Positions 1 through 64,000 of a stretch of 64,000 bases of DNA are shown piece after piece (within the stretch, counting starts at the first letter, position 1; every line of letters begins with the position of its first letter). The stretch lies in the IMG/VR virus record IMGVR_UViG_3300034062_002168. One strand, given 5' to 3'. The translations under genes and the position numbers were made by a program. The stretch is from an uncultured virus (IMG/VR IMGVR_UViG_3300034062_002168). Lineage: Duplodnaviria; Heunggongvirae; Uroviricota; Caudoviricetes. A model generated the notes under the pieces. The model searched no databases. It had not been told where the DNA came from and worked only from the letters and a program-made list of their open reading frames with translations.

Positions 1-871
1 CACCATTTGGCTGATCAATCGTTGTTAAAGATACAGCCGCGCCTCCACTTCCATCGCTGTACTGTCCAATGGTCCTAGCCCTGACATTCAAGGCACCATC
101 CTTCCACCATACTGGATATCCTGCCCCGGATCCGGTAACCCTAATATCCCGACAAGCTACCGAAAGCCCTCCGCCTTCGTGATTGATGGGGTTGGAAGAG
201 AAGCCAGACGCAATACGTCCGATGTTAACGATGTCAAGGCATTGAACATTTACGGAAGACTTGGCGTTGGTCACCGATATGAGGTGAGAGATGAACGAAT
301 CGGTGGGGTCCGTTTCAAGTATACCAGATCCGGTGATGTTGAACGACATTGCCACGCCACCGTCCCCAAATAAATCTACGTCCGATGTGGCCTCGATTCG
401 GATCGTGACTCCGTTCTCAAGGTGCCAGTTGACTTGGTCCGCTGCTAGATTATCATCTACAGAGTAGGTGGCAGGGCGAACGTGGATCAAGTTCCCAGCA
501 TCAGCCGCATCCTTGGCCGCCGTCAGGGTCAGAAACGGCAAGTCCTGCCTGCCAACCACAGCCGTGTCGTCGTCACCGTTCACGGCATCCACCCAAATTG
601 TGTTTCCGGTAAGCACTCCATCGGTGGCCACCGGAAGGATCTCGTTGGGCTGGATGGCCGTCTCTGCCAACAGCCCCTGAGCAGCCGAAGCAAAGACACT
701 AGATGGATTCGATACACCAGTGCTAACAACAGGGCTACCGGTCAGGGTATCCACGATGTCGTTCAGGCAAACGTTGACCCGCGCTCCGGTGTTCTGTCCA
801 GCGCCATTGGTCGTTACGCTGGTGTCGATCGAGTCGTCCTTCAGCGCATTGATTGATCCAAGGTTCGCCAT
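1..871 (-). CDS. Tail spike/depolymerase-like beta-helix protein (partial, runs off window start)
   Basis: ATG at 871; hand translation gives IWVDAVNGDDDTAVVGRQDLPFLTLTAAKDAADAGNLIHVRPATY, typical of the start of a pectate-lyase-like right-handed beta-helix. Absent from the ORF track; I translated only the first half. Confidence 0.7.
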   Translation of the reverse strand, partial: MANLGSINALKDDSIDTSVTTNGAGQNTGARVNVCLNDIVDTLTGSPVVSTGVSNPSSVFASAAQGLLAETAIQPNEILPVATDGVLTGNTIWVDAVNGDDDTAVVGRQDLPFLTLTAAKDAADAGNLIHVRPATYSVDDNLAADQVNWHLENGVTIRIEATSDVDLFGDGGVAMSFNITGSGILETDPTDSFISHLISVTNAKSSVNVQCLDIVNIGRIASGFSSNPINHEGGGLSVACRDIRVTGSGAGYPVWWKDGALNVRARTIGQYSDGSGGAAVSLTTIDQPNG

Positions 872-872
872 A

Positions 873-2162
873 TTACACGTTGGTTACTACGAAGGTGTTG
901 GTTACGATCATTCGGTCACCGGCGATGTTCTTGCGGATTACGTACATCTGCGTTGCTCCTGCTGCAAGGGTTGCTGGCAGGGTCAGGGCCGGGTCGCGTG
1001 CCCATCGACCTGCGGCGTAGGTCAGGTTGATGGCAGATCCGTCAACGTTCTCGATCTGGACCATCCACTCTCCTGCTTCAGCGTATAAGGTGTCGTCCCA
1101 GTCGAATCCAACGGCCTTGTCTGCGGTGATGTAGTGTCCCTGATAGGCTAGGTCTATGGTGTATGTAACCGGAGCCGAAATGGTTGTTGGTCGCGGACTG
1201 AAACCGATCACTCGGTTCGTGACAAGCACCTCTCCAGTGATCGAGTTGCTGCCCGCGATCACCGTCTGGGTAATGGTGTTGGCAATGGTGATGGACTTCT
1301 GGAGGGTCCACGTCGATACGGTTGACTTGATGTAGTAGTCGATCTGGCTGACCAGATCAATGCGGATAGCCACCGTTCCGATGGGTCCTGCTGGCAGAAC
1401 CACGTTAGGATCTCCATTGACGAAGATGGTCTGGGTTCCCGCTGCTGGCGTCAGGTTGACCGTTGCCTGCCAGATACTGCCGATGCTGTCCCAAGAGTAT
1501 CCCGTCACAATGGTTGGCGTGGTCGGGCTATCCGTGAAGATCTTGAAAGTCTCGTTGGCGGCCGGAGCCGAGATGGGGACAGAGTTCACCACTCGGATCA
1601 CTCCAGCAGGGCCCGGGGTTCCGGGAGCTCCGGGCTGGCCGGGGGTTCCGACCACTCCGTCACGACCGGTTGGGGTTACCTGAGCTGCCGCTAAGTTTGT
1701 CGCTACCAAGGATAATGGCGCTGCGTTGCCCAGCCCACCATCGTTACGGACAATCAGAGTGGTGTACGGTGCTACCGGGGTGGAGGCTACGGTGTACTTA
1801 CCACCACCAGAAATGAAGATGGGCTCGTCAATGACAGCCCACTGGAACGAACCGCTGGTTTGGATGGGCACCGTAAACCCGACCTGTGGCTGGGTAAAGT
1901 TGTTCTGCAAGCTGGTAAAGGCTGGCAGACCATTGGTTCCCGGGGCTCCCGGAGTACCTACTCCGGGGTCGCCAGTGACCAGACCAAGATTGAGGGTAAG
2001 GTTTGGGCTGGTCCCGGTTACTTGCGCCGTGGCATCACTGCCCGGGGGTAGTGTGGTGACTGATGTGTTGAAGGTTGGGGCTGGTCCGCCCTCGCCCTGA
2101 AAGCCACGAGGACCACGGGGGATGGTCAGGGTGCAGTTGCAGTTGTCAGAGTTGGCGCACAT
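873..2162 (-). CDS. Collagen-like (Gly-X-Y) tail/fibre protein
   Basis: GPRGPRGFQGEGGP and GTPGQPGAPGTPGPAG repeats; likely start is M27 (2162), overlapping the upstream TAA. Confidence 0.75.
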   Translation of the reverse strand: MCANSDNCNCTLTIPRGPRGFQGEGGPAPTFNTSVTTLPPGSDATAQVTGTSPNLTLNLGLVTGDPGVGTPGAPGTNGLPAFTSLQNNFTQPQVGFTVPIQTSGSFQWAVIDEPIFISGGGKYTVASTPVAPYTTLIVRNDGGLGNAAPLSLVATNLAAAQVTPTGRDGVVGTPGQPGAPGTPGPAGVIRVVNSVPISAPAANETFKIFTDSPTTPTIVTGYSWDSIGSIWQATVNLTPAAGTQTIFVNGDPNVVLPAGPIGTVAIRIDLVSQIDYYIKSTVSTWTLQKSITIANTITQTVIAGSNSITGEVLVTNRVIGFSPRPTTISAPVTYTIDLAYQGHYITADKAVGFDWDDTLYAEAGEWMVQIENVDGSAINLTYAAGRWARDPALTLPATLAAGATQMYVIRKNIAGDRMIVTNTFVVTNV

Positions 2163-2722
2163 TAGCAGCAGTTCTTGGTCTTGGAGTAAAGGGAGTCGAT
2201 GAGGAACTGGGCCTTCTCTGCATCGCAGATGGCGCCACACTTGGCCACTATGAACTCGGCGTACAACTGGGCCTTATCCACGCAACCCTTCTTGCAGGGG
2301 CATGTGGGGTCGTAGTCCAGCATCTTGGCATCAACCTTGGCCTCGAGATCCTTGATGAAGATCACCTCAGTGTCCGAGATGTAGTTGGCCGGTGCAAGGA
2401 TGCCGGTGGCCTTGAAGTTGTAGATTCCGCTGACGATAGGATCAATTCCCAGCATGGCCTTGGTAATGGTCCATGTGTAGTAGTCGTCCGCGTCAGGAGT
2501 TGGCACCACCGTGAGCAGGCTGTACGTGTAGTCGGGGTCTCCGGTCAGGTCGCTGCCGGGAAACCAGACCTCAAGGGTGTAGGTGGTGAAGTCCGATGGG
2601 CCGTCCACGCCGTTCTCTGGGCCGTACCCCGTGAGATTATCCACAGAGTACAGGCCAGTGGTGTCGGTGAAGGTCAGACTGTCGCAGCCTTCGCAGACCC
2701 TTGAGGATAGTTCCAGTGCCAT
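2162..2722 (-). CDS. Hypothetical virion protein with Cys-rich C-terminus
   Basis: 186-aa ORF with a promoter box 7 nt upstream, in the structural block. Confidence 0.7.
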   Translation of the reverse strand: MALELSSRVCEGCDSLTFTDTTGLYSVDNLTGYGPENGVDGPSDFTTYTLEVWFPGSDLTGDPDYTYSLLTVVPTPDADDYYTWTITKAMLGIDPIVSGIYNFKATGILAPANYISDTEVIFIKDLEAKVDAKMLDYDPTCPCKKGCVDKAQLYAEFIVAKCGAICDAEKAQFLIDSLYSKTKNCC

Positions 2723-2729
2723 TTGGATC

Positions 2730-2737
2730 CAAAGGTA
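2730..2737 (-). promoter_or_regulatory. Bacteroidota-type -7 promoter box TACCTTTG
   Basis: Matches TAnnTTTG; lies just upstream of ATG 2722. Confidence 0.75.
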
Positions 2738-2773
2738 TGACCTAAGTCCTTGGCGTCCAACTGGTTATGTGGA

Positions 2774-5700
2774 TTACTCTGGTCGCCTAGGCACTCTTGC
2801 TGGCCTTTGCGTAGTACCGGTCGGTCTTGCCTTGGCCTTGGGCTTCTTCCCGTATACACTGATCCCTCCACCAAGCAGTCCGTAGAATGAAAGGAATCCT
2901 TCAAGCGCACCCGGATCCTCCTGCATCAAATCACCGACCGTACCAACGTAAAGTGGCATCAGACGCTCGTTGAACTCGTCCTTGAACACGTAAGGATCCT
3001 TGTCGTACTTACTGTATCGCTTACCGTCCTTTCCTATGGTGGTTCTGGCGGCTTCGACAAGGAACGATGCCGATGGGGATAGTTTATTCATGGCCATGGT
3101 CAGGCCAACATCGAACATCGTTGGGGTTCCGAACCCCTTCCCAAGTGGCATCGTTTTGTCTCCGCGCTTGTACGCGTCGATAGGCTTGTCCATGAAAAGA
3201 CTGATGCCTCCAATGGTCATCCTAGTCATGGCTACAGCCTGCTGCACCCGACCACCCCACGGGTCAATTCGAATATCTCCGAGTCGGATCTTCCCAAAGT
3301 CTGAGCTTCTTGGGTCCGTTTCAACATACGTTTCATCGTCGTCGTCTCCGGCAAGGGCGATAGCGGCCAGCGTAACAACACCCATCGTAGTGCCAATGAA
3401 CCTGCCCATATCAAGGACGGCCATCTTTCTGGCGGTTGGCGTCATCTTGCCGAAGTGATACAATCCGTATGGAGTTCCTGTCTTGATGGCCGACGCCCAC
3501 ATCCTTGGAGAGTAGAACATTCGGGTCAGACCCTTGGAGAATCCTTCTAGCGCCCCCAGTGATGCACGGCCCGTCAAAGTGTTCACCACGTCGGCCACGT
3601 CCTTGTAGTCCTGAGTGGTAACCTCCTTGCCATTGATGTCAGCCTTGCGGGCCTCCAGCATCTTCACTCCCTCTAGATATCGCTCGACTCGCAGCGTATC
3701 CAGATATGCGCTTGCGCCCCTCTCCAGCGCCCTGAATGGGTTGGCGGCCACCCACTTGTCGTGAGCCGCCCTGCTTTTCAACAAAAGCGGGGATCCGGCG
3801 ATAGCCCACGCGATACGCGTCCAGTCGGACATGAACAACTCCTCCCTTCCGGTAAGCTCTGCGTGCGGCTGTGTGATGGCCAGCTTTGCCTCCTTCGCCT
3901 GATCGTACCAAGGCTGGGCCTTGATCTTGCGGAGCCAATCCTCCGACTTCTTTTCGCTGTTCATGGCGGTGAACATATTCTTGAACGCACTAGCAACAAC
4001 ATCCGGCCTTCGCCACATATTGCTTACTGTCAGTGCGCCGCCCTGCAAGAGAACGAACGACAGATCAAGCGTTGACTGAACGGCACGCAGAACACCCCAA
4101 GCCTCCCATCCGGCATCGCCAAGGCGTTGGCTTGTGGTCCTGTTGCGCATCATCTCCTTGTAGAAGTCGGCATCGTACTGCTCCTTGATACGCTCCTTCT
4201 CTGCGCGAAGTATAGTTAGCTCGTCGTCTGCAATGGTCTTGCGAACGGGCTTCTTTGAGAAGTCCTGATCCGCGACCCTGCGCTCGAGTTCTGCAATGCG
4301 TTTTTTGGTAGCCTTCTTAGCCGCCTCGGTCCTCCTGCGATCAACAACGCCAGCCTCGTCCTGTAGCTTCTTGTAGTCGTCGCGTAACTTGCTCAGATTT
4401 TGCCGAGCTATCTTCAACTCTGGAGTTTCGCGTACCGGAGTTGGCTTCTTTGGATCCAGTTCGTTATCTGCGATCCTGCGCTCGTACTCGTCGATCGACC
4501 TACGGATAGAGTCGAGTGCGGACTTCACTCGCATCTCCTCGGTAACTACCCTTTTCCCGAACACGCGGTCGTGCTCCTCCTTGAGCATGTCGCGCTCCTT
4601 GATCAGTGCTGCCAGTTCGCTGTCAGGAACGATGCCGGACTGATTCCTTTCAGCACGCTCCTTGGTGTCAATCTCCCTTTGAAGATCCTCGATGCGGTTG
4701 CGGGCGCGGGTCTTGGCCGCTTCAAGTGCCGTCTTCAAGACACGATCGTTTTCTGCCTGATCCATGGGCAGGTCCCTCATCGCGTCACGCAGCTTGTTAT
4801 GAAGAGCACGCTGTTCTGCGTCCAGCTTGTCGCGCTGCAATCCACTGCGCATTGGACGCATCTTTTTCTCTATGTCCTCCAGAGCGGATGCTACACGACC
4901 AATATCCTTCATCCTGCGGATGGCGACAGATATTTCGTCCTTACTCATGTTCACCACCTTCCCGTATCCGGTGATGGCGTCACGTATCTCGCGGTCGGAA
5001 GCGTCAGGGTACCGGTCCTTGATCTGCTCCTTAATAACTGATACCAGCATGTCGATATCGCGGATTCCGGCAGCAACAGCGTTGCGGATCATGGCAACAG
5101 GAACCTTGACGCGTTCGTTTCCAAACCCCTCCGAAGCTCCCTTTACGGCATCCTCTAGCTGGCTCATTACGGCCATCTTGTTCCGGTCATCCAGAGATGA
5201 GAACCACTTCTGCTTGTTCAGCTTCTCCGCCATTGCGGTAACAGCATCGGCGACTTGTCCGGTCTTCTCGATGGCCTTCGCTCCAACCTCGATCAATTCG
5301 TTCCAGTCGAACGGCAGGGCAGACCCCAGCTTGGTGATGTTGATCGGATTGCCGTCGGCATCCAGAATAACGATAGGCTTTGTCTTCAGTGTTCTGAACT
5401 GGTCGGCCATACGCTTGGCCTGACTGGAGTACTTGCCGGACTTCTTTCGGTTGTTTTCACGAATCACCGACTCAGCTATGGACTGAATGGCCTCCTTGGC
5501 CTGAGCCTCCTCTTCACGCTTCTCTGCCGCGTCAATTTTCTTCTTGAGCTCGGCCAGCTTCTCGTCCCTCTTGCGCCAGCCGTCCATGATCTCCTTGGAT
5601 GGACGCTCTCCAAACTTGTCCTCCCATTCCTTGGCCTTCTTCTCGGAATGGTATCCAAGGTCAGAGTTCTTCAGGATGTCGCCCCATGCGGAGTTGAATC

Positions 5701-8700
5701 GACCGGCAGCAAGCTGCATGTCTCCGATCTCCTGAACCATCTCTGCCTGCTTTGCAACAAGCTCTTGGTGCGTAGTGGGGTCTGTGGACTCCGCTATCTC
5801 GTTGTCTAGTTGACGGAGAGCCTCGTCCCACACGAACGCCGCAGCACCACCCTCCATGTCCTTGTTCCTAACGGCATCCACGGCTGCGTCGATGCCGACC
5901 GATTCGATCAGCTTCTTGGCCTTCTCGCGTGCCTCTGCCCGACTTTCAACCTCCCTGAACAGGCCCAGCTTGCGGACTTCTTCGCGCACCTCGTCGCGGA
6001 AGGATCCTTCATAAACCCGCTGGCCAGCAAAAGTCTTCTTCACTCCTTCGCCAACGGGCTTCTGTGGTGCCTGTTTTGGTGGGGCGGCCTTGCGTGCAGC
6101 GGCGGCATCGCGAAGCTTGTCGAACTCGGCCATGACCTGATCCACCATGCGGTCGGCTCCCTTGGAGACCATGTACTCGCGGGCCTTGGCCTTGGTGTTG
6201 TATCCCTTCGCGATCAGTGCCTTGGCAATGTTTTCTGGTGATGCTCCCGAGAACTTGATGTTAGAAGAACCCTTGATTTCACTGACAAGCTCGGCAACGT
6301 CATTAGTGACAGTTGATTTTACGTTCAACTGGTCATCCATTCTAGCATAGGCCCAGACATACTCCTTTGGGAAGCCAGCAGAGTCCTCCTCATCGCTTAT
6401 GGCATCAGGATCTTCATACTTGGTCAACCCGTACACAACGCCATCCACATTGATCACCGAGTGCCAGTCAGACCATAGGTTAAAGGAGTTGCTGTCCGTC
6501 ACGCGCTTCGGCTTCTCTGTTGGCTTCGGAACTAGCTTTTCGGCCTCGTATAGGCTATACCCTTCGTAGTTGTCGTCTTCTGATGGATCGTAGTTGTCGC
6601 GATCCTCATTGGTCATGGCCTTGACCTTCTCCGCACCGGCCCTTACTTCGGCTGGGGTCTTCTTCGAGAACTTCGGACCACCAAACCCCTTCGCCTCCTT
6701 CGCGTTCTGCTTGTCACGATCAGCACGGGCCTTCGCCATCAGCTTCTCGTAGTACGGATCCACGGACTTGGTCAGGTCAACAACGCCCTCCTCCTCGTAC
6801 TTCTTGGTCAGCTTGGCGTCCGGGGCCAATGACTTGCCTGACTCTGCGCGAAGCGGGTACATCGACCAGCCAGCGATCATCATGTCGAAGCCAGCCTTCT
6901 CCGCCAGAGGCCCAATGAAGTCGGCCTGACGGACAGCGTCGAACGCCTGATCCTTGCCGAACTTCTTGCGGAAATTGGCCTCCGCCTTGTCGTACAGATC
7001 CAGTGGATCGGACATCAGCGGGTACACCTTCCACTTGGGTACCGGTACTGCGTAGGTCACGTCACCCTTGATCATCCGCTCACCTTGATCCGGCTTGGTG
7101 TAGTAGTTCATCACCGGGTTGCTCCGGTTGTCCTTGGTCTTTCCTGTGCCGAAGTAGGCTGGGTCGATCTTGCCACCCTTCAGCTTGGCTGGTCCCTTGT
7201 GGAAGAAGACGTAGTTGCCCTTGCCGTCGTCGGTTAGGTTATCTCGGTGCTCTTGCGGAACCCTGTTCTTGCCGGGCGTGGCTTTTGAGAACTTGGGCTT
7301 GTCGGCCTCGCTTACAGAGTCGTTGCGCCCATCCTCGCTGACCCACATTGGCATAAGCCCGATCTTCTGGTCGGCATATACGGTTTCGCCACTTTTTGCG
7401 GTCCTATTCTTCTCCCCGTATGGGCCGTAGTTGACCCAGCTATTCTGGCCACGAGTCAATGTGGTAAGTGCCCTCTGTGCTGGTGGCGTGAGCATGGAGG
7501 AGTGAGCCCTCCATGCGTTCTCCTCTCCATTGGCACGGAAGCCGACGCCCTCCTTTACGTGACCGAAGTAGTCATGAACCATTCGGAACAACTCCTGCTT
7601 TGTAAGCTCATGGTCTCCGGCAAACCTTCCGGTCTTCTGAAGGGGCTTCAGGTCCTTTACGCCGTCAAGGTCCATACGAACAACGTCCGGAGTTCCCATC
7701 GTACTCTTGTCCCACCCACTAGGAGCGTACTCGTCATTCCACTTGATCCTCTCTGTTTCCTTTGCTCCGCGCTTGGCATAGCTGCTTGCTAGGTACGTAT
7801 CGAACGCCCATAGGTGCGTGCCGCCAAGACCCTTCCCGATCTGCAACGCTTGGTCCATCATTCCGCTCGGACCACCGGCCGACTTGAATAGGCCAATAAG
7901 CTCACCGTCGTCCGCAATGCCGAACCCGGCCTTTCCGCCAGAGTACAGGAACAGCCTGCCCTTGAAGTCCTTTGGCAGGGAAGAAACTTGGCCCCTGTCC
8001 TTGGCGCCCATGGAGGCCCTAGCGGCCTCAAGAGCCTTTGAGAAGTCGGACGGAGTGGCCCTTACAAATGGGCCGTACCCACCATCGGACGGGTACACCC
8101 ATACGTGGTTATTGTCCCTAATATCCACCGTAGACCCCCATGGGTTGCCGTTGTACGGATCTGCGGACAGTGGATCCATGATCTCGACATCAAGACCTGT
8201 CTTTTCTATGATCTCATCATACTGTGCCAAGACCTCAGTATCCAAGGCATCGAAGTCAGCAGCCACCTCCGGATTCTCCGGATCGTGCTTCATCTTCTCG
8301 TACTCGTCGGCGATGCGCTTGGCGCGATCAGGGTCCACCTCGACGTAGTCGGATGGAGGGTTGTACGGAAGACCGGCCTTCTTCATGTAGGAGATGGCCA
8401 CGTCCTCTGCTGGCTTCCAGTGAGACGCCTCCATCTCCTTGCCTCCGACCTTGAATTTGCGAGGGAGTCCGTTCAGGCTTCCGTCCGGCTGTCGCTTGGA
8501 GAACTTTGGCTTGTCGGCCTCCTGTAGTTCGGACCCCATCCAGCCCGGGGTGGAGATACCGCCAAACAGATCAGATACTGCTGCGCGGGCGCCATCAGGA
8601 TCGCTGGGCATGGCCTTCCACACGTCACTCGCCGAGCTACCTGCGCCAGCTTTTTGCCCCTTCTCGAATAATCCGCGAACCGCCTCCCATGTAATGGACT

Positions 8701-11700
8701 GCATCTCTCTCGGGAGCAGACCCCTCTGCTTGGCAGCGATCTCGTAAGCGCGCTGGTAAATCGGATACAGCCCGGAGTGGCCCGAGGCGCTGTCCGATAG
8801 TCCGCCAAACCCAGCAGTGGTTATCGGGCTGCTACCAGACAGCGGCAGGAACATCGCCGCAGCCATGGCGTGGGTATCAATGGTGGTGAAGTCTGGAGAC
8901 GATGGATCGAATATGTTATTGTAGAAGCTCCTGACTTTGTGAGCTTCTCCGATCCCTCGACTCACGACATCGATGCTAGTACCGTTCTCTGCAATATCGA
9001 TTGCAGCGGCGATCGACTTGGCGTTCTGCCATGCGATCTTGGACGGAACGCCAACTGGATCTGGATTCTTCTTTGTCGGCTTCGGTGCCTTGTTTCTTTG
9101 AATGACGGTCTTTTCTCCTGTGGGGAGGTACTGGTTGAACGACGGGTCATTGTTGGCCTCGTCCCATATCCGCAAGAACCAAGCCTTGTCGTTGCCGCTC
9201 GTCAGGTCGCTGTAAACCTTGCCAGATATCCTAGGTATGGCAATATCCAGCTTCTCTACCGCAGACTCATAGCTCCGAAGCTCCTTGCGCTTCTTGTCGT
9301 TGTTGGGGTTTTTGGCCAGCGACTTTTTCGCCTTGCCTATCTTGTCAGTGTAGTCATCCTTGATCTTCTGGGCGCGATCGGACATCGCAGAATCCCACTT
9401 GTGGTCCCTATGATTGGTGACAAAGTCCAAAACCCTCTCGGCCAATGACATGTTGGTGAACCAGTCCTTCTGAGGAGACAACGCAGCTATCACACCGGCG
9501 GTCTGCGCTGGCGTTACGCCATACGTCTTGGCCCACTCGAGTGAGACCTTGTTCGCCCCAACGTACCACTCCTTGGCCAACTTCCTAACATCCTCTGGGA
9601 ACGAGTCATGCAAGTACAGGATATTGCCTACCATCCGGTCGATAGCCTTGGCGATCCTCGTCTTTGCCGACCCGCTGCCGATCCTCATGCCCGGATACTT
9701 TGCCAGCATGTCCGCCGCTTTGTTTAGCGCCTTGTCGGACATAGCGTCCATGTCCACCGCCGCCGGGTCTACCGCCGCCAAATTGTGGTCGTATGGTCGC
9801 GCCTTAGTGCCGGGCGTTCTTGCCGCAAGACGAGAAAACTTAGAACCAGCTCCTGTCCCACTGCCCCCAGCCTTCTTGCCAGTCTCAATCTTCCTCCCCG
9901 CCTTCATCGCGCTGGCGATCTGCTTGGCCGCAGCGATGAAGTCTCCGTCCTCCTTGAACTCCACCTTGGTTGATACCCCAAGAGCGGCCATGATCCGGTT
10001 GTACATGTCACGGATGAACTGGCGCATGGCGTTGTCCAGCTTGATGGTCCCGTTGTAGATGGAGGCAACGAACTCAGACATTACCTCCTCCGCAAGTCCT
10101 TCGTCTGCGATGGTTGCATCAATATCGACGGTGCCGTCCTCTTTCTTCTTTGCCCCTCCATAGTATCCCAAGAAGTCAATCAGCGCCTCCTTGGCCTTTG
10201 GCGATGACTCAAGAGCCTGCTTGGCCGAGCTAGAGATGATGGCCTTACCGTTCGGATTGCCAGATAGAAGGGCGTTGAAGATGATGGCGTGAGTGCCCTC
10301 GTGGGCTACAACACCACGGCGGAATCTGTCTCGGTTGATGTAGATCTTTCCATTACGGCCCATGAAGAATCCTCCGCTAAGGGATTGGGAGATATCTCCA
10401 CCGACTTTATCCACGGCTTCGGTGTATTCATCCTGATCCAGCCCGACCACTTCTGCCCCCGTAGCCTTGGACACCTTAGCCATCTCGGCGTCAATATCCT
10501 CGTCAGACACCACCTCCCTTGGAACGCCCATTGCCTCTTCAAGCAGGGCGTCCGGGTCGTCGGCAACCTCCTCGTCGATGGTTATCTCGGCGTCATCGTT
10601 GGGGTCAACGGGAGCCTGTTGGGGGGCCTGCTTCTGAGGGCCAGCCATCCGCTGCAACTCGGCCTCGATCTCCTTCTTGTTGTTCTCGTAGAACTGGACC
10701 GCCTCGGGAGAGTCCATCTTCTTCCCGGCGGCGATGTCGTCGGCGAACGACTTGACGGTCATCTGGCCTCCTGTCGATGCGGGTGCCTGAGGCTTCTTCC
10801 TGCCCTCTATGGCCTCAATCATTCGCAGCGCATGGTCCTCTGCCTCTTGCGCCGTAGCGAAGCCGTCCTTTGAGGCTCCCTTGTTGGCAAGGAACTTTCC
10901 GTCTCCTATCGATGGGGCTACGATTACACTATACCCATCTTTATGTTGTTCAATTAGAACTTGAACATTCTCTGATCTGTATTTACCTGTCTGCGGGTTC
11001 TTAGAAGCATCCGATTCTTCCCATTGAGTAATAAGATCACCGTTCCTATCTCTTCCTAACGAGACCTCGGCACCCCATGAGATCTTGGGCTTGGCGCTGT
11101 CTTGATCTTGCGTGGCCGTGGGGGCTACTCGTCCTTGGGGCTTGGTTTCTGTGGCTTGGGTACCTGAGACAGGAGCAGTCGCTCCCTTAGTGTTCGCCGC
11201 TTGGGCTGCTCCGACTCCTTCTGATTCATCGCGTAACTTTTGTTTATGGTTTTCAAGAAGTTCAATATCGGCACCAAGCTGCGCGGCATACGAGTCGATC
11301 TGATCCAAGGTCAAGAGACGATTCGGATCATTGCGCATAGACATCACGTCCTTGTACTTTTTGTACATCCATGATGAAGCGGCCTCAATGTCAACTGCCG
11401 ACACGGGGATGTTGTCCTCAACCCTTCCAAACGTAATGACAACGGACTCTGGCAGATCTTCCAGCGGGTCGAAATCCACCCCGAGCTCCTGACGCGCACG
11501 AAGAATTTCGTCACGAACCTCCGGGCTTACTGGAACAGGCGCCTGTGGTGGTGCCGGAGCTTCCGTCTTTACATCGCCTTCTTTGGCCGTTGGCTCCACG
11601 CCAGCCAGCTTCATCAACTTGGCATCAATGGCGGCTATCTTGTCGCCCACCAATGCCTTGTCCATCTTGGCCAGCTTGGCCTTCTGGGTCAGCAGGTCGA

Positions 11701-14170
11701 AGGCTTCGCGGCGCTTCTCTGTCGGGAGGTCTTCGGGTATCTTGGATACGATCTGCTGGGATTCTTTCCACGCAGAGATGGTATCGTCAGCTTGGACTTT
11801 GCTGATCTTGCCTGATTCTACTTGGCGATTGAGTTGCTCCTGCATCATTGGCAGGTACTCGGGGTTCTTCAGCGTCTCTTCAAGCAACTCAAACTGCGTG
11901 TCCGTGGTTACTTCCCCTACGTTCTTCTTGGCTCTACGCGCGGCGGCGAGAGCAGGTATCTGACCCATAATAAGACCGCCCATACCTTCATCTGCCATGG
12001 ACATCACGGTGCCCTGAGCGTACTCACCCCATGACTTGGGTAGTTCAAACTTGCCGTCCTCTCCGAGGAAGCGGTTGAACATATCCTTTATCGCCACATC
12101 AGTGATGTACTGTACGCCACCTGTCTCTGCTTCGGAGATGGTCGATCCAGCAGAACGGATGACGTAGTTCATCACAGCGTCAGTGGTCTCGGCATTGATG
12201 ACAGCCTCGATCTGTTCCTTGGTTGCGTTCTTTGGTAGGCTGGCAAGTGACCGCGCCAGTAACTGTTTGACGAACGGGTTATTTGCGGCTAGGTTGGAGA
12301 AACCCATGCGCTCCAGTGCGGTTGCTGGAAGAGCAAGCAATGCTGCCATGGCGTTTTTCTCTCCCTCCGGTACTCCGTCCCACTCCTCGCCACGCATCTC
12401 TTCCTTGGCTTCAGCGTACACCTGAAGGAAGATGCCGGACATCATGGGCGTAGCCATGGCCGTGGATGACTTCATCAGCCCCAGCCAAGACCTTCCGAAC
12501 AGCCCCTTATTCATCTCGGCTTCGTACTCTTCCGTGGTGCCAGATCGCCACAGGTTCATACCAGCTTCTTTGAACGCAGGAATGATCTCGCGCTTCCACT
12601 CCTTAGCGAGTTGATCGCGGGATTTACCAGCCTCACCGTCAATGGTAGGCAGCATGGATTCCGGAGTAAGTCCAGCGATAAGGTCAATGCTAATTTCTGG
12701 AAACACAGACGCCATGGATAACACGCCCTCAACGATGGCGTTATGCGAGGCTCCTAAGAACCCACCTTGCTTGCTCTTCAGGTTGTACTCCTGAAGGTCG
12801 GCCTTCTGGTAATCTGCCTCAACAGAACGAGCCAAGTCCTTAATGGATTCGGCCTGCTTGTTGGCAGAAGCAACCATCTGGTTGTAGCGATCCACGTCAG
12901 CTTGATGCTGGGCTTGAAGCTGCGGGGCAATGGCTGGGTTCTCTGCCATCTGCTGCTGCGCTTGGGCAAGGTCGGATTCTAGTTGGACCCTTGCTTCCTC
13001 CAGCGCCTTCTTGTCCGCCTCCAGTCCAGCTTGCTGCTGCTGGATAAGTTGCATCTTCTGCGGTATCTTCTTCTTGAACTCCTTGACAGCAGCTAGGTCC
13101 ATGGGAGCGAACTCCTTGCGAAACTCCTGCTCTCCGGGAGTCATAAAGGTGTTGGTCTGATCCACGGCTACCGATGCCATGTCCGGCTCCTGCGTAATGC
13201 GGGATGCTCCGATCAGGTCAAGCGGCAGTTCTCGTGGAACGAACTTAGGCTTTGTCTGCCCCGCGCCGGGCCCAGCAGGAGATCCACCGGACGACCTTTG
13301 CCCGCTTGACACCGGCTCTCTAGATATATTAGAGTCATCCCTTCCATACTCAACAATAAGGTTGGGGCTGCTTTTCTTAAGAGAGTCGATTCGGTCCTGA
13401 AGAAGCGTAATGGATGGTCCGTTAAATGATGACGAACTTTCGGCGATGTACTTACGACCAGCGGTATCTGTGATCAGCATACCGATGTGATCCACACCCT
13501 TTCCGCCAGTTCGCATGAACACGTAGTCTCCGCGGGAAGCCTCCTCTGGCTTCAATGGTTTAGACTTTGATGCAATGGTCGCTGCCGACGTGTATAGTGG
13601 ATCGTAAGCCTTATCTCTGAACTTGTTAACAACGGCACACATAGCACCACTGCAATCCACCTCCTGATCCGTGGTGCTGCCCAATGACGAAATATTGCCA
13701 GTGCCTTTGGCTCCCAGTTTATACTTTTTGCCCTTGGTCAGAGATACAAATTCACGAACTAGTGGGTCGTCAGACAGGCTGTCAGTGTAATCCATAAACT
13801 CCCTGCCGGACTTGTCCTTAATAATGGCAGGTGGCGAAGCCATAGGAGCGGGCGGCGCCTTGAGAAAAGGGGGAGGTTCGTTGACTTGCTGCCGGGGCGG
13901 ATTAACCGGCTGAATTGCCTTGGGCTGCCCCGCGCCGGACCCAGCAGGCGAACTCCCAGCCACCGAAGTGGATGGTGAAACCATAGGCGCGGACGGGGCT
14001 TGCGTAAAAGGGGGCGCAGTCCGATCTACTTTATCGGTTGATTTGCCGCTACGCATCCGGTTAAGCGCATCAGATAGTGGATCAGCCGCTTGAGCAGGCT
14101 CCTTAGCTGAACGCAGTTTGGTAATGGCATCCTTCAACGGATCGCCACCTTGTACTTGTTCCTGTTCCAT
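2774..14170 (-). CDS. Giant (3798 aa) polyvalent virion/ejection protein: NlpC/P60-like amidase, HExxH zincin, DUF7178/glycosylase-like, GNAT, HDYFGH domain, possible ART-like domain, coiled coils
   Basis: Motifs DCSG...DHIG, AHEGTH, VIAALSPQ...KVRSFYNNI...TIDTHA, GELIGLF...LWAFDTYL, VHDYFGH...GEENAW; repeated KFS linkers; follows two probable ejection genes. Confidence 0.85.
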   Translation of the reverse strand: MEQEQVQGGDPLKDAITKLRSAKEPAQAADPLSDALNRMRSGKSTDKVDRTAPPFTQAPSAPMVSPSTSVAGSSPAGSGAGQPKAIQPVNPPRQQVNEPPPFLKAPPAPMASPPAIIKDKSGREFMDYTDSLSDDPLVREFVSLTKGKKYKLGAKGTGNISSLGSTTDQEVDCSGAMCAVVNKFRDKAYDPLYTSAATIASKSKPLKPEEASRGDYVFMRTGGKGVDHIGMLITDTAGRKYIAESSSSFNGPSITLLQDRIDSLKKSSPNLIVEYGRDDSNISREPVSSGQRSSGGSPAGPGAGQTKPKFVPRELPLDLIGASRITQEPDMASVAVDQTNTFMTPGEQEFRKEFAPMDLAAVKEFKKKIPQKMQLIQQQQAGLEADKKALEEARVQLESDLAQAQQQMAENPAIAPQLQAQHQADVDRYNQMVASANKQAESIKDLARSVEADYQKADLQEYNLKSKQGGFLGASHNAIVEGVLSMASVFPEISIDLIAGLTPESMLPTIDGEAGKSRDQLAKEWKREIIPAFKEAGMNLWRSGTTEEYEAEMNKGLFGRSWLGLMKSSTAMATPMMSGIFLQVYAEAKEEMRGEEWDGVPEGEKNAMAALLALPATALERMGFSNLAANNPFVKQLLARSLASLPKNATKEQIEAVINAETTDAVMNYVIRSAGSTISEAETGGVQYITDVAIKDMFNRFLGEDGKFELPKSWGEYAQGTVMSMADEGMGGLIMGQIPALAAARRAKKNVGEVTTDTQFELLEETLKNPEYLPMMQEQLNRQVESGKISKVQADDTISAWKESQQIVSKIPEDLPTEKRREAFDLLTQKAKLAKMDKALVGDKIAAIDAKLMKLAGVEPTAKEGDVKTEAPAPPQAPVPVSPEVRDEILRARQELGVDFDPLEDLPESVVITFGRVEDNIPVSAVDIEAASSWMYKKYKDVMSMRNDPNRLLTLDQIDSYAAQLGADIELLENHKQKLRDESEGVGAAQAANTKGATAPVSGTQATETKPQGRVAPTATQDQDSAKPKISWGAEVSLGRDRNGDLITQWEESDASKNPQTGKYRSENVQVLIEQHKDGYSVIVAPSIGDGKFLANKGASKDGFATAQEAEDHALRMIEAIEGRKKPQAPASTGGQMTVKSFADDIAAGKKMDSPEAVQFYENNKKEIEAELQRMAGPQKQAPQQAPVDPNDDAEITIDEEVADDPDALLEEAMGVPREVVSDEDIDAEMAKVSKATGAEVVGLDQDEYTEAVDKVGGDISQSLSGGFFMGRNGKIYINRDRFRRGVVAHEGTHAIIFNALLSGNPNGKAIISSSAKQALESSPKAKEALIDFLGYYGGAKKKEDGTVDIDATIADEGLAEEVMSEFVASIYNGTIKLDNAMRQFIRDMYNRIMAALGVSTKVEFKEDGDFIAAAKQIASAMKAGRKIETGKKAGGSGTGAGSKFSRLAARTPGTKARPYDHNLAAVDPAAVDMDAMSDKALNKAADMLAKYPGMRIGSGSAKTRIAKAIDRMVGNILYLHDSFPEDVRKLAKEWYVGANKVSLEWAKTYGVTPAQTAGVIAALSPQKDWFTNMSLAERVLDFVTNHRDHKWDSAMSDRAQKIKDDYTDKIGKAKKSLAKNPNNDKKRKELRSYESAVEKLDIAIPRISGKVYSDLTSGNDKAWFLRIWDEANNDPSFNQYLPTGEKTVIQRNKAPKPTKKNPDPVGVPSKIAWQNAKSIAAAIDIAENGTSIDVVSRGIGEAHKVRSFYNNIFDPSSPDFTTIDTHAMAAAMFLPLSGSSPITTAGFGGLSDSASGHSGLYPIYQRAYEIAAKQRGLLPREMQSITWEAVRGLFEKGQKAGAGSSASDVWKAMPSDPDGARAAVSDLFGGISTPGWMGSELQEADKPKFSKRQPDGSLNGLPRKFKVGGKEMEASHWKPAEDVAISYMKKAGLPYNPPSDYVEVDPDRAKRIADEYEKMKHDPENPEVAADFDALDTEVLAQYDEIIEKTGLDVEIMDPLSADPYNGNPWGSTVDIRDNNHVWVYPSDGGYGPFVRATPSDFSKALEAARASMGAKDRGQVSSLPKDFKGRLFLYSGGKAGFGIADDGELIGLFKSAGGPSGMMDQALQIGKGLGGTHLWAFDTYLASSYAKRGAKETERIKWNDEYAPSGWDKSTMGTPDVVRMDLDGVKDLKPLQKTGRFAGDHELTKQELFRMVHDYFGHVKEGVGFRANGEENAWRAHSSMLTPPAQRALTTLTRGQNSWVNYGPYGEKNRTAKSGETVYADQKIGLMPMWVSEDGRNDSVSEADKPKFSKATPGKNRVPQEHRDNLTDDGKGNYVFFHKGPAKLKGGKIDPAYFGTGKTKDNRSNPVMNYYTKPDQGERMIKGDVTYAVPVPKWKVYPLMSDPLDLYDKAEANFRKKFGKDQAFDAVRQADFIGPLAEKAGFDMMIAGWSMYPLRAESGKSLAPDAKLTKKYEEEGVVDLTKSVDPYYEKLMAKARADRDKQNAKEAKGFGGPKFSKKTPAEVRAGAEKVKAMTNEDRDNYDPSEDDNYEGYSLYEAEKLVPKPTEKPKRVTDSNSFNLWSDWHSVINVDGVVYGLTKYEDPDAISDEEDSAGFPKEYVWAYARMDDQLNVKSTVTNDVAELVSEIKGSSNIKFSGASPENIAKALIAKGYNTKAKAREYMVSKGADRMVDQVMAEFDKLRDAAAARKAAPPKQAPQKPVGEGVKKTFAGQRVYEGSFRDEVREEVRKLGLFREVESRAEAREKAKKLIESVGIDAAVDAVRNKDMEGGAAAFVWDEALRQLDNEIAESTDPTTHQELVAKQAEMVQEIGDMQLAAGRFNSAWGDILKNSDLGYHSEKKAKEWEDKFGERPSKEIMDGWRKRDEKLAELKKKIDAAEKREEEAQAKEAIQSIAESVIRENNRKKSGKYSSQAKRMADQFRTLKTKPIVILDADGNPINITKLGSALPFDWNELIEVGAKAIEKTGQVADAVTAMAEKLNKQKWFSSLDDRNKMAVMSQLEDAVKGASEGFGNERVKVPVAMIRNAVAAGIRDIDMLVSVIKEQIKDRYPDASDREIRDAITGYGKVVNMSKDEISVAIRRMKDIGRVASALEDIEKKMRPMRSGLQRDKLDAEQRALHNKLRDAMRDLPMDQAENDRVLKTALEAAKTRARNRIEDLQREIDTKERAERNQSGIVPDSELAALIKERDMLKEEHDRVFGKRVVTEEMRVKSALDSIRRSIDEYERRIADNELDPKKPTPVRETPELKIARQNLSKLRDDYKKLQDEAGVVDRRRTEAAKKATKKRIAELERRVADQDFSKKPVRKTIADDELTILRAEKERIKEQYDADFYKEMMRNRTTSQRLGDAGWEAWGVLRAVQSTLDLSFVLLQGGALTVSNMWRRPDVVASAFKNMFTAMNSEKKSEDWLRKIKAQPWYDQAKEAKLAITQPHAELTGREELFMSDWTRIAWAIAGSPLLLKSRAAHDKWVAANPFRALERGASAYLDTLRVERYLEGVKMLEARKADINGKEVTTQDYKDVADVVNTLTGRASLGALEGFSKGLTRMFYSPRMWASAIKTGTPYGLYHFGKMTPTARKMAVLDMGRFIGTTMGVVTLAAIALAGDDDDETYVETDPRSSDFGKIRLGDIRIDPWGGRVQQAVAMTRMTIGGISLFMDKPIDAYKRGDKTMPLGKGFGTPTMFDVGLTMAMNKLSPSASFLVEAARTTIGKDGKRYSKYDKDPYVFKDEFNERLMPLYVGTVGDLMQEDPGALEGFLSFYGLLGGGISVYGKKPKAKARPTGTTQRPARVPRRPE

Positions 14171-15804
14171 TATTTGCCCGATAGGGCGGCGTTAATGAGA
14201 TCTCTCGTGTCCTTTTTCTTCATCAACTCATCCACCTCTTCCGGCTTAATATTGCGACCGGGAGTCTGATTCAGGATGGATGCAACATACTCCTGAGGGG
14301 TGTCGAATCCGATCATGCGACGGTTGGCTACTTTGTTCTGTGATGCCGGAACGGATTTGACTTCGCCAAGGTTGGACGTATTGGTCACAATTTCCTTTAC
14401 CATATCGGCGTCATCCCCGCTCTGGGTGATCCTTGTAAGTTCTGCCTTTGCTGATTCTGTCAGAGACCTTCCTTGCCACTCCCATTTACCCTTGGATGGG
14501 TCGTACTTCAGTGATGGCATGGCGACCTCAACGGGATTGCCTTTCTCGTCCATAAGGGCCTCTCGGTAGATGGGCGTAACGTTCTTGCCAACGGTCTTCT
14601 GTGGCGTGATCACGGTTACGTCCTTTAATGTCGTTACGTCAAAAGGTCCAGTATAGGTTGAGTACCTAGAGATGGGCGCAGTGACCTGTTGTGCGTCAGG
14701 TTCTTTGATCACGCTAGCAACAGCCGACTGCTGGGGTGATTGCTGCTGGTTCACAATGTACTCTGGCGCGTAGTCCACACCCTTGAACTCCTTGTCTTCG
14801 ACGGTCGATATCGGGTAGAACGCCCTGACAAACTTCTTGGCCTCCTCCTTGTCTCCGTCGAAGTAGTCCTCAACAAACCGCTTGTCGCTCTCTACGTATG
14901 CATTGATGGCGCCCTCGTACTGCTTCGTCTCTTTTTTGGTCAGTACAATGTTGCCGCCTTCGGTCCTATCTTCAATAGTGGTGTTGGTGATGGTTTGCAG
15001 TGCGTTCTTCATCGAGTCACCGATAACCTCGTCCATGTACTGGATCTTCTGGATCTCTGGGACGGCCTGACGGGCAGTGTTGACGAAACTACCGGCATCA
15101 AGCGGAGCGCCATCGGCCCCGATCGGAGTCCTGTTTTCATCCACAGAGGCAGAGAACCTCATCATGGCCTCAAGAGCCTTGGGGTCCCTGATGGTAGCCT
15201 CTCCGGAGAAGTGCTTGGCAAGACGCTCGTCATTGATCGCCATCCACTTCTTGTTCTCTTCAGCCACGGCTTGAACATTTCGGCTCCACCCATCCCACAT
15301 CCTCTTGGCCTCTGGATTGGTGGCGATGTCACGGACAGCGGATCGGGTATCACCGTCGTGCATGGCGTCCGCATACTCCTTCAGCTTGCGATCCATCTCC
15401 GTAGTCGCATACCTGCTGTATGCCTGAGCATACCTAGCGTCCGGTGAACCAACCTTGGAGTACAGGTCGAAGTCAGCCACTTGTTTGTCAATGGCGGCTT
15501 TCCTTTGGGCCAGTGCCTGCTGTCGGTTGGCCAGTGCCGCAAATGGCGGCTGTACATTGACCGTTGGCACCATGCCGGTGTTGTAGTTGCCGCGACGAAC
15601 ATCTACCTGACCGAAGTCGGACTGAGACGGCTGTGAAGACCACTGCGGAGTGCCACCCTGCTGAGCACCGAAATCACCGGTTGGGTCCGGTACATCAAGA
15701 GCTTCAGGAACGTCTCCTGTAGTTTTTGTATCCAAATTAGTAGCCGCTATGCCAGAAGCTACAGCATCAGCATAGTCGATGGGCTGATTGGTCTGATCTA
15801 TCAT
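14170..15804 (-). CDS. Probable internal virion/ejection protein
   Basis: 544 aa, largely helical; lies between the Gly-rich ejection gene and the giant protein. Confidence 0.6.
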   Translation of the reverse strand: MIDQTNQPIDYADAVASGIAATNLDTKTTGDVPEALDVPDPTGDFGAQQGGTPQWSSQPSQSDFGQVDVRRGNYNTGMVPTVNVQPPFAALANRQQALAQRKAAIDKQVADFDLYSKVGSPDARYAQAYSRYATTEMDRKLKEYADAMHDGDTRSAVRDIATNPEAKRMWDGWSRNVQAVAEENKKWMAINDERLAKHFSGEATIRDPKALEAMMRFSASVDENRTPIGADGAPLDAGSFVNTARQAVPEIQKIQYMDEVIGDSMKNALQTITNTTIEDRTEGGNIVLTKKETKQYEGAINAYVESDKRFVEDYFDGDKEEAKKFVRAFYPISTVEDKEFKGVDYAPEYIVNQQQSPQQSAVASVIKEPDAQQVTAPISRYSTYTGPFDVTTLKDVTVITPQKTVGKNVTPIYREALMDEKGNPVEVAMPSLKYDPSKGKWEWQGRSLTESAKAELTRITQSGDDADMVKEIVTNTSNLGEVKSVPASQNKVANRRMIGFDTPQEYVASILNQTPGRNIKPEEVDELMKKKDTRDLINAALSGK

Positions 15805-15826
15805 TACCTACTGAGTTGGCAGACTA

Positions 15827-16477
15827 TCACTTAAACGAGTTGTTTAGACCCATCTTTGACCCACCGAACGGGTTCTTTATCCCACCCGCTAGGTCTGGCA
15901 CCATGGCCAAGGCACCTTGGAATGTGTTCTGAATGTTCTGGCGGGCGGATACGCTGCGCTCCAGTGCTTGGTTGCGTAGCTCCACCCTGCGCTGGTACGC
16001 CAAGTCCTCCATGCGCTGGGTCAGGCCCTGTTGCGCGGCCATCATCTGGTTTGCCCCCTGAGCTGCGCTTGCCCCAATGCTTGCGATGGCTTGGTTGGTT
16101 CCGGCCTGTGCCCTAAGCAGGTTGCCGACAACTCCGGGGCCACCAGCACGGCTGATGTTGGCCATGGTCTGTGCGCCAACATTACGGGCGTTGCCCGCTG
16201 CAAATGCAGATGACGAATCAGATCCCGTCCGGAACAGCCTCTCCTGCTGGCGCTGCCTATTAAGGAACGCCTCCATCCTTGCGCTGAACGGATCGGCCTT
16301 CTTCTCTGCGTTCTGGTAATCCTTCTCAAGCTGCTTGGCGCGCTTGCCTTGGCCGATGCCAGCGATGCCGCCAACAACGGCTCCGATGGCTGTTCCCCAT
16401 CCGGGGAGAATCGCTGTTCCGGTAGCAGCCCCAGAGACAGCACCACCGAAGGCTCCCATTCCGATCTCTCCTGCCAT
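15827..16477 (-). CDS. Probable ejection (pilot) protein with Gly-rich hydrophobic N-terminus
   Basis: GAFGGAVSGAATGTAILPGWGTAIGAVVGGIAG followed by Ala/Gln-rich helices; usual position after the tail gene in podoviruses. Confidence 0.7.
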   Translation of the reverse strand: MAGEIGMGAFGGAVSGAATGTAILPGWGTAIGAVVGGIAGIGQGKRAKQLEKDYQNAEKKADPFSARMEAFLNRQRQQERLFRTGSDSSSAFAAGNARNVGAQTMANISRAGGPGVVGNLLRAQAGTNQAIASIGASAAQGANQMMAAQQGLTQRMEDLAYQRRVELRNQALERSVSARQNIQNTFQGALAMVPDLAGGIKNPFGGSKMGLNNSFK

Positions 16478-16478
16478 A

Positions 16479-19400
16479 TCAGTGTATGTTTTGTAGCTGC
16501 GAAGATACAGCTAACAAGCTCTTGTAACCTTCTGTGCGCCAGATAAGTTCCACAAAGAACCCGTGTGATTGTGGTGGCCTTTCCTGTGGGTCGATACTGG
16601 CCGGTGAGCAGGCGGTGTGCTGCTCCCATCCATCGTACCAAAGAACCCAGTACTGCGCTTCGGCTGGGTTTACTGCTGCCGCTAGTGCCTCGTTCTGGAT
16701 CGAGAGCAGATTCATGCTTTCGTCGTAGATGCGGATCTCGTCAGGCTTGGCGTCAGCCAATGCTCCAGAAGGCGTGATCCTCCAGCGAAGGTGCTGCTTG
16801 AACCTGCCTATGTCGCCGAAGAAAGGTACCATGACCTTGGCCTCGCGGGTTAATCCGTTGATAGTGGAACCAACGTCCAAGTTATAGGTCTGAAGGTCGC
16901 GGAAGCCGTACAGTTGCTGGTCGTTGGCTAGGTAGGTGTCGAACTGGAAGGCGAACTGGTCGATCCACTCGTTGCGCAGCGCGTTGTACACGAACAGGCG
17001 TGGCGGAATGACGATGGGCGCTGGGATGACCGGCGGGTCAGGTGCGATAGACTGTTCGGAAATTCCGAACCACACCTCGTTGTCCTTGGTGTTATACAGC
17101 GAACCAACGTTCAGCGAGTAGTCGGTCGGGAAGTTCTGGAGTGTTTCAGTAAGAGCCGATAGGTATCGGTCACGGGAAATGTCAACGATGTTGTCGTTGG
17201 TCATTCGGTACACTCCCTTGCGGTCCATCCAGAAGAAGCTGTCAGCATAGCCAGATCCTATTGGCGCGTAAGCCTTGGCAAACATGCGCCACATCTGGTC
17301 CGGGAGGCCAATGTTGCTGGTGAGGACCATTTCATCGCCCCAGTAGTTGCTGATCTCCTGCGTGGATATCTGCTCACCGGAAGCCCCGGAAAGGATGTTC
17401 TTGTTGGTCAGGATACGACTTACACCCTTCTCGGTCCAAGCGTACATATTCCTGCCAGCCTTCTCTCCAAGTGCCGATGCGATGACCTTGATCTCGCCGT
17501 TCTCTTGGGAGAGCAGCTTGATGTTGGCGCTCAGGAATGTCCTCAACCCCGGTTGGTCCTGAGCTGCTGGATCCACCTCGTTTGAGGCGGCGATGGCGTT
17601 GCACAGGTCGCTGCGGTCCTCGTATCCAACCTCAGGCAGGCCGACAAAGGTTACGTTCGGCTGCTTGGAGTAGTCGTAGTTGTACGGAGCGTTTGTTGGA
17701 GAGTTGCGCCTGAACTGAATGCCTCCGTAGTGGAACTCTTCGGCCACGTTATACCCAAGTAGGTTGGTGTACTCTGTGTCAAACTGTGGGTAGAATCCAT
17801 TGGCCGCTCCACTCGAAAGGGACGTGTTGTAGAATGGCCTGATGATGTAGTTTGTGTGGATATGATCCACTCCTTCTCGTGGAGAGAATAGGTTCATCAC
17901 CGAGTTCACTCGGGTCTCGGCATCCCACATCACAGCAAGCTGTCGGAAGTTCCTGAACTGGAACACATCGCGCTGCTCGTTGAGGACAGAGCCTCCTCCA
18001 AATGTCCCATACGGTAGATTGTAATTGTTTGAGCGTATGATCCCCCACATGGGCATGGGAGGAGGAACTCCAAACAAGCGCACAGAACTTGCAGGCTCGT
18101 TAAAGAACCCATCGTATGGGGAGTAGACCTGCTTGGAGATGGTGCAATCCCCACCGAACACGCGGATGTTCTTGCCACAGAACTTCACGGTAAAGCGTGT
18201 TCCTTCTGGAGGGAGAACGCCCCCGGGTGCGCTGAATGAACCCAGTAGAATGGAGTAACCCACACCAGAGGAGAACTCCATGCCGAACTGAAGTAGCTGG
18301 TCGGATACCACCTGATACACGCCGTACACCTGAGTTCCATCAGGAGACAACCAGAATCCGTTGGCAATGATAGCGTCAATGACATCACCCTGATCCACGA
18401 TGGTGGTATTGGTCATGTTGACCCATGCGCGTTCTGGCAAGCCCGGTTCTTTCACCCATAAGTACCTAAGGCTGTCAACCGTGGTTCCAAGGACGTATGG
18501 GCGAACATCCTCAAGGCGCTCGTTAAGTAGGCGGAAGTTCACTACCTGTGGCGATCCTGCTGGCATAACACCTACCGTGGACGCCATCTTGATCGTGGTA
18601 CCGGTGTTGACGTATAGCTGCGTGGTCTGGTCGGGAACCTCCGCGCCGATACGCACGATGTTCACAGTGTATACTGGCTGCTGGAAGCGGCGGATCTCGT
18701 CAGAGTTCAGGCCGATGGCTCCATCCGTATTCTGCGAATCAGATGTATAGATGAACTGCCCAGTCTGGAGCCTCCAGTATGATCCACGGCCCTCAAGTAC
18801 TTCTTGGAAGTCGGAAATGTTGTACAGGACGTTGCCTTGGTCTGGGCTGGTGTTGAACGGTAGCTGCGAAGCCTGCCCATAGAAGTTGGGGTTGCGCCAC
18901 TTCCCGGGACCGATATAATTCCAACTAAGCGGCGAATCAGAGTTCGGTCCACGGGTATATCCATCTGCCGGTGCGAATACGTTTACCTGACCTTCGTCAT
19001 GCTGCACGCTGGCATACATGAGCATATCAGCGGCCTTGCCGATGTTTTCACTGTTTGGAATAAATGTCAGGGGTGCGTATCCGTAAACGTCCTGATAAAA
19101 TCCGAAGTACGATACTAGCTGCACCCTGTACGAGTCAGGGTTCTCTTGGATGTCGTCGATTGTGGCCTGACTTACTAAGCCTGCGTCGATGTCGGGGAAA
19201 TGAACACGAAGCGAATTGGCACTACGCTGCATACGGAAGCCCTCGTCGGCCGTTCCGTTGCGCATATCCCAGAATCCGAAACCCTGAGCAACCACGCGGT
19301 TTGCGGGCTGTGTTCTGGCCAGTGTAATAGCCTTTACATTAGACGGAATACCTGATATACCGTAAAGCAGTCCGCCCAACGCATGGTGTCGCTGATCGAA

Positions 19401-21047
19401 TATTTGTCCAGTGTCGCTGGTAAATGTGCCAGATCCTCCGTTTGGGTTGTTGTATCTGCCCGTTTGTGGGGGGATGTTCCATCCATTTGTTGAGATGTTA
19501 GCGTCAACCGGAGAGATGGGAAGTAGCGATCTGTAAATGATACCCTGCCCGTCAAGTACGTTGATTGTGGATCCGAACTCCACCCGCTGCTTGCTGCCCT
19601 GAGTAACAGAATCATACGTGGGGGTTACTGGCTCTGATGACTGGCACTGGGTATTGGCCGCGTCAATGTTATCCGTTGAGTAGAAAATGCTGTCAGCGCC
19701 GAACGCACCGAGAGGACCCTTTACATCCCTACGGTTTGGGAACTGATAGTCTTCCAGCCCGGCGATAGGAACCACAGGCAGTTTTGCCGATTGGTTGTCC
19801 CACAACTGGATACCAAATCCATAGCGTTCGCCGCGCATGAACGACTGGTAGTAGGCGAGGTTGAACGGGTCATTGTGCCCAGAGTTGAACTCAATGCCAG
19901 ACTGATCCACGGTGGTTAGGCGCTGGGTGATCGGGATCATCGTTGCTCCGGTTGGGCCGGTGGCGAACGTAAGATCCGTGATCAGTGGGTTGGTCTGGTA
20001 GTTGGCGTACAGAAGGCGGTTGTCGGCCAACTCTACGCTTTTCGGGGCGTTGATGGTCTCCTGCTGGTTCGCTGCTTCGTCTGCCGGAATAAGCTCAGCG
20101 GGCACAACCCCGAATTCACCGGGGTCTTCGTAGCTGATGATGTTGAATTGTCCGGGGGTTATAGGAATACGACCAACCACCTCGTACTGGCCGGGGTTGG
20201 ATATACCCTGCCCGTCATTGAACCGCTGGCGGCACACCTCCACACTTTCGTAGCCTTGGGTGTTGTCGATGCGGAACTCCAGACGGATGCCGTACTGGGT
20301 TGGGGCCAGAAGGTCGGTCACTCCACCGGTAGTGCGACCACCGGGGTAGATGGTGTCGTAGGCTGAATCTTGTACACGGGGCACAGAGAAGGCCGGGGTT
20401 TCCGGGCCACGGTTCGTGCGGTCCCCTGCTGGCGTTACATAGCGAAGCGAGTAGATGTACTTGCCCGCTGGCAGTCCCTGAATACCAGATATCAGCCCAG
20501 AGAAACGAGGGAACTCTGCCGGTGTTGACAGGGCAACGGAGTTGAAGTCCGCGATGTAGTCGCCGAAGTACGTGGCCGACCCAGAGTTCAACTGCTCCAG
20601 CATGTCGTCCACGTCCCAGTACAATGGAGGTGACTGGTGGTCGGCTGGATAGATTACCCCACCGCGGCAGCGCGTCTCCACGGCTGCTTGTAGCGGGCGG
20701 TCGAAGGTGTACGGGATGTTGGGTGACTGGGCGGCCACAACGCCATCAATACGGACCAGTGGGTCGTACAGGTTGGCTTGGCTACTGGCCCAGAACTCGA
20801 CCACACGGCCATTGACCATCCAGCTACCGATGGACACATAGGTATCCTGACCAACGATGTTCGTGTTGTACAGAAGCTGCTCTCCACCGACAGCCTCTAC
20901 TGAACCGGTGGCACCTACTGTGGATGTCGGACGAACGTGGAACTGACTACGGGCATAGCCGTCAGGCAGCAACTCGGGAGCTATGTCCTTGTTCACGCCC
21001 TTGCCGAGCATCTTGCGGAACCAAGACGAGAGGGAGAACTTTGCCAT
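16479..21047 (-). CDS. Large tail tubular/stabilisation ('muzzle'-like) protein
   Basis: 1522 aa, beta-rich; GVNKDIAPELLP N-terminus, NRLLYANY and SFMRGERYGFGI resemble crAss-like stabilisation proteins; synteny. Confidence 0.65.
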   Translation of the reverse strand: MAKFSLSSWFRKMLGKGVNKDIAPELLPDGYARSQFHVRPTSTVGATGSVEAVGGEQLLYNTNIVGQDTYVSIGSWMVNGRVVEFWASSQANLYDPLVRIDGVVAAQSPNIPYTFDRPLQAAVETRCRGGVIYPADHQSPPLYWDVDDMLEQLNSGSATYFGDYIADFNSVALSTPAEFPRFSGLISGIQGLPAGKYIYSLRYVTPAGDRTNRGPETPAFSVPRVQDSAYDTIYPGGRTTGGVTDLLAPTQYGIRLEFRIDNTQGYESVEVCRQRFNDGQGISNPGQYEVVGRIPITPGQFNIISYEDPGEFGVVPAELIPADEAANQQETINAPKSVELADNRLLYANYQTNPLITDLTFATGPTGATMIPITQRLTTVDQSGIEFNSGHNDPFNLAYYQSFMRGERYGFGIQLWDNQSAKLPVVPIAGLEDYQFPNRRDVKGPLGAFGADSIFYSTDNIDAANTQCQSSEPVTPTYDSVTQGSKQRVEFGSTINVLDGQGIIYRSLLPISPVDANISTNGWNIPPQTGRYNNPNGGSGTFTSDTGQIFDQRHHALGGLLYGISGIPSNVKAITLARTQPANRVVAQGFGFWDMRNGTADEGFRMQRSANSLRVHFPDIDAGLVSQATIDDIQENPDSYRVQLVSYFGFYQDVYGYAPLTFIPNSENIGKAADMLMYASVQHDEGQVNVFAPADGYTRGPNSDSPLSWNYIGPGKWRNPNFYGQASQLPFNTSPDQGNVLYNISDFQEVLEGRGSYWRLQTGQFIYTSDSQNTDGAIGLNSDEIRRFQQPVYTVNIVRIGAEVPDQTTQLYVNTGTTIKMASTVGVMPAGSPQVVNFRLLNERLEDVRPYVLGTTVDSLRYLWVKEPGLPERAWVNMTNTTIVDQGDVIDAIIANGFWLSPDGTQVYGVYQVVSDQLLQFGMEFSSGVGYSILLGSFSAPGGVLPPEGTRFTVKFCGKNIRVFGGDCTISKQVYSPYDGFFNEPASSVRLFGVPPPMPMWGIIRSNNYNLPYGTFGGGSVLNEQRDVFQFRNFRQLAVMWDAETRVNSVMNLFSPREGVDHIHTNYIIRPFYNTSLSSGAANGFYPQFDTEYTNLLGYNVAEEFHYGGIQFRRNSPTNAPYNYDYSKQPNVTFVGLPEVGYEDRSDLCNAIAASNEVDPAAQDQPGLRTFLSANIKLLSQENGEIKVIASALGEKAGRNMYAWTEKGVSRILTNKNILSGASGEQISTQEISNYWGDEMVLTSNIGLPDQMWRMFAKAYAPIGSGYADSFFWMDRKGVYRMTNDNIVDISRDRYLSALTETLQNFPTDYSLNVGSLYNTKDNEVWFGISEQSIAPDPPVIPAPIVIPPRLFVYNALRNEWIDQFAFQFDTYLANDQQLYGFRDLQTYNLDVGSTINGLTREAKVMVPFFGDIGRFKQHLRWRITPSGALADAKPDEIRIYDESMNLLSIQNEALAAAVNPAEAQYWVLWYDGWEQHTACSPASIDPQERPPQSHGFFVELIWRTEGYKSLLAVSSQLQNIH

Positions 21048-21799
21048 TACTGCGTATGTCCGAAGCGAAAGTTATATCCAGTGGTGTCGTAGCGAGTCTT
21101 CTTATCCATCTCCTTGTAGCGGCGAGATGCCATCATCCACGATCCGCGAGGGCTTTTCAGTTCAGACTCCTTGCGCTGGATCACTCGATTCAAATGCTGT
21201 GGGTCGCCACGCTCAAGGGCAAGGGCGGCCTTATGGATAACGTAATCGGTCAGGGCTTCGCGCAGCCACATAGGAACTTGGAAGTCCTCTCCGAAGCAGT
21301 CCATTCCAAGTCCAACGTATGGGATGACCACATGACCCCATCGTTCGCGGCATGATGGGGATAGGTACAACTTTCCATCGCGCTCACCAGCGAAGTACAG
21401 GTGATGAGGAGGCGTCTCGTTCCACTTGAATGAGTACTGGAGGGCATCGTGGTTCAGGCCCTTGTTCTGCGCAAAATAGCCCTCGCCACCCATGTGGAAC
21501 ATATTGGGCTTGATGAATAACAGGGACGACGATGTGATGTTGCACCCATCCATCTTGGCCACGTATGCCTGATCCATGGAGGTCATGTCATCGGGCATTT
21601 CAAGGATAAGGCTTTCGGGGATCTCGGCGGTGAACAGCTTCTTGTGGAAGTTGGTCAGGTAGTTCATATCGGTCAATCCGCGCTGGGCTGACGATACAAA
21701 GAACGGCTTGCCCAGTGCCCCAAACTCCAGAAGACCAAGCTCCTGCGCTGCTGCGGTAATGATCTCGTCGAGGGAGATAAATGCGTTACCTGCTGGCAT
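21047..21799 (-). CDS. Probable tail ring/adaptor protein
   Basis: 250 aa; one of three similar-sized genes between the capsid and tail genes. Confidence 0.55.
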   Translation of the reverse strand: MPAGNAFISLDEIITAAAQELGLLEFGALGKPFFVSSAQRGLTDMNYLTNFHKKLFTAEIPESLILEMPDDMTSMDQAYVAKMDGCNITSSSLLFIKPNMFHMGGEGYFAQNKGLNHDALQYSFKWNETPPHHLYFAGERDGKLYLSPSCRERWGHVVIPYVGLGMDCFGEDFQVPMWLREALTDYVIHKAALALERGDPQHLNRVIQRKESELKSPRGSWMMASRRYKEMDKKTRYDTTGYNFRFGHTQ

Positions 21800-22551
21800 T
21801 AGGCGTCAGCTTGTGATGGGTGATTGACTGAGATGATCGGGCTGGTGCGGACGACTTCTCCGGGTTCAAAGTCACGACCGTCATTCTTCAACCTCTCCTG
21901 CGGGATCTGCAAGCTCCAAGCCTCCATCTCCATCACCATCTTCTTCAGGGTGTGGAGCTTGTCGTCGGGCAGGTTGATGTCGTCGTCAAGGCTCATGGTC
22001 ATGAAATCCGCAGATGCATAAATGCCGATTAGCAGGTTCTTCACCTTATCGCGGATCCCGAACAGGTACACACGGTCCCTATTGCCAGCCTTAGCCCGTG
22101 CATAGTACGGCTGCTTGGGTGATGGAACTTGGTAGGCCGAACCATAGATGGCGTTCAGAGAAGCCAGCGTGGTCCCGGTGAAAGGCGTGCGAGATACAGC
22201 AGGAGGGCACTCCATCGGAATGTCATTGCGCAGGTACCGGATGAAGTTAATACCACTGTCGTATGCCGAACCGATGACAGGGAACGGAAGATCAAAGTAC
22301 ACGGCGTCGAAGTCTGTTACTACGTCGTCATCCACATCGTTCCAAGTAACGGGTACGATAGCGGTGATCAGAATGTCGCTGGATGACCGTGGGTCGTTGC
22401 GCTGTGCATCTCCTGCAAGGATCTGCTTGGCCAGCTTGTCGCGGACCAGCTTTACATTGTAGGCGATCTGGTTGCGCTTGCGCAGGGCATCATCGTGGGT
22501 GAATCCCATCGCGATGGCCACGTCATCAGCTATCTGTGCATACGTTGGCAT
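21799..22551 (-). CDS. Probable tail ring/adaptor protein
   Basis: 250 aa; own promoter box TACCTTCG at 22559-22566; synteny. Confidence 0.55.
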   Translation of the reverse strand: MPTYAQIADDVAIAMGFTHDDALRKRNQIAYNVKLVRDKLAKQILAGDAQRNDPRSSSDILITAIVPVTWNDVDDDVVTDFDAVYFDLPFPVIGSAYDSGINFIRYLRNDIPMECPPAVSRTPFTGTTLASLNAIYGSAYQVPSPKQPYYARAKAGNRDRVYLFGIRDKVKNLLIGIYASADFMTMSLDDDINLPDDKLHTLKKMVMEMEAWSLQIPQERLKNDGRDFEPGEVVRTSPIISVNHPSQADA

Positions 22552-22593
22552 GTGCCAGCGAAGGTACGCACTAATTGGATGATAGCCAGATGG

Positions 22594-23358
22594 TTAGGCA
22601 ATGAACCCAAACAACTGAGCTGCGTCCTTCTCGGACGACTGGTACAGGGTCGGGCTTCCGTCCTGCGGGAGGGAGATGGTATTGGCCGCCCATTCAACCA
22701 AGGTCTGGATGAAGGACTGAGGGAAGTCTGTGGTGCCCGAAGGACCAGTAAATTCCTGTGGTTTTTTCAGGTAGGAAATGGCGATCAACTGCTGGCTGGT
22801 GGCCGATTGTGGCAACACGCGCAGTTCTTGTCCTCCCGTGGTAAATCCCAAGCTACTCGCATCTCCAATGATGTAGTAAGAGAATGTTACTCGGTCGGTG
22901 TTCCCGGCAAGTATTTCGTTGCCATTTCGCAGGAAGTTGGTCCTGATCATTGGCACCTCCTCGACCGTCACACGTTCCACGGGGTCTCCCGTTCCACTGA
23001 AGGCTAGGTCGTCTCGGTACTGGCTAACGCTTGGATCCAGAGGCAAAATGGTTGCGGGCTGTACGGTAAGTGGACGGGCGTAAACTCCAAGAACATTCCA
23101 AATGGAGTGGCCGAGAGTGGGATCCCCAAGCGAGACCCCACCCTGACCGTTTGTTTGGAACACCCGTAGAAGGGTCAACTCCCGAAGAGCCTCCTCGGGT
23201 CCTTTTCTGTTGGCCATGGCCCAGCCAAGAGCGGCTGTGGCCTTACGGATGGCCGTGTTGAATGCCTCTACGCGAACCGTTGGCCGGTACCTGTCGCTGA
23301 ACTGGTCGTCCAGTTTGACAGATAGCGGTCCATTGAGTTCGGCGTAGGTGATGGGCAT
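22594..23358 (-). CDS. Probable tail ring/adaptor protein
   Basis: 254 aa; ISYLKKP motif near the C-terminus; synteny. Confidence 0.55.
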   Translation of the reverse strand: MPITYAELNGPLSVKLDDQFSDRYRPTVRVEAFNTAIRKATAALGWAMANRKGPEEALRELTLLRVFQTNGQGGVSLGDPTLGHSIWNVLGVYARPLTVQPATILPLDPSVSQYRDDLAFSGTGDPVERVTVEEVPMIRTNFLRNGNEILAGNTDRVTFSYYIIGDASSLGFTTGGQELRVLPQSATSQQLIAISYLKKPQEFTGPSGTTDFPQSFIQTLVEWAANTISLPQDGSPTLYQSSEKDAAQLFGFIA

Positions 23359-24155
23359 TACTGGGTGTCGTTAATGGTAAGCAGGGCTTCCTTGCCCACG
23401 GAGGACATGATGCTATGTACCTGCGCCTTGTGCTTTGCCAGATCGTGCTCGGCCAGCTTCTCGGCCAGCACGGTGCGCAATGTGGACAAAGACATGGTGT
23501 GGTTCATCTTGACGCCAAGCTGCGACCCAAGGGAGTACAGGTCGGGGGCCATGGTGTTGGACAGGGCCGCGAACTGCTTGGCGAAGAACTCCGCGTAGCG
23601 AACCTGTTCGGATGTAACGTCAGCCTCCTTCTCGCTCAGGAAGAACTTCTTGCCGAACATTTCATGGGTTTCCATGTACGACTGCACTCGCTTGTTGGCG
23701 GTAGCGTAGACGGACATGTACTTGGTCTGCCATTGATTCCCTACCAAAACAGCCTGACCTCGGTCAAGCTCGAACTTTACCTTGCCGTATGGTGGCTTAA
23801 CAGTACGACCGGCCACACGCTTTGCTGGAAGGATCCAGAAAAAAGTGGGGGTATAGTAAAAGCGCATCTCTCCAACTTCCGCTGGATCTGGATCCTCGTA
23901 GGTTTCCTCCCCGTCGGCACCGTCTTGGGTGCGGTTTGACTTGGCGACACTCTCTCCAATAACCTTACCCAGCTTTAGCAGGGTGTCTTCGGAAATGCCT
24001 CCAGATGCCGTGGTTGGCTCTGATTCATCTAACTCGTCAATGGCCATCTCCAGCATCTCATACGTGATGTCATCATCGTACTTGATTCCGAGGCGGTCTG
24101 CCTTCTTCTTGAGTTTGCCCATCCGGGCCTTTGCTGCATTGTCTGCGGTCGCCAT
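23358..24155 (-). CDS. Hypothetical protein downstream of the capsid gene
   Basis: 265-aa ORF, coupled to the next gene. Confidence 0.7.
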   Translation of the reverse strand: MATADNAAKARMGKLKKKADRLGIKYDDDITYEMLEMAIDELDESEPTTASGGISEDTLLKLGKVIGESVAKSNRTQDGADGEETYEDPDPAEVGEMRFYYTPTFFWILPAKRVAGRTVKPPYGKVKFELDRGQAVLVGNQWQTKYMSVYATANKRVQSYMETHEMFGKKFFLSEKEADVTSEQVRYAEFFAKQFAALSNTMAPDLYSLGSQLGVKMNHTMSLSTLRTVLAEKLAEHDLAKHKAQVHSIMSSVGKEALLTINDTQ

Positions 24156-24194
24156 AGTGTATGGTGGTTGTTTCGTATTGACTCAGTGTGAGAT

Positions 24195-24230
24195 GGCATT
24201 GCCCCGAGCCGTATTGCTCGGGGCTTTGCC
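24195..24230 (-). terminator. Stem-loop after the major capsid gene (mRNA stabiliser or partial terminator)
   Basis: GCCCCGAGC-cgtatt-GCTCGGGGC; no U-tract on the minus strand. Confidence 0.5.
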
Positions 24231-24252
24231 TGTTCGTGATTGTTAGAAGGGC

Positions 24253-25560
24253 TTACGCCACATCCACAATAAAATTCTGTGCGGCGTTCTTCAGCTCAGT
24301 GCCAACCATGCCCTCAACAGTGTACCGCTCAAAATCATAGATTTCGAATGGCGTAATATTGCTGCGGCTCTGGCTGACCTTCACTTCCTGCTGCAACATC
24401 GGTACGCCACGCATGGTTGCGAGACTCACGTTCTGCTTCTGCAACACCACGAGACGCTTGCTGTACTCGGGTGGGAAGGATGCGGGATCGTTCCAGATCT
24501 GGGTCGGAACCAAGGTCAGGGTCTGACCGCCAAAACGCCACGTCTCGAAGTCCATCGAGCTGGAGGTGTCACCGGCTTCGTAACGGACCAGTTCGCCCTT
24601 CTGCTTGACGTTGATGGCGTGCAGCATCTCGGGGGTGCCGAACACTACGCGCTCGTTGCTCACGGGACCGAAGTTCGTGGCGAAGATACCCGTGGTGATG
24701 TCGTCCCACACCGTGCTCATGGTGGAGTTCAGCGTAGCTCCGCCGTTGTTCTGGATGGCTGGAACGATACCCTCGGTGTTCTTGCCGATGGCGCCCTGAA
24801 GGCCGATGCTCTCGCCGTACTTGCCGATCCAGATACGCTGGCACAGGCTGACCTTCAACTGCGTCAACATGGTCTGCATGTCGCGCTCGATGAAGTTGGT
24901 CTGGCTCTGGTTCTTCCACTTGATACGCTCCTTGTGGTTCCACAGCTTCTGCTCGGGGCCGATGGCTTCGATCAGGTTGGTGCGCTGAACCGTCTGGAGG
25001 CGGGTGGGCTGGGTGAAGGTGCTCTGACCATCTGCTCCGAAGGTCATACCGTTGGTCAGGCTAGAGCCGGATGCCGCAGGGGGCAGAGGCTGGCTGGTCT
25101 GGGAACGGACGTTGATCAATTCTGCTCCACCGGTGCTGTCAACACTTACCACGATCACGCTGGCGTATACGCCGTTGGATCCACGGTAGTACAACTGCTG
25201 GCCGGGGTAAACGGCGTTCAGGGTGGCGGCGGTGATGGGGATGTTGCCCGTCACCTGAGTGCCTGCGCTGGCGGCAACGCCTGCGAAGGATGCACGGGTA
25301 ACGATCGGGCTACGGCTCCATACGTCCTCGTGCCAGATCAGTTCGTCACCGGGAACCTCCTTGCTGGAGAAGGCCATCAGGTACTGAAGGTCCAAGAACT
25401 GCTGTGGCTGGGCGTCAAAGATGACGGGATCAACCGGAAGGTAAAGGTGGTTGGTTACGCCACGGCTGTATGCGGCTGCATACGGGGACCCGGGGGCGTT
25501 GGTGTTCTGTAAGCCGTAGGGTGCGTTGTTGACGTTCTCTACGTAAGTATTCTGCGACAT
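24253..25560 (-). CDS. Major capsid protein
   Basis: 435 aa following portal and scaffold; strongly biased codons; downstream stem-loop; C-terminal YTVEGMVGTELKN resembles HK97-fold capsid ends. Confidence 0.8.
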   Translation of the reverse strand: MSQNTYVENVNNAPYGLQNTNAPGSPYAAAYSRGVTNHLYLPVDPVIFDAQPQQFLDLQYLMAFSSKEVPGDELIWHEDVWSRSPIVTRASFAGVAASAGTQVTGNIPITAATLNAVYPGQQLYYRGSNGVYASVIVVSVDSTGGAELINVRSQTSQPLPPAASGSSLTNGMTFGADGQSTFTQPTRLQTVQRTNLIEAIGPEQKLWNHKERIKWKNQSQTNFIERDMQTMLTQLKVSLCQRIWIGKYGESIGLQGAIGKNTEGIVPAIQNNGGATLNSTMSTVWDDITTGIFATNFGPVSNERVVFGTPEMLHAINVKQKGELVRYEAGDTSSSMDFETWRFGGQTLTLVPTQIWNDPASFPPEYSKRLVVLQKQNVSLATMRGVPMLQQEVKVSQSRSNITPFEIYDFERYTVEGMVGTELKNAAQNFIVDVA

Positions 25561-25581
25561 TCTGTTGTCTTTGGTTGTTGG

Positions 25582-26721
25582 TTATCGGGCTGATAGGGCG
25601 CGTGCCATCAACGCCTTCACGGAGTCATCCGCTGTGGTGTTGACCGGCATGTCGCCCGGTGATCGCCGAGGAAGGGTGCCTACGCCCGGCTGGCGTGAAG
25701 TCGTTTCGAGAAGGGCCTCCTGCTTGCCCCGCGCATATCCTCTCGCATCTGCTGCCTTCACTGCGGGATCGAAGTGAATAGCCTTCAGATACAGGGCTGC
25801 GGCTTCGGGGGTCGGCGTCATCCGATCCTCTTGTACGAACCTCGATAGGAACGATCCGCTCTGGATTGCCTCGGTGGCGCCTTGGTCGAGGAATCCCTTG
25901 AGGGGAGAGTTCTTTACGTTTGCGATGGCCGATGCAACACCTTGGTTGTATCGGTCATACGATTCTTGTTGGAGCCTTGCTTCCTGCGTCTGGAGTTCTG
26001 CCTGAGAGCTAAGGTCTTTGATGTACTTGTCGGCGGCCGCCTCTCGCAGGATTCCGATGCGAGTTTTGAGAGCATCGACCAGATCCTCATCGTCGGCCTC
26101 GGGGTCGTTGACCATCTCCCACTGATCTGGACTGATCTTTCCCTTGAAGTAGGTATCAATCAAATCCCTGTCGCTCAGTTTTTCAACCGGCGTGTTGGAC
26201 AGGATCTTTTCCGGAGTTGAGGCAATGTGCTCCTTCGCCTCCTTGTACTTGCCAGCCATGGCCAGCTTAATACTATTCAGGACGGCCGGAGGAAGATCAT
26301 TGAACTGGTCAACGAACGGCTTAACCTTTTCATACTCCGCTTTAAGAAGTTCGGCCTGCTCCAGCCGAGTAGAAATGGCCGAAGGGTCGTCCGTTCCGAA
26401 TGTGGAATTAAATACGGCCTTGGCCTCAGGCGTCCACACTACAGCGGCTGCTGTCGAACCCATTGAGTCCAACAGGGAGTCGTAAGAGCTCGGCGCCGAA
26501 GATTCGGGCGCATGGTTCGCTGAAGTATTGGCAGCCGCCGGAACAGTTTCTGCCGGTGGCTTTTTTGAAGCCTCGGTTACTTGTTCTACGGGTGCGGGTT
26601 GCTGAGTGGCAGGCGCTGCCTCTCGCGCCACAGTGCGTGACTGTGGCTGAAATACAGACATGATAGCATCACGCTGTACGTCATTCGGTGTACTAATCAC
26701 CTGAGTGTCAGGAGTTTCCAT
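25582..26721 (-). CDS. Probable capsid scaffolding protein
   Basis: 379 aa, disordered acidic N-terminus then helices; between portal and capsid; promoter box TACATTTG at 26727-26734. Confidence 0.65.
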   Translation of the reverse strand: METPDTQVISTPNDVQRDAIMSVFQPQSRTVAREAAPATQQPAPVEQVTEASKKPPAETVPAAANTSANHAPESSAPSSYDSLLDSMGSTAAAVVWTPEAKAVFNSTFGTDDPSAISTRLEQAELLKAEYEKVKPFVDQFNDLPPAVLNSIKLAMAGKYKEAKEHIASTPEKILSNTPVEKLSDRDLIDTYFKGKISPDQWEMVNDPEADDEDLVDALKTRIGILREAAADKYIKDLSSQAELQTQEARLQQESYDRYNQGVASAIANVKNSPLKGFLDQGATEAIQSGSFLSRFVQEDRMTPTPEAAALYLKAIHFDPAVKAADARGYARGKQEALLETTSRQPGVGTLPRRSPGDMPVNTTADDSVKALMARALSAR

Positions 26722-26771
26722 GGGAGCAAATGTACTAAGTAGTTATGACAACGCACACAACTTGTTGATTT

Positions 26772-29120
26772 TTAGCGAGTTGCGCCCATTGCCGCTTCGG
26801 TCATTGCGTCTGGTTTATTCCATTCTGCGGCCGCCTGAGCCTCGGGCTGCATGAGCTTCTGCTGGAGTTGGGACATCTTCAGCTCTCTATTGGTGTCCTG
26901 ATTGGCAATATCCGCCTCCTCGTCACGAATAGCCGCCTGCTCCATGGCCATCTGCTGCTGCATCGCCGCCTGCTCCTGAGCGGCCGCCTGCTCCTGAGCA
27001 GCTTGCGCTGACTGCTGAGTGAACTTCCTAGCGGCCGCGTACACGTCCTCTGGGATTGATCGACCCATAAGCTGTGCTGCCGTAATGGGGTCAAGCATGC
27101 CTAGCTGCATAAGTCCCGGAATGGTCTGCTGGTCGGTAATTGTGCGAAGCTGCTGTCCGTCTGGAGAGAGCTCGATCTTCACGCGAAACTGCTCTACCTG
27201 CATGTCCTTGCTGGCAATCAATGCCTCCATATCCTCCTCCCCTACCATTTGTCGCAGGATCCACGGGTGGCGTGAGTAGAACTCCTTGCCTCCCTGTGCG
27301 TACAGTTGATTCTCTTGGCGGAACAGGTCAGCGATTGAGGCATAGAACGGCTGCTGCATCACACCGGCCTGCTGAAGTTGAAGTTGCAGCGTTCCGACCA
27401 ACTGATCCTGACCCTGTGGTGATCCGTAATTGCTCTCGTACACACCAACAGAGCTTTCCATAATGGACTTTGCCTGTGGAATGAGGCTTACCATGTTGAA
27501 GATGGCTGGGCCGGGCGACTCGTCGATAGAGTAGGATGACTGAGGCAAACCACCGAGCACGCTTCCGCTTAGGAACAGCGTGTCGCCCTCCTTTATCTTC
27601 ATGGCGACCTCCTGCTCACTCATGTTAGAGTCTGCAATCGCCTCCTTGGCAATGATGGTGGACTTTCCACCGGCCTTGCGCAACCTCCACGCAACGTCCG
27701 ATGTGATCTGGTTCATCCACCTTTGTGGATCGCGGGCTGCGGTCAATGGTGCAACTACATGCCCACCCATGTACCGCCATGTGGAAATTTTGATAGGCAA
27801 GTGTACCGAGTACACGTCATCGGGGTCGGCCTCTTGGATTGGGACAATGCCGTGGTCAAGAACGATGTCACCAATAACACCAACGTCCGGCAGGCTGTGG
27901 TTTGGTGGCTGTGGAGCTCGATTGGCCTTCCCGTATCCAACGCCTTTGGTGTATCCGCCGGGCAGGTACTCCCAAGGAATAATGGAACAATAACGAGCCA
28001 CCTGAATAGTCTTGGTCTGCTTCTTCTCGCGGCGCTCTGTGTCGGTCCAAGCGTCCGTGTAGATGTTCTTCGGAGGATCGACCAGATCCGCGTCAGTGAA
28101 GTCTGGCTTGCCGGTGTCTGGATTTACCTCGTTAATGGTGCAGAACTCCAACTCTCCATCACGCATGACAAAGCCGCGCTCAACCTTCTTGAAGTCCTTC
28201 CAGTACATGGTGAACACACGCGGGCGGGACTGGGGCCACCCGGCTTGGAAGTTTTGACCACTTGGCAGCACACGAGCCCACTTGTCCAAGGCTTCGATGA
28301 CACCCTTGGCCGGGTTCCAGCGTTCAGCGATCTCTCCCACGTCCATAAGTGGGCAGGTATACACAAACTGGCCATCGGACATATCGGGCTCCATGGCCGA
28401 GGTGTCCCATCCAACCTCACGAGGTTCTATCAGTCGGCTCTCAATGTTGGATCCGTTGATGAAATTGTGGAAAGCGGCCATACCAGACAGGGCCATGTTC
28501 TCTGCAACCTTTCGCTTGGTCGTTGGCAGCTTGTTGCGCAACGACATCATCGACATCAGGCTATTGATACCACGCTTAAAGTGGTCCTGATAATTCATCT
28601 CGAAGATACTCTCGGTCTTCTGCTCGTTGGGACTAATGCCCATGCCTTCAAATGCAGCAGCCATGTCAGGTCCTGCTTGAGCAGCGCGGGACATGATCAT
28701 TACTCGGAGCAGGGCGTCTTCCTTGCGGGTGGCAGAGAAGTGCTGGGTGGCGGACTCTGCCATCGCAGAGATGGAGATGTTATCTACAGCACCGACCATT
28801 CGAGTGAGCATCGGACCCATCATGGGCACCTTGAACGGTATGCGGCTGGTCTGCGAAGGGCCGTCTCCTAGGAACATCTGAACGTCAGCCTCCTCCCCCC
28901 AGCGTGAGTCGATGGAGTACTCCATGTTCGCAACGTAGTTGTTGCGGTAGTAGTTGATCCACTCAGACTGTTGGCGGGAAAGAAAGTACCGGGTCCATGC
29001 ACTGGCGTAAGCGGCACCCTTTTCTGATTCAGGGATGGTCATGCTTGGCGGCTGGTAGTATGCCACCGGGATCCACTGCCAAGGCTTTGATCCCCTGTTA
29101 TTGACGCTTACTTGCTCCAT
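26772..29120 (-). CDS. Portal protein
   Basis: 782 aa downstream of terminase; Gln/Ala-rich coiled C-terminus as in P22-like portals. Confidence 0.8.
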   Translation of the reverse strand: MEQVSVNNRGSKPWQWIPVAYYQPPSMTIPESEKGAAYASAWTRYFLSRQQSEWINYYRNNYVANMEYSIDSRWGEEADVQMFLGDGPSQTSRIPFKVPMMGPMLTRMVGAVDNISISAMAESATQHFSATRKEDALLRVMIMSRAAQAGPDMAAAFEGMGISPNEQKTESIFEMNYQDHFKRGINSLMSMMSLRNKLPTTKRKVAENMALSGMAAFHNFINGSNIESRLIEPREVGWDTSAMEPDMSDGQFVYTCPLMDVGEIAERWNPAKGVIEALDKWARVLPSGQNFQAGWPQSRPRVFTMYWKDFKKVERGFVMRDGELEFCTINEVNPDTGKPDFTDADLVDPPKNIYTDAWTDTERREKKQTKTIQVARYCSIIPWEYLPGGYTKGVGYGKANRAPQPPNHSLPDVGVIGDIVLDHGIVPIQEADPDDVYSVHLPIKISTWRYMGGHVVAPLTAARDPQRWMNQITSDVAWRLRKAGGKSTIIAKEAIADSNMSEQEVAMKIKEGDTLFLSGSVLGGLPQSSYSIDESPGPAIFNMVSLIPQAKSIMESSVGVYESNYGSPQGQDQLVGTLQLQLQQAGVMQQPFYASIADLFRQENQLYAQGGKEFYSRHPWILRQMVGEEDMEALIASKDMQVEQFRVKIELSPDGQQLRTITDQQTIPGLMQLGMLDPITAAQLMGRSIPEDVYAAARKFTQQSAQAAQEQAAAQEQAAMQQQMAMEQAAIRDEEADIANQDTNRELKMSQLQQKLMQPEAQAAAEWNKPDAMTEAAMGATR

Positions 29121-29687
29121 CTATCGCTTTGTTTGTCGGAACTGACGAAGCGTTCCATCGGCTTCGTCAAGGATTGTTTCTTCGTAGAGCGACACGCCGA
29201 ATGACCCGCGCTCCAATGTCTTGGTGGTTTCGTCCAGCAACTTCCACAGCTTAGGTGCCCGGGTAGCCCAAGCATCCTTCTGGTCGGAGTCCATGGTCGA
29301 TGTGTCTTCACTGAGCATGGCCTTGCAGTTTTCCCTAACCGTCCTTGTCTGGAGGTAGTTATCAACCCTAGCCTCTGTGTTGAAGGACTCCATCCGCTTG
29401 ATCGCCCCCTTGATGTTCTCTGGCATGCGGTCGCGGAACTCCATAAGTTTGGCCGACCGCTGCTGGCTGGATGGGTATGAGATATGCACAGCCTCTGCCA
29501 TGCGCTCGTCATCTGGCTTCTCGATGATCGGGGAGCACAGGCATGCATACCACCACACGAACATCACATCGTGCATCTTGATGACGTGTGACTTGAACTC
29601 TGGATAGTCCATGAGTTCTGGGTACTGAACACGAAGGTCCTTGATACTCTTCGGTGCGAAGATGAGGTATCGGTAATCGTTGCTCAT
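29121..29687 (-). CDS. Hypothetical protein between terminase and portal
   Basis: 188 aa, ATGA overlap with the terminase stop. Confidence 0.7.
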   Translation of the reverse strand: MSNDYRYLIFAPKSIKDLRVQYPELMDYPEFKSHVIKMHDVMFVWWYACLCSPIIEKPDDERMAEAVHISYPSSQQRSAKLMEFRDRMPENIKGAIKRMESFNTEARVDNYLQTRTVRENCKAMLSEDTSTMDSDQKDAWATRAPKLWKLLDETTKTLERGSFGVSLYEETILDEADGTLRQFRQTKR

Positions 29688-32008
29688 GCGTATGATGCGG
29701 GTACTTTCACCCAGCGGTAATGAGGCATAAGGCTGCCATCGCGCTCGATGATGCGCTTGGTCACCAGCTTGGGTTCGGATGTGATCACGTACTCTGGCTG
29801 CTTGTTGATGCAGCGTGCGCAGAGTTCGGCGTAGCCCATGGCGTACACCATGTCGTCATTATAGACGTTCTTGTTTTCGGTACCCCATTTGACGCCCCCT
29901 TCGGCATCAGGGATAACGGAGATGTGGCGGATCTGGCTCCACAGATCGTAGTACCAGATGTTGTGCCAGTTGGCCAGCAAAAGGTCAACCACGTCACCGT
30001 ACAGAAGTTCCTTGCGAGAACCCTTTCCGCCCTTCAGGTCGATGCCGTAGATGTTAGATGCGTTGCCAGTCTTGTACTTAGGCAGAAGTTGATGTCTGGT
30101 CAGTAGCGATTCGCGCAGGTTACAGACGGGACCGGTCTTGAAGTCCACGTACCTGTGACCGGCGTTGATCTCCACGAGTTCCTTGCACGCCTTCTGCCCG
30201 TGGTTGGCGTAGTACATGCCCATCAGAATGTTCTGGATGAACAGCTCCACTGGCTGGGCTGCGCGTGAGTTCAGGATGCAAGCGATGGTTGGTACATACT
30301 GAACCTCATCACCCTCTCCGATGGTCCTTGCCGCAGTGTCCCATACGACAGAAGAGAAGCGGGAGAATCCGCCATCGTTCTGGATGGGGTCGGTTCCTTG
30401 GAAGTACCGGTGAGCCCACCCGCTTTTTCGGTCCATGAACATCTGGATCGGGGCGTCTACTTCATCTGGCCTTGCTTCCTGCCACTGAACACCTACAATA
30501 GGGTGCTCGAAGTACGTGTCTCCGGGTATGGTCTTGGACTCATCGAACACCGGAATGAACTTTCCGAAGACAGGCTTGAGTGATTCTGGCTGCGCGTTGT
30601 GGCACAGTTCGATGATGCGCTTCTGCTGCTTGACGATAACCTCCATCGGCACAAGGGTCTTGTGCGTGGACATAAATGCATCGTCCGGGCTGCTGGGATA
30701 GTGAGCGTAGAACAAGCTCAGGCGTTCGGCAGGAGAAAGGCCCTTGGTCTCCTCGGTCTGCCCTCGCAGGTACTTGGCCTTCTGCTTATCGTAGAACTCT
30801 ACGGTTGCGCCGGGACGGCAGGACCAGTCGAAGAACAGCGGAACCCATCCCTCTGTGTTCTCGCGCTTCTCCCATGCGTCAAGGATGCCTTTGAAGTCGT
30901 TCTCGAACGCTCCCTGACCCGTGTTGTTGCTTGATCCAGTTCCCCATGCGGCGATCTGTCGAACCAAGTCCATCTTACCGGTGTCCGGGTTGAACTGGTA
31001 CAGGGTTGGGTCAATTTCGGACTTGATCTTCTGGTAGGTGGGCACGTTCTGTGCTTCATCCACAAGAGAGATGGTCGGGGTACGACCGTTCACGGCCATG
31101 GAGTCTTCAGCACTCAGCAGCCTGAGTTCCGAGATATCCATACCCTTGGTCGCCTTAGTATCTCCGGGGTCGAAGTCAATGATGGTGCTCTCGCTGGAGA
31201 ATCCCTTGGATACGTCGAACTCCTTGGTGATCCACTCAGGCAAGTGCTGAAGGGTGCTCTGGTGCTTGTCCCTGAACAGGGTCTTACCAGTTCCGTCCTT
31301 CTTGTGGACCATGAACACTCCGGTGAACGATGGCACAGTAACCATCATCAGGCTGGCGATGGCCATCATCTCGGATGTCAAAGCGGCCTGACGACCCTTC
31401 ACTAGGTCGAAGTGCTTGCCAAGATCCACGACGAACGCGACCAAAGCGTGCGGGGCGGATGCCTCGAACTTCCTTCGGCCACCGGCGAATCCATCCTCCT
31501 TGATGGTGCAGTACTTGTTCAGGCCGTATAGCTTGTTGTCGGCTATGCGCTGTAGTTCCTGCTGCTTCCAGTGGGCGCGTTCGGCTGGCTCGATGTCCGA
31601 TATCGTTCGCTTGTCCTCCAGCCATCTACGAGCCTGCTCTATGTACAGGAAGAACGGCTCGTAAGCCATCAAGTCCTTGAACTGAGGGATGTGGCTGTCG
31701 ATGAAGCGATAGAAAGCGTCATCGCATTTGGTTGGGTCCGATGGCCTCCAGTGCTCACGCAGGATCTCCTTGTCCTTCCACTTGGCTATCCACTCCTTAG
31801 GAATCCTATCGTAGTAGCACTGACCTTCAAACTTCTTGCCAGCATCGTCTCCGTACTTGACCGTTGGGATTTCAAACAACCAAAGGTGGAGTGCGGTCGG
31901 AGCGCCCTTCTCTCGGGAGGGTAGCTCGACCTCTGCCTTTGGTCCCTTGACCCCTGTGGATAGGCCGACCGACCGGATCAGCTTCTCGTGACCATTGGAA
32001 ATGGACAC
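29684..32008 (-). CDS. terL: Terminase large subunit
   Basis: Walker A-like KGRQAALTS, Walker B LVDEAQ, GTG coupling motif, nuclease-like GTDPI and NDDMV; GTG start. Confidence 0.88.
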   Translation of the reverse strand: MSISNGHEKLIRSVGLSTGVKGPKAEVELPSREKGAPTALHLWLFEIPTVKYGDDAGKKFEGQCYYDRIPKEWIAKWKDKEILREHWRPSDPTKCDDAFYRFIDSHIPQFKDLMAYEPFFLYIEQARRWLEDKRTISDIEPAERAHWKQQELQRIADNKLYGLNKYCTIKEDGFAGGRRKFEASAPHALVAFVVDLGKHFDLVKGRQAALTSEMMAIASLMMVTVPSFTGVFMVHKKDGTGKTLFRDKHQSTLQHLPEWITKEFDVSKGFSSESTIIDFDPGDTKATKGMDISELRLLSAEDSMAVNGRTPTISLVDEAQNVPTYQKIKSEIDPTLYQFNPDTGKMDLVRQIAAWGTGSSNNTGQGAFENDFKGILDAWEKRENTEGWVPLFFDWSCRPGATVEFYDKQKAKYLRGQTEETKGLSPAERLSLFYAHYPSSPDDAFMSTHKTLVPMEVIVKQQKRIIELCHNAQPESLKPVFGKFIPVFDESKTIPGDTYFEHPIVGVQWQEARPDEVDAPIQMFMDRKSGWAHRYFQGTDPIQNDGGFSRFSSVVWDTAARTIGEGDEVQYVPTIACILNSRAAQPVELFIQNILMGMYYANHGQKACKELVEINAGHRYVDFKTGPVCNLRESLLTRHQLLPKYKTGNASNIYGIDLKGGKGSRKELLYGDVVDLLLANWHNIWYYDLWSQIRHISVIPDAEGGVKWGTENKNVYNDDMVYAMGYAELCARCINKQPEYVITSEPKLVTKRIIERDGSLMPHYRWVKVPASYA

Positions 32009-32079
32009 GCCTCCTGAGCTTAGGGCTAGGAGGATCTCGGCCGAGTGAAGGTTTATTTGCTTGCGGGATGCGATGAACG

Positions 32080-32127
32080 CAAAGGTAGTGCAAACTATCT
32101 GACAGTCAGAGAGTTATGCTACCTTCG
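32080..32127. promoter_or_regulatory. Divergent promoter pair with an intervening 25-bp palindrome
   Basis: TACCTTTG (minus, 32080-32087), TACCTTCG (plus, 32120-32127), AAACTAT-CTGACAGTCAG-AGAGTTA (32092-32116). Confidence 0.75.
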
Positions 32128-32190
32128 CAGGATGAACTACGTCACCACAACGGCAGCTTCCGGATTCGCTGAACAATACACCTCCATCAC

Positions 32191-32487
32191 ATGCAAGTCA
32201 CAGTAGGAACGAACCTTCTCACCATCACTCTTACGGATGGAACCACTCAGGTATACCCAGCCAGTGGCATGGTTGACGTGTGCGCAGAACGTGGATTCCA
32301 GAATATCTACGGAGCCGCTACCCCATCGCAGGTAACGACCACGGACAAGTACTACGTCCGCATCCACCTAAAGGATAACCGGTTTTTGGATATCCGAATG
32401 GGAGAAGTGACGAACCAAGGCACTTGGGTCAATACGCTCGTTGGCGTAAATGCTGCCGTTGCAGCAATCGACGCTGTGTTCGCCTAA
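32191..32487 (+). CDS. Small probable virion protein
   Basis: 98 aa; shares VTNQxTWxN with the N-terminus of 37659-39344. Confidence 0.65.
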   Translation: MQVTVGTNLLTITLTDGTTQVYPASGMVDVCAERGFQNIYGAATPSQVTTTDKYYVRIHLKDNRFLDIRMGEVTNQGTWVNTLVGVNAAVAAIDAVFA

Positions 32488-32660
32488 CTCAAGAGCGACA
32501 TCACCCGCATCAGGGTGTTGATCTCGGCGTCAATGGCTATCGTCCTTGCATAGGACGGGAAGTCATAGGCGCCGCGCTCTTTATCGGCCTCTTCGTGCCA
32601 CTCCTTCTCTAGTCGCTTGATGTCTTTGGCGATAAAAGACTTCAGTTCGTTGTTATCCAT
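32484..32660 (-). CDS. Small hypothetical protein (58 aa)
   Basis: Hand translation MDNNELKSFIAKDIKRLEKEW...; promoter box at 32666-32673. Confidence 0.6.
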   Translation of the reverse strand: MDNNELKSFIAKDIKRLEKEWHEEADKERGAYDFPSYARTIAIDAEINTLMRVMSLLS

Positions 32661-32762
32661 GGCCCCAAAGGTACGAAGGATTTGTTATCGGTAAAATTTG
32701 TTGTAACCACCTGATTATCAGGGAGTTATGTAGATTTGTACCGTAACCAACACATCAACACC

Positions 32763-33116
32763 ATGGAGATCACCTTCGTGCCCACCGGCGAAACCGTACA
32801 AGTAGGACTTGGAGCCTGCACCCCACAGGCCCTTGCTGGCTACACGTCGAACCCCATCTACCTGACCACGCCTTCTGGCTATACGCCTGTTCAGGGCACG
32901 ATGGCGGCTGGCTCCAGCGCCAACTTCCCCATGATCGGTCAGTACAACCAGCCAGCCATTGGATTCTACTCTGCCAATGTACACGCCTACCTCGTGACCA
33001 AGTTCACGATGGATGACGCCGCTGCTGTGACGACCGGGATGGCTACCATCTCCACCGCACTTGACGCTGGCGACGCAACTCTGCTCATCAACAGCGATGG
33101 CACTGCTGGTAGCTAA
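32763..33116 (+). CDS. Small probable structural protein
   Basis: ATG 32763 after TAGATTTG box (32731-32738); biased codons; followed by a terminator. Confidence 0.65.
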   Translation: MEITFVPTGETVQVGLGACTPQALAGYTSNPIYLTTPSGYTPVQGTMAAGSSANFPMIGQYNQPAIGFYSANVHAYLVTKFTMDDAAAVTTGMATISTALDAGDATLLINSDGTAGS

Positions 33117-33143
33117 CCATACATCCCGACAAGGAAGGGTACT

Positions 33144-33168
33144 GGGGCCGAAAGGCCCCTTTACTTTT
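33144..33168 (+). terminator. Intrinsic terminator
   Basis: GGGGCC-GAAA-GGCCCC followed by TTTACTTTT, between convergent genes. Confidence 0.7.
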
Positions 33169-34726
33169 GTGGTATATTCTGCCCGCACGTTGGACAGGTG
33201 AGGCAGATGTTCTCGTATACCACATCAGCCCCTGCGGCCCTTTTGCTGGCTACGGCCGCATTTATGGCTTCTGCCTTCTTGGCCCTGTGCTCCAAAGCCT
33301 TGGCATGCCTCTCTGCTGTGCTGAAATTGTCCAATCTATTTCCGATGATGGACAGATCATTGTCCATGTAGTTGACCGGCATATACCCAGCTAGGTCATT
33401 GATAACGCGATAGTCTCCCCGGCGCCATGGCGTCCAGTTGACCTTGTGAAGGTGCGATTTGTGGAAGGCGAAGGCTATGCCTGATATATCGCCAGCTACG
33501 ACCTTGCCCTTGTTTTTCTTCTCTGGTATTACCCGTCCGTTCACCTCCAGCTTGGCATTCCACAGTAGCAGCTTGTTCTTGGACAAGCCCCCTGCTATTG
33601 CAAGAAGCGCCCCGGGCACGTAGAAGTCGTCATCATCAATGTAGGTGATGTATCCATCCTTCACGTAGCTGGCTAGTTCGTTCAGGTAAAGGTTAGGGGC
33701 TAAGTAGCCCCTGTAGTCGTCCCCTTGTGGCCTGTGTTCTGGCGGTGGTTCTGGGGATACCTTGACCTTGTAGCACGGATACTTGCACAGGAACTTGAAG
33801 GTCTCCTCGTTGTCGTAGGAGGCGATGACGTTCCAGTTCCGGTAGCCCTGTGACGCGATGCTCTTGAACAGGCGGTCAAGGCCCTTCGGCCTGTTGTGGC
33901 AGCGGACAAGGATGTTGATCAGCGGAAGCTCCCTGACCCATTTGTCACGCACCATGTTGATCAGGTCGTCGTAGGTGTGGACTACCTTGATAATTGATCC
34001 GCCGAAATCTGGATACCAGTTGTAGAAGGAGTTGACCGTTGGCCGGAGCTCCTTGCACTCCTTGGTGTAGATGATGTTGTCCTTGGCGAAGAACGACGCC
34101 AGCATGGATGGGCCGCCGTTCATGGTCACAAACCTTTCGCACCCAGCGAACACGCGCATTTGCACCTCGTTGTACGTGAACTTGTGCTGCTTCACTAGGT
34201 CGTGGATGATTTTGACCTGCGGGAACTCCTTCCGGATCATCTCGTAGTCACCCAGCTTCATGGAGTGGGCATTGTCCTCCAAAGACTCCTCTCCAGCCAC
34301 GTTGAAGTAGACCACCTGATACTTCTTGTCCAGCAACGCAAATAGCGCACGCAGCGTCGGCAGATCGAAGTAGTTGATAGGCGGCTTCGTCCACTCCTTG
34401 TTGTAACGGTTGTAGATTACGACAGTTGGCTTGTCGAAGGTTATTGCCCGGTCCTTGTATACTTCCTTGTATGGTGGCGGCACCCAGTTGCCCTTATCCA
34501 GACGTGGAACATGGATCCACGTATTAGGCGCCACTGACTTGTGCGTGTTGGCGTAGTCCCGTGGCTCATGGTTAATGACATGATTTGGGCTAAAATAGTA
34601 TAACGGCTCGCTGCCTATGCCACTAACCGTTCCTGTCAACTCCCCCTTCAGATGCAGCGCATAGGCCCATGGGATGGTTGCAGCTACCTCGTACCCGAAC
34701 TCCATGTTTTCGCTGCTTACCCTCAT
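33161..34726 (-). CDS. Two-domain glycosyltransferase (C-terminal GT2/GT-A fold)
   Basis: INILVRCHNRP...LFKSIASQGY...YITYIDDDD (DxD)...GDY; the N-terminal half also looks glycosyltransferase-like. Confidence 0.8.
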   Translation of the reverse strand: MRVSSENMEFGYEVAATIPWAYALHLKGELTGTVSGIGSEPLYYFSPNHVINHEPRDYANTHKSVAPNTWIHVPRLDKGNWVPPPYKEVYKDRAITFDKPTVVIYNRYNKEWTKPPINYFDLPTLRALFALLDKKYQVVYFNVAGEESLEDNAHSMKLGDYEMIRKEFPQVKIIHDLVKQHKFTYNEVQMRVFAGCERFVTMNGGPSMLASFFAKDNIIYTKECKELRPTVNSFYNWYPDFGGSIIKVVHTYDDLINMVRDKWVRELPLINILVRCHNRPKGLDRLFKSIASQGYRNWNVIASYDNEETFKFLCKYPCYKVKVSPEPPPEHRPQGDDYRGYLAPNLYLNELASYVKDGYITYIDDDDFYVPGALLAIAGGLSKNKLLLWNAKLEVNGRVIPEKKNKGKVVAGDISGIAFAFHKSHLHKVNWTPWRRGDYRVINDLAGYMPVNYMDNDLSIIGNRLDNFSTAERHAKALEHRAKKAEAINAAVASKRAAGADVVYENICLTCPTCGQNIPQK

Positions 34727-34747
34727 CGGTTACATACCTTTGTGACC

Positions 34748-35074
34748 ATGGACTTGATGCCAGACTTGTTCCACCCCGAACCGGGGCGAGGAGAGATAAC
34801 TAAGGACAACGCGGTTCTTAATGATGCGGTAAACGCACTTCTACAGTGGAACGAGGCGTTAAAGATGTTCATGGACCACACTGACAGCCGATTCGCTACA
34901 TTGTCGAATGCCGAAGCAGATAAGCTGATCCACATCATTGGTCTTGTAAAGCATAGAACCCGATCCGTACAGCGTGCCCTGAATAAGGAATACGAGGACG
35001 GCAAAGAGCAACGCATGGCTGAACGTATTAGCCGAATGAAACGAGTCCCCAGAGGATGGAAAACTTCCGCTTAG
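34748..35074 (+). CDS. Hypothetical helical protein
   Basis: ATG 34748, 5 nt after TACCTTTG (34735-34742). Confidence 0.65.
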   Translation: MDLMPDLFHPEPGRGEITKDNAVLNDAVNALLQWNEALKMFMDHTDSRFATLSNAEADKLIHIIGLVKHRTRSVQRALNKEYEDGKEQRMAERISRMKRVPRGWKTSA

Positions 35075-35339
35075 GTTGTAAATCAACGATGCCGCGCTGT
35101 TCTTTGATACAACTCGACACAAAGTTCATGAAGTAGTCCTGCGCCTTCTCTGGCATGTCAAGCACCATCTTTGCTGGAAAGTCTATCGCCGCTCCTTGAT
35201 CCACAAACCGAAGGGCGTGAAACTCACGATCTCCGATGTCGTATGCGGCCATAAAGTTCAGGTCGTGGAGTTTTGCTATCTCCAAATACGTCCGCATGGT
35301 GTTGTCGAAGTCCTCGATAGCCTTATCGCGCTCAGTCAT
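35028..35339 (-). CDS. Hypothetical protein, paralog of 35332-35625
   Basis: MTERDKAIEDF...EIAKLHDLNFMAAYD. Confidence 0.7.
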   Translation of the reverse strand: MTERDKAIEDFDNTMRTYLEIAKLHDLNFMAAYDIGDREFHALRFVDQGAAIDFPAKMVLDMPEKAQDYFMNFVSSCIKEQRGIVDLQPKRKFSILWGLVSFG

Positions 35340-35625
35340 TATGCAGCGTAGTGTTTTGGAGATCCTCCTTTGGCACACCCCTGTCGTCCATCATCTTTTT
35401 GGCCATGTACTCCATGAATACAAGCTGGTCATCCGGAGTCAGCATCAGCGGCATTTGTGTGGCGAACGAAATGGCGTTCTGGCGATCAGTTCTGCACACA
35501 ACAGCGACCCCACCGCTTTCATGGTCGTAAACAGCAGCAAAGTTTACATCGTGAATCTTAGCAAGTTCACGATACCCGATCATGACCTCGTGCAGGTCCT
35601 TGATAAACTTCTCGCGCTCAGTCAT
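35332..35625 (-). CDS. Hypothetical protein, paralog of 35028-35339
   Basis: MTEREKFIKDL...ELAKIHDVNFAAVYD. Confidence 0.7.
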   Translation of the reverse strand: MTEREKFIKDLHEVMIGYRELAKIHDVNFAAVYDHESGGVAVVCRTDRQNAISFATQMPLMLTPDDQLVFMEYMAKKMMDDRGVPKEDLQNTTLHND

Positions 35626-35734
35626 TTTAGTAACGGTTTTGGCGTTTCTTCCACAGTGCTGTGGATGTCATTTACAAAGATAACCTGACCTAGTCTGTTC
35701 AGGTACTCCTCCCTCCAGCCGAAATCGGTCTGTG

Positions 35735-35977
35735 TTATTCGGGCGATGGGGTAGAGATGTCCGACGCCTCTTGGGTAGAGGTAGCTGGTGAGTGGAGTTC
35801 GCATCCTGATAGAGCGTTGTCGTGATCGAAAAAGACGTAGAACGGATCATTGGTAACTTCATCTGGAGCCGTGCATACATACCCGCACAGGTCAGAAATG
35901 CTACCCTTGGTCTTCCCCTCGTTCCACGGGTGCTTCGTCACTCGCTTCAGGTGCTTGCACGATAGGCAGTGTCTCAT
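35735..35977 (-). CDS. Small Cys-rich protein
   Basis: CLSCKH...CGYVC...GCELH; overlaps its neighbours. Confidence 0.5.
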   Translation of the reverse strand: MRHCLSCKHLKRVTKHPWNEGKTKGSISDLCGYVCTAPDEVTNDPFYVFFDHDNALSGCELHSPATSTQEASDISTPSPE

Positions 35978-36386
35978 CTGGCTCTGGTTGGTCTTGGGCT
36001 GGAAACATTTCGCGAAGGGCCACCAAGGCTTCGTTAAAGTCCTTGTTGGCTACGATGGCTAAATGGGCAACGCTGGCACGAACAAGCTGTGGCGTGCATG
36101 ATGCCTTGACCTCCATCGGAGCGTTCAGTCCTTCAAAAAAAGACAAGAACTCAATGTCGTGACGCTTGGCATGGCGAACCACTTGATCAACCAGTACGGC
36201 GAGTTTCTTGCGGTTGTTGACCTGCGCCTTGGTCAATGGTTTGGGGCCACTCGCCTCAACATGTTCGTCAGATTCTGGTGCTGATGCGTCGCCATTATCG
36301 CCATCACCGATAGTTGACAGGATGTAGGATTCTTCTGCCTCCGCAAACGCGGTAGCATCAAAATTGCTTTGTGGTTCCGTAGTCAT
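35901..36386 (-). CDS. Hypothetical protein
   Basis: 161 aa; promoter box at 36392-36399. Confidence 0.7.
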   Translation of the reverse strand: MTTEPQSNFDATAFAEAEESYILSTIGDGDNGDASAPESDEHVEASGPKPLTKAQVNNRKKLAVLVDQVVRHAKRHDIEFLSFFEGLNAPMEVKASCTPQLVRASVAHLAIVANKDFNEALVALREMFPAQDQPEPDETLPIVQAPEASDEAPVERGEDQG

Positions 36387-36480
36387 GGTTGCAAAGGTAC
36401 GAATAAGTTTTGACTCATTAGTCGTAACGCCCTTTTGGGTTCTTGTGTTCCTTGCGGAGGTTTACTTGGTCTGCCATTGG

Positions 36481-36705
36481 TTATTCTGGTTTTAATTCGT
36501 CCGGCCAGTCGGGCGGCTGTGCATTGATGGGTCGATAGAAGATGTCTTCCGCCGCCTCATACCAATCGCCGATGCCAGCGTTGCCGTTGGCATCCAGCAC
36601 CACCGAATCATGTGTCAAAGGATAGGTCCAGTCTGGAGCCGCCACCGGATCCCACTCCACCACGTTGAGGACGTATCCTGCCTTGATTATTGCATATCGT
36701 GCCAT
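36481..36705 (-). CDS. Small tail-fibre-associated protein
   Basis: MARYAIIKAGYVLNVVEWD...GIGDWY, a type often found after Gly-rich fibre genes. Confidence 0.65.
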   Translation of the reverse strand: MARYAIIKAGYVLNVVEWDPVAAPDWTYPLTHDSVVLDANGNAGIGDWYEAAEDIFYRPINAQPPDWPDELKPE

Positions 36706-36708
36706 TGC

Positions 36709-37662
36709 TTATGCTTTGTATACTTCGTAAACATAGACTATCCCATTGCCTCCGTTGCCGCCATCGCCGCTGATGCCATCGCCGACGGTATCCGTTCCAC
36801 CGCCTCCTCCACCGCCTCCTGCGGAGATAGCACCATTGCCGCCGTTGCCAGCCACAGCGACTGCACTCCCTCCACCACCGCCACCACCGCCACCGCCCGC
36901 GCCATTGGTTGTGGTCAGGCCATGCGACGATAGTAGCGTCAGCACGATGTTGCCTGTGCCGTTGCCCCCATTGTTGGTAGCCGTACCCAAGGCCCCACCA
37001 CCTGTCAGAGCGGTGCCGTTCCACACGCCACCGCCAGCGATACCCGCACCAGCCGTTCCGCTTGGTGCGTCACGCCTTCCTCCGTTGCCTCCGGGTGCGC
37101 CACCAAGAGCGCGGCTTCCGCTCGTCGAATATGAAGGAACGCCACTTGTAGGCCAGTAGAAGCCCCCGGTATTACTAATGTTGCCAACACGCATCGACGG
37201 ATGTCCGGGCAGGATGTTCGACCCTCTCCTTGGCGTACAGCCTGTTATGTCACGCCCTGTTTCGGTACTATTTCCCCCTTTTCCACCTAATGCGATGACG
37301 TGCGCGCCAAACGATGCATCGCCTCCGTTGGCTCCTGCGATACCTGTTCCGGTAGTATTGCGCCCTGCCTGCCCTGCCCCTCCGGCAGGCACCGTCACAG
37401 CCTCTGTGCCGCCCAGCGACGCGGCAGTAATAAAGTCCCATACCACCCATCCGCCACCGCCTCCTGCCCCGCCCGTTGCCTGCACCGTTATCCCTGCGCG
37501 AAGGTCGCCACACGCGCCGCCAGCACCAGCACCAACGCACACGACGAACGCACCGACGAATTTATTGTTGGTTGGCTTGCTCCAAGTGTCGCTAGCTGTA
37601 TACTCACGCAGCACGTTAGCGGGGGAGCCAATAAGTGGGGCCGCAAAAGAGCCTACGCTCAT
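36709..37662 (-). CDS. Glycine-rich tail-fibre-associated protein
   Basis: TWSKP...VVCVGAGAGG and GGGGGG...GGNGGNGIVYVYE, typical of phage Gly-rich domains. Confidence 0.75.
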   Translation of the reverse strand: MSVGSFAAPLIGSPANVLREYTASDTWSKPTNNKFVGAFVVCVGAGAGGACGDLRAGITVQATGGAGGGGGWVVWDFITAASLGGTEAVTVPAGGAGQAGRNTTGTGIAGANGGDASFGAHVIALGGKGGNSTETGRDITGCTPRRGSNILPGHPSMRVGNISNTGGFYWPTSGVPSYSTSGSRALGGAPGGNGGRRDAPSGTAGAGIAGGGVWNGTALTGGGALGTATNNGGNGTGNIVLTLLSSHGLTTTNGAGGGGGGGGGGSAVAVAGNGGNGAISAGGGGGGGGTDTVGDGISGDGGNGGNGIVYVYEVYKA

Positions 37663-39344
37663 AGGTTGCTGATGTTAATGGTCACGCCAATGTTGGCAGT
37701 TGGCAGGTTCTGGGAGTACACCTTGACGCTGCCCGCTGCGCTGTCCGTCCTCGGAAGGATGCCAGCGGCAATGACAGTAGCTATATCAGCGTTGTTGGGG
37801 ATAACATCCACAATGGAAGCTGCTGTAATGTTGGCGTTGGCCAAGTTCTGCTCGTATAGGCCACCGACAAGCGACCACCCTGCGGTGGTAAGCGTCAGGG
37901 AGCCTACCTGTAGTATCTTCTTGCTTACGTCAAGTGCTGTTCTGGCATTGGCTGGCGTCAGGTTCTCCCATACGCTGGTCCCAGTGTTCCAGTACAGGCC
38001 ACAGGTGTTGGTCGCTGGGGTGGTGATGAGTACGTCATGCAGCTCATTCAGCTCAAACCCGTTGAGGGGAGCGATGTAGATCTCACCGGCTCCCCCTGAC
38101 TTCTTTACACAATAGGCCACGCGGACCAAGTGGTCGGGGGCCACTGGCTTTGTGTTCACCAACTGACCTGCCACGGTCGGGGACAGGTATAGCACATCCC
38201 CATCATTGAATGAGTTCGTGTTTAGGTTGGTCATGATGCCAAGCACCTGAACAAGCCCCTGAGAGTTGTTAGCAATTGTCTCGGCCACCACGCCCACCGT
38301 ATCTGCGCTGTTAGGGTCTGAGTCCGCCTGCGCCAGAGACACAACCGGACGGATGCCACTTGAACCGTTGACCCTCACCACCTGCCCCTTGGTCATCGGG
38401 CTACCGCTGTTGTTGTAGCCGTACAAGAACAAATCCTCGCTAATGTGCGAGTGGACGTTCCCGCCCTTTAGCCCAAGCTGCAAGGAACCCTCTGCGTCAC
38501 TCCACTGCAACCTCTTTGCAGCTATTGCCGTGATCGGGGTGGTATTGAAATCTATCGCGTCAACCTGACCCAGCTTGCCGTTGTCGTCCAGCAGAACTGT
38601 GCTGTTCTGGATAAGCTTGCCCGTGGTGAGGTTGTACCTAGTTATGGCGTTGTCTGTTGCCGATGCGGGGCCAACAACGTCACCGGTTGATGTTGGAACC
38701 GAGTGCCACGTTCCGTCAGCCTTTAGATACTTGTTGGCGGCAGCGTCACCAGCGGCCGGAGCCGGTACCGCCCCTCGCAATCCTCCGGATCCGGAGTCTC
38801 CAACGAAGGTGTTGATGCTGATGGCTGGAGTTGCACCACCGCTCGATACAATAGGAGCCGTTCCACTGACAGAGGTCACTCCGCCGGTACCATTACTAGC
38901 GGCAGTGATCCGGCCGTCGGCGCCAATGGTAAGGTTGGGGTTCGTGTATCCTCCGGGCGTTACCGCCGTGTTGGCAATGGCAACGATCGGATTCTCTGGA
39001 TCCAGTGAATCCACGGTGATCCCAGACCCCGGAACGATGGTATCGACCGTTCCTCCAAGGCCGGAGGACATATTGGGGATGCCTAAGATCGCAGAAATGT
39101 CGTCGATGGCTCTCTGTACGCCGACTTGGTCGTTCGTCCACGTCCTTTGGTTTGTGACGGGCTGGCGAAGGTCGAACCGAAAGACCTCCTGTCGATCCAC
39201 GCCCTCGAGGATAATGGAGGTGTAGTTCTGGGTCCCTACCGACTGTCCCTCCACGGTGATGCCAGTGAGCTCCTGTCCGGCAAAGACAAGTGTTCGTGTT
39301 GGCTGCTTGAAGCGTACCAACTTGGCGGTGAGGAAGACTTCCAT
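37659..39344 (-). CDS. Tail fibre protein
   Basis: 561 aa; GGYTNPNLTIGADGRITAASNG, GVTSVSGTAPI, YLKADGTW and GDVLYLSPT fibre motifs; promoter box TAACTTCG at 39349-39356. Confidence 0.75.
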   Translation of the reverse strand: MEVFLTAKLVRFKQPTRTLVFAGQELTGITVEGQSVGTQNYTSIILEGVDRQEVFRFDLRQPVTNQRTWTNDQVGVQRAIDDISAILGIPNMSSGLGGTVDTIVPGSGITVDSLDPENPIVAIANTAVTPGGYTNPNLTIGADGRITAASNGTGGVTSVSGTAPIVSSGGATPAISINTFVGDSGSGGLRGAVPAPAAGDAAANKYLKADGTWHSVPTSTGDVVGPASATDNAITRYNLTTGKLIQNSTVLLDDNGKLGQVDAIDFNTTPITAIAAKRLQWSDAEGSLQLGLKGGNVHSHISEDLFLYGYNNSGSPMTKGQVVRVNGSSGIRPVVSLAQADSDPNSADTVGVVAETIANNSQGLVQVLGIMTNLNTNSFNDGDVLYLSPTVAGQLVNTKPVAPDHLVRVAYCVKKSGGAGEIYIAPLNGFELNELHDVLITTPATNTCGLYWNTGTSVWENLTPANARTALDVSKKILQVGSLTLTTAGWSLVGGLYEQNLANANITAASIVDVIPNNADIATVIAAGILPRTDSAAGSVKVYSQNLPTANIGVTINISNL

Positions 39345-39399
39345 AGCGCGAAGTTACCTGATAGTCAGTTAGTTAAGGCAATACACCCAGCGTATTCCG

Positions 39400-39945
39400 G
39401 AGGCGTCATAGGTGGCAAATGGGGTGTCCGTGGGATCCACGGGGTGAAGGTAGTTCCTTCCCAGATCGGACCTTCGTGGATTAAAAAACGAGAGTTTATT
39501 TTTTTTCGTCGGGCGCAGCCCAAGGTGAGAAGTTATTACGAGGAACGAGTAATAACTGAACACCTTGTTCCCATCCCCACATTGAGACCGAATAACAGCC
39601 CCCCCTCCCCCCGCCAGATCCGTCGTTTCGACGTTATCGAGCAGGTGTGCCTTGCGGCACCACTGAACCGATCCTCGTGGATCAATTCACCGGGAGAGGG
39701 GACGCGCCCCGCGAGTTCATCACCCGCATCCGCTGCAACCATCCTGTCCGCCTTGGCGAAGGGAGGTTTATCACGGACCCATTGGTCAATTCCAACGTGG
39801 CGGTTCTCCCATCGAAGGGACATCTTCTTGTGGACCACCACAAAAGAGGAACGCCAGCTTCCGGGTTACGAGGCCCCTTGGCTGGCGTCCAGTCCTTCAC
39901 AGGACTAGCTTTCTGTCAGTTTTGCGACCTCGTATCGCGGCAGTA
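39400..39945 (-). ncRNA. Candidate large structured ncRNA (or origin-like structured DNA)
   Basis: No credible ORF; many hairpins, two with minus-strand GNRA loops (GTGA, GCAA); promoter-like TACCTTTA at 39951-39958; boundaries approximate. Confidence 0.5.
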
Positions 39946-39965
39946 CGGTGTAAAGGTATTATTCC

Positions 39966-40085
39966 TTACTGATCCGACAAACTATCGTCGAAAAATTTCA
40001 TTACCAAGGCCATCACGGTCGAGATTCCTGCTATCACAACCAAGGTAAGCAGAACGTTGAACAGTGTGGTTGTTAGGTCTTCCAT
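39966..40085 (-). CDS. 39-aa membrane peptide
   Basis: Hand translation MEDLTTTLFNVLLTLVVIAGISTVMALVMKFFDDSLSDQ; TGATG overlap with the upstream gene. Confidence 0.5.
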   Translation of the reverse strand: MEDLTTTLFNVLLTLVVIAGISTVMALVMKFFDDSLSDQ

Positions 40086-40324
40086 CACTCGGCCGTATAT
40101 GGAGAGTTGTTAAACACAGCGAACCCGATGGCTGTTTTATCCCTGTCGGTCAATCCGCGAGTACGGCTCAACACCGCCTCGTGAATCTCGTTCTGCCTCT
40201 TGGATGACAGCTTGTGGTCCATGTAGTCCTTGGCCCTGTGATAGTCGATCGGTGGATCGGCCTCCTCGTACATCTGTTCGAGAATTTCGTTAACGATGGC
40301 TAGGAGTTGCTTCTGTGACTTCAT
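40085..40324 (-). CDS. Small hypothetical protein
   Basis: 79 aa with an A/C-rich leader. Confidence 0.65.
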   Translation of the reverse strand: MKSQKQLLAIVNEILEQMYEEADPPIDYHRAKDYMDHKLSSKRQNEIHEAVLSRTRGLTDRDKTAIGFAVFNNSPYTAE

Positions 40325-40344
40325 TGGTTAGGTTTAGTAATGTA

Positions 40345-40700
40345 TGACCAGTGGTCCCGCCGCTGCCTAACTCTGCCGTTCGTGCATCCGAACGGTGGCT
40401 TAGGTGGCGCGTCCCGGAAACGGCTCCACCGCGTGGTGCGGCCACTGGTCAATATCACTGCTGGTGGTGGGTTCTTGTAGCGGCCCTTGATGGATAACCA
40501 TCCTATACCGACGCCTGTACGGGTAAAAATTCCCCCACCAACCAGCAATACTGTAAAGAACGTCGATGCCTATCGTGGTGGCATCACTTCCAAGTGGCGG
40601 GATGACGCACCCGGATCGCGTGTGGCTGCTTGTACGGGGTATGCCACAAACCCTAGGCCGACTAAGCCATCCTTGGCCCGGAGTCACCGGGTGTTCCTGC
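40345..40700. ncRNA. Three tandem ~100-nt stem-closed structured units
   Basis: Terminal inverted repeats close 40345-40451, 40456-40550 and 40597-40700, each with internal hairpins; strand ambiguous. Confidence 0.5.
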
Positions 40701-40701
40701 G

Positions 40702-40774
40702 TGTACCAAGTAGGACTCGAACCTACGACCCTCCACCATCAAGGTGGTCGCTCATCCATACGAGCTATTGGCAC
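40702..40774 (-). tRNA. Atypical tRNA (nominal anticodon TGA, short variable loop, identity uncertain)
   Basis: GTGCCAA TA GCTC-GTATGGAT-GAGC G ACCAC-CTTGATG-GTGGA GGGTC GTAGG-TTCGAGT-CCTAC TTGGTAC A; CCA not encoded. Confidence 0.8.
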
Positions 40775-40780
40775 ATTGTA

Positions 40781-40887
40781 TTGACCGTCGCACGACTGTT
40801 CCCTAAGGCCGATGAAGCGGGACCAATGAACAAATCCCTAACGCCCGTTGCGGGATCTCCCCGCACCCCATGTGCGCAAACGGTCAA
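40781..40887 (-). ncRNA. Stem-closed ~107-nt structured unit upstream of the tRNA
   Basis: TTGACCGT/ACGGTCAA plus CGCAC/GTGCG stems; first element after promoter box 40907-40914. Confidence 0.5.
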
Positions 40888-40906
40888 GATAAAAAAGAAC
40901 GTGGCA

Positions 40907-40971
40907 CAAAGGTACGAACAACTTTTTTCTCCGTGCAAGTGTTGGTGTAAAGTTTTTTGTACTTATCTTTG
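40907..40971. promoter_or_regulatory. Divergent promoter pair
   Basis: TACCTTTG (minus, 40907-40914) and TATCTTTG (plus, 40964-40971). Confidence 0.7.
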
Positions 40972-40979
40972 TGACCTAC

Positions 40980-41525
40980 ATGAACTACACAGCAAGCGGG
41001 TCGTTGCCGACCCACCAGTACGTATGGGTGGACTCCTCGTTCATCCGTAATGACAAAAAAGGCTTTGAACGAGCGGTATGGTTCGGGCTCAACTCGCACC
41101 CGGGAAGGGCATGGGGATGCCACGTAATGCTTGAGTGCGGGGCGGTGTACCGCAACCTACCGCCCAACGCTATTGCGTTCAGCGAAAATCCAAAAATCCC
41201 AACGGACGGTTGGCACGTCACCGATGCGCAGGTATGGAACTGCTACGGAAGGCAGTTTTCCCTGCACTGCTACGACTACTTGAGCGGCCTTAAGGTTAAG
41301 CTGTCCGACTATAGCAGTGGCACGTACATGTTTACAGCGATTCCATTTGGTGATGGGTTCAGCGAATATCCTGAGCAAAGCAAGGAGTTCATGTTTGTCC
41401 GCACCGAACACGATCTGCTGGTTATTGTCCCAACCAATGAACTCCTCTTTATTGAAGAGAGCTTCACCATCGACGAATGGCCAACTGACCTCAAGGCCAT
41501 GAACCAAGTTTACACCTGCGAGTGA
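40980..41525 (+). CDS. Hypothetical phage protein
   Basis: ATG 40980 just after a promoter box; HVMLECGAVYRNLP...QVWNCY. Confidence 0.75.
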   Translation: MNYTASGSLPTHQYVWVDSSFIRNDKKGFERAVWFGLNSHPGRAWGCHVMLECGAVYRNLPPNAIAFSENPKIPTDGWHVTDAQVWNCYGRQFSLHCYDYLSGLKVKLSDYSSGTYMFTAIPFGDGFSEYPEQSKEFMFVRTEHDLLVIVPTNELLFIEESFTIDEWPTDLKAMNQVYTCE

Positions 41526-41534
41526 CAAACCCCT

Positions 41535-41909
41535 ATGAACACGAACGACCCACAGGCAAGCTATGGTAAACCGATGCTTCGGGACAAGGCTATCGAGTCC
41601 ATGGTCCGCAACTACGTTGACCGAGAGCTGTCGTTCACCATCATGGATGACAAGTTCGATGCAGCTATTGCTGACGCAAGCAGGGCGGCAACGGCAACCG
41701 GAGAGCATGTCCGTGACTTTTACGAAGCCGCCCGCGCCAAGGATGCCGAACTGATACAGATGCTGGTGGATGCGCTGGAATGGGTGGCAGCATACGACAA
41801 CGGATGCCCGCTCCCTACGTGGGAGAAGGGTTACAACAACGCTTGGTCAATCGCCAACAGCGCCCGGGCAGCCGCCGAAGCTGCCGGATTCAAACCTTCA
41901 GACGAATGA
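41535..41909 (+). CDS. Hypothetical protein with an MNTNDP N-terminal segment
   Basis: 124 aa, in operon. Confidence 0.7.
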   Translation: MNTNDPQASYGKPMLRDKAIESMVRNYVDRELSFTIMDDKFDAAIADASRAATATGEHVRDFYEAARAKDAELIQMLVDALEWVAAYDNGCPLPTWEKGYNNAWSIANSARAAAEAAGFKPSDE

Positions 41910-42232
41910 ACTTCACAACATTCAAAGAGCGCATGAAGGTGCTCCACGAGTTTTTCGACTCTCAAGACCGCGTGGCTGACTTCATCCACAAGGAGTTGGC
42001 TGCGGACTGCCCCAAGCCATGCGTCACCTTCGGCTGGCCGATGGCAAGGGTGTATATCGAGATGCTCAAGGAGGCCGTCGGCGACGATGGTGACTGGATA
42101 GAGTATTGGCTATGGGAGTGCGACCGTGGGCAACGGAAGACGGGCGGATGGACCCACAAGAAGCTGAACGACAAGATGCAGCCGATGAGGACCCTGAAGG
42201 ACCTGTGGAAAGCCATAAACTACAAGCCATGA
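41906..42232 (+). CDS. Hypothetical protein
   Basis: ATGA-coupled start; DWIEYWLWECD motif. Confidence 0.7.
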   Translation: MNFTTFKERMKVLHEFFDSQDRVADFIHKELAADCPKPCVTFGWPMARVYIEMLKEAVGDDGDWIEYWLWECDRGQRKTGGWTHKKLNDKMQPMRTLKDLWKAINYKP

Positions 42233-42681
42233 ACAAAGACATTCGAGTATTTCGCAACATTATCCAGACCCCTGACGGGACGCTGCTGGAAAGCCTCCAC
42301 ATAAAGGATGTTCAGGAGTACACCGACACCGTGGACGGCAAGACCTACAAGATGTGGGGAGGGAGGGCCTACTTGCAGCGCGAGATCGACGGAGCAAAGC
42401 CGACCAAGTTGACTTTCGTGGATAAAGTAAAACGGGTATTCGGCAAGAAATTCGGGTACACCGAACTATCCATTGAGTGCGACTACGCCGCTCCATTCCC
42501 ATTCGTTCGACAGAACATGAGGTGGGGGCTGTTGGGCAAGGACAGCAAGAGGGCCGAGCACTTCATCCTGCTCAAGGATATGCGTGCGGAGTTTATCGAG
42601 GATATTCTCCGCAACGAGGTCATTGATCCAGTGGCTAAGATGTGGATGGAACGCGAGTTAAAGCACCGTGAGAAAGCATGA
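42229..42681 (+). CDS. Hypothetical phage protein
   Basis: ATGA-coupled start; RNIIQTPDGTLLES. Confidence 0.7.
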   Translation: MNKDIRVFRNIIQTPDGTLLESLHIKDVQEYTDTVDGKTYKMWGGRAYLQREIDGAKPTKLTFVDKVKRVFGKKFGYTELSIECDYAAPFPFVRQNMRWGLLGKDSKRAEHFILLKDMRAEFIEDILRNEVIDPVAKMWMERELKHREKA

Positions 42682-42917
42682 GCGAACCAAAGAAGTGCCT
42701 GTTTGATGGCTGCGAGGACGACCGTCGTAGCAACGGCAACCCGTACTGCAAGAAGCACCGGTCGGCGTACCAGAAAGCAATTAGGATGACGCGGGGCGGC
42801 TCCTACGTAACCGACCCATACGCCACTGATATCAAGCGCAGTGGACGACCGTTCAGGCCCGTGGACAATGATGTCATTTACTTCATGAACAAGATCAATG
42901 GCAAAGCGACTGAATAA
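42678..42917 (+). CDS. Small Zn-finger-like protein
   Basis: CLFDGC...YCKKH; ATGA-coupled. Confidence 0.6.
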   Translation: MSEPKKCLFDGCEDDRRSNGNPYCKKHRSAYQKAIRMTRGGSYVTDPYATDIKRSGRPFRPVDNDVIYFMNKINGKATE

Positions 42918-43293
42918 GGCGGCGCAGGCAGCTAGGGATGCCATGATCCAACGGCATGTGGACGAGGCTGTAAAGTGGATGGAGTTTGAACTCCTTGTCG
43001 TAAAGGAACATCACGAGGATATGGCTGATCAGCTCATCGACTGCCAGCGTTCACGCAACGCCATGATCCTTGCCTTCTCCTTGGCCGCTGCTCTTATCGC
43101 CACAGCAGTAACCTACGCCGTGATGGCTGACAGCCGACCTGTATCCATCCACGTAACACCTCCAATCAACACGCCCATCGTGGCTTACACGCCGAATGGC
43201 TGGCACCAAGCCTACGTGGATATATCCGGTAACATCCGGTCGATGGATAACGGAATGAGAATCAAGAACGCAACAAGTTGGATGAAACCATGA
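42898..43293 (+). CDS. Hypothetical membrane protein
   Basis: One hydrophobic segment. Confidence 0.6.
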   Translation: MAKRLNKAAQAARDAMIQRHVDEAVKWMEFELLVVKEHHEDMADQLIDCQRSRNAMILAFSLAAALIATAVTYAVMADSRPVSIHVTPPINTPIVAYTPNGWHQAYVDISGNIRSMDNGMRIKNATSWMKP

Positions 43294-43619
43294 CCGACCA
43301 ACTAGACCCATACCCCGGCAACCTGCGAAACCACCAAGTGGCACAGGAAAGGCACGACTGGCTGCACCAAAAAGCCAAGGCGCCATCCACAAGTGACGAG
43401 GTGCGCATTATCCGTCGAATCACTCAGGACGAGGAGGAGAACGATGTAGAGGTACTCTACCCGGCCGACGTACACACCATCGCTGGCCACAGGTACGTCT
43501 ACAAGGTCAACCTGAACAGCTACACCATCGAGGAGATGCAGGAGAAGCTCAGGCACATCATGCTGGCCATGGGACTGCCGACCATTGACGAGGATTCGCT
43601 GGATATACGGAGGAAGTGA
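43290..43619 (+). CDS. Hypothetical protein
   Basis: ATGA-coupled start. Confidence 0.6.
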   Translation: MTDQLDPYPGNLRNHQVAQERHDWLHQKAKAPSTSDEVRIIRRITQDEEENDVEVLYPADVHTIAGHRYVYKVNLNSYTIEEMQEKLRHIMLAMGLPTIDEDSLDIRRK

Positions 43620-43897
43620 TGAGCATACTGGACCAGATAATTGCCCAGATAAAGCCGTTCTCATTCCACAAGGCACGCAGGCGGATGAAGAGGATCGACC
43701 GCATCAAGGGCCCGATGCCACCCCTTACAAAGGAAGAGCAAGCCGAAGCTATCCGTATAGAGGGTCTCTTTGACCATTGGGCGAAAACAGGCAAGGTCTT
43801 CATTATACCGGACGTACCTTTGTCAGGTGCGCAAACTCCTGATATTTCTAGCAATATCCCTGTCCTTCGTAACGAGCGGTCAGGGTCTTCTGCGTAG
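43619..43897 (+). CDS. Hypothetical protein
   Basis: TGATG-coupled start. Confidence 0.55.
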   Translation: MSILDQIIAQIKPFSFHKARRRMKRIDRIKGPMPPLTKEEQAEAIRIEGLFDHWAKTGKVFIIPDVPLSGAQTPDISSNIPVLRNERSGSSA

Positions 43898-44192
43898 CAA
43901 GATCATACAGGGCGACTCGGCTAAAAGGTGTACGCTGGTCGTCCGCAACATCGACAACTGGGACAAGCCGGTCAACCATGTGTTCCGGGTGTCAACCACG
44001 ACCTACCTGCTGCCCGGCGACTATTTGATCTACTATTGGATGGATACGGTATGGCTGCATGGGGAGTGGATACACATCTCAACGAAGTACACCATCATGG
44101 AAAAGGTCGTCTTTGAGAAGAGGATACCACTGGGCAGCATGACATTCATCAAGCCCAAAAAAACTGGTATTGAGAAGTATTTGGAGTATTAG
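43827..44192 (+). CDS. Probable secreted protein
   Basis: GTG start 4 nt after an internal TACCTTTG (43815-43822); signal-peptide-like RKLLIFLAISLSFVTSGQ. Confidence 0.6.
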   Translation: MRKLLIFLAISLSFVTSGQGLLRSKIIQGDSAKRCTLVVRNIDNWDKPVNHVFRVSTTTYLLPGDYLIYYWMDTVWLHGEWIHISTKYTIMEKVVFEKRIPLGSMTFIKPKKTGIEKYLEY

Positions 44193-44280
44193 TCCCCTTT
44201 GTCGTCGTTCACCATGTGCTGGTTGATGGCGAACATCAGGATCATGATGGCTGCGATGATGGCTAGGTAGATGATGGTGT

Positions 44281-44532
44281 TCATGGCTTGTTCAGGAGTT
44301 GCTTCATCAATTTATCTGCGTGGATCCGCTGCTCAATGGTGGCTGGTTCCCCGGTCTCAACATCGAACGCCGATCCATCAGTTCCAAGGATCAGGCCTCC
44401 GATCATGACGTGCCTAGCGCCCCCTCCGACCAGTTCGGTATTGAAGATGGCGTCACGCATTTCGTCATGTATCAAATCTCCCGTAGCTGGACCAGCCTCT
44501 CTCATTTGCCGAAGTATACCCTTGTTGCTCAT
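44281..44532 (-). CDS. Hypothetical protein
   Basis: ATG 44532 after CACCTTTG box (44537-44544). Confidence 0.6.
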   Translation of the reverse strand: MSNKGILRQMREAGPATGDLIHDEMRDAIFNTELVGGGARHVMIGGLILGTDGSAFDVETGEPATIEQRIHADKLMKQLLNKP

Positions 44533-44611
44533 GCTGCAAAGGTGCAAATAATTTCACACCGATATGTAGGAGGTAAGTAATAGTTCTTACCTTTGCGGAA
44601 AGCTAGAAGCC

Positions 44612-44860
44612 ATGATCCAAGACCCCAAGCCAACCCTAGACTCCATAAAGTTCACCTTCGGTCAGGAGGAGGACACCTCTGGACGCAGCGGTGAAGAGTA
44701 CCAGACCATCTCCGTGGAGGCGATCCGCATGGATGAGCCAAAGGAGGGAGACACGGGCTGCTACTTCGTGATGTCCACTGAAAGGTGGGCCGTGAATGAC
44801 GCAGGAGAGTTGTCGGACATCATCCTCCGCGTGGAGCGGGCGATAATAGCGGGTTCATGA
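44612..44860 (+). CDS. Hypothetical protein
   Basis: Promoter box at 44588-44595; YFVMSTERWA. Confidence 0.7.
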   Translation: MIQDPKPTLDSIKFTFGQEEDTSGRSGEEYQTISVEAIRMDEPKEGDTGCYFVMSTERWAVNDAGELSDIILRVERAIIAGS

Positions 44861-45309
44861 ACACGAATGACCCATCCGCCAAGTATGGCAAGGCGATGCG
44901 GCCAACCTATGAGAACTCCGACAGCCTAAAGGCAGAGGAGCAGACTATCCGAAAGGCAGCCGAGGTCTGGAAGTCCACCTACTCCAAGCTACCCGTACAG
45001 TACCGAGTGGACTGGGCGCTGCTCCGTGGAGGGGTGGTGGCGTGGTGCGAGTGCAAGCGGAGGTACAACAACAAAGACAAGTACCCCACCCTGATGCTGT
45101 CGCTGAACAAGATTATCCACGGGATGGAACTTGCGCGGGCCACAGATAAGCCGTTCCTTGTGGTCGTGGAGTGGAACGATGTGGTAGGCTGGCACAAGGT
45201 CGAGAAGGTTCACGGCATCCGAATGGGAGGGAGGTCAGACAGGGGAGATTGGCAGGACATGGAGCCTGTCGTGGACATACCAACCAGCGAGTTCAAGAAA
45301 ATATGCTGA
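44857..45309 (+). CDS. PD-(D/E)xK-like nuclease
   Basis: VDWALLR...AWCECKRR (D...ExK pattern); RSDRGDWQDMEP. Confidence 0.6.
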   Translation: MNTNDPSAKYGKAMRPTYENSDSLKAEEQTIRKAAEVWKSTYSKLPVQYRVDWALLRGGVVAWCECKRRYNNKDKYPTLMLSLNKIIHGMELARATDKPFLVVVEWNDVVGWHKVEKVHGIRMGGRSDRGDWQDMEPVVDIPTSEFKKIC

Positions 45310-45334
45310 AACGCAAGTAAAATAGTCTAAGAAC

Positions 45335-45712
45335 ATGAGCAACCAACCAAAGGCCGGAGACGGCATAGTAGACCTTGATGGCTTTCACTGGATAGTGAAC
45401 GGCATCGCAACAGATAGCACTACTGGAGCGTTCATTGGTGTCTTTTACACCAACGAGATCGGCGAGCGCGTAATGCTCAGGTCTCACCAGTACCGCCGCG
45501 AAACCTTTGGCGAGTACTTGACGCGCCCCACGGGCTTCGGACGCACGTCATGGATGTCGTTCACTATCGTCCAAGCCGCTTGCGCCATCATGATCGTCGT
45601 AGGGGCCAACACATGGTCTGACGGCGGATGGGTTGGCGTGGCAATGGCTGGTGCTATCGAGGCGGTGCTGGTCGGGATGTCTTACCGCAACTACACAGGC
45701 AAGACGCTATGA
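45335..45712 (+). CDS. Membrane protein (2 TM)
   Basis: Two C-terminal hydrophobic helices. Confidence 0.65.
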   Translation: MSNQPKAGDGIVDLDGFHWIVNGIATDSTTGAFIGVFYTNEIGERVMLRSHQYRRETFGEYLTRPTGFGRTSWMSFTIVQAACAIMIVVGANTWSDGGWVGVAMAGAIEAVLVGMSYRNYTGKTL

Positions 45713-46077
45713 TAGCCATCATCATGATCACCGTCTTTATGGCCATGTCATCCGCAGCCGATGACGACCACCAGATCAGGACGGACAGGCCGATCCACCA
45801 CGGGGCCCAGTGGATGGCCCGAGCCTTCGTGCTGGTAATCTTGGCTTGGCTTCTGGACCAGACGTGGATGGTCCTTGGCCTATGGGGTCTGTTCAGTGCC
45901 GTGTTCCGGTTCAGCCTGAATAGGTTCAGGGGCAAGGACTGGAGGTACGTCAGCATCTCTAACTACTACGATATGGTGTTCATAGTCATCGCCCGTGGCG
46001 ACATCCAGCACGCCGGGACCATCGCCTACATCGTGGAGCTTGCATCGTTCGTTGCAGTAACCGCTTGGCTCTGGTAG
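45709..46077 (+). CDS. Multi-pass membrane protein
   Basis: ATGA-coupled; several hydrophobic segments. Confidence 0.65.
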   Translation: MIAIIMITVFMAMSSAADDDHQIRTDRPIHHGAQWMARAFVLVILAWLLDQTWMVLGLWGLFSAVFRFSLNRFRGKDWRYVSISNYYDMVFIVIARGDIQHAGTIAYIVELASFVAVTAWLW

Positions 46078-46104
46078 GGTATCTGATCCACCACTACAAA
46101 TGGA

Positions 46105-46136
46105 AAGAGGGGACCTAGGCAGTCCCCTCTCTTCGT
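46105..46136. terminator. Probable terminator between convergent genes
   Basis: AGAGGGGAC-ctaggca-GTCCCCTCT. Confidence 0.6.
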
Positions 46137-46146
46137 TCTGGGTGGT

Positions 46147-46335
46147 CTACTTGGGATTGTACGTATAAGCAGTATCCACCCCCTCAGGCCCAACAGTGAC
46201 CGTGTAGCTCACCTTGCCCGACCGGCAATCGGTGACGCCTTTGGTGTAGGCGGTGTTGGGGGCAGTGACCGTTGCCATCATGGTGATCATCCCAATGATG
46301 AGTCCCACGACCAGCCCTCCAAAAAAGTAGTCCAT
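46147..46335 (-). CDS. Small membrane protein
   Basis: MDYFFGGLVVGLIIGMITMM; promoter box at 46371-46378. Confidence 0.55.
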   Translation of the reverse strand: MDYFFGGLVVGLIIGMITMMATVTAPNTAYTKGVTDCRSGKVSYTVTVGPEGVDTAYTYNPK

Positions 46336-46399
46336 CTTCTGTTTCAGGTTAAGGGTTAGTTGATCGACCACAAAGGTAAGAAACAATTCTAACCTTCTG

Positions 46400-47240
46400 A
46401 CATCTACCCGAAACTTTTTCGAGCCAAGGGAGGGTACCGGTACCTAAACACACCCCCTACCCGATCCACAGGGGAAAGTGATGGACGGTAGATAGCTCGG
46501 GAGGGCCGTTTTATGGGACCCTAGTGCGTTATCTATCGCTGGGTGGTACTTGGGGTAGTCTGAATGTGAAATAGGCCCCTGTAGGCCAAGGATCTAATTG
46601 TGTCGATTTCGAGGGAATTGATCCACGGTCGGTTGGTGTCAAGTAGTTGAGATAAAAGCTGTCTCCACCCCGTGGCACTTCGACACTTGTGTTTTGTGTT
46701 TCAGTACGAATCTGGTGGTTTGGTGAGAAGTAGTTGGGACAGGGTTGGGTGGTCGGTTGGGTCGGGTGGGAGGTGTGGCTTGGGAGGTGTGGCTATTGGT
46801 CGGGTGGGAAGTGTTTCGTTGGTGGGAGGATATATCGGTAGGTGGGGGACCCACACACTACAACATACCCCCCGGCCTGCCAAAATGACAAACCGACTGC
46901 CAAGCTGGCCGATATCAGGCCAAAAGGGAACCTAGCCACCTGCCACGTTGGCATGACATTACCGGCCACCGGGTGGCTAGCTTTCCAAGGGTGGGCCATG
47001 TGGTGGCCTGTCATTTAGGCAAAGGCCTGATTCTCAGCTAGTTACGAGGGAAAGTGGTGGCGCGTAATATGTATTCTGTTAAGCTGGGCCATGTCATGTT
47101 GGGATTGCAAGCATGACAGCATGACACAATGGCAGGTCAGCGAATATTCGCTGAGGGCGAATGTTTCGGTGGGCCACCTACAGTACCAAACGCAACACAG
47201 TAACACATAGCCAAACCACTATGTGTTCACGCACGCACGT
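46400..47240. other. Long non-coding control region (possible origin, packaging site or genome end)
   Basis: No credible ORF; G/T-skewed tract, ATGACA repeats and palindromes; directly precedes the early genes. Confidence 0.5.
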
Positions 47241-47256
47241 ACCATACCTTCGCAAC

Positions 47257-47472
47257 ATGGACCGTAGTACCACCCACCCGATGCACCGCCGGTGCAAGGC
47301 CCTCTACACCCGCCAGCAGATAGCCGACCGCCTTGGCTGCTCCATCGGTACCGTCAGCCGTCTACAGCGGTCCTTCCTCACACCACGCCAGCGGGCCTAC
47401 CTCAACGCTGTGGGCTACGTGGCGTCCTTCCATCCTAGACGCAAAAGCACGCCCCCTGTAGACCCTGTATAG
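47257..47472 (+). CDS. Small helix-turn-helix DNA-binding protein
   Basis: TRQQIADRLGCSIGTVSRL; ATG 4 nt after TACCTTCG (47245-47252). Confidence 0.7.
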   Translation: MDRSTTHPMHRRCKALYTRQQIADRLGCSIGTVSRLQRSFLTPRQRAYLNAVGYVASFHPRRKSTPPVDPV

Positions 47473-47709
47473 CCCGAGGGCTGCATTTCGTAACTCCCTG
47501 ACCGTCAGGCAGGTGCATATTTATTTTCACCGTGCATTTCGTTTCGGTGCAAATGCTCTGAATCCCTTGGTGCTGTAGGGCTGTAGCGATATGTTAACGA
47601 ATGTTAATGTCCTACAGGCCCCGTCAATGCTGGATTGTTCGATTTGCGCTTTCGTTTCGCACACCCACATCTTTGCATCATCATCAACGAAACGAAACAC
47701 ACACACCAC

Positions 47710-47982
47710 ATGAACACTCCCACCACCACCAGCACGGCCACTAACGCCTACATGACCGACCACTACATGGCCGCAGCAAAGTGGGTCCGGGGCATCGAGG
47801 GGATGAAGAAAGTGCAGGACATCCAAGTGCATGATCTGTACACAGCGATCGCCATCGACGGCAGCCGCATCCTGCGCTCCTCGGAACTGACCAACCTCGC
47901 CAAGTTGTGCGAGGCGAACGGCCTTGAATACGCCGTGATCAACGGCAGCTACGGCCTGATGATCATCATTGATAAAGCATAA
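47710..47982 (+). CDS. Early hypothetical protein
   Basis: A/C-rich leader; CATCTTTG box at 47668-47675. Confidence 0.7.
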   Translation: MNTPTTTSTATNAYMTDHYMAAAKWVRGIEGMKKVQDIQVHDLYTAIAIDGSRILRSSELTNLAKLCEANGLEYAVINGSYGLMIIIDKA

Positions 47983-47995
47983 CACCAACCACACC

Positions 47996-48361
47996 ATGAA
48001 ACTAGGAACCACCACCAACAGCCTGACCAACTACCTCCTGTCAGGCACCAACGGCCAACCAATCCCATCGCCGGAAATGGGTGCCACGATGCTCCATTGG
48101 ACCGACCGCACCGCCTGTACCATCGTCATGGTCAGCGGGTCAGGCAAGCGCATCGGGGTGACCCGTGACAAGGTCACACGCATCGACAGCAACGGCATGA
48201 GCGAGGACCAAGACTACGCCTACGAGACCGACAGGTCCGGCACCGTGGAGTACTTCACGCTCCGCAAGAACGGTGCATGGGTGAAGGAAGGCGAGACCAT
48301 GAACGGTGGAACCCGCATCCGCATCGGTGACCGTAGGCACTACCACGACTTCTCGTTCTGA
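47996..48361 (+). CDS. Early hypothetical phage protein
   Basis: GATMLHWTDR...TLRKNGAW...IGDRRHYHDFSF. Confidence 0.75.
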   Translation: MKLGTTTNSLTNYLLSGTNGQPIPSPEMGATMLHWTDRTACTIVMVSGSGKRIGVTRDKVTRIDSNGMSEDQDYAYETDRSGTVEYFTLRKNGAWVKEGETMNGGTRIRIGDRRHYHDFSF

Positions 48362-48366
48362 CCCAC

Positions 48367-48412
48367 AGGGGGCGTTGGACGCCCAGCAGCGGCTCGATTC
48401 CGCTGGCCCCCT
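48367..48412 (+). ncRNA. Minimal tRNA-like element (acceptor stem plus T-arm)
   Basis: AGGGGGC...CAGCGG-CTCGATT-CCGCTG-GCCCCCT. Confidence 0.45.
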
Positions 48413-48437
48413 CCTAACCTTAAACAACCCCAACACA

Positions 48438-48665
48438 ATGAACGTCCGCCACCAACTTTCCCCGACCATGCCACGCTCGACCTACCCCGTGGAACGCATC
48501 ACCATCGACCAATACCTGAACGGCCTAGCAGAGCAGTACCGCCGCGGATGCGCCCTCACCGACCTGACGTGCAAGCGCCTCGCCCGCATCGCACTGTGCC
48601 GCGAGGTCAGCCGCGCCCTGTCCGTCCGTTTCACCTATAGACAAGCCAGCGCCCTGCTGGCCTGA
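48438..48665 (+). CDS. Early hypothetical protein
   Basis: A/C-rich leader, ATG 48438. Confidence 0.55.
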   Translation: MNVRHQLSPTMPRSTYPVERITIDQYLNGLAEQYRRGCALTDLTCKRLARIALCREVSRALSVRFTYRQASALLA

Positions 48666-48773
48666 CCTTAACACCTAGAACGCCATGAACATCATCTTCG
48701 CCTCCTACGCCGTAACGATGGCCGCTGCCATCCTGCTCCTTTCCATCATCCGTTACAACACCAACAAACAGCC

Positions 48774-48962
48774 ATGAACGACCAACAGATCATCGACCTG
48801 CTTCTTGAACTCGACGAGACCATCAACTCGCTGCGCGAAAGGTTCACCGTCTACAGCCATAAAAAAACGCCACTGCATCAGCGGGTGGCCGAGGCAGCGC
48901 GCATCCTGCGAGACCGCCAGCCCACCACCATCGGCGAACTAGAGAAGAAGGGACGCATCTAA
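48774..48962 (+). CDS. Early hypothetical protein
   Basis: 62 aa, A/C-rich leader. Confidence 0.6.
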   Translation: MNDQQIIDLLLELDETINSLRERFTVYSHKKTPLHQRVAEAARILRDRQPTTIGELEKKGRI

Positions 48963-48976
48963 ACACCTAGAACACC

Positions 48977-49342
48977 ATGAACACGCAGAACACACCCCTC
49001 GACGTTGTCCACCTGTACTATGGCAAGGTCCACGAAGCACTCCACGCCTCCCCGGCACCGGATAGCCACCTACAGGCCATCTCCCGGGCTTTCTACGGCA
49101 GGGGAAAGCACAAGGCCACCCATTTGCTGAAGAACGCCCCCAGCCCCAGCAAAGACCCTATGGCATACGCAGCATGGGCGGGCATCCAGCCCAACAGGTA
49201 CAAGGCCGCTTCCTGCATCGGCTCCACGATGCTGTACCTTGACGACGAGGCAAGGCAGATGGTCCTCGACCTGCGCAAGGTGCAGTGGCCCATGTCCCTC
49301 GACGTGGATAGCAAGGCCCTGTCCGAACTAGGGGTGATGTGA
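48977..49342 (+). CDS. Early hypothetical protein
   Basis: 121 aa, CTAGAA in the leader. Confidence 0.7.
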   Translation: MNTQNTPLDVVHLYYGKVHEALHASPAPDSHLQAISRAFYGRGKHKATHLLKNAPSPSKDPMAYAAWAGIQPNRYKAASCIGSTMLYLDDEARQMVLDLRKVQWPMSLDVDSKALSELGVM

Positions 49343-49424
49343 TTGTTGATAACTTCAACCATCACCACCACGAAACGTAACTGAACAACCACTACTTTTG
49401 CATCACCAACAAAACACAACGACC

Positions 49425-49766
49425 ATGAACTACCTACTGAACATCGGCATGGACCGCAATGACGGACCAGCCAACACTGACGGACAACTGATGATGGCCC
49501 TGCTCCGCGCTGACATCATCCACATGGGCGAAGTGTCCTACGTGCAGAGCAACACAGAGCGCACCGCCGTGGTGCAGATGGAGAAGGAGCCCAACGCCTT
49601 CCAAGTGGAGTACCTGTGCCAGCTATTGGGTCAGGAGTCCATCGCCCTGTACCGCATGAGCGAGGGTACCGGGGTGCTGTACGGTCCCAAGGCCGAGGAG
49701 TGGGGGCCGTTCAACCCCGAGTTCTTCTACCTGCCTGACGGCACGAAGCTATCCTCGATGCGCTGA
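49425..49766 (+). CDS. Early hypothetical phage protein; stop codon lies inside the hammerhead core
   Basis: Promoter box TACTTTTG at 49393-49400; LGQESIALY...GVLYGPKAEEWGPFNPEFF. Confidence 0.75.
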   Translation: MNYLLNIGMDRNDGPANTDGQLMMALLRADIIHMGEVSYVQSNTERTAVVQMEKEPNAFQVEYLCQLLGQESIALYRMSEGTGVLYGPKAEEWGPFNPEFFYLPDGTKLSSMR

Positions 49767-49809
49767 CGAGGCCGGAAGGCCGAAACTAGGGTACGCCCTA
49801 GTCCGCATC
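49757..49809 (+). ncRNA. Type I hammerhead ribozyme
   Basis: GATGCG | CTGACGA | GGCC-GGAA-GGCC | GAAA | CTAGGG-TACG-CCCTAG | TC^ | CGCATC: all core nucleotides and three perfect stems. Confidence 0.93.
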
Positions 49810-49822
49810 TAAACGCGACACA

Positions 49823-49966
49823 ATGAAACACTGCCCACTGTGCCAATCACCCAGCAGCAAGCTGGGCAAGATGGGTCAAATGACGTGGTATCGCTGCTCA
49901 GGCTGCGGTATGCAGCACTTCACCACCCACCCTTCTATGAACAAGTCTAAGACCAAGAAAGCATGA
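49823..49966 (+). CDS. 47-aa zinc-ribbon protein
   Basis: Hand translation MKHCPLCQ...WYRCSGCGMQ; ATGA overlap with the next gene. Confidence 0.65.
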   Translation: MKHCPLCQSPSSKLGKMGQMTWYRCSGCGMQHFTTHPSMNKSKTKKA

Positions 49967-50337
49967 ACAACCAACCCCGACCTCTAGAAGTAGGCGACGA
50001 ACTAGTGCAGCGCACCGGATGGCAGGGCGATTCGTTCACCATCTATCCCATCACCCGGGTCACGGAACACTTCGCCTTCAGCGGCAATGACGCCAAGTAC
50101 CAGCGCCAGCTACGCACCAAGTATGCTGGACGACACACCGGGGCGCTTGAAGCCCGCGTAGCTGGTGGTGGGTACGAGTACCACGACCTGATGAACGATG
50201 CCATCCGTGACGAGATGCAGCAGGGACAGGCCCGCAGGGACGCGATGGCCCGCTGCCGGAACATCGACTTCAAGCGGCTGACCACCGAGCAACTGGAGGC
50301 CATTGCGTCCATCGTAGAAACCAAACCTAACAACTAG
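49963..50337 (+). CDS. Early hypothetical protein
   Basis: 124 aa. Confidence 0.7.
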   Translation: MNNQPRPLEVGDELVQRTGWQGDSFTIYPITRVTEHFAFSGNDAKYQRQLRTKYAGRHTGALEARVAGGGYEYHDLMNDAIRDEMQQGQARRDAMARCRNIDFKRLTTEQLEAIASIVETKPNN

Positions 50338-50342
50338 AAACC

Positions 50343-50834
50343 ATGCCACAGACAATCCACACCGTTGTGTACCTGTTCCACGAACTGAGCGACAAGGCCA
50401 AGGACAAGGCCCGCCAATGGTGGCGCGAAGTCGGCACCGATAACGACTGGTGGGAACAGGTCTACGAAGATGCCGAACAGGTGGGCATCAAGATCATAGG
50501 CTTTGACATTGGCCGGGGACAGTGCATCGACACCCAAATTCACGATGCCGACAACACCGCCGCCCTGATCCTTGAGAACCACGGCGAAGGGTGCGACACA
50601 TACCAAGCCGCCCGGAAGTATTGGGGCGCCGTGAAGGCGGCGAACGATGCCGACCAAGAGGACATTTGTGACGTGCTGGCGGACCTTCGTTCGGACTTCA
50701 TTGGTGAAGTGGAACGATGCTACCTCAAGTCCCTGCACGAGCAGTACGAGTACGAGATGTCCGACGAGAACATCGCGGAGAACATCGAGGCCCAAGGATA
50801 CACCTTCACGGCCGATGGAAAGCGCTTCGGATAG
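50343..50834 (+). CDS. Acidic early phage protein
   Basis: VYLFHELSDKAKDKARQWW...YEYEMSDE...YTFTADG. Confidence 0.75.
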   Translation: MPQTIHTVVYLFHELSDKAKDKARQWWREVGTDNDWWEQVYEDAEQVGIKIIGFDIGRGQCIDTQIHDADNTAALILENHGEGCDTYQAARKYWGAVKAANDADQEDICDVLADLRSDFIGEVERCYLKSLHEQYEYEMSDENIAENIEAQGYTFTADGKRFG

Positions 50835-50870
50835 ACAACGCACCCAAACCAAAACTAACACCTAGAACCA

Positions 50871-51494
50871 ATGAACACCGAAACATTCGCCAAGTACAAG
50901 GATAAGCTGGAGGCCATCGCCTCCGAACTGGGATACACACTCCACGCTGATATGCTCGACTCCGAGAACGACTGGTGGCCTTGGTCCCTCGTCCGTCTGA
51001 TGTCGGGGACCGCCGCCCTGCCCGACATCCACATCGACGAGACCACCTACGGGGCGAACAAGGGCCGGGGACAAGCCAGCCTGTGCCTCCCCGCTGACCC
51101 TTGGGGGAATAGTGTGGGCCGGGACATGCCCAGCACCTCGTTCGACTTCTCGCGAGGATCCAAGGCCATTGCTGGTCAACTCCGAAAGCTGATCAACTCC
51201 GAGGCATACGGCAAGGCGCTGGTGGAGATCAAGCAGCGTGTGGAACGTCACGAGGCAAGGGTGAGCGCAGCGCTGGACCTGTCGATGGCACTGAAGGGGT
51301 CGAAGCTGGCCTTCAAGGAGGCCCATACCAACGGCAACAATCCCGACCACTCCGGTGACGTGAAGATGATGTACTACGTGGACAACTTCGGCACCATCGA
51401 GATCGGCTACGGAGGAAGCTACTACATCAAGCCCGATGCGACCACGGCCAGCGCATGGCGTATCGCTGCTGCTATCAATGCCCTGCTGTCATGA
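50871..51494 (+). CDS. Early hypothetical protein
   Basis: 207 aa, CTAGAA in the leader. Confidence 0.7.
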   Translation: MNTETFAKYKDKLEAIASELGYTLHADMLDSENDWWPWSLVRLMSGTAALPDIHIDETTYGANKGRGQASLCLPADPWGNSVGRDMPSTSFDFSRGSKAIAGQLRKLINSEAYGKALVEIKQRVERHEARVSAALDLSMALKGSKLAFKEAHTNGNNPDHSGDVKMMYYVDNFGTIEIGYGGSYYIKPDATTASAWRIAAAINALLS

Positions 51495-51724
51495 CCAAGA
51501 CCAGCAAGTACCACGGGGTCCGCTATCAGTCACCTGAGGGGGTCCACGACAGGTGGAAGGCAAGGGCCGAGAGAAAGCCTTGGAGGGGATACATCTACAC
51601 ATCCAAGGGCAAGGCAGGGGACAAGTGCTTCGCCACCGAGCGTGAAGCTGCTATCTACGTGGATACCATCAACCTACAGCTACGCCTAGGGCGACCGCTG
51701 AACATCCTGAAACCAAAGCCATGA
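51491..51724 (+). CDS. AP2-like DNA-binding domain protein
   Basis: TSKYHGV...W...FATEREAAIYVD. Confidence 0.6.
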   Translation: MTKTSKYHGVRYQSPEGVHDRWKARAERKPWRGYIYTSKGKAGDKCFATEREAAIYVDTINLQLRLGRPLNILKPKP

Positions 51725-52027
51725 GCACCATCCTTAAACGCGCCCTTCTCCTTGCCGCAGGAGCAGCCCTGTCGTGGCTGTCCATTTCCCCGGCGCCCAT
51801 GATGATCGCACTGCTGATCCGTAAATCCATCTACTAGACCAACGACCATGAACACCACCACCAAGCGAACCGCCATCATCGCAGCCGGAGCAGCCATCTC
51901 CCTGCTGGCACTAAGCCCACTGCCGCTGATCGCTTCCATCATCGCACTCAAGTCGATGTACTGATGCAATCACCTGAGTATCAACAACTTGTCATGGGAT
52001 ACAATTCCTTTGTACCTTTGTCGCATT

Positions 52028-52252
52028 ATGACGACAAAGAAGTACGACAAGGTTCTGATCGAGCGTGTGCTGAAGATCCGCGAGGGCATCGAACCGCAAC
52101 CCTATTCCATCCTTCGTTCCGTAGACAAGACGCTGGACGATGTGCCCGACAAGTACCGCCGCATCCTTGGATCACGGGTGTTCCCCGGCGACTCCCCGCT
52201 GGTGGAAAGGCTGGAGCAAGCCAAGGACAAGTTCATGAAGGCGTTCGCATAA
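52028..52252 (+). CDS. Hypothetical protein (possible DNA binder)
   Basis: ATG after TACCTTTG (52013-52020). Confidence 0.6.
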   Translation: MTTKKYDKVLIERVLKIREGIEPQPYSILRSVDKTLDDVPDKYRRILGSRVFPGDSPLVERLEQAKDKFMKAFA

Positions 52253-52331
52253 CGGAAGTTATGAACAACTGTTGACAGGTACGAATTGATTCGTACCTTT
52301 GCGTCTCTTCGTCCACTAAACCCTAGCACCG

Positions 52332-52538
52332 ATGCTTGTATACCGAATGTTTTGGCAGTACCGCGAATCCAAGGATTCCAAGGGGGAGGGATCTCCCATC
52401 CTGTTTCACAAGGAAAAGGCAGAGCGTATCTGCCGTCACCACGACCATCTCTATCCGCACATCAGGCACTGGTGGGAGGAGGTGTCGTTCAATGAGGAGG
52501 CACACGGCCACCTGTTGACCAATCCTCTAGAATCATGA
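52332..52538 (+). CDS. Hypothetical protein
   Basis: Follows promoter box 52294-52301. Confidence 0.55.
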   Translation: MLVYRMFWQYRESKDSKGEGSPILFHKEKAERICRHHDHLYPHIRHWWEEVSFNEEAHGHLLTNPLES

Positions 52539-52673
52539 GCCGCATGGGACAGGTCTACATGGACTACATGGAGGCCAATAAGGTCGATCCACGGCTGACC
52601 GAGGAGGAACACTTGGCCCGAGTGGCCTACAGCAAGAACAAACAACCGGCGAAAGCCACAAAACCAAAGACAG

Positions 52674-53450
52674 ATGAGAGGAAGCAGCAGTAACGCCGGT
52701 TCTATCTTCCTGCGTATCGCAGAGGGGAAGATCGTGGAGACGGTAACGCCCGACCACCCGAACGCGGTGAAGCGTGTGAACAAGCAGGGAAAGGAGGTCT
52801 ACGAGCGCATCGACGACTTCGTTCAGGGCACGATCACGTCCATCTTCGAGCACACCAACGAGTACAATGGTGAGCAGATCAAGGAACTTCGTGTGCGGTT
52901 GCAGGACGGGGCCGATACCTACCAACTGTCCCTGAAGGAAGGCAGTCGATACTGGTCCTCCTTCGCCATCCGCATGCCCAACGTGGATCTCAAGAGGCCG
53001 GTGAAGTTCTCGCCCTTCAGCTTCACGGACAAGACCACGGGGGCAAATGTTGTGGGCATGAACCTGTTCCAAGGTGGAGAGAAGGTACAGCCCCGCTTCA
53101 CCAAGGAGAACCCCGGCAAGATGCCACAGGGGAATCAGGTCATGTTCCAAGGCAAGCCGAAGTGGGATTTCTACGCCCGCGACCAGTTCCTGATCGGTGT
53201 CATCAATTACGTGGCCGGTCAGTTGCGTGTCGATGGCGAGGCCGTGGCAGGAGAGACGGGAATGCCGGTGCATCAGCCACAGGCCACATCGCAAAGCCAG
53301 CCGGTGTTCACGCAGCCGGTGGCACAGGCCATGGGGCAAACCCCACCACCCACCACCCAGTACCCCGGTACTGTTGTGCCGCCACAGGCACCCATGCCTA
53401 CGCAGCAGCCGATGCACATCACATCGGAGGTCGATGACCTCCCATGGTAG
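52674..53450 (+). CDS. Probable single-stranded DNA-binding protein
   Basis: Beta-rich core, Pro/Gln linker and acidic-aromatic tail EVDDLPW. Confidence 0.6.
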   Translation: MRGSSSNAGSIFLRIAEGKIVETVTPDHPNAVKRVNKQGKEVYERIDDFVQGTITSIFEHTNEYNGEQIKELRVRLQDGADTYQLSLKEGSRYWSSFAIRMPNVDLKRPVKFSPFSFTDKTTGANVVGMNLFQGGEKVQPRFTKENPGKMPQGNQVMFQGKPKWDFYARDQFLIGVINYVAGQLRVDGEAVAGETGMPVHQPQATSQSQPVFTQPVAQAMGQTPPPTTQYPGTVVPPQAPMPTQQPMHITSEVDDLPW

Positions 53451-53464
53451 TAAGTAGTTGAACC

Positions 53465-53558
53465 GACCATAACGAACCACCCGATCGTGTCCCTGTAACA
53501 CATCCACACAGTTTAACCACTGAGTGTCTAGTGAGAAAGAGGGTGGATTCGTTTGGTC
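53465..53558 (+). ncRNA. Intergenic ~94-nt structured element
   Basis: GACCA-t-AACGAA-CCACCC pairs with GGGTGG-a-TTCGTT-TGGTC; two inner hairpins. Confidence 0.45.
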
Positions 53559-53572
53559 AAATAACCTAGAAC

Positions 53573-54022
53573 ATGACAACCAAAGAAATTATCGACCACG
53601 TCGAGCGCCTTGCTATGGATGTGGAGAGCGGAGCGGATGGAACGGACGCCATCGACGCACTGGCCCAGCTACGGCTACTTGCCAAGGCCATGACCACGGC
53701 CGAACTGATCGTGGAGCCTAAGGCACGGGAGCAAGCAGCGAACATGCCCAAGGAGTTCGTACACAACGGGATGAAGTGGTCGCAGCGACCCGGATCACGC
53801 AAGCTAACCTTCGACCACATCGCACAGTACAAGGATATCCAAGAAGCAGCCAAGGCTGAACTGGAGGCCATTGCTGTGAAGGCAAGGTGGGCGTTCGACC
53901 AGATCCAGCGATCCACGAACCTTACGATGGTGGACGGCAAGCTGTTGAACCCGGAGACCGGGGAACTAGTGGAGCCAGCCAAGGCCACATTCAGCAAGGA
54001 CTCCTTAGTGATGGGCAAATGA
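53573..54022 (+). CDS. Hypothetical protein
   Basis: 149 aa; NPETGELV motif. Confidence 0.7.
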   Translation: MTTKEIIDHVERLAMDVESGADGTDAIDALAQLRLLAKAMTTAELIVEPKAREQAANMPKEFVHNGMKWSQRPGSRKLTFDHIAQYKDIQEAAKAELEAIAVKARWAFDQIQRSTNLTMVDGKLLNPETGELVEPAKATFSKDSLVMGK

Positions 54023-54450
54023 CAGAGGAACTATGCTCTGACCTTGACAGGTACATCGAACACGCTCGTTCCATGAACCTCACGCCACACCAGATGCTGG
54101 ACCTTCAGACACAGATAGCGGGTGTGCGGTACACCCTGTCTCACAAGCTGGCCGAAGCTGAACGAGCCATGCTGTCGGCCAAAGATCGGCGCGACCTGCA
54201 CTTGGTCCGTGAGACACTGAAGCTGCAAGCCATGGACAAGAAGCTGTCCACCGCCCGGGCGCAGGATCAGGTGAACGATACCTTGACCATGGAGTTGATC
54301 CACCAAGATGTGATCTCCACCAAGATCGACCACGCATCCATCAAGGGACGTTTGGATACATCCAGTGATATGCTCGTGTCGCTGGCGCAAAGGATCAAAC
54401 GAGCGGAACAGGAACAGATCGAATCACGGATGCAGACACGACACGCATGA
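54019..54450 (+). CDS. Coiled-coil protein (possible recombination mediator)
   Basis: ATGA-coupled, helical, in the replication block. Confidence 0.6.
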   Translation: MTEELCSDLDRYIEHARSMNLTPHQMLDLQTQIAGVRYTLSHKLAEAERAMLSAKDRRDLHLVRETLKLQAMDKKLSTARAQDQVNDTLTMELIHQDVISTKIDHASIKGRLDTSSDMLVSLAQRIKRAEQEQIESRMQTRHA

Positions 54451-55742
54451 CCCAAGAACTCAACCAAGAACTGACCAAGGCAAACCTGACCCAAGCCATC
54501 ATCGCTGGGTTGCAGGGACAGGCCGAAGTATTGCTGGCCGAGAAGATCACCAGCAAGGCCGACTACGAGGCCGTGGATCGCTTCCGAAAGGACGTGAAGA
54601 ACTACCGCCTCGCCGGTGAGAAGATCTTCGAGCACGAGATCGCAGAGCGTAACAGGCTCCACAAGGAGGCCATCGCCAAGAAGAAGGACGTGCTGGCCCC
54701 CATCATTGACGTGGAGAACAAGGCCAAGGCCCGTGTGTTCGAGTGGGAGTACGAGCAGGAGCAGAAGGCCAAGAAAGCCGAGGAAGATCGTCTGCGGGCC
54801 ATTGAGGAGCGTAAAACAGCCCTGATGGAGATGGGCTACATGCTCAAGGAAGGAGTGTGGACGCTTGAAGGGCTGTCCATCGACGCTGACGAGGCCATCA
54901 AGGCTGACGCGGAGAAGTGGGGCAACCTGTTACGGTCGCTACGGATGCACAGCGAAGAGGTTGCTGCTGCCAAGGCTGAAGCTATTCGTCTGCAAGCTGA
55001 AGAGGCCGAACGGTTGGTCAAGCGACTGGCTGAACTGGAGGAAAAGGAGAAGGTCGTCCGTGAGGCTGAGGCCAAGGTTCGGGCCAGCGTGAATGAGGCA
55101 AGGAAGAACCAGATGCTGGCCGCGTGCCCTGACCTAGGGGCTGACGGCATTGCGGCTATCCTTGAAGAGCGCAACGATAGCGATGAGGAGTGGAATGAAT
55201 GGGTGCGCAAACTTGGCGAAGAGTATCAACAGCGTGTTGCTGCCCGTGCCCGCCAAGAACTGATCGCCACCCGTGTAGCTAGGCTGCATGATGCAGGGTG
55301 GTTCTCTGTCGAAACTGACCATGGGATAGCCGCAAGCCTGAGCATCACCATCGGTAACTCAACCAAATGGGAGGAGCATTTGCTTGAAGATATTGCTACT
55401 TGGCACGAGGACAACTTCCAGAGTCTTGTCGATCAAGGCTTCGAGGAACTCACCCGCCGCCAAGTCGCCAAGGAAGAAGCCATCCGTCAACAGGAGCGTG
55501 ACCGCATCGCCAAGGAAGCAGCCGACAAAGCAGAGGCAGAACGGCTGGCTACTGAGCAGCGGGTGGCGATGGATGGCGACAAGGAACTGATCCGCCAGTG
55601 CTTGGTGGTGGTACAGAACGCTGGCGCCAAGCTCAAGGAGATCGTTCCACAGGTGAAGACCAAGGCCGTGAAGGACAAGGTTGAGCAGACCATGGAGATG
55701 CTGCGAAACTGTTACATTGAACTTAACAAACTACAACAATGA
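54447..55742 (+). CDS. Long coiled-coil protein
   Basis: 431 aa, E/K/A/R-rich. Confidence 0.75.
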   Translation: MTQELNQELTKANLTQAIIAGLQGQAEVLLAEKITSKADYEAVDRFRKDVKNYRLAGEKIFEHEIAERNRLHKEAIAKKKDVLAPIIDVENKAKARVFEWEYEQEQKAKKAEEDRLRAIEERKTALMEMGYMLKEGVWTLEGLSIDADEAIKADAEKWGNLLRSLRMHSEEVAAAKAEAIRLQAEEAERLVKRLAELEEKEKVVREAEAKVRASVNEARKNQMLAACPDLGADGIAAILEERNDSDEEWNEWVRKLGEEYQQRVAARARQELIATRVARLHDAGWFSVETDHGIAASLSITIGNSTKWEEHLLEDIATWHEDNFQSLVDQGFEELTRRQVAKEEAIRQQERDRIAKEAADKAEAERLATEQRVAMDGDKELIRQCLVVVQNAGAKLKEIVPQVKTKAVKDKVEQTMEMLRNCYIELNKLQQ

Positions 55743-55969
55743 ACATTGACTGGATCTGTTTTCTGAAGGCTGTGGTAAGTGTTCTGTGTTCGCTTGCCAT
55801 CTCTGCCCTGATAGTGGCGATTGGGATTGCTGCGATATGGGGTGTCGGCAAGGCGCTGGGTCGTCTTGGTGTGGATGAGGCAACCACACATCGCGGTACT
55901 GCCATTGTGATTGCCAGTATTGCTGTGATCGCATTGTGCGCCATGACATACCTAAGAAACTGCCCATGA
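55739..55969 (+). CDS. Small 2-TM membrane protein
   Basis: Two hydrophobic helices. Confidence 0.6.
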   Translation: MNIDWICFLKAVVSVLCSLAISALIVAIGIAAIWGVGKALGRLGVDEATTHRGTAIVIASIAVIALCAMTYLRNCP

Positions 55970-56093
55970 GTTACAACCCCAACGGATCGCGGGAACACCG
56001 CCGCATGAAGCCACCGGTCTACGCACCCGTGGATCTCACCAAGAACAAGCAGCATAGCACGCTGCGACTCTCACACACTATAACACCAGAAGG

Positions 56094-56699
56094 ATGGGGA
56101 ACATCGAACCACTACACCGCAGCAGTAACGGCTTGGAAAACACGTTCCTAGGCCGACTGAACGACCGCGTAATGACAGCCGTCTGCGTGGCGATGCACGA
56201 GAACGACAGGGCCATGTCACCGGCACTATTGATGAGCAGGACGCGTCAGGCGGACATCGTATTTGCACGATCGACCTGCATGTTGATCCTGTGGGGATCT
56301 TATGGGCATGGAGTAACATCCATAGGCAACACATACGGGATGAACCACGCATCCGTGATCCATGCACGCACGTCATCGGTCAACAGGATCGAGCAGGAGG
56401 GATGGTGCGGAAGGGTGTACATCACCGCCTGTCACCTGTTGAACATCGAGACTCTGGAATATATCCATCCGGTATTGGTGGACAAGAGATCGGAGCCGAA
56501 GCACACCAACAACGTCGTCAAGGTCCGAAGGATGCAAAGGGCAAATAGCCTAAAGGAACGACCACGAGAAACGTCCACAAGCCCAAGCGTATGGAGTGCC
56601 GAGCAACTGGCCCGAAGGAAGCTGGCTAATGATTTTCCGGGAGACGTACCACGAAGGCTTATACTTGCCTTTGAGAGGAGGTTTGGAGTGCAGCTTTGA
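56094..56699 (+). CDS. Protein with a DnaA C-terminal-like HTH domain
   Basis: SRTRQADIVFARSTCMLIL...IGNTYGMNHASVIHA; start uncertain. Confidence 0.7.
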   Translation: MGNIEPLHRSSNGLENTFLGRLNDRVMTAVCVAMHENDRAMSPALLMSRTRQADIVFARSTCMLILWGSYGHGVTSIGNTYGMNHASVIHARTSSVNRIEQEGWCGRVYITACHLLNIETLEYIHPVLVDKRSEPKHTNNVVKVRRMQRANSLKERPRETSTSPSVWSAEQLARRKLANDFPGDVPRRLILAFERRFGVQL

Positions 56700-56744
56700 G
56701 TACCTTGCCGACCGCCGTCCTAGAACCACTAAAACACCAATGAC

Positions 56745-57104
56745 ATGCCAGAGGAAGAAGTCTTTGCCGTATTCGGCAGACCAGACATCAATGAGGCGAT
56801 GGACTACTTTAGGTCCAAGCTGTCCGTCCCACTGGATGGGACAAATGAAGGCAACCGTCGCTTCGCCAAGCTGACCTTCGACTTCCTGAAGAAGGAGTAC
56901 CCCGGAGCCAACCACATCTCGATGGTCAAGCGGCTGATCGACATTGCCATGTCCGACGAGTTCTGGCGGGGAGCCTGCACGTCCTTCAGGGTTCTCTACA
57001 ACAACAAGAGCAAGCTGATGCTGTTGGGGAAGCAGCAGAAGGAGGCGGAGCAGAAGGAGAAGCCAGCCTATCGCATCGTGAACGGACTTAGACAGTGGGA
57101 TTGA
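56745..57104 (+). CDS. Hypothetical replication protein (possible helicase loader)
   Basis: 119 aa immediately upstream of DnaB. Confidence 0.55.
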   Translation: MPEEEVFAVFGRPDINEAMDYFRSKLSVPLDGTNEGNRRFAKLTFDFLKKEYPGANHISMVKRLIDIAMSDEFWRGACTSFRVLYNNKSKLMLLGKQQKEAEQKEKPAYRIVNGLRQWD

Positions 57105-57105
57105 T

Positions 57106-58374
57106 ATGGATTACAAGCCATCCGACTCCCTCCCATACCAGCTTACGGCCATTCACTCCATGCTCTGCGGAGGGCTGGATGAAATGGTCGGCACCCTGAG
57201 CGACGAGCACTTTGGTGACGAACGGGCGCTGACCATCTGGAGCAACTGCAAGAAGATGCGTCTGTCCGGGTACGAGGTCACTCCACAGTCAGTCCGTGAG
57301 TTCGTTCTGGCAGAAGCCGGTGATACCGATGCCGCAGCATTGGTCGATGAGGCCATAAACTCGCCGCTGATCAGCACGGCGCTGGCTGTACGGACCCTGA
57401 CCACCATGAGGGCCAGACAGCTTGCCTCAGATCTTGGAAAGTACCTTGTGAGCCAAGACGCCGCCAAGGATGGGGTAGAGGCCGTGGTGTCCAAGATCGC
57501 CCGCTTCTCCATGTCGTACAGCGTGATCACCTCGGAGCAGTACCAGACCTTGGGTGACTTCATGGCGAACATCGACAAGCCGGGAGACAAGCCACTGATC
57601 ATCACTCCGGGCTTTGGTGAGATCGACAAGCACCTCCGCTTCCGACCCGGCACCATGAACTTGCTGGCCGCTCCCCCGGGCGTTGGCAAGACTGCCACCC
57701 TGCTGAACATGGCGGTCAACGCTGCCTACCAAGGCCACGCATCTCTGACGATCAGCTTAGAGATGCCAGCCTATGACCTGAACGCACGGTTGACGGCCAT
57801 TATTGCTGGTGTATCTGCCTTCAACGTGAAGGAGAAGAGCATGAGCCAGCAGGAGATAGACCATGTGCTTTCCGTCCGAGAGGGGTACGCCAACATCATT
57901 GACAGGGTCGGCTTAGTAGCCCCGGTGAGGATGCACGTAGACGCCCTGCTGGCCGAGATATCCAAGTGGCAGAAGGAGAAGGACATCAAGATCGTGTTCG
58001 CGGATTACGCCCAGCTTTTCGGATCATCTGGCAAGAGCGAGTACGAGGAGGTTACGTACATCAGCAAGGTCATCATGCAGACGGCCAAGCTGGCTGGCAT
58101 CCCGATAGTTGCCGTCTCCAGCACAAGGAGGAAGGGTAAGGACGAGACTGGCGGACCTTCGATGCACGATCTTCGCTCCTCTGGAAAGCTGGAGTACGAT
58201 AGCAATACCATCACCATGGTGTCACGTAACAAGGACAACAAGAACATCCTCCAGATGGACATTGTGAAGAATAGGGACGGAGGACTTTTTGGCTGCGATC
58301 TGTACTACGACTTTATCACGCAGCGCATTAGGGCCAACGATCCGGTTCCGTTCACTCCAAAGGCATCGGCATGA
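57106..58374 (+). CDS. dnaB: DnaB-like replicative helicase
   Basis: Walker A AAPPGVGKT, ISLEM, FADYAQL, DLRSSGKLEYDS, IVKNRDG. Confidence 0.92.
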   Translation: MDYKPSDSLPYQLTAIHSMLCGGLDEMVGTLSDEHFGDERALTIWSNCKKMRLSGYEVTPQSVREFVLAEAGDTDAAALVDEAINSPLISTALAVRTLTTMRARQLASDLGKYLVSQDAAKDGVEAVVSKIARFSMSYSVITSEQYQTLGDFMANIDKPGDKPLIITPGFGEIDKHLRFRPGTMNLLAAPPGVGKTATLLNMAVNAAYQGHASLTISLEMPAYDLNARLTAIIAGVSAFNVKEKSMSQQEIDHVLSVREGYANIIDRVGLVAPVRMHVDALLAEISKWQKEKDIKIVFADYAQLFGSSGKSEYEEVTYISKVIMQTAKLAGIPIVAVSSTRRKGKDETGGPSMHDLRSSGKLEYDSNTITMVSRNKDNKNILQMDIVKNRDGGLFGCDLYYDFITQRIRANDPVPFTPKASA

Positions 58375-59570
58375 GCAGCCACCGCTACGCATTCGCCCAC
58401 AAGCTGCCCAAGCGTAGCTGCCCCTCATGTGGAGAACGCCGCTTGCGCACCTACCTAGACCTGACCACTGGAGAGGAGTGCGACACGAAGTATGGAGTAT
58501 GCGACAGGAAGGATGGGTGTGGGTACTTTCTCGCCCCAAGCAAAATAGCCAAGGACTACGAACCAAAGAAGAAGATGCAACCACCACCTATTCGTCGAAC
58601 AAGCTGGCGCTGCCCCAGCAAGTACGTGGACTCCACGTTGCAGCACACCAACAGCAACACACTCCTCAACTGGCTACGATCATGCGCTGGGGTTGAAGCA
58701 GACGCCGCGTGGGCACAGTACCGCATCGGCACCTATCCACCGGGCAGGCGCACCGAACTGATGTACGCTACGTGCTTCTGGCAGATCGGTGGCGATGACA
58801 TGCCACGGTCGGCCAAGATCATCCCCTACCACCACAACGGCAAGCGGGTGAAGGAACTTGGTTCAACGTGGATCCACTCTGTGATCACCGCCACGCCAGA
58901 GAACCCACGGGGAGAGTCCATGGACGCGCTGGGTATAGGCCAGTGCCTGTTCGGAGAGCACTTGCTTCGCCAGCGACCTGATGCCTTGGTGGCCGTAGTC
59001 GAGAGTGAGAAGTCGGCGGTCATTGGTGCCTGCTTCTATCCAGAGGTGGTGTGGGTGGCAACCGGAGGCTCTAACACATTTACCGTGGAGCGTTGCATGG
59101 CCTTGGCTGGCCGGAATGTCGTGGTCTTCCCAGATGCTGGGATGTACGAGGACTGGCTGGCTCACTCCATTGACATCTCGCTCATGTGTGAGAGCATGGT
59201 GGTCAGCGATATCCTCGAAGCCATGGGCGTTCCCAAGGGCGATGACATTGCTGACTACCTGATCCACGAGCAGGATGGGCAGTACATTCAGGTGGTGGAT
59301 CTGTATTGGATACTGACGCCGACCGTCACTACTCCCGCAACTATCCCGCAACCATTGCAGGATACGACTCCGGCCGACCCACAGCGCCAACGTATCGACG
59401 CTTGGACCAACAACGTAGCCCAGCCGTGGGGTAATCAGCAGTTCATGCAGACCATTGCCAAGTCACCAATGGCTGAGATTTTTGAACGACCAGCCATCAA
59501 GGAACTGGATAGGATATTTGATCTGGACAAGGCTAACGCAACACTCAAACCATACAATGGAACGGCATAA
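58371..59570 (+). CDS. Zn-finger plus DUF6371/Toprim primase-like protein
   Basis: CPSCG...GVCDRKDGCGY; CFWQI; QCLFGEHLL; VAVVESEKSA; VFPD; GDDIAD. Confidence 0.8.
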   Translation: MSSHRYAFAHKLPKRSCPSCGERRLRTYLDLTTGEECDTKYGVCDRKDGCGYFLAPSKIAKDYEPKKKMQPPPIRRTSWRCPSKYVDSTLQHTNSNTLLNWLRSCAGVEADAAWAQYRIGTYPPGRRTELMYATCFWQIGGDDMPRSAKIIPYHHNGKRVKELGSTWIHSVITATPENPRGESMDALGIGQCLFGEHLLRQRPDALVAVVESEKSAVIGACFYPEVVWVATGGSNTFTVERCMALAGRNVVVFPDAGMYEDWLAHSIDISLMCESMVVSDILEAMGVPKGDDIADYLIHEQDGQYIQVVDLYWILTPTVTTPATIPQPLQDTTPADPQRQRIDAWTNNVAQPWGNQQFMQTIAKSPMAEIFERPAIKELDRIFDLDKANATLKPYNGTA

Positions 59571-59808
59571 AGGATACCTACCAAACATGGAGCACGGGAT
59601 AATCGTCTGGTATAAGACCACGAGGACCAAGGCCATATCCGTGAACCTGAAGACCGGTGTTGAACAGCGCATTGGATCGGCTATGGAAAGCATCCAAACC
59701 AACACCTCGGACTACGAGGAAGCCTGCAAGCAACTGGACCGACGCCTATCCAGCCCCAAGGCTGATCCACAGGTCAAGGCTGATCCCAACCAACTCAAGC
59801 TGCTGTGA
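59557..59808 (+). CDS. Hypothetical protein
   Basis: ATG 59557; C-terminal QLKLL resembles a beta-clamp-binding motif. Confidence 0.55.
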   Translation: MERHKGYLPNMEHGIIVWYKTTRTKAISVNLKTGVEQRIGSAMESIQTNTSDYEEACKQLDRRLSSPKADPQVKADPNQLKLL

Positions 59809-59993
59809 AGAAGAAGGCCACCTGTAGCTACTGCAACGACACGGGCTGGAGTGTACGGGCCTATCGGTTCGGCTGGCACGTAGCCGGGCACAGTGGCCTG
59901 TTCCAGAAGGGAGAGAAGGCGTATCAGTGCCCGTACTGCGAGAAGCCGGTCGATGCACCGAAACCACCAGAGGGTATGTTCGGTCAGAAATAG
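59805..59993 (+). CDS. Small Zn-finger protein
   Basis: CSYCNDTG...CPYC. Confidence 0.55.
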   Translation: MKKKATCSYCNDTGWSVRAYRFGWHVAGHSGLFQKGEKAYQCPYCEKPVDAPKPPEGMFGQK

Positions 59994-60010
59994 TTAGTAC
60001 CTTTGATGAC

Positions 60011-60502
60011 ATGGCGATAACAGAAGAACAGCTCAAGGCTATGAAGGGCCGAGTGAAGAGCAAGGCTACGGGAGTGGATGTGATGATAGGCATCGACCCC
60101 GGCACCCATACTGGCTACGCGGTCTTCCACGTTCCCCTCAACACGCTCACCGAGGTCACGTCCATGGGCATAGTGAGGGCTATGGAACTGGTGTACGCCA
60201 CCCACAAGACCTACAAGGAGATCGGGAAGGTGATCCACGTCTACGTAGAGGACACCCGCAAGCTACGCCTACCCAAGGCCATGCAGTCCAAGGGCAGGGA
60301 GCGTGGTGCCGGGTCGGTAGCGCGTGACATGTCGATCTGGGCCGAGTTCCTCGAGTATCACAACATCCCACACACCATGTGCGGGCTGTCTCCCAAGGAG
60401 TTCCGGCAGTCCACCGACGAGTGGTTCAGGAAGAAGACGGGGTGGGACAAGCGGACGAACGAGCACGGACGCTGTTCTGCGGGATTGATCTGGAACCGAT
60501 GA
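60011..60502 (+). CDS. RuvC-like Holliday junction resolvase/nuclease
   Basis: IGIDPGTHTGYA, VYVED, TNEHGRCSA; promoter box at 59998-60005. Confidence 0.75.
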   Translation: MAITEEQLKAMKGRVKSKATGVDVMIGIDPGTHTGYAVFHVPLNTLTEVTSMGIVRAMELVYATHKTYKEIGKVIHVYVEDTRKLRLPKAMQSKGRERGAGSVARDMSIWAEFLEYHNIPHTMCGLSPKEFRQSTDEWFRKKTGWDKRTNEHGRCSAGLIWNR

Positions 60503-60954
60503 CCCTCAAGCGCAAGACCCCACTCCGGCCAAAGAAGGCCATCAAGGCCAAGAAGCCGTGCGTCACCGTGGAGCAGATGATGTCCTCCGGCCTGCTGGCC
60601 CGTGGATCAACCTTCTCCAGCAAGCCCAAGCGGATCAAGCCACGGGCGGCGAAGAAGCCGGGAGGCAAGACCCAGATGGAAGTGTTCCAGCAGATCTGGG
60701 ACGAGCGTGATCACGTCAGCGAGGTGTCCGGGCAGTGGCTGGGGGATGAGATGCAGCCAATCTTCATGAGTCACTGCCTGCCGAAGGGTGCGTACCGTAA
60801 ATACAAGTTTGACCCACGGAACATAGTGCTACTTACTGCGGAAGAGCACGAACTATGGCACCTCAAGGGTCCGGAGTCACTTAGCCAGTTCGATGCGTGG
60901 AAGCCCATCTGTGACCTGTACTTCGAGTTAAGGGACGAGGCCAACAACGTGTAA
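60499..60954 (+). CDS. HNH/NinG-like nuclease
   Basis: MTLKRKTPL...SHCLPKG...NIVLLTAEEH. Confidence 0.6.
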   Translation: MTLKRKTPLRPKKAIKAKKPCVTVEQMMSSGLLARGSTFSSKPKRIKPRAAKKPGGKTQMEVFQQIWDERDHVSEVSGQWLGDEMQPIFMSHCLPKGAYRKYKFDPRNIVLLTAEEHELWHLKGPESLSQFDAWKPICDLYFELRDEANNV

Positions 60955-61018
60955 AGAAACTGGCCAAATCTTTACATGTGTTCGTCAACATGTAAAGATT
61001 TGGCCAGTTTCTTTACAC
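60949..61018. repeat. Perfect 31-bp inverted repeat with an 8-nt spacer
   Basis: GTGTAAAGAAACTGGCCAAATCTTTACATGT (60949-60979) and its exact reverse complement (60988-61018). Confidence 0.95.
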
Positions 61019-61026
61019 AACGCAAT

Positions 61027-61060
61027 AAGCCCCGGCAGTTACGCCGGGGCTTCTTTTATT
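61027..61060 (+). terminator. Intrinsic terminator at the convergent junction
   Basis: AAGCCCCGGC-agttac-GCCGGGGCTT followed by CTTTTATT. Confidence 0.8.
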
Positions 61061-61069
61061 GCCGTACCT

Positions 61070-63478
61070 CTACGCTGCCCAGAGTTCGACTCCAGTGCAG
61101 CTAAGGTTCAGTGTGTTGAAGATAGTGGGACTACCGCCGAACAACTGGCTGATGGTTGTTGGTGTAGGCAGCAGGATGGTGATATCCGCGGCCGCTGCGT
61201 TAGTGGTGAACGAACCCACCACAGTGTTCAGGTTGCTGGCCAGAACGAACTGACGGTTACCGTTGGTCCTTACAGCGTTGTTCAGCCATCGGGAGTTGGC
61301 ATTCTCCCTGATGATCGCCCCTTTAAGCACGATCCTGCGCACACCATTGATGACTGGCGAAAGCACTTGGTTGGCATTGATGGCGCTGGCTGGTCGGCTA
61401 TCGAACTGGGTGCTGTAGTTCGGGCCGGTGATGCTTCCAGCCTTCCATGGTGCACTGGCTAGGTTCACGCACCCGGGCAAAGCCACAGGGTTCAGCCCGT
61501 TGAACGTTACGCTGTACAGCGGAGTTGGGCCGGGAGGGGGTGGAGGCGGCTCCACATTCTGCACGAGCAGGTTCGCAGTCCCCACGATGGCGTTCACCGT
61601 GTACCGAACCACCACACTGCCGGGGGCCGTAGTGGTCACCAGACCTGTGCCCGAGATGGTAGCGGGTCCGGAGGCAATGCTCCACGTACCGCTGGCCGAC
61701 ATCGGGACCCCGTTCTGGTCGAACACCACCGCAGTTGCCTGCACCGTTCCACCGAATGGAATGGTGCTGCTTGACAGCGTCACGTTGATGGTCGTGGGAA
61801 CAGGGGGCTGTGGGGCTGGGTTGTTTGCAGTGAGTGTATTGCTTCCACTTACCGCGCCCTGAGAGTACTGAACGAGGATGCCACCGGCAGACAGTGCCGT
61901 CACTACACCTGCCCCGGTGATGGTAGCAGAGCCAGAGACGATGCTCCACGTACCGGCGGGGGTGATGGTGTTGCCGAACTGGTCGGTCACAACAACAGAC
62001 GCCTGAGAGGTCTGCCCCAGCACCACAGCGGTCGGGTTTAGCGACACCACGATGTTCGTGGGGATGCCAATGGGGGGAGGAGGCGGGGGCGGAGGAGGAA
62101 CGGAACCCTCTCCTGCTGGAGGAGCGATCGTGTAGGGAGGGGTGCCAGCTTGGTTGTCCCATGCGCCGATGAACGCCCCGGTGTTGTTGTCCACCGCCAG
62201 CGTACCCAGACGACCGGTGGCCATGTTGGTCACCAGCACGGGCTGGAAGAAGTCCGAGATCAGTGCGCCACCAAGCTCACTGGTCCAGCGGAAGTTCTTG
62301 ACGCGGGTGCGGAAGTACCCGTTCTTGTTGAACTGGCCGGACAGCGCGTCATTGATCCACATCTTGCGGTTGAACACGTCGTGCAGCAGTCCATAGCAGG
62401 GGCCGAACAGCGCGAACATGTCAACGGACACCTGACAGGAGTTCGACAGGGTTCCCGTGTTGTTGAAGTCGGCGTTGATGCGGAACATGCAGTGAGGAGC
62501 ACCGTTCACGGCGGCGTACTGAATGTGGCCGAATGATGCCTGCACCCACCCCTGTGCGTCCATGACCATCGTTCCCTTTCCAACCGGGCGGTTGGGGGCA
62601 GGGCCGGTCTCGCTCTTGTACCACGAGCAGTGGAAGGAGGTCGAACCAACGCGACCGTAGCCACCCTCCACACGGAACACAGCGGGGCACTCGTCGCTCT
62701 CCACGCTGTTGAAGTTGTGCTGGCCACCACCCTCCAGCCAGAAGGCCGCAAGGTTGTTGTTGAAGCTGGCCGCTTGGCCGTAGTTCACGTAGGTTCCACG
62801 GACGTGGTGGAATCCAGCCCCCTCAAAGTCATCGGCGAACACGTTGTGGATGAAGGCATTGCTGCCCATGTCCCACACCTGTACGCCGCACTTCAGAAGC
62901 AGTGGGTTGTAGACGTTCGACGCCTTGTTGCCCACCAGTCGCATGTTGAGCAACTGGAACGCCTCGTTGTATCCGAACAGGTTCTCGTCGCCCCATGTTC
63001 CGGACTGCCAGATGGCGTCCTCGTCGTCACCCAGCCAGCGGGCCTGATCCAAGTGGAGGGAGGTTGATCCCTGACCGAACGTGCCGCCAAAGTCGGGGCC
63101 GTTGGTGAAGAACTCGCTGGACCCCTGACCCGAGTAGATGCCGAATGCAAGCGGCAATGGGAAGTTGATCTCGTAGCGACCGGCGGGAATGTTGATGTTC
63201 ACGCGGCTCTGGCAGGTGGCCGTGTAAGCAGCAGCATGGCCAGACCAGATGGCATCGCTGATAGCAGCGGTCATGCAAGTGAGTTGCATAAAGGTGGTGA
63301 TGTTGCCACCGATGGCCTGCCATCGTGCCCAGAAGTACTGGAATGCTGCCTGTGCTTGGGCTTGGCTGAACCCAGCGTCCGTCAGGGTATCGTTTCCGAT
63401 TCGCCAGTCAAACTGTGCCCCTAGTGGAGTGGTGTACTCCTCTAGGATATTGTAGTACATCTGGTTGTTGCGCGTCAT
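61070..63478 (-). CDS. Beta-helix plus tandem Ig-like domain protein (receptor-binding or decoration)
   Basis: INIPAGRYEIN beta-helix start; poly-Pro linkers; two ~85-aa similar Ig-like repeats; promoter box at 63497-63504. Confidence 0.75.
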   Translation of the reverse strand: MTRNNQMYYNILEEYTTPLGAQFDWRIGNDTLTDAGFSQAQAQAAFQYFWARWQAIGGNITTFMQLTCMTAAISDAIWSGHAAAYTATCQSRVNINIPAGRYEINFPLPLAFGIYSGQGSSEFFTNGPDFGGTFGQGSTSLHLDQARWLGDDEDAIWQSGTWGDENLFGYNEAFQLLNMRLVGNKASNVYNPLLLKCGVQVWDMGSNAFIHNVFADDFEGAGFHHVRGTYVNYGQAASFNNNLAAFWLEGGGQHNFNSVESDECPAVFRVEGGYGRVGSTSFHCSWYKSETGPAPNRPVGKGTMVMDAQGWVQASFGHIQYAAVNGAPHCMFRINADFNNTGTLSNSCQVSVDMFALFGPCYGLLHDVFNRKMWINDALSGQFNKNGYFRTRVKNFRWTSELGGALISDFFQPVLVTNMATGRLGTLAVDNNTGAFIGAWDNQAGTPPYTIAPPAGEGSVPPPPPPPPPIGIPTNIVVSLNPTAVVLGQTSQASVVVTDQFGNTITPAGTWSIVSGSATITGAGVVTALSAGGILVQYSQGAVSGSNTLTANNPAPQPPVPTTINVTLSSSTIPFGGTVQATAVVFDQNGVPMSASGTWSIASGPATISGTGLVTTTAPGSVVVRYTVNAIVGTANLLVQNVEPPPPPPGPTPLYSVTFNGLNPVALPGCVNLASAPWKAGSITGPNYSTQFDSRPASAINANQVLSPVINGVRRIVLKGAIIRENANSRWLNNAVRTNGNRQFVLASNLNTVVGSFTTNAAAADITILLPTPTTISQLFGGSPTIFNTLNLSCTGVELWAA

Positions 63479-63528
63479 GCCTTAGGCTTTGAAGCCCAAA
63501 GGTACGCAACTACTTGTAAGTCAGGTGG

Positions 63529-63882
63529 TTACAGAAGGCCAACCAGACAGATCACGAACACGGAGATCTCGACCACCTTATCTGACAGGCTGGTGGATAG
63601 CCCCATGCTTTCATCGTAGGTCAGTTCGTAGGTCGTGTCCCACAGGGTATATCCGATGGGAATGAGCAGGAAGGTCTGCCACCCGAAGCCAAGCGACACT
63701 AGCGAGGCCGACACCAGCAGCAGCAGGAAGCCCATCTCGACACCGATGGTGATCTTGGTGCCGGTGCTCTCGTAATGCGCCTTGGCGTCAGCGGCGTCCA
63801 TCTTGGCCTGCGTATTGGCGTGGGCGTAGGTCAGCACCACGTACAGCAGGATCATGAACAGCTGTGCCAGTGCTATGGTCAT
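63529..63882 (-). CDS. Multi-pass membrane protein
   Basis: ATG 63882, ATGA-coupled to an upstream partial gene; about 4 hydrophobic segments. Confidence 0.6.
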   Translation of the reverse strand: MTIALAQLFMILLYVVLTYAHANTQAKMDAADAKAHYESTGTKITIGVEMGFLLLLVSASLVSLGFGWQTFLLIPIGYTLWDTTYELTYDESMGLSTSLSDKVVEISVFVICLVGLL

Positions 63883-64000
63883 TTGGCCGAGTTGATCACG
63901 TTCACCGCCACGACACCAACCAAGCAGACCGACCCAACAATGACGAACGTCTTGCCGATGGTCGCCCAAGCCTTTAGCCCGTCCCTCTTCTTCTGGCACT

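Follow-up and report, generated by a model that had tools for sequence, protein, structure and literature searches.

A crAss-like lake phage and its candidate lineage-specific RNA island with a tRNA look-alike

Gene map and promoters of the locus

The window, by which we mean the whole 64-kb stretch of DNA that was analysed, comes from a crAss-like lake phage. The sample was lake water, and the phage origin proposed in an earlier note on this DNA is borne out by two encoded proteins, one matching a crAss-type muzzle protein (16479-21047) and the other a P22-type portal (26772-29120). Fourteen lake runs contain at least 85% of the sequence words of this phage. The phage also encodes a ProQ-like (ProQ_C-like) RNA-binding protein at 49963-50337. 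The locus considered here occupies about 1.6 kb (39345-40915), is mostly free of genes, and lies between a leftward promoter and the first large structural gene (Table 1).

Table 1. Features of the locus, with their positions in the window
Feature	Position	Strand	Description
Second non-coding block (block 2), 621 nt	39345-39965	-	Highly structured RNA candidate, extending as far as the 561-aa gene's start codon; outside the stretch covered by the earlier note
Module F	39598-39709	-	12-bp closing helix and three hairpins (four-way junction), inside block 2
Two small protein genes between the non-coding blocks	39966-40324	-	79 aa (40085-40324) and 40 aa (39966-40088, hydrophobic)
Unit A	40345-40451	-	12-bp closing helix around two small hairpins and one long hairpin
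Unit B	40456-40550	-	Closing helix of ~16 bp with one bulge, around three hairpins
Short hairpin between D and B	40551-40596	-	-11.6 kcal/mol, z -2.61; 2 of 200 shuffles equal it
Unit D	40597-40700	-	Unsupported as a folded unit
tRNA look-alike	40701-40774	-	Anticodon UGA, 5-nt variable loop, G3:U70, A73, U37, C32/G38, G14, no encoded CCA
Unit E	40781-40887	-	Long closing helix, ill-defined interior; a leader that separates the tRNA look-alike from the presumed start of the transcript
Promoter box TACCTTTG	40907-40914	-	TAnnTTTG type; heads the leftward transcription unit
Divergent promoter box TATCTTTG and 180-aa gene	box 40964-40971; gene 40983-41525	+	phrog_3704

The region 40325-40970 is one of only six gaps of at least 150 nt in the codon-score gene map of the window. 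All eight ORFs inside it (46-187 aa) score between -0.08 and -0.27 per codon, compared to +0.38 for the real genes of the window (5th percentile +0.14), and none of the eight has a PHROG match at E<=0.1. Hidden protein genes are ruled out by these two results, and the stretch is non-coding as originally described. The two small genes that follow it have codon scores of +0.36 (79 aa) and +0.27 (40 aa), and the 79-aa protein matches phrog_13954 (E 1.3e-07), with five homologs at 58-95% identity; three of these are diverged, at 74%, 65% and 58%, the last being encoded on a contig of 15.8 kb. An apparent 101-aa ORF within block 2 has a codon score of -0.02 and is interrupted by a stop and a 1-nt deletion in a strain copy from a metagenome (L098). 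A 561-aa gene split by an intron was also considered and dropped, since its relatives align from residue 1.

The minus-strand promoter box is indeed present, as one of 13 exact copies of TACCTTTG in the window. We take the TAnnTTTG box to be the Bacteroidota -7 promoter type. There are 25 TANNTTTG sites in the window compared to 15.05 expected, 13 of them being exactly TACCTTTG, and most copies of the latter lie 4-30 nt upstream of an ORF start on the codon-score gene map. From the box at 40907-40914, the next coding start (40324) is 582 nt away. This box and that at 40964-40971 form an inverted pair, and the latter, together with the 180-aa gene, marks a strand-switch point; from 34742 up to 40964 the plus strand has no TAnnTTTG box. 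On the minus strand we found no terminator-like site in 39200-41100, and with one box and no such site across the stretch, the folded RNAs and the tRNA look-alike would share a promoter. The sole RNA-labelled run with the phage, a metatranscriptome (X17), covers only 40059-40221, which is part of the 79-aa ORF, and could represent DNA carry-over. Runs of "organism A", whose RNA label is a guess, contain only the unit-A piece. Co-transcription, processing and the release of discrete RNAs are what we infer for this locus.

Folding of the non-coding blocks and the tRNA look-alike

We compared folding free energies with those of dinucleotide shuffles, expressed as a z-score for each strand, the minus strand being the one transcribed. 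Of the four stem-closed units (E, D, B and A) proposed for the stretch at 40345-40914, A and B have long stems and beat the shuffles, whereas D and E do not beat them. The z-scores for unit B are -3.50 (minus) and -3.69 (plus), and its helix is one of four Watson-Crick closing helices of at least 12 bp in the whole window; those for unit A are -3.35 (minus) and -5.04 (plus). Unit E gives -1.43 (minus) and -1.91 (plus), or -1.35 (minus) when the leader or wider bounds are included, and has closing arms of 13 nt with 85% complementarity. Unit D gives +0.29 (minus) and -1.42 (plus), or -1.33 (minus) with wider bounds (40551-40700), and has no stem closure on the transcribed strand. The shuffled controls that the earlier note had itself proposed therefore leave A and B standing and not E and D. 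The asymmetry of G-U pairs is as first described, with counts on the minus and plus strands of 0 and 8 in A, 4 and 2 in B, 4 and 5 in D, and 4 and 0 in E. The eight G-U pairs of the plus-strand fold of A become A-C mismatches on the minus strand, and the strand on which A would act is ambiguous from these folds.

Taken whole, the 586-nt stretch has z-scores of -2.26 (minus) and -2.64 (plus), and is no outlier compared to the coding DNA of the window (mean z -0.41 and -0.33). With one interruption allowed and a span of 61-135, the 64 kb contain 39 Watson-Crick closing helices of at least 10 bp, two of them in the region (A and B), and 7.5% of 570-nt segments hold at least two. The four units cannot be aligned with one another (43% mean column identity), and they therefore do not form the tandem array of related units that had been suggested. 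Searching the window with a covariance model of A reveals no second copy (E<=10), which together with the failed alignment rules out the units as paralogs. End motifs thought to be shared between units are at chance level, with three repeated 8-mers compared to 3.49 in shuffles and one repeated 9-mer compared to 0.95. As signals we rejected CCCGTACA, ACGTTCTTT and GGTCA(N)TACA, all just mildly enriched across the window. Pseudo-tRNAs inside the units were likewise discarded, as the extra ARAGORN calls arise only at thresholds that flood both strands with spurious ones.

Block 2 is, on predicted folding, a far stronger candidate for a structured RNA than the stretch at 40345-40914. Its free energy is -254.4 kcal/mol (z -7.98) on the minus strand and -233.5 kcal/mol (z -3.92) on the plus strand, and on the minus strand no other 600-nt block of the window is as structured. 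Compared to L098 there are 3 differences in 621 nt, whereas the next gene has 17 in 863 nt, 14 of the 17 being synonymous; by our own estimate the block has diverged some 12-fold less than the synonymous sites of the adjoining gene, which could also reflect a recent recombination tract. All three differences fall at unpaired positions of a fold in which 63% of bases are paired. Within this block, module F has the best-defined predicted fold of the locus, with a free energy of -67.0 kcal/mol on the minus strand (MFE frequency 0.40, z -6.48) compared to -47.0 kcal/mol on the plus strand (z -3.42), an advantage of 20 kcal/mol, and with helix probabilities of 0.95-1.0. The hairpins at 39826-39908 fold at least equally well on the plus strand. 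A, B and F are alike in design, though not in sequence, each having a closing helix of 12-16 bp around three hairpins.

The single tRNA noticed earlier is found again, as a low-scoring match. It scores 43.5 bits against the tRNA model RF00005 (cut-off 29) and is also called by ARAGORN, but ranks 74th of the 78 tRNA matches in G001, a genome that carries the region. Thermodynamically it folds into a rod with a loop of 5 nt and no cloverleaf, and a variant in one run (X13) breaks the pair 6-67. By canonical convention a tRNA has a 7-nt anticodon loop, a purine at position 37 and A14 in the D loop. The loop here reads C-U-U-G-A-U-G, with U at position 37 and a pairable C32 and G38 that would leave a loop of 5 nt, and position 14 is G. 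A G3:U70 wobble in the acceptor stem and A73 are features of alanine acceptance, and the look-alike has both (the ARAGORN drawing places g+t at the third acceptor pair and A at the discriminator). Excerpts of one review mention G3.U70 determinants and give the long variable arm as the main serine identity element in bacteria (PMC9976931). With a variable loop of 5 nt and a discriminator A rather than G, the look-alike is unlikely to read serine codons as serine. Having G3:U70 together with a serine anticodon, it may instead be charged with alanine, or it may merely be a processing handle. A role in codon supply was rejected, UCA being an ordinary codon here (8.4 per 1000).

Relatives, strain variants and known RNA families

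The region is carried by near-identical strains only. We collected the loci of relatives, 80 around relatives of the 180-aa gene and 15 around those of the 561-aa gene, and blastn of the region gave no match in either set, nor did a tblastx synteny comparison with relatives find a homolog. No tRNA was found in the 75 loci scanned (60 of the 80 and all of the 15) or in five whole records of relatives, two of which are 99-100% complete. BLAST searches with 751 nt and with block 2 turned up no homolog among 50,697 phage records; exact-pattern scans of viral contigs (with one stretch each of the tRNA and block 2 and with two of unit A) and of genome contigs found nothing, and the 79-aa protein and its alignment, used as queries, led to no locus in viral or genome contigs. 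The sole match in the metagenome scan was L098, a 98% strain copy. When BLAST with the 1571 nt was run on 41 relatives of G001 and on 401 genomes from the same phylum, G001 was the only true match. That search also gave 11 short matches of 19-57 nt, nine of them inside the tRNA, and the five that were inspected are Arg, Asn, Lys and Val tRNA genes. Additionally, BLAST and single-sequence covariance models of unit A (R1) and module F (R2) were run on 50 whole IMG/VR records, a kind of search where an empty result counts for little unless a positive control is run, and gave no real match, the one hit being of 19 nt (E 0.0095). Sequence comparison thus suggests that the locus is lineage-specific; it is an orphan, and its value is that of a lead.

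Between the window and G001 there are 11 differences over 4601 nt, five of which fall in the interior of unit B, where they lie within 44 nt and are bounded by an intact stem. The 586-nt stretch has six SNPs, a higher density than the five in the ~4000 nt of flanks. In unit E the G001 variant at 40875 changes a G-U pair of the closing helix to A-U; the variants at 40465, 40507 and 40513 in unit B keep their minus-strand pairs, and those at 40352 and 40368 in unit A (T>C) keep their pairs on the minus strand only. Considering all eight polymorphisms that hit a predicted pair in these three units, six keep and two break the pair on the minus strand, compared to two and six on the plus strand. 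These events appear to favour pairing in a minus-strand RNA, though there are just eight of them and the predicted structures are those of the allele in the window, which gives it an advantage. Strain variants also behave like cassettes. For instance, in L098 the 13 nt after unit A are swapped for an unrelated stretch of ~115 nt (fold z -2.17), which amounts to an extra module, the five SNPs inside B form a patch in the comparison with G001, and a 156-nt contig from another run (X15) carries 40340-40467 in a different context, 90-95% alike. In that contig, as read from the contig table, unit A has a double change that preserves one pair of the apical hairpin.

That the stretch matches no known RNA family, the tRNA apart, was confirmed with Rfam 15, which returns the tRNA alone; no other family matches at E<=10 in 40200-41050, 39300-40100 or 39200-41000, and block 2 has no match at that threshold. 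GOLLD (RF01998) and ROOL (RF03087) match neither block at E<=10 and nothing in the whole window at gathering score. Group I intron, tmRNA, RNase P, SRP and 6S were rejected in the same way, as none has an Rfam match. The suggested mimicry of 6S or Y RNAs found no support, there being no Rfam match at E<=10 and no TROVE/Ro protein in a Pfam scan of the 74 proteins of the window, which is less than the whole genome.

Likenesses to several known systems are nevertheless apparent. The T4 species 1 and species 2 RNAs (rnaC and rnaD) are reportedly small, stable folded RNAs beside the T4 tRNA genes under a shared promoter, and are said to be freed by host tRNA-processing enzymes and to have no known function. 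Here too, folded RNAs that are not tRNAs (A and B, which beat the shuffles) lie with a tRNA under what would be a shared promoter. The likeness is one of organisation and not of sequence or model: the T4 cluster holds working tRNAs whereas this locus has a single deviant look-alike, the modules here are longer-stemmed four-way junctions, and their processing is presumed. The size range of ROOL RNAs includes 621 nt, and block 2, which is phage-encoded, strongly folded (z -7.98) and ~740 nt downstream of the look-alike, resembles GOLLD and ROOL without being a member of either. Both are described, in excerpts of a preprint, as phage-encoded RNAs, often near tRNAs, that are highly folded and lack a known function or protein partner (bioRxiv 10.1101/2024.12.08.627333). 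Unlike these, the stretch at 40345-40914 is a chain of separate modules and not one giant RNA, and the fold of block 2 comes from a single sequence.

The YrlA and Y RNAs, encoded by phages among others, have a long closing stem and a branched interior and lie next to or mimic a tRNA. The locus has the same long closing stems and branched interiors beside a tRNA-like element, but no T-loop-like hairpin loop is seen in the loop sequences of A, B or F. Theta ribozymes, which are minimal HDV-like ribozymes, are placed at the 3' end of phage tRNAs in excerpts of another study, with a proposed role in tRNA 3' maturation (PMC10879173). As far as those excerpts go, the likeness is that, in phages of habitats rich in Bacteroidota, a structured RNA immediately follows a tRNA gene. 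A loose descriptor of our own for the HDV-like nested double pseudoknot gave no candidate on the minus strand of 39300-41000, including the tRNA's 3' end. A theta or HDV ribozyme was rejected on this ground, together with the lack of an Rfam HDV family match and the failure of D to fold better than shuffles.

Interpretation of the locus

Our preferred reading, which we hold only tentatively, is that the ~1.6 kb form a lineage-specific, co-transcribed RNA island, punctuated by the tRNA look-alike, whose modules are accessory RNAs exchanged as cassettes between related phages. Minus-strand transcription from the promoter at 40907-40914 would pass through E, the look-alike, a spacer (D), the short hairpin, B and A, and onward through the two tiny protein genes into the 621-nt block with module F. 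The host tRNA-processing enzymes RNase P and RNase Z would presumably cut the look-alike on its 5' and 3' sides, respectively, which would free E as a leader RNA and part the downstream modules from the promoter-proximal section. The modules might serve in host take-over or counter-defence, for instance by acting as decoys for, or by binding, an RNA-binding protein of the host or the phage, though such a function is a guess. Some observations do not sit well with an RNA island: E and D fold no better than shuffles, the 586-nt stretch taken whole is no outlier, and A folds better on the non-transcribed strand.

We consider doubtful a bolder version, in which A, B and F, along with the additional module of L098, belong to a pool of interchangeable four-way-junction cassettes of ~100 nt behind one promoter, swapped in the manner of protein morons. 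The look-alike would then be a non-decoding, alanine-type cutting signal, there would be an ornate RNA of ~600 nt of a new family, and the cassettes would act as decoys against RNA- or tRNA-targeting defences, possibly with the ProQ-like protein (49963-50337).

Structured RNAs beside phage tRNAs, such as T4 species 1 and 2, GOLLD and ROOL, have long been without a known function, and this locus adds a compact crAss-like case. One short transcription unit brings together a promoter, a probably non-decoding look-alike and at least three well-folded modules, and whole modules set near-identical strains apart. Should they be stable RNAs, the natural variants, with a module present or absent or with the interior of B swapped, would be ready-made genetic contrasts.

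It is less probable that all 1.6 kb serve as one long structured 5' leader for the structural operon, acting in cis on the timing, antitermination or translation of the 561-aa gene and those that follow it, or on the stability of their mRNA, with no discrete small RNAs of importance. Block 2 abuts the start codon of this gene with no TAnnTTTG box between, the minus strand lacks a terminator-like site, and a leader of ~600 nt, where others in the phage measure 4-30 nt, is an exception that needs a reason. Also in favour, the homologous gene of relatives has its own box ~50 nt upstream; yet the relatives express their homolog without such a leader, which is thus not needed for the 561-aa gene. 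Additionally, a tRNA-like element within a leader would normally be excised, two protein genes lie inside, and the cassette-like variation of modules among near-identical strains is unexpected of a tuned regulatory leader.

Similarly unlikely, in our view, is that the locus is evolutionary debris: a tRNA island or moron, once taken up as foreign DNA, would be decaying here, its tRNA now a pseudogene and its stems either leftovers or products of chance. Its absence from all relatives searched would be explained, as would the low rank of the tRNA, its deviant anticodon and D loops, the acceptor pair broken in one strain, the failure of E and D to beat shuffles, and the density of SNPs compared to the flanks. 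However, phage genomes packed as densely as this one, with so few gaps, rarely keep 1.2 kb of junk, and block 2 is some 12-fold less diverged than we estimate for the synonymous sites alongside. Neither the z-scores of A, B and F (-3.4 to -6.5) nor the intact promoter box suggests decay, and most of the polymorphisms in stems leave the transcribed strand able to pair.

Least probable of all is an element acting as DNA, with the hairpins forming cruciforms, or single-strand hairpins, at a replication origin or at a packaging or recombination site, where transcription diverges: though the location is a strand switch, unit A and the hairpins at 39826-39908 fold at least equally well on the plus strand, and relatives have an AT-rich, repeat-bearing region upstream of their 561-aa homolog, module F and the whole of block 2 strongly prefer one strand, stem variants retain G-U pairs on the minus strand only, the tRNA-like gene and promoter point to RNA, and 39345-40970 contains no tandem repeats or iterons, a better origin candidate lying at ~46730-46810. 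The latter has G-rich iterons and sits in a 1.3-kb gap of the window.

Coding potential and folding downstream of the leftward promoter

The 64-kb window represents the genome of a lake-water phage, and 85–100% of the sampled words of 40050–41150 were present in lake-water metagenome runs (n = 14). Its G+C content is 51–59% and its genes are tightly packed, running leftward up to ~40.9 kb and rightward past that point. Because its products include a P22-type portal, a DnaB-type helicase, a giant protein of 3798 aa and a 1522-aa match to the Crassvirus muzzle protein (PF25731, E 8e-13), we treat it as a crAss-like phage. The octamer TAnnTTTG, which we take to be the Bacteroidota -7 promoter box, occurs 25 times in the window compared to 15 expected (13 times exactly as TACCTTTG). 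These boxes lie mostly 4–30 nt upstream of an ORF start in the codon-score gene map, so short leaders are usual in this phage. The leftward and rightward boxes listed in the table form a mirror pair, the former lying 582 nt from the next coding start (40324). There is no plus-strand box between 34742 and 40964 that could drive a plus-strand RNA, and the minus strand of 39200–41100 is free of terminator-like sites.

The leftward promoter box reported in the earlier note is real, and the description of the stretch below it as non-coding is borne out by codon usage: all eight ORFs between the promoter and 40324 (46–187 aa) score from -0.08 to -0.27 per codon, compared to a mean of +0.38 and a 5th percentile of +0.14 for real genes of the window, and a PHROG search at E≤0.1 gave no match to any of the eight. 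The one tRNA seen within the stretch was recovered by both ARAGORN and Rfam, which returned no other feature there, even at E≤10 with lax filters. The note had further proposed a tandem small-RNA operon of four related, stem-closed units (A, B, D and E) around this tRNA. When folded with those same boundaries and compared to dinucleotide shuffles (z), units A and B are indeed well folded, with z beyond -3, but E and D are not, and refolding the latter two with wider bounds did not rescue them. The relatedness of the units does not hold up: they do not align to one another, a covariance model built on A detects no further copy elsewhere in the window, and the supposedly shared end motifs amount to three repeated 8-mers versus 3.49 in shuffles and one repeated 9-mer versus 0.95. 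The entire 586 nt (z -2.26 minus, -2.64 plus) is no outlier in folding relative to the rest of the window. What stands is a stretch devoid of genes that begins at a promoter and contains a tRNA-like gene together with two convincing modules, each closed by a stem; the original observation was partly right, and its interpretation is plausible though unproven. The locus is weaker at E and D than first described, and larger and better at its downstream end.

Features of the locus, with the portal gene
Feature	Position	Strand	Remarks
P22-type portal	26772-29120
Block 2	39345-39965		621 nt, gene-free
Module F	39598-39709	minus	12-bp helix closing three hairpins; four-way junction; core of block 2
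Extra stretch in L098	L098 1843-1965 vs window 40325-40344		between unit A and 79-aa gene
Unit A	40345-40451		z -3.35 minus, -5.04 plus
Unit B	40456-40550		z -3.50 minus, -3.69 plus
Short hairpin	40551-40596		z -2.61 minus
Unit D	40597-40700		z +0.29 minus, -1.42 plus
tRNA look-alike	40701-40774	minus	ARAGORN + Rfam
Unit E	40781-40887		z -1.43 minus, -1.91 plus
Leftward promoter box	40907-40914	minus	TAnnTTTG octamer
Rightward promoter box	40964-40971	plus	11 nt before ATG of 180-aa gene

Block 2 and the tRNA look-alike

Downstream of unit A are two small genes (79 aa and 40 aa) with positive codon scores, and a second non-coding block, block 2, seemingly the best candidate for a structured RNA in this locus. 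It folds at -254.4 kcal/mol (z -7.98) on the minus strand compared to -233.5 kcal/mol (z -3.92) on the plus strand, and is the top-ranking 600-nt block of the window for minus-strand structure. Its core, module F (-67.0 kcal/mol, MFE frequency 0.40, z -6.48), folds 20 kcal/mol better than its complement and has the architecture of A and B. When the window is compared with L098, a 98% strain copy from a metagenome, block 2 shows three differences in 621 nt, all at unpaired positions, and the adjoining 863 nt of the 561-aa gene show 17, of which 14 are synonymous. This gives an estimated divergence of ~6% at synonymous sites versus 0.5% in block 2, a low value that recent recombination could mimic. 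A 101-aa ORF within the block (39536–39841, minus) was rejected as a gene: its codon score is -0.02, and in L098 it is interrupted by a stop codon and a frameshifting 1-nt deletion. No Rfam family, GOLLD and ROOL included, matches block 2 at E≤10.

The tRNA is better called a look-alike, and a decoding role for it is doubtful. The third acceptor pair is G:U (G3:U70) and the discriminator is A (A73), which together we take to be an alanine identity mark. The anticodon is UGA, for which the programs give the label Ser, and the variable loop has only 5 nt; serine identity depends mainly on a long variable arm (PMC9976931). There is a U at position 37 and a G at position 14, C32 and G38 are able to pair, and acceptor pair 6–67 is broken in one strain (sequencing run X13). 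The score of 43.5 bits ranks 74th of the 78 tRNA matches in G001, a genome bin with a 99% copy of this phage, and the element alone is predicted to fold preferentially as a rod with a 5-nt loop, not a cloverleaf. The phage uses the codon UCA at an unremarkable 8.4 per 1000. Judging from these identity positions, alanine seems likelier than serine if the look-alike is charged at all, in which case mistranslation or a non-decoding role would follow. Processing enzymes might nevertheless recognise its acceptor and T arms.

Strain variants and relatives

The window and G001 differ at 11 of 4601 nt, with one difference in unit E and five within 44 nt of the interior of unit B (40476–40519), compared to five in ~4000 nt of flanks. 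The 44 nt look like a swapped patch with the closing stem of B intact on both sides, and the G001 haplotype of this unit is also found in two further runs (X13 and X14). In L098 the 13 nt after unit A are replaced by ~115 unrelated nt of moderate fold (z -2.17), a case of near-identical phages differing by one entire module, gained or lost. A 156-nt contig from run X15 carries 40340–40467, including unit A, at 90–95% likeness, with different sequence beyond. Its changes are all confined to 40381–40401, and in our reading of an indel-bearing alignment table they convert a single C-G pair in the apical hairpin to A-U and alter the loop.

When considering variant events at paired positions in the MFE structures of E, B and A, six keep and two break pairing on the minus strand, versus two and six on the plus strand, though the sample is small (n = 8) and the structures are predicted from the window's own allele. 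These variants nonetheless favour pairing in RNA made from the transcribed strand. Counting against this, eight positions that pair as G-U on the plus strand of unit A become A-C mismatches on the minus, including one tandem mismatch motif in two copies.

We collected 80 loci from relatives via the 180-aa gene and 15 via the 561-aa gene. There was no tRNA in the 75 scanned (60 of the former and all 15 of the latter) or in the whole records of five relatives, two being 99–100% complete; no DNA similarity to 39345–40990 was found in the relatives' loci, and 50 whole records gave no hit to BLAST or to two covariance models. Among complete relatives, the closest have a promoter box ~50 nt upstream of the 561-aa-gene homolog itself, which adjoins a divergently oriented gene and an AT-rich region with repeats. 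From these comparisons, the 1.6 kb that separates the promoter from the 561-aa gene in the window is a lineage-specific insertion. Scans of viral, metagenome and genome collections returned only L098 and G001, and the locus is an orphan. In one relatives' locus (L085, 3000–3420), the AT-rich stretch upstream of the homolog is accompanied by two 104-nt copies (3163–3266 and 3305–3407; 87.5% identity) rich in GCAAA-type words, possibly an origin or regulatory array. Separately, four small G001 contigs (C284, C290, C158 and C310) carry dense tRNA arrays with 5–10 tRNA matches per ~3 kb each, and are probably other phages binned together with the 99% copy.

Proposed transcript, its rivals and other features of the window

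The best-supported picture is a single leftward transcript, which would start a few bases after 40907 and run through E, the look-alike, D, the short hairpin, B, A, the two small ORFs, block 2 and structural genes. RNase P and RNase Z would cut at the look-alike, as these enzymes act on any tRNA-shaped element, freeing E as a ~125-nt leader and giving the downstream part a new 5′ end; A, B and F would perhaps be trimmed further to stable small RNAs. We lean towards the modules being accessory RNAs that interact with the host, since they fold well, vary between strains and do not occur in relatives. That they instead form a cis-acting leader seems unlikely to us, and we are similarly doubtful that they are debris. 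An element acting at the DNA level is improbable, a reading weakened by the strand asymmetry of module F and by the G-rich iterons near 46730–46810, which make a better candidate for an origin.

The T4 tRNA cluster contains small stable RNAs, which this locus resembles in its organisation. Block 2 is reminiscent of GOLLD and ROOL, phage-borne large ornate RNAs that are often near tRNAs and have no assigned function (bioRxiv 10.1101/2024.12.08.627333). Theta ribozymes served as a further comparison system (PMC10879173). The locus tested negative for membership in the GOLLD, ROOL, HDV/theta, 6S and Y RNA families, and literature searches on the topic turned up no such modules in crAss-like phages, which does not prove their absence from print.

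Elsewhere in the window, a 124-aa protein (49963–50337, plus) can be aligned over its full length to Pfam's 'Phage ProQ C-terminal-like domain' at 25.2 bits, slightly below the cut-off of 27; it may be a phage RNA-binding protein and a candidate partner of the folded RNAs. The largest gene-free gap (46387–47709, 1323 nt) adjoins a small HTH protein gene (47161–47472) and carries, especially at 46730–46810, G-rich iteron-like repeats with a 14-nt unit in two exact and further degenerate copies, making it a candidate replication origin. A perfect 31-bp stem at 60949–61018 (wider 60901–61060; sliding-window z ~-8 to -9 for either strand) forms the window's strongest hairpin. It is located where two convergent genes end, 60421–60954 (plus) and 61070–63478 (minus), and is probably a two-way terminator.

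Follow-up and report, generated by a model that had tools for sequence, protein, structure and literature searches.

Should a ribozyme whose catalytic core also supplies the stop codon of a protein-coding gene be read as a control device, in which translation decides upon RNA cleavage, or as an ordinary processing element into which the neighboring gene simply runs? This question is raised by 64,000 nucleotides of DNA from an uncultured virus assigned to the Caudoviricetes (IMG/VR record IMGVR_UViG_3300034062_002168), the whole of which is called the window hereafter. An earlier note had described a hammerhead ribozyme between two small genes of the window and had proposed that ribosomes terminating in its core gate the cleavage. 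The reading that we favor, with a probability of roughly 78% and on the basis of comparative sequence analysis, is that of a functional, self-cleaving type I hammerhead situated in a run of same-strand genes, its overlap with the stop codon resulting from gene packing.

Sequence and predicted fold together define a complete type I hammerhead, with an open stem I and with stems II and III closed by loops (Table 1). All core positions agree with the consensus (C3 U4 G5 A6 N7 G8 A9 and G12 A13 A14), the pairs A15.1-U16.1 and G10.1-C11.1 are present, and position 17 is not a G. The hammerhead core consensus is well established and agrees with the alignment lines of the Rfam models. The same consensus, which we take to apply here, places the predicted cut between 49803 and 49804. 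Both the minimum-energy and the centroid fold of the 53-mer reproduce the exact hammerhead junction (-23.6 kcal/mol, z = -2.97), and 0 of 200 shuffled versions fold as well as the native sequence. The description of the element as a complete canonical hammerhead is thereby upheld in each of its parts and coordinates, and we regard it as a genuine type I ribozyme for which self-cleavage is predicted.

Table 1. Features of the ribozyme and of its two flanking genes, with positions in the window.
Feature	Position	Strand	Remark
Upstream gene, phrog_11722 family	49398..49766	+	PHROG E 4.4e-15; ends in core UGA
Type I hammerhead, complete	49757-49809	+	
Stem I 5' strand GATGCG (GAUGCG)	49757-49762	+	also encodes the last codons of the upstream gene (..S M R)
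Catalytic core C3-A9, CTGACGA (CUGACGA)	49763-49769	+	columns invariant in family alignment
Stem II GGCC-GGAA-GGCC, 4 bp, GNRA-type loop GGAA	49770-49781	+	G10.1-C11.1 closing pair
Core G12 A13 A14 (GAA)	49782-49784	+	invariant in family alignment
Stem III hairpin A-CTAGGG-TACG-CCCTAG-T, 7 bp including A15.1-U16.1, loop UACG	49785-49802	+	
C17, predicted cleavage nucleotide	49803	+	position from hammerhead consensus
Stem I 3' strand CGCATC (CGCAUC)	49804-49809	+	predicted 5' end of downstream RNA after the cut
UAA directly 3' of stem I	49810-49812	+	U conserved family-wide
Downstream 47-aa gene, two Cys pairs (CPLC...CSGC)	49823..49966	+	ATG at 49823

A chance look-alike, or a plain pair of stabilizing hairpins devoid of catalysis, would be the simplest dismissal of this locus. 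When 200 windows of 64 kb were simulated with a first-order Markov model and searched on both strands with a relaxed descriptor (stems of at least 4, 3 and 4 bp), two matches were obtained in total, the better with 15 stem pairs against 17 in the native element. Since none of the 200 simulated windows reaches 17 stem pairs, a chance origin is excluded. The loose core pattern on its own is uninformative, with 13 matches against 10.6 expected. What speaks for a look-alike is that no Rfam model exceeds its threshold and that catalysis is here a prediction from sequence; against it stand the simulated windows, the consensus base at every core position and the strong covariation within the family that is described below, which leave such an explanation a negligible probability.

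The Rfam result nevertheless deserves attention, as the search of the window with the hammerhead models, which the earlier note had recommended as a check, returned no hammerhead at gathering score; a tRNA was the sole match. This tRNA (40701-40774, minus strand, 43.5 bits) is the single one of the phage and is called by ARAGORN as tRNA-Ser with anticodon UGA. Bacterial tRNA-Ser usually has a long variable arm; the phage molecule measures only 74 nt and lacks it. In a permissive Rfam scan of positions 49650-49900 the best alignment was to RAGATH-1-hammerhead, with 19.6 bits against a cut-off of 56.3 (E 0.45), followed by a permuted partial match to Hammerhead_3 (14.5 bits against 48.5) and a twister match at noise level. 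Because the scan reduces overlapping matches of a clan to the best one, the scores of the remaining clan models, among them Hammerhead_1, did not exceed that of Hammerhead_3. The ribozyme resembles RAGATH-1 (RF03152) in its type I layout, 5-bp stem I, CUGAnGA and CGAAAC motifs, hairpin stem III and GUC triplet, over model positions 26-77 of 77, but differs in stem II and leaves the 25 model positions at the 5' end unmatched. Membership in RAGATH-1 was rejected, given 19.6 bits against 56.3 and the absence of the 5' element (positions 1-25). As every structural element of a hammerhead is in place, we read the Rfam miss as a gap in model coverage for a phage subfamily. A large subfamily of hammerheads in freshwater phages thus escapes the Rfam thresholds, which matters for ribozyme annotation in viromes.

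Relatives were collected by exact match to the 24 nt of the window that comprise core and stem II, a probe that is uninformative on stems I and III. It was found in 11 loci of viral contigs (10 contigs) and in 52 metagenome loci; in bacterial genomes it occurred in one locus only, within a Patescibacteria MAG. In 42 of 49 distinct contexts the probe lies in a perfect type I hammerhead whose stems I and III measure at least 4 bp and vary in sequence. On inspection, most of the remaining seven likewise proved to be hammerheads, which deviate by a single mismatch, by a stem I of only 3 bp or by a stem III that is long and imperfect. A search of viral contigs with a degenerate core pattern yielded 10 loci, nine of which lack a paired stem II, and this set was left unused. 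The tenth (L017, around position 201, minus strand) appears by eye to be a type III hammerhead, with stems I and II closed and stem III open.

From nine 53-nt members, the window excluded, we built a covariance model, R1, which obtained 76 matches in 68 loci. It recognizes the ribozyme of the window as the sole match in 64 kb with 61.4 bits (E ~1e-19), a score of which only the contribution of stems I and III is independent, the relatives having been found by the window's own 24-mer. Across 56 distinct aligned relatives, 97.0% of the cells are paired against 64.2% in shuffles, in an alignment that is fitted to the model and favors pairing; the count of 42 in 49 contexts given above is free of that bias. 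Of the 17 pairs, 15 are changed on both sides, and the covariation score of 0.700 against 0.149 was attained in 0 of 500 shuffles. When the 3' strand is displaced by one to three columns, pairing falls to 31-45%. Stem II is paired in 100% of the relatives, and six of the seven pairs of stem III are altered on both sides.

Altogether, these relatives constitute a widespread hammerhead subfamily of uncultured phages, characterized by an open stem I of 6 bp, a stem II of 4 bp capped by a GNRA loop, and a stem III that forms a hairpin. Counting the window, stem I measures exactly 6 bp in 36 of 52 distinct contexts and 5-7 bp in 49; position H17 is occupied by C in 48 of them and by A in four. The base 3' of stem I is a U in 48 of the 52 and is followed by A-rich positions, which the window continues with its UAA. 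Stem II has 4 bp and a GNRA-type loop in most of the copies inspected. Fast natural hammerheads depend on a tertiary contact that joins stem I to loop II, a general principle stated in Perreault 2011 (PMC3088659), and the U at 49810 is probably a candidate nucleotide for contacting the GNRA-type loop II. In seven loci from several other phage lineages (L008, L009, L025, L038, L044, L070 and L075) the 3' strand of stem I reads GGGAGG, GGAGG or AGGAGG and an ATG follows 9-17 nt past the cut. Cleavage in these loci would place a Shine-Dalgarno-like sequence at the extreme 5' end of the downstream RNA. The corresponding strand of the window, CGCAUC, is not Shine-Dalgarno-like.

The distribution of the family also bears on whether the module might be a hitch-hiker or selfish element, one that spreads between intergenic sites of phages, for instance by recombination at its borders, and persists as a harmless insertion with no part in gene expression. 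Its occurrence is patchy: the upstream gene has three distant homologs (38-41% identity), and their loci show neither a hammerhead core nor an R1 match. Core and stem II are nearly identical in many unrelated contigs, several of which carry two to four or more hammerhead copies with identical stem I; the phage of the window has a single copy. What speaks against such a module is that stems I and III remain paired through numerous compensatory changes, which indicate that the hammerhead fold is under selection. Its placement is consistent as well: it closely follows a stop codon, and the next start, called crudely across the family, lies at a median distance of ~27 nt past the cut. Fold interference from upstream sequence is avoided, as described further below. 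We thus consider mere hitch-hiking to be very unlikely.

Variation among strains was assessed with contigs from four of the 20 lake-water metagenome runs in which the stretch is present; all of these contigs are DNA, and no RNA run appears among the 20. Compared with the window, contig X19 (record 12) shows 36 differences over 995 positions, and contig X17 (record 1) shows 7 over 670. Neither has an indel or any difference in 49743-49857, and ribozyme, core stop and leader are unchanged in both, although invariance of the 53 nt is weak evidence when taken alone, since the more diverged contig, at its mean divergence, would be expected to show only about 1.9 changes there. In X19, nine of the 12 differences in 49697-49742 fall on third positions of the upstream frame, and all five differences in 49858-49936 occupy third codon positions of the 47-aa frame. 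As strain differences concentrate at third codon positions and GC3 is high, both flanking ORFs are real genes. The nearest genome, G001, contains a hammerhead copy identical to that of the window.

The differences in X19 are unevenly spread: 12 are crowded into 46 nt (49697-49742) just ahead of the ribozyme, and the 136 nt that follow (49743-49878) have none. This pattern may mark a mosaic or recombination border at the 5' edge of the ribozyme, and the fact that the divergence hot spot ends 15 nt before the ribozyme would suit a spreading module. In G001 about 290 extra bases (C168, ~32680-32967) stand directly after the 47-aa gene, where the window, at ~49969, passes straight to a ProQ-C-like gene. 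G002, the nearest virus record, does not extend over the region, and distant blastn with a 1.5-kb query against phage records gave no match.

The genes around the ribozyme belong to a run of small ORFs with high GC3 and short gaps that occupies ~41.8-61 kb of the plus strand and leads to a DnaB-like helicase (57106-58374); the portal gene lies on the minus strand. The upstream gene (GC3 0.83) encodes 122 residues, of which residues 10-114 align to positions 2-123 of 124 of the phrog_11722 profile. The alignment begins at an in-frame ATG (49425, residue 10), which is probably the true start. The protein also matches S-AdoMet lyase in Pfam, but below threshold (14.7 against 28). For the downstream gene, the earlier note had spoken of a 47-aa zinc-ribbon protein: the gene is real and has four cysteines, whereas matches to Lar-like and zinc-ribbon domains are sub-threshold throughout (Pfam Lar_restr_allev, 18.6 bits against a cut-off of 28.6). 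The following gene comes near Phage_ProQ_C_like, again below threshold (25.2 against 27). Taken together, these sub-threshold domain matches hint weakly at functions in host takeover. No relatives were found of the downstream 124-aa gene.

Other signals near the ribozyme are sparse. A scan for promoters and terminators remained at chance level, with no site above chance near the ribozyme, and three spacers of the gene array (49343-49400, 48666-48776 and 50830-50875) have no significant structure, with z-scores of -1.46, -0.21 and 0.28. The plus-strand leaders before the starts at 48774, 49425, 49823 and 50871 are A/C-rich and lack an obvious ribosome-binding site of the GGAG type, which suggests a host with Shine-Dalgarno-independent initiation. 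Elsewhere in the window, an ORF of 3798 aa (2774-14170, minus strand) combines an N-terminal NlpC/P60 peptidase domain with a DUF7178 region and probably encodes a giant virion or ejection protein. This ORF had raised the suspicion of an N4-like phage, which was rejected as only the NlpC/P60 and DUF7178 domains match.

The feature that makes the locus unusual at first sight is the end of the upstream frame, ATG CGC TGA at 49758-49766, by which the UGA at 49764-49766 lies within the hammerhead core, as the earlier note had reported. In order to see how common such an arrangement is in the family, we took 56 distinct hammerhead contexts, counting that of the window, and recorded in each the longest ORF that has 40 codons or more and ends between 75 nt upstream and the cut. 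Its stop is the core UGA in 17 contexts, overlaps the 5' strand of stem I in 18, lies 1-9 nt before stem I in 10 and more than 9 nt before it in five, and falls inside the ribozyme 3' of the core in one; five contexts were left unassigned. A tie-break by GC3 alters four assignments and gives 16 for the core UGA and 19 for stem I. Stated otherwise, of the 51 upstream ORFs that could be assigned, 45 end within the ribozyme or no more than 9 nt ahead of stem I, and none credibly extends past the cut; no significance is claimed for these counts, as the surveyed hammerhead copies are not independent. The core-UGA case occurs with 12 of 33 distinct stem I sequences. The stop codon of the window is thus ordinary, being one common outcome of a family-wide habit. 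Full-text searching of the literature, through titles and the openings of abstracts, found no paper that describes an overlap or coupling of stop codon and hammerhead in phage DNA; the survey accordingly quantifies a habit undescribed in the searched literature, namely that the upstream stop is nearly always within the ribozyme or at most 9 nt away.

Such regularity could be taken as a sign of translational gating. According to this explanation the stop has been selected into the core and ribosomes that finish the upstream gene hold stem I and the core unfolded, by which translation of the upstream gene would set cleavage and the fate of the downstream RNA. By known footprints, a ribosome with the UGA of 49764-66 in its A site covers the 5' strand of stem I, the core and part of stem II. 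The flush position of 45 of the 51 stops and the retention of the overlap in two strain variants without indels are in line with gating. For steric reasons, stem I and the core have to be unfolded when a ribosome terminates there, and this holds for nearly every member of the family. The position of the stop, however, varies between core, stem I and the nucleotides before it, and such variation fits equally well with gene packing together with the simple demand that an ORF must end before the cut. The three upstream-gene homologs without a ribozyme, which have differing C-terminal tails, count against gating as well. As to the conservation of the overlap, which the earlier note had wished to see checked, the overlap is kept in both strain contigs and is missing with the ribozyme itself at the distant homologs.

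A further point on which gating can be judged is the competition between folds. With 30 nt of upstream and 20 nt of downstream sequence, the minimum-energy structure is an alternative fold in which 49733-49742 pair with stem II; it is more stable by 5.6 kcal/mol than any fold containing the hammerhead, a gap that shrinks to 2.3 kcal/mol with 5 nt downstream. This might resemble a switch, but the upstream 30 nt of the window compete no more than shuffled sequences do (rank 14 of 100), and among 54 members of the family native upstream sequences are weaker competitors than shuffled ones, with a median rank of 78 of 100 and only 2 of 54 at rank 10 or below. In the family, upstream sequence avoids interference with the fold. 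Moreover, a pair-by-pair reading reveals that natural strain changes at 49733, 49736, 49739 and 49742 affect the alternative helix, four of whose pairs are lost or weakened. Owing to shuffle ranks, family ranks and strain changes, there is no sign of an evolved switch, and an evolved anti-ribozyme pairing was rejected on the grounds of rank 14 of 100, its lack of standing as a family trait and its weakening by strain changes.

Translational gating of the locus is for these reasons an unlikely explanation, and the idea that the overlap is a special, selected gating device is not borne out by the frequency of core stops, their variable position, the homologs and the fold competition. It is similarly doubtful that flush stop placement is a selected design of the subfamily as a whole, in which finishing ribosomes would time the folding of the ribozyme or the release of the downstream RNA from stem I. 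Should this be the case, cleavage would couple the expression of neighboring genes to translation and would not be constitutive. In the reading that we prefer, the upstream gene would read on to the first in-frame stop, which is the invariant UGA of the core. A stop in the core is expected if a gene reads into the ribozyme with this UGA in frame, and it would represent a by-product of gene packing, not a demonstrated control device.

What would a ribozyme at this place do for the phage? We propose that it would be transcribed within the message of small, tightly packed genes of the same strand; the term "early polycistron" used for this message in the earlier note is plausible from gene order only. 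After folding, the RNA would cut itself at the predicted site. The upstream piece would retain a complete ORF, since the stop lies 37-39 nt before the cut, and would carry at its 3' end the compact ribozyme, terminated by a 2',3'-cyclic phosphate. The RNA downstream of the cut would begin with a 5'-OH and a 19-nt A/C-rich leader ahead of the 47-aa gene, as had been put forward before; the start codon stands where this leader demands, and the nature of both ends is predicted from hammerhead chemistry. The likely effect would be to uncouple stability and expression of the neighboring genes. Against this reading one may set the low Rfam scores, the alternative fold that is the more stable with flanking sequence, the single copy in this phage and the three distant homologs of the upstream gene that do without a ribozyme.

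Ribozymes of this kind have precedents. Perreault 2011 (PMC3088659) describes in its main text hammerheads in phages and prophages, among them tandem sets that flank single genes, and reports cleavage of polycistronic transcripts of ~2 kb in vitro and in E. coli; in one instance the anti-restriction gene ardA stands directly downstream of a hammerhead. In that main text, "stop codon" and "overlap" have 0 occurrences each. With these gene-flanking type I hammerheads (clan CL00010, Hammerhead_1 RF00163) the ribozyme of the window shares the core, the three-way junction, the open stem I and the position between small same-strand phage genes. It differs from the tandem arrays, for which processing has been demonstrated (PMC3088659), in being a single copy, and from the clan in that no clan model exceeds 14.5 bits on it, that no pseudoknot is evident and that its subfamily is characterized by a 6-bp stem I, a conserved U and a GNRA loop II. 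According to NAR 2026 (PMC13725137), the type I form of the hammerhead is usual in the DNA of bacteria and phages. The hammerheads of RNA mycoviruses treated there are likewise of type I, with a long helix III, a short intergenic location and a cut few nucleotides before a start codon; they belong to eukaryotic RNA viruses and have been proposed to play a role in translation initiation, whereas the window derives from a DNA phage. In comparison with these systems the biology of the present locus is ordinary and offers a clean additional example of the known gene-flanking phage hammerheads, while the numbers on stop codons abutting the ribozyme raise the question of translation coupling.
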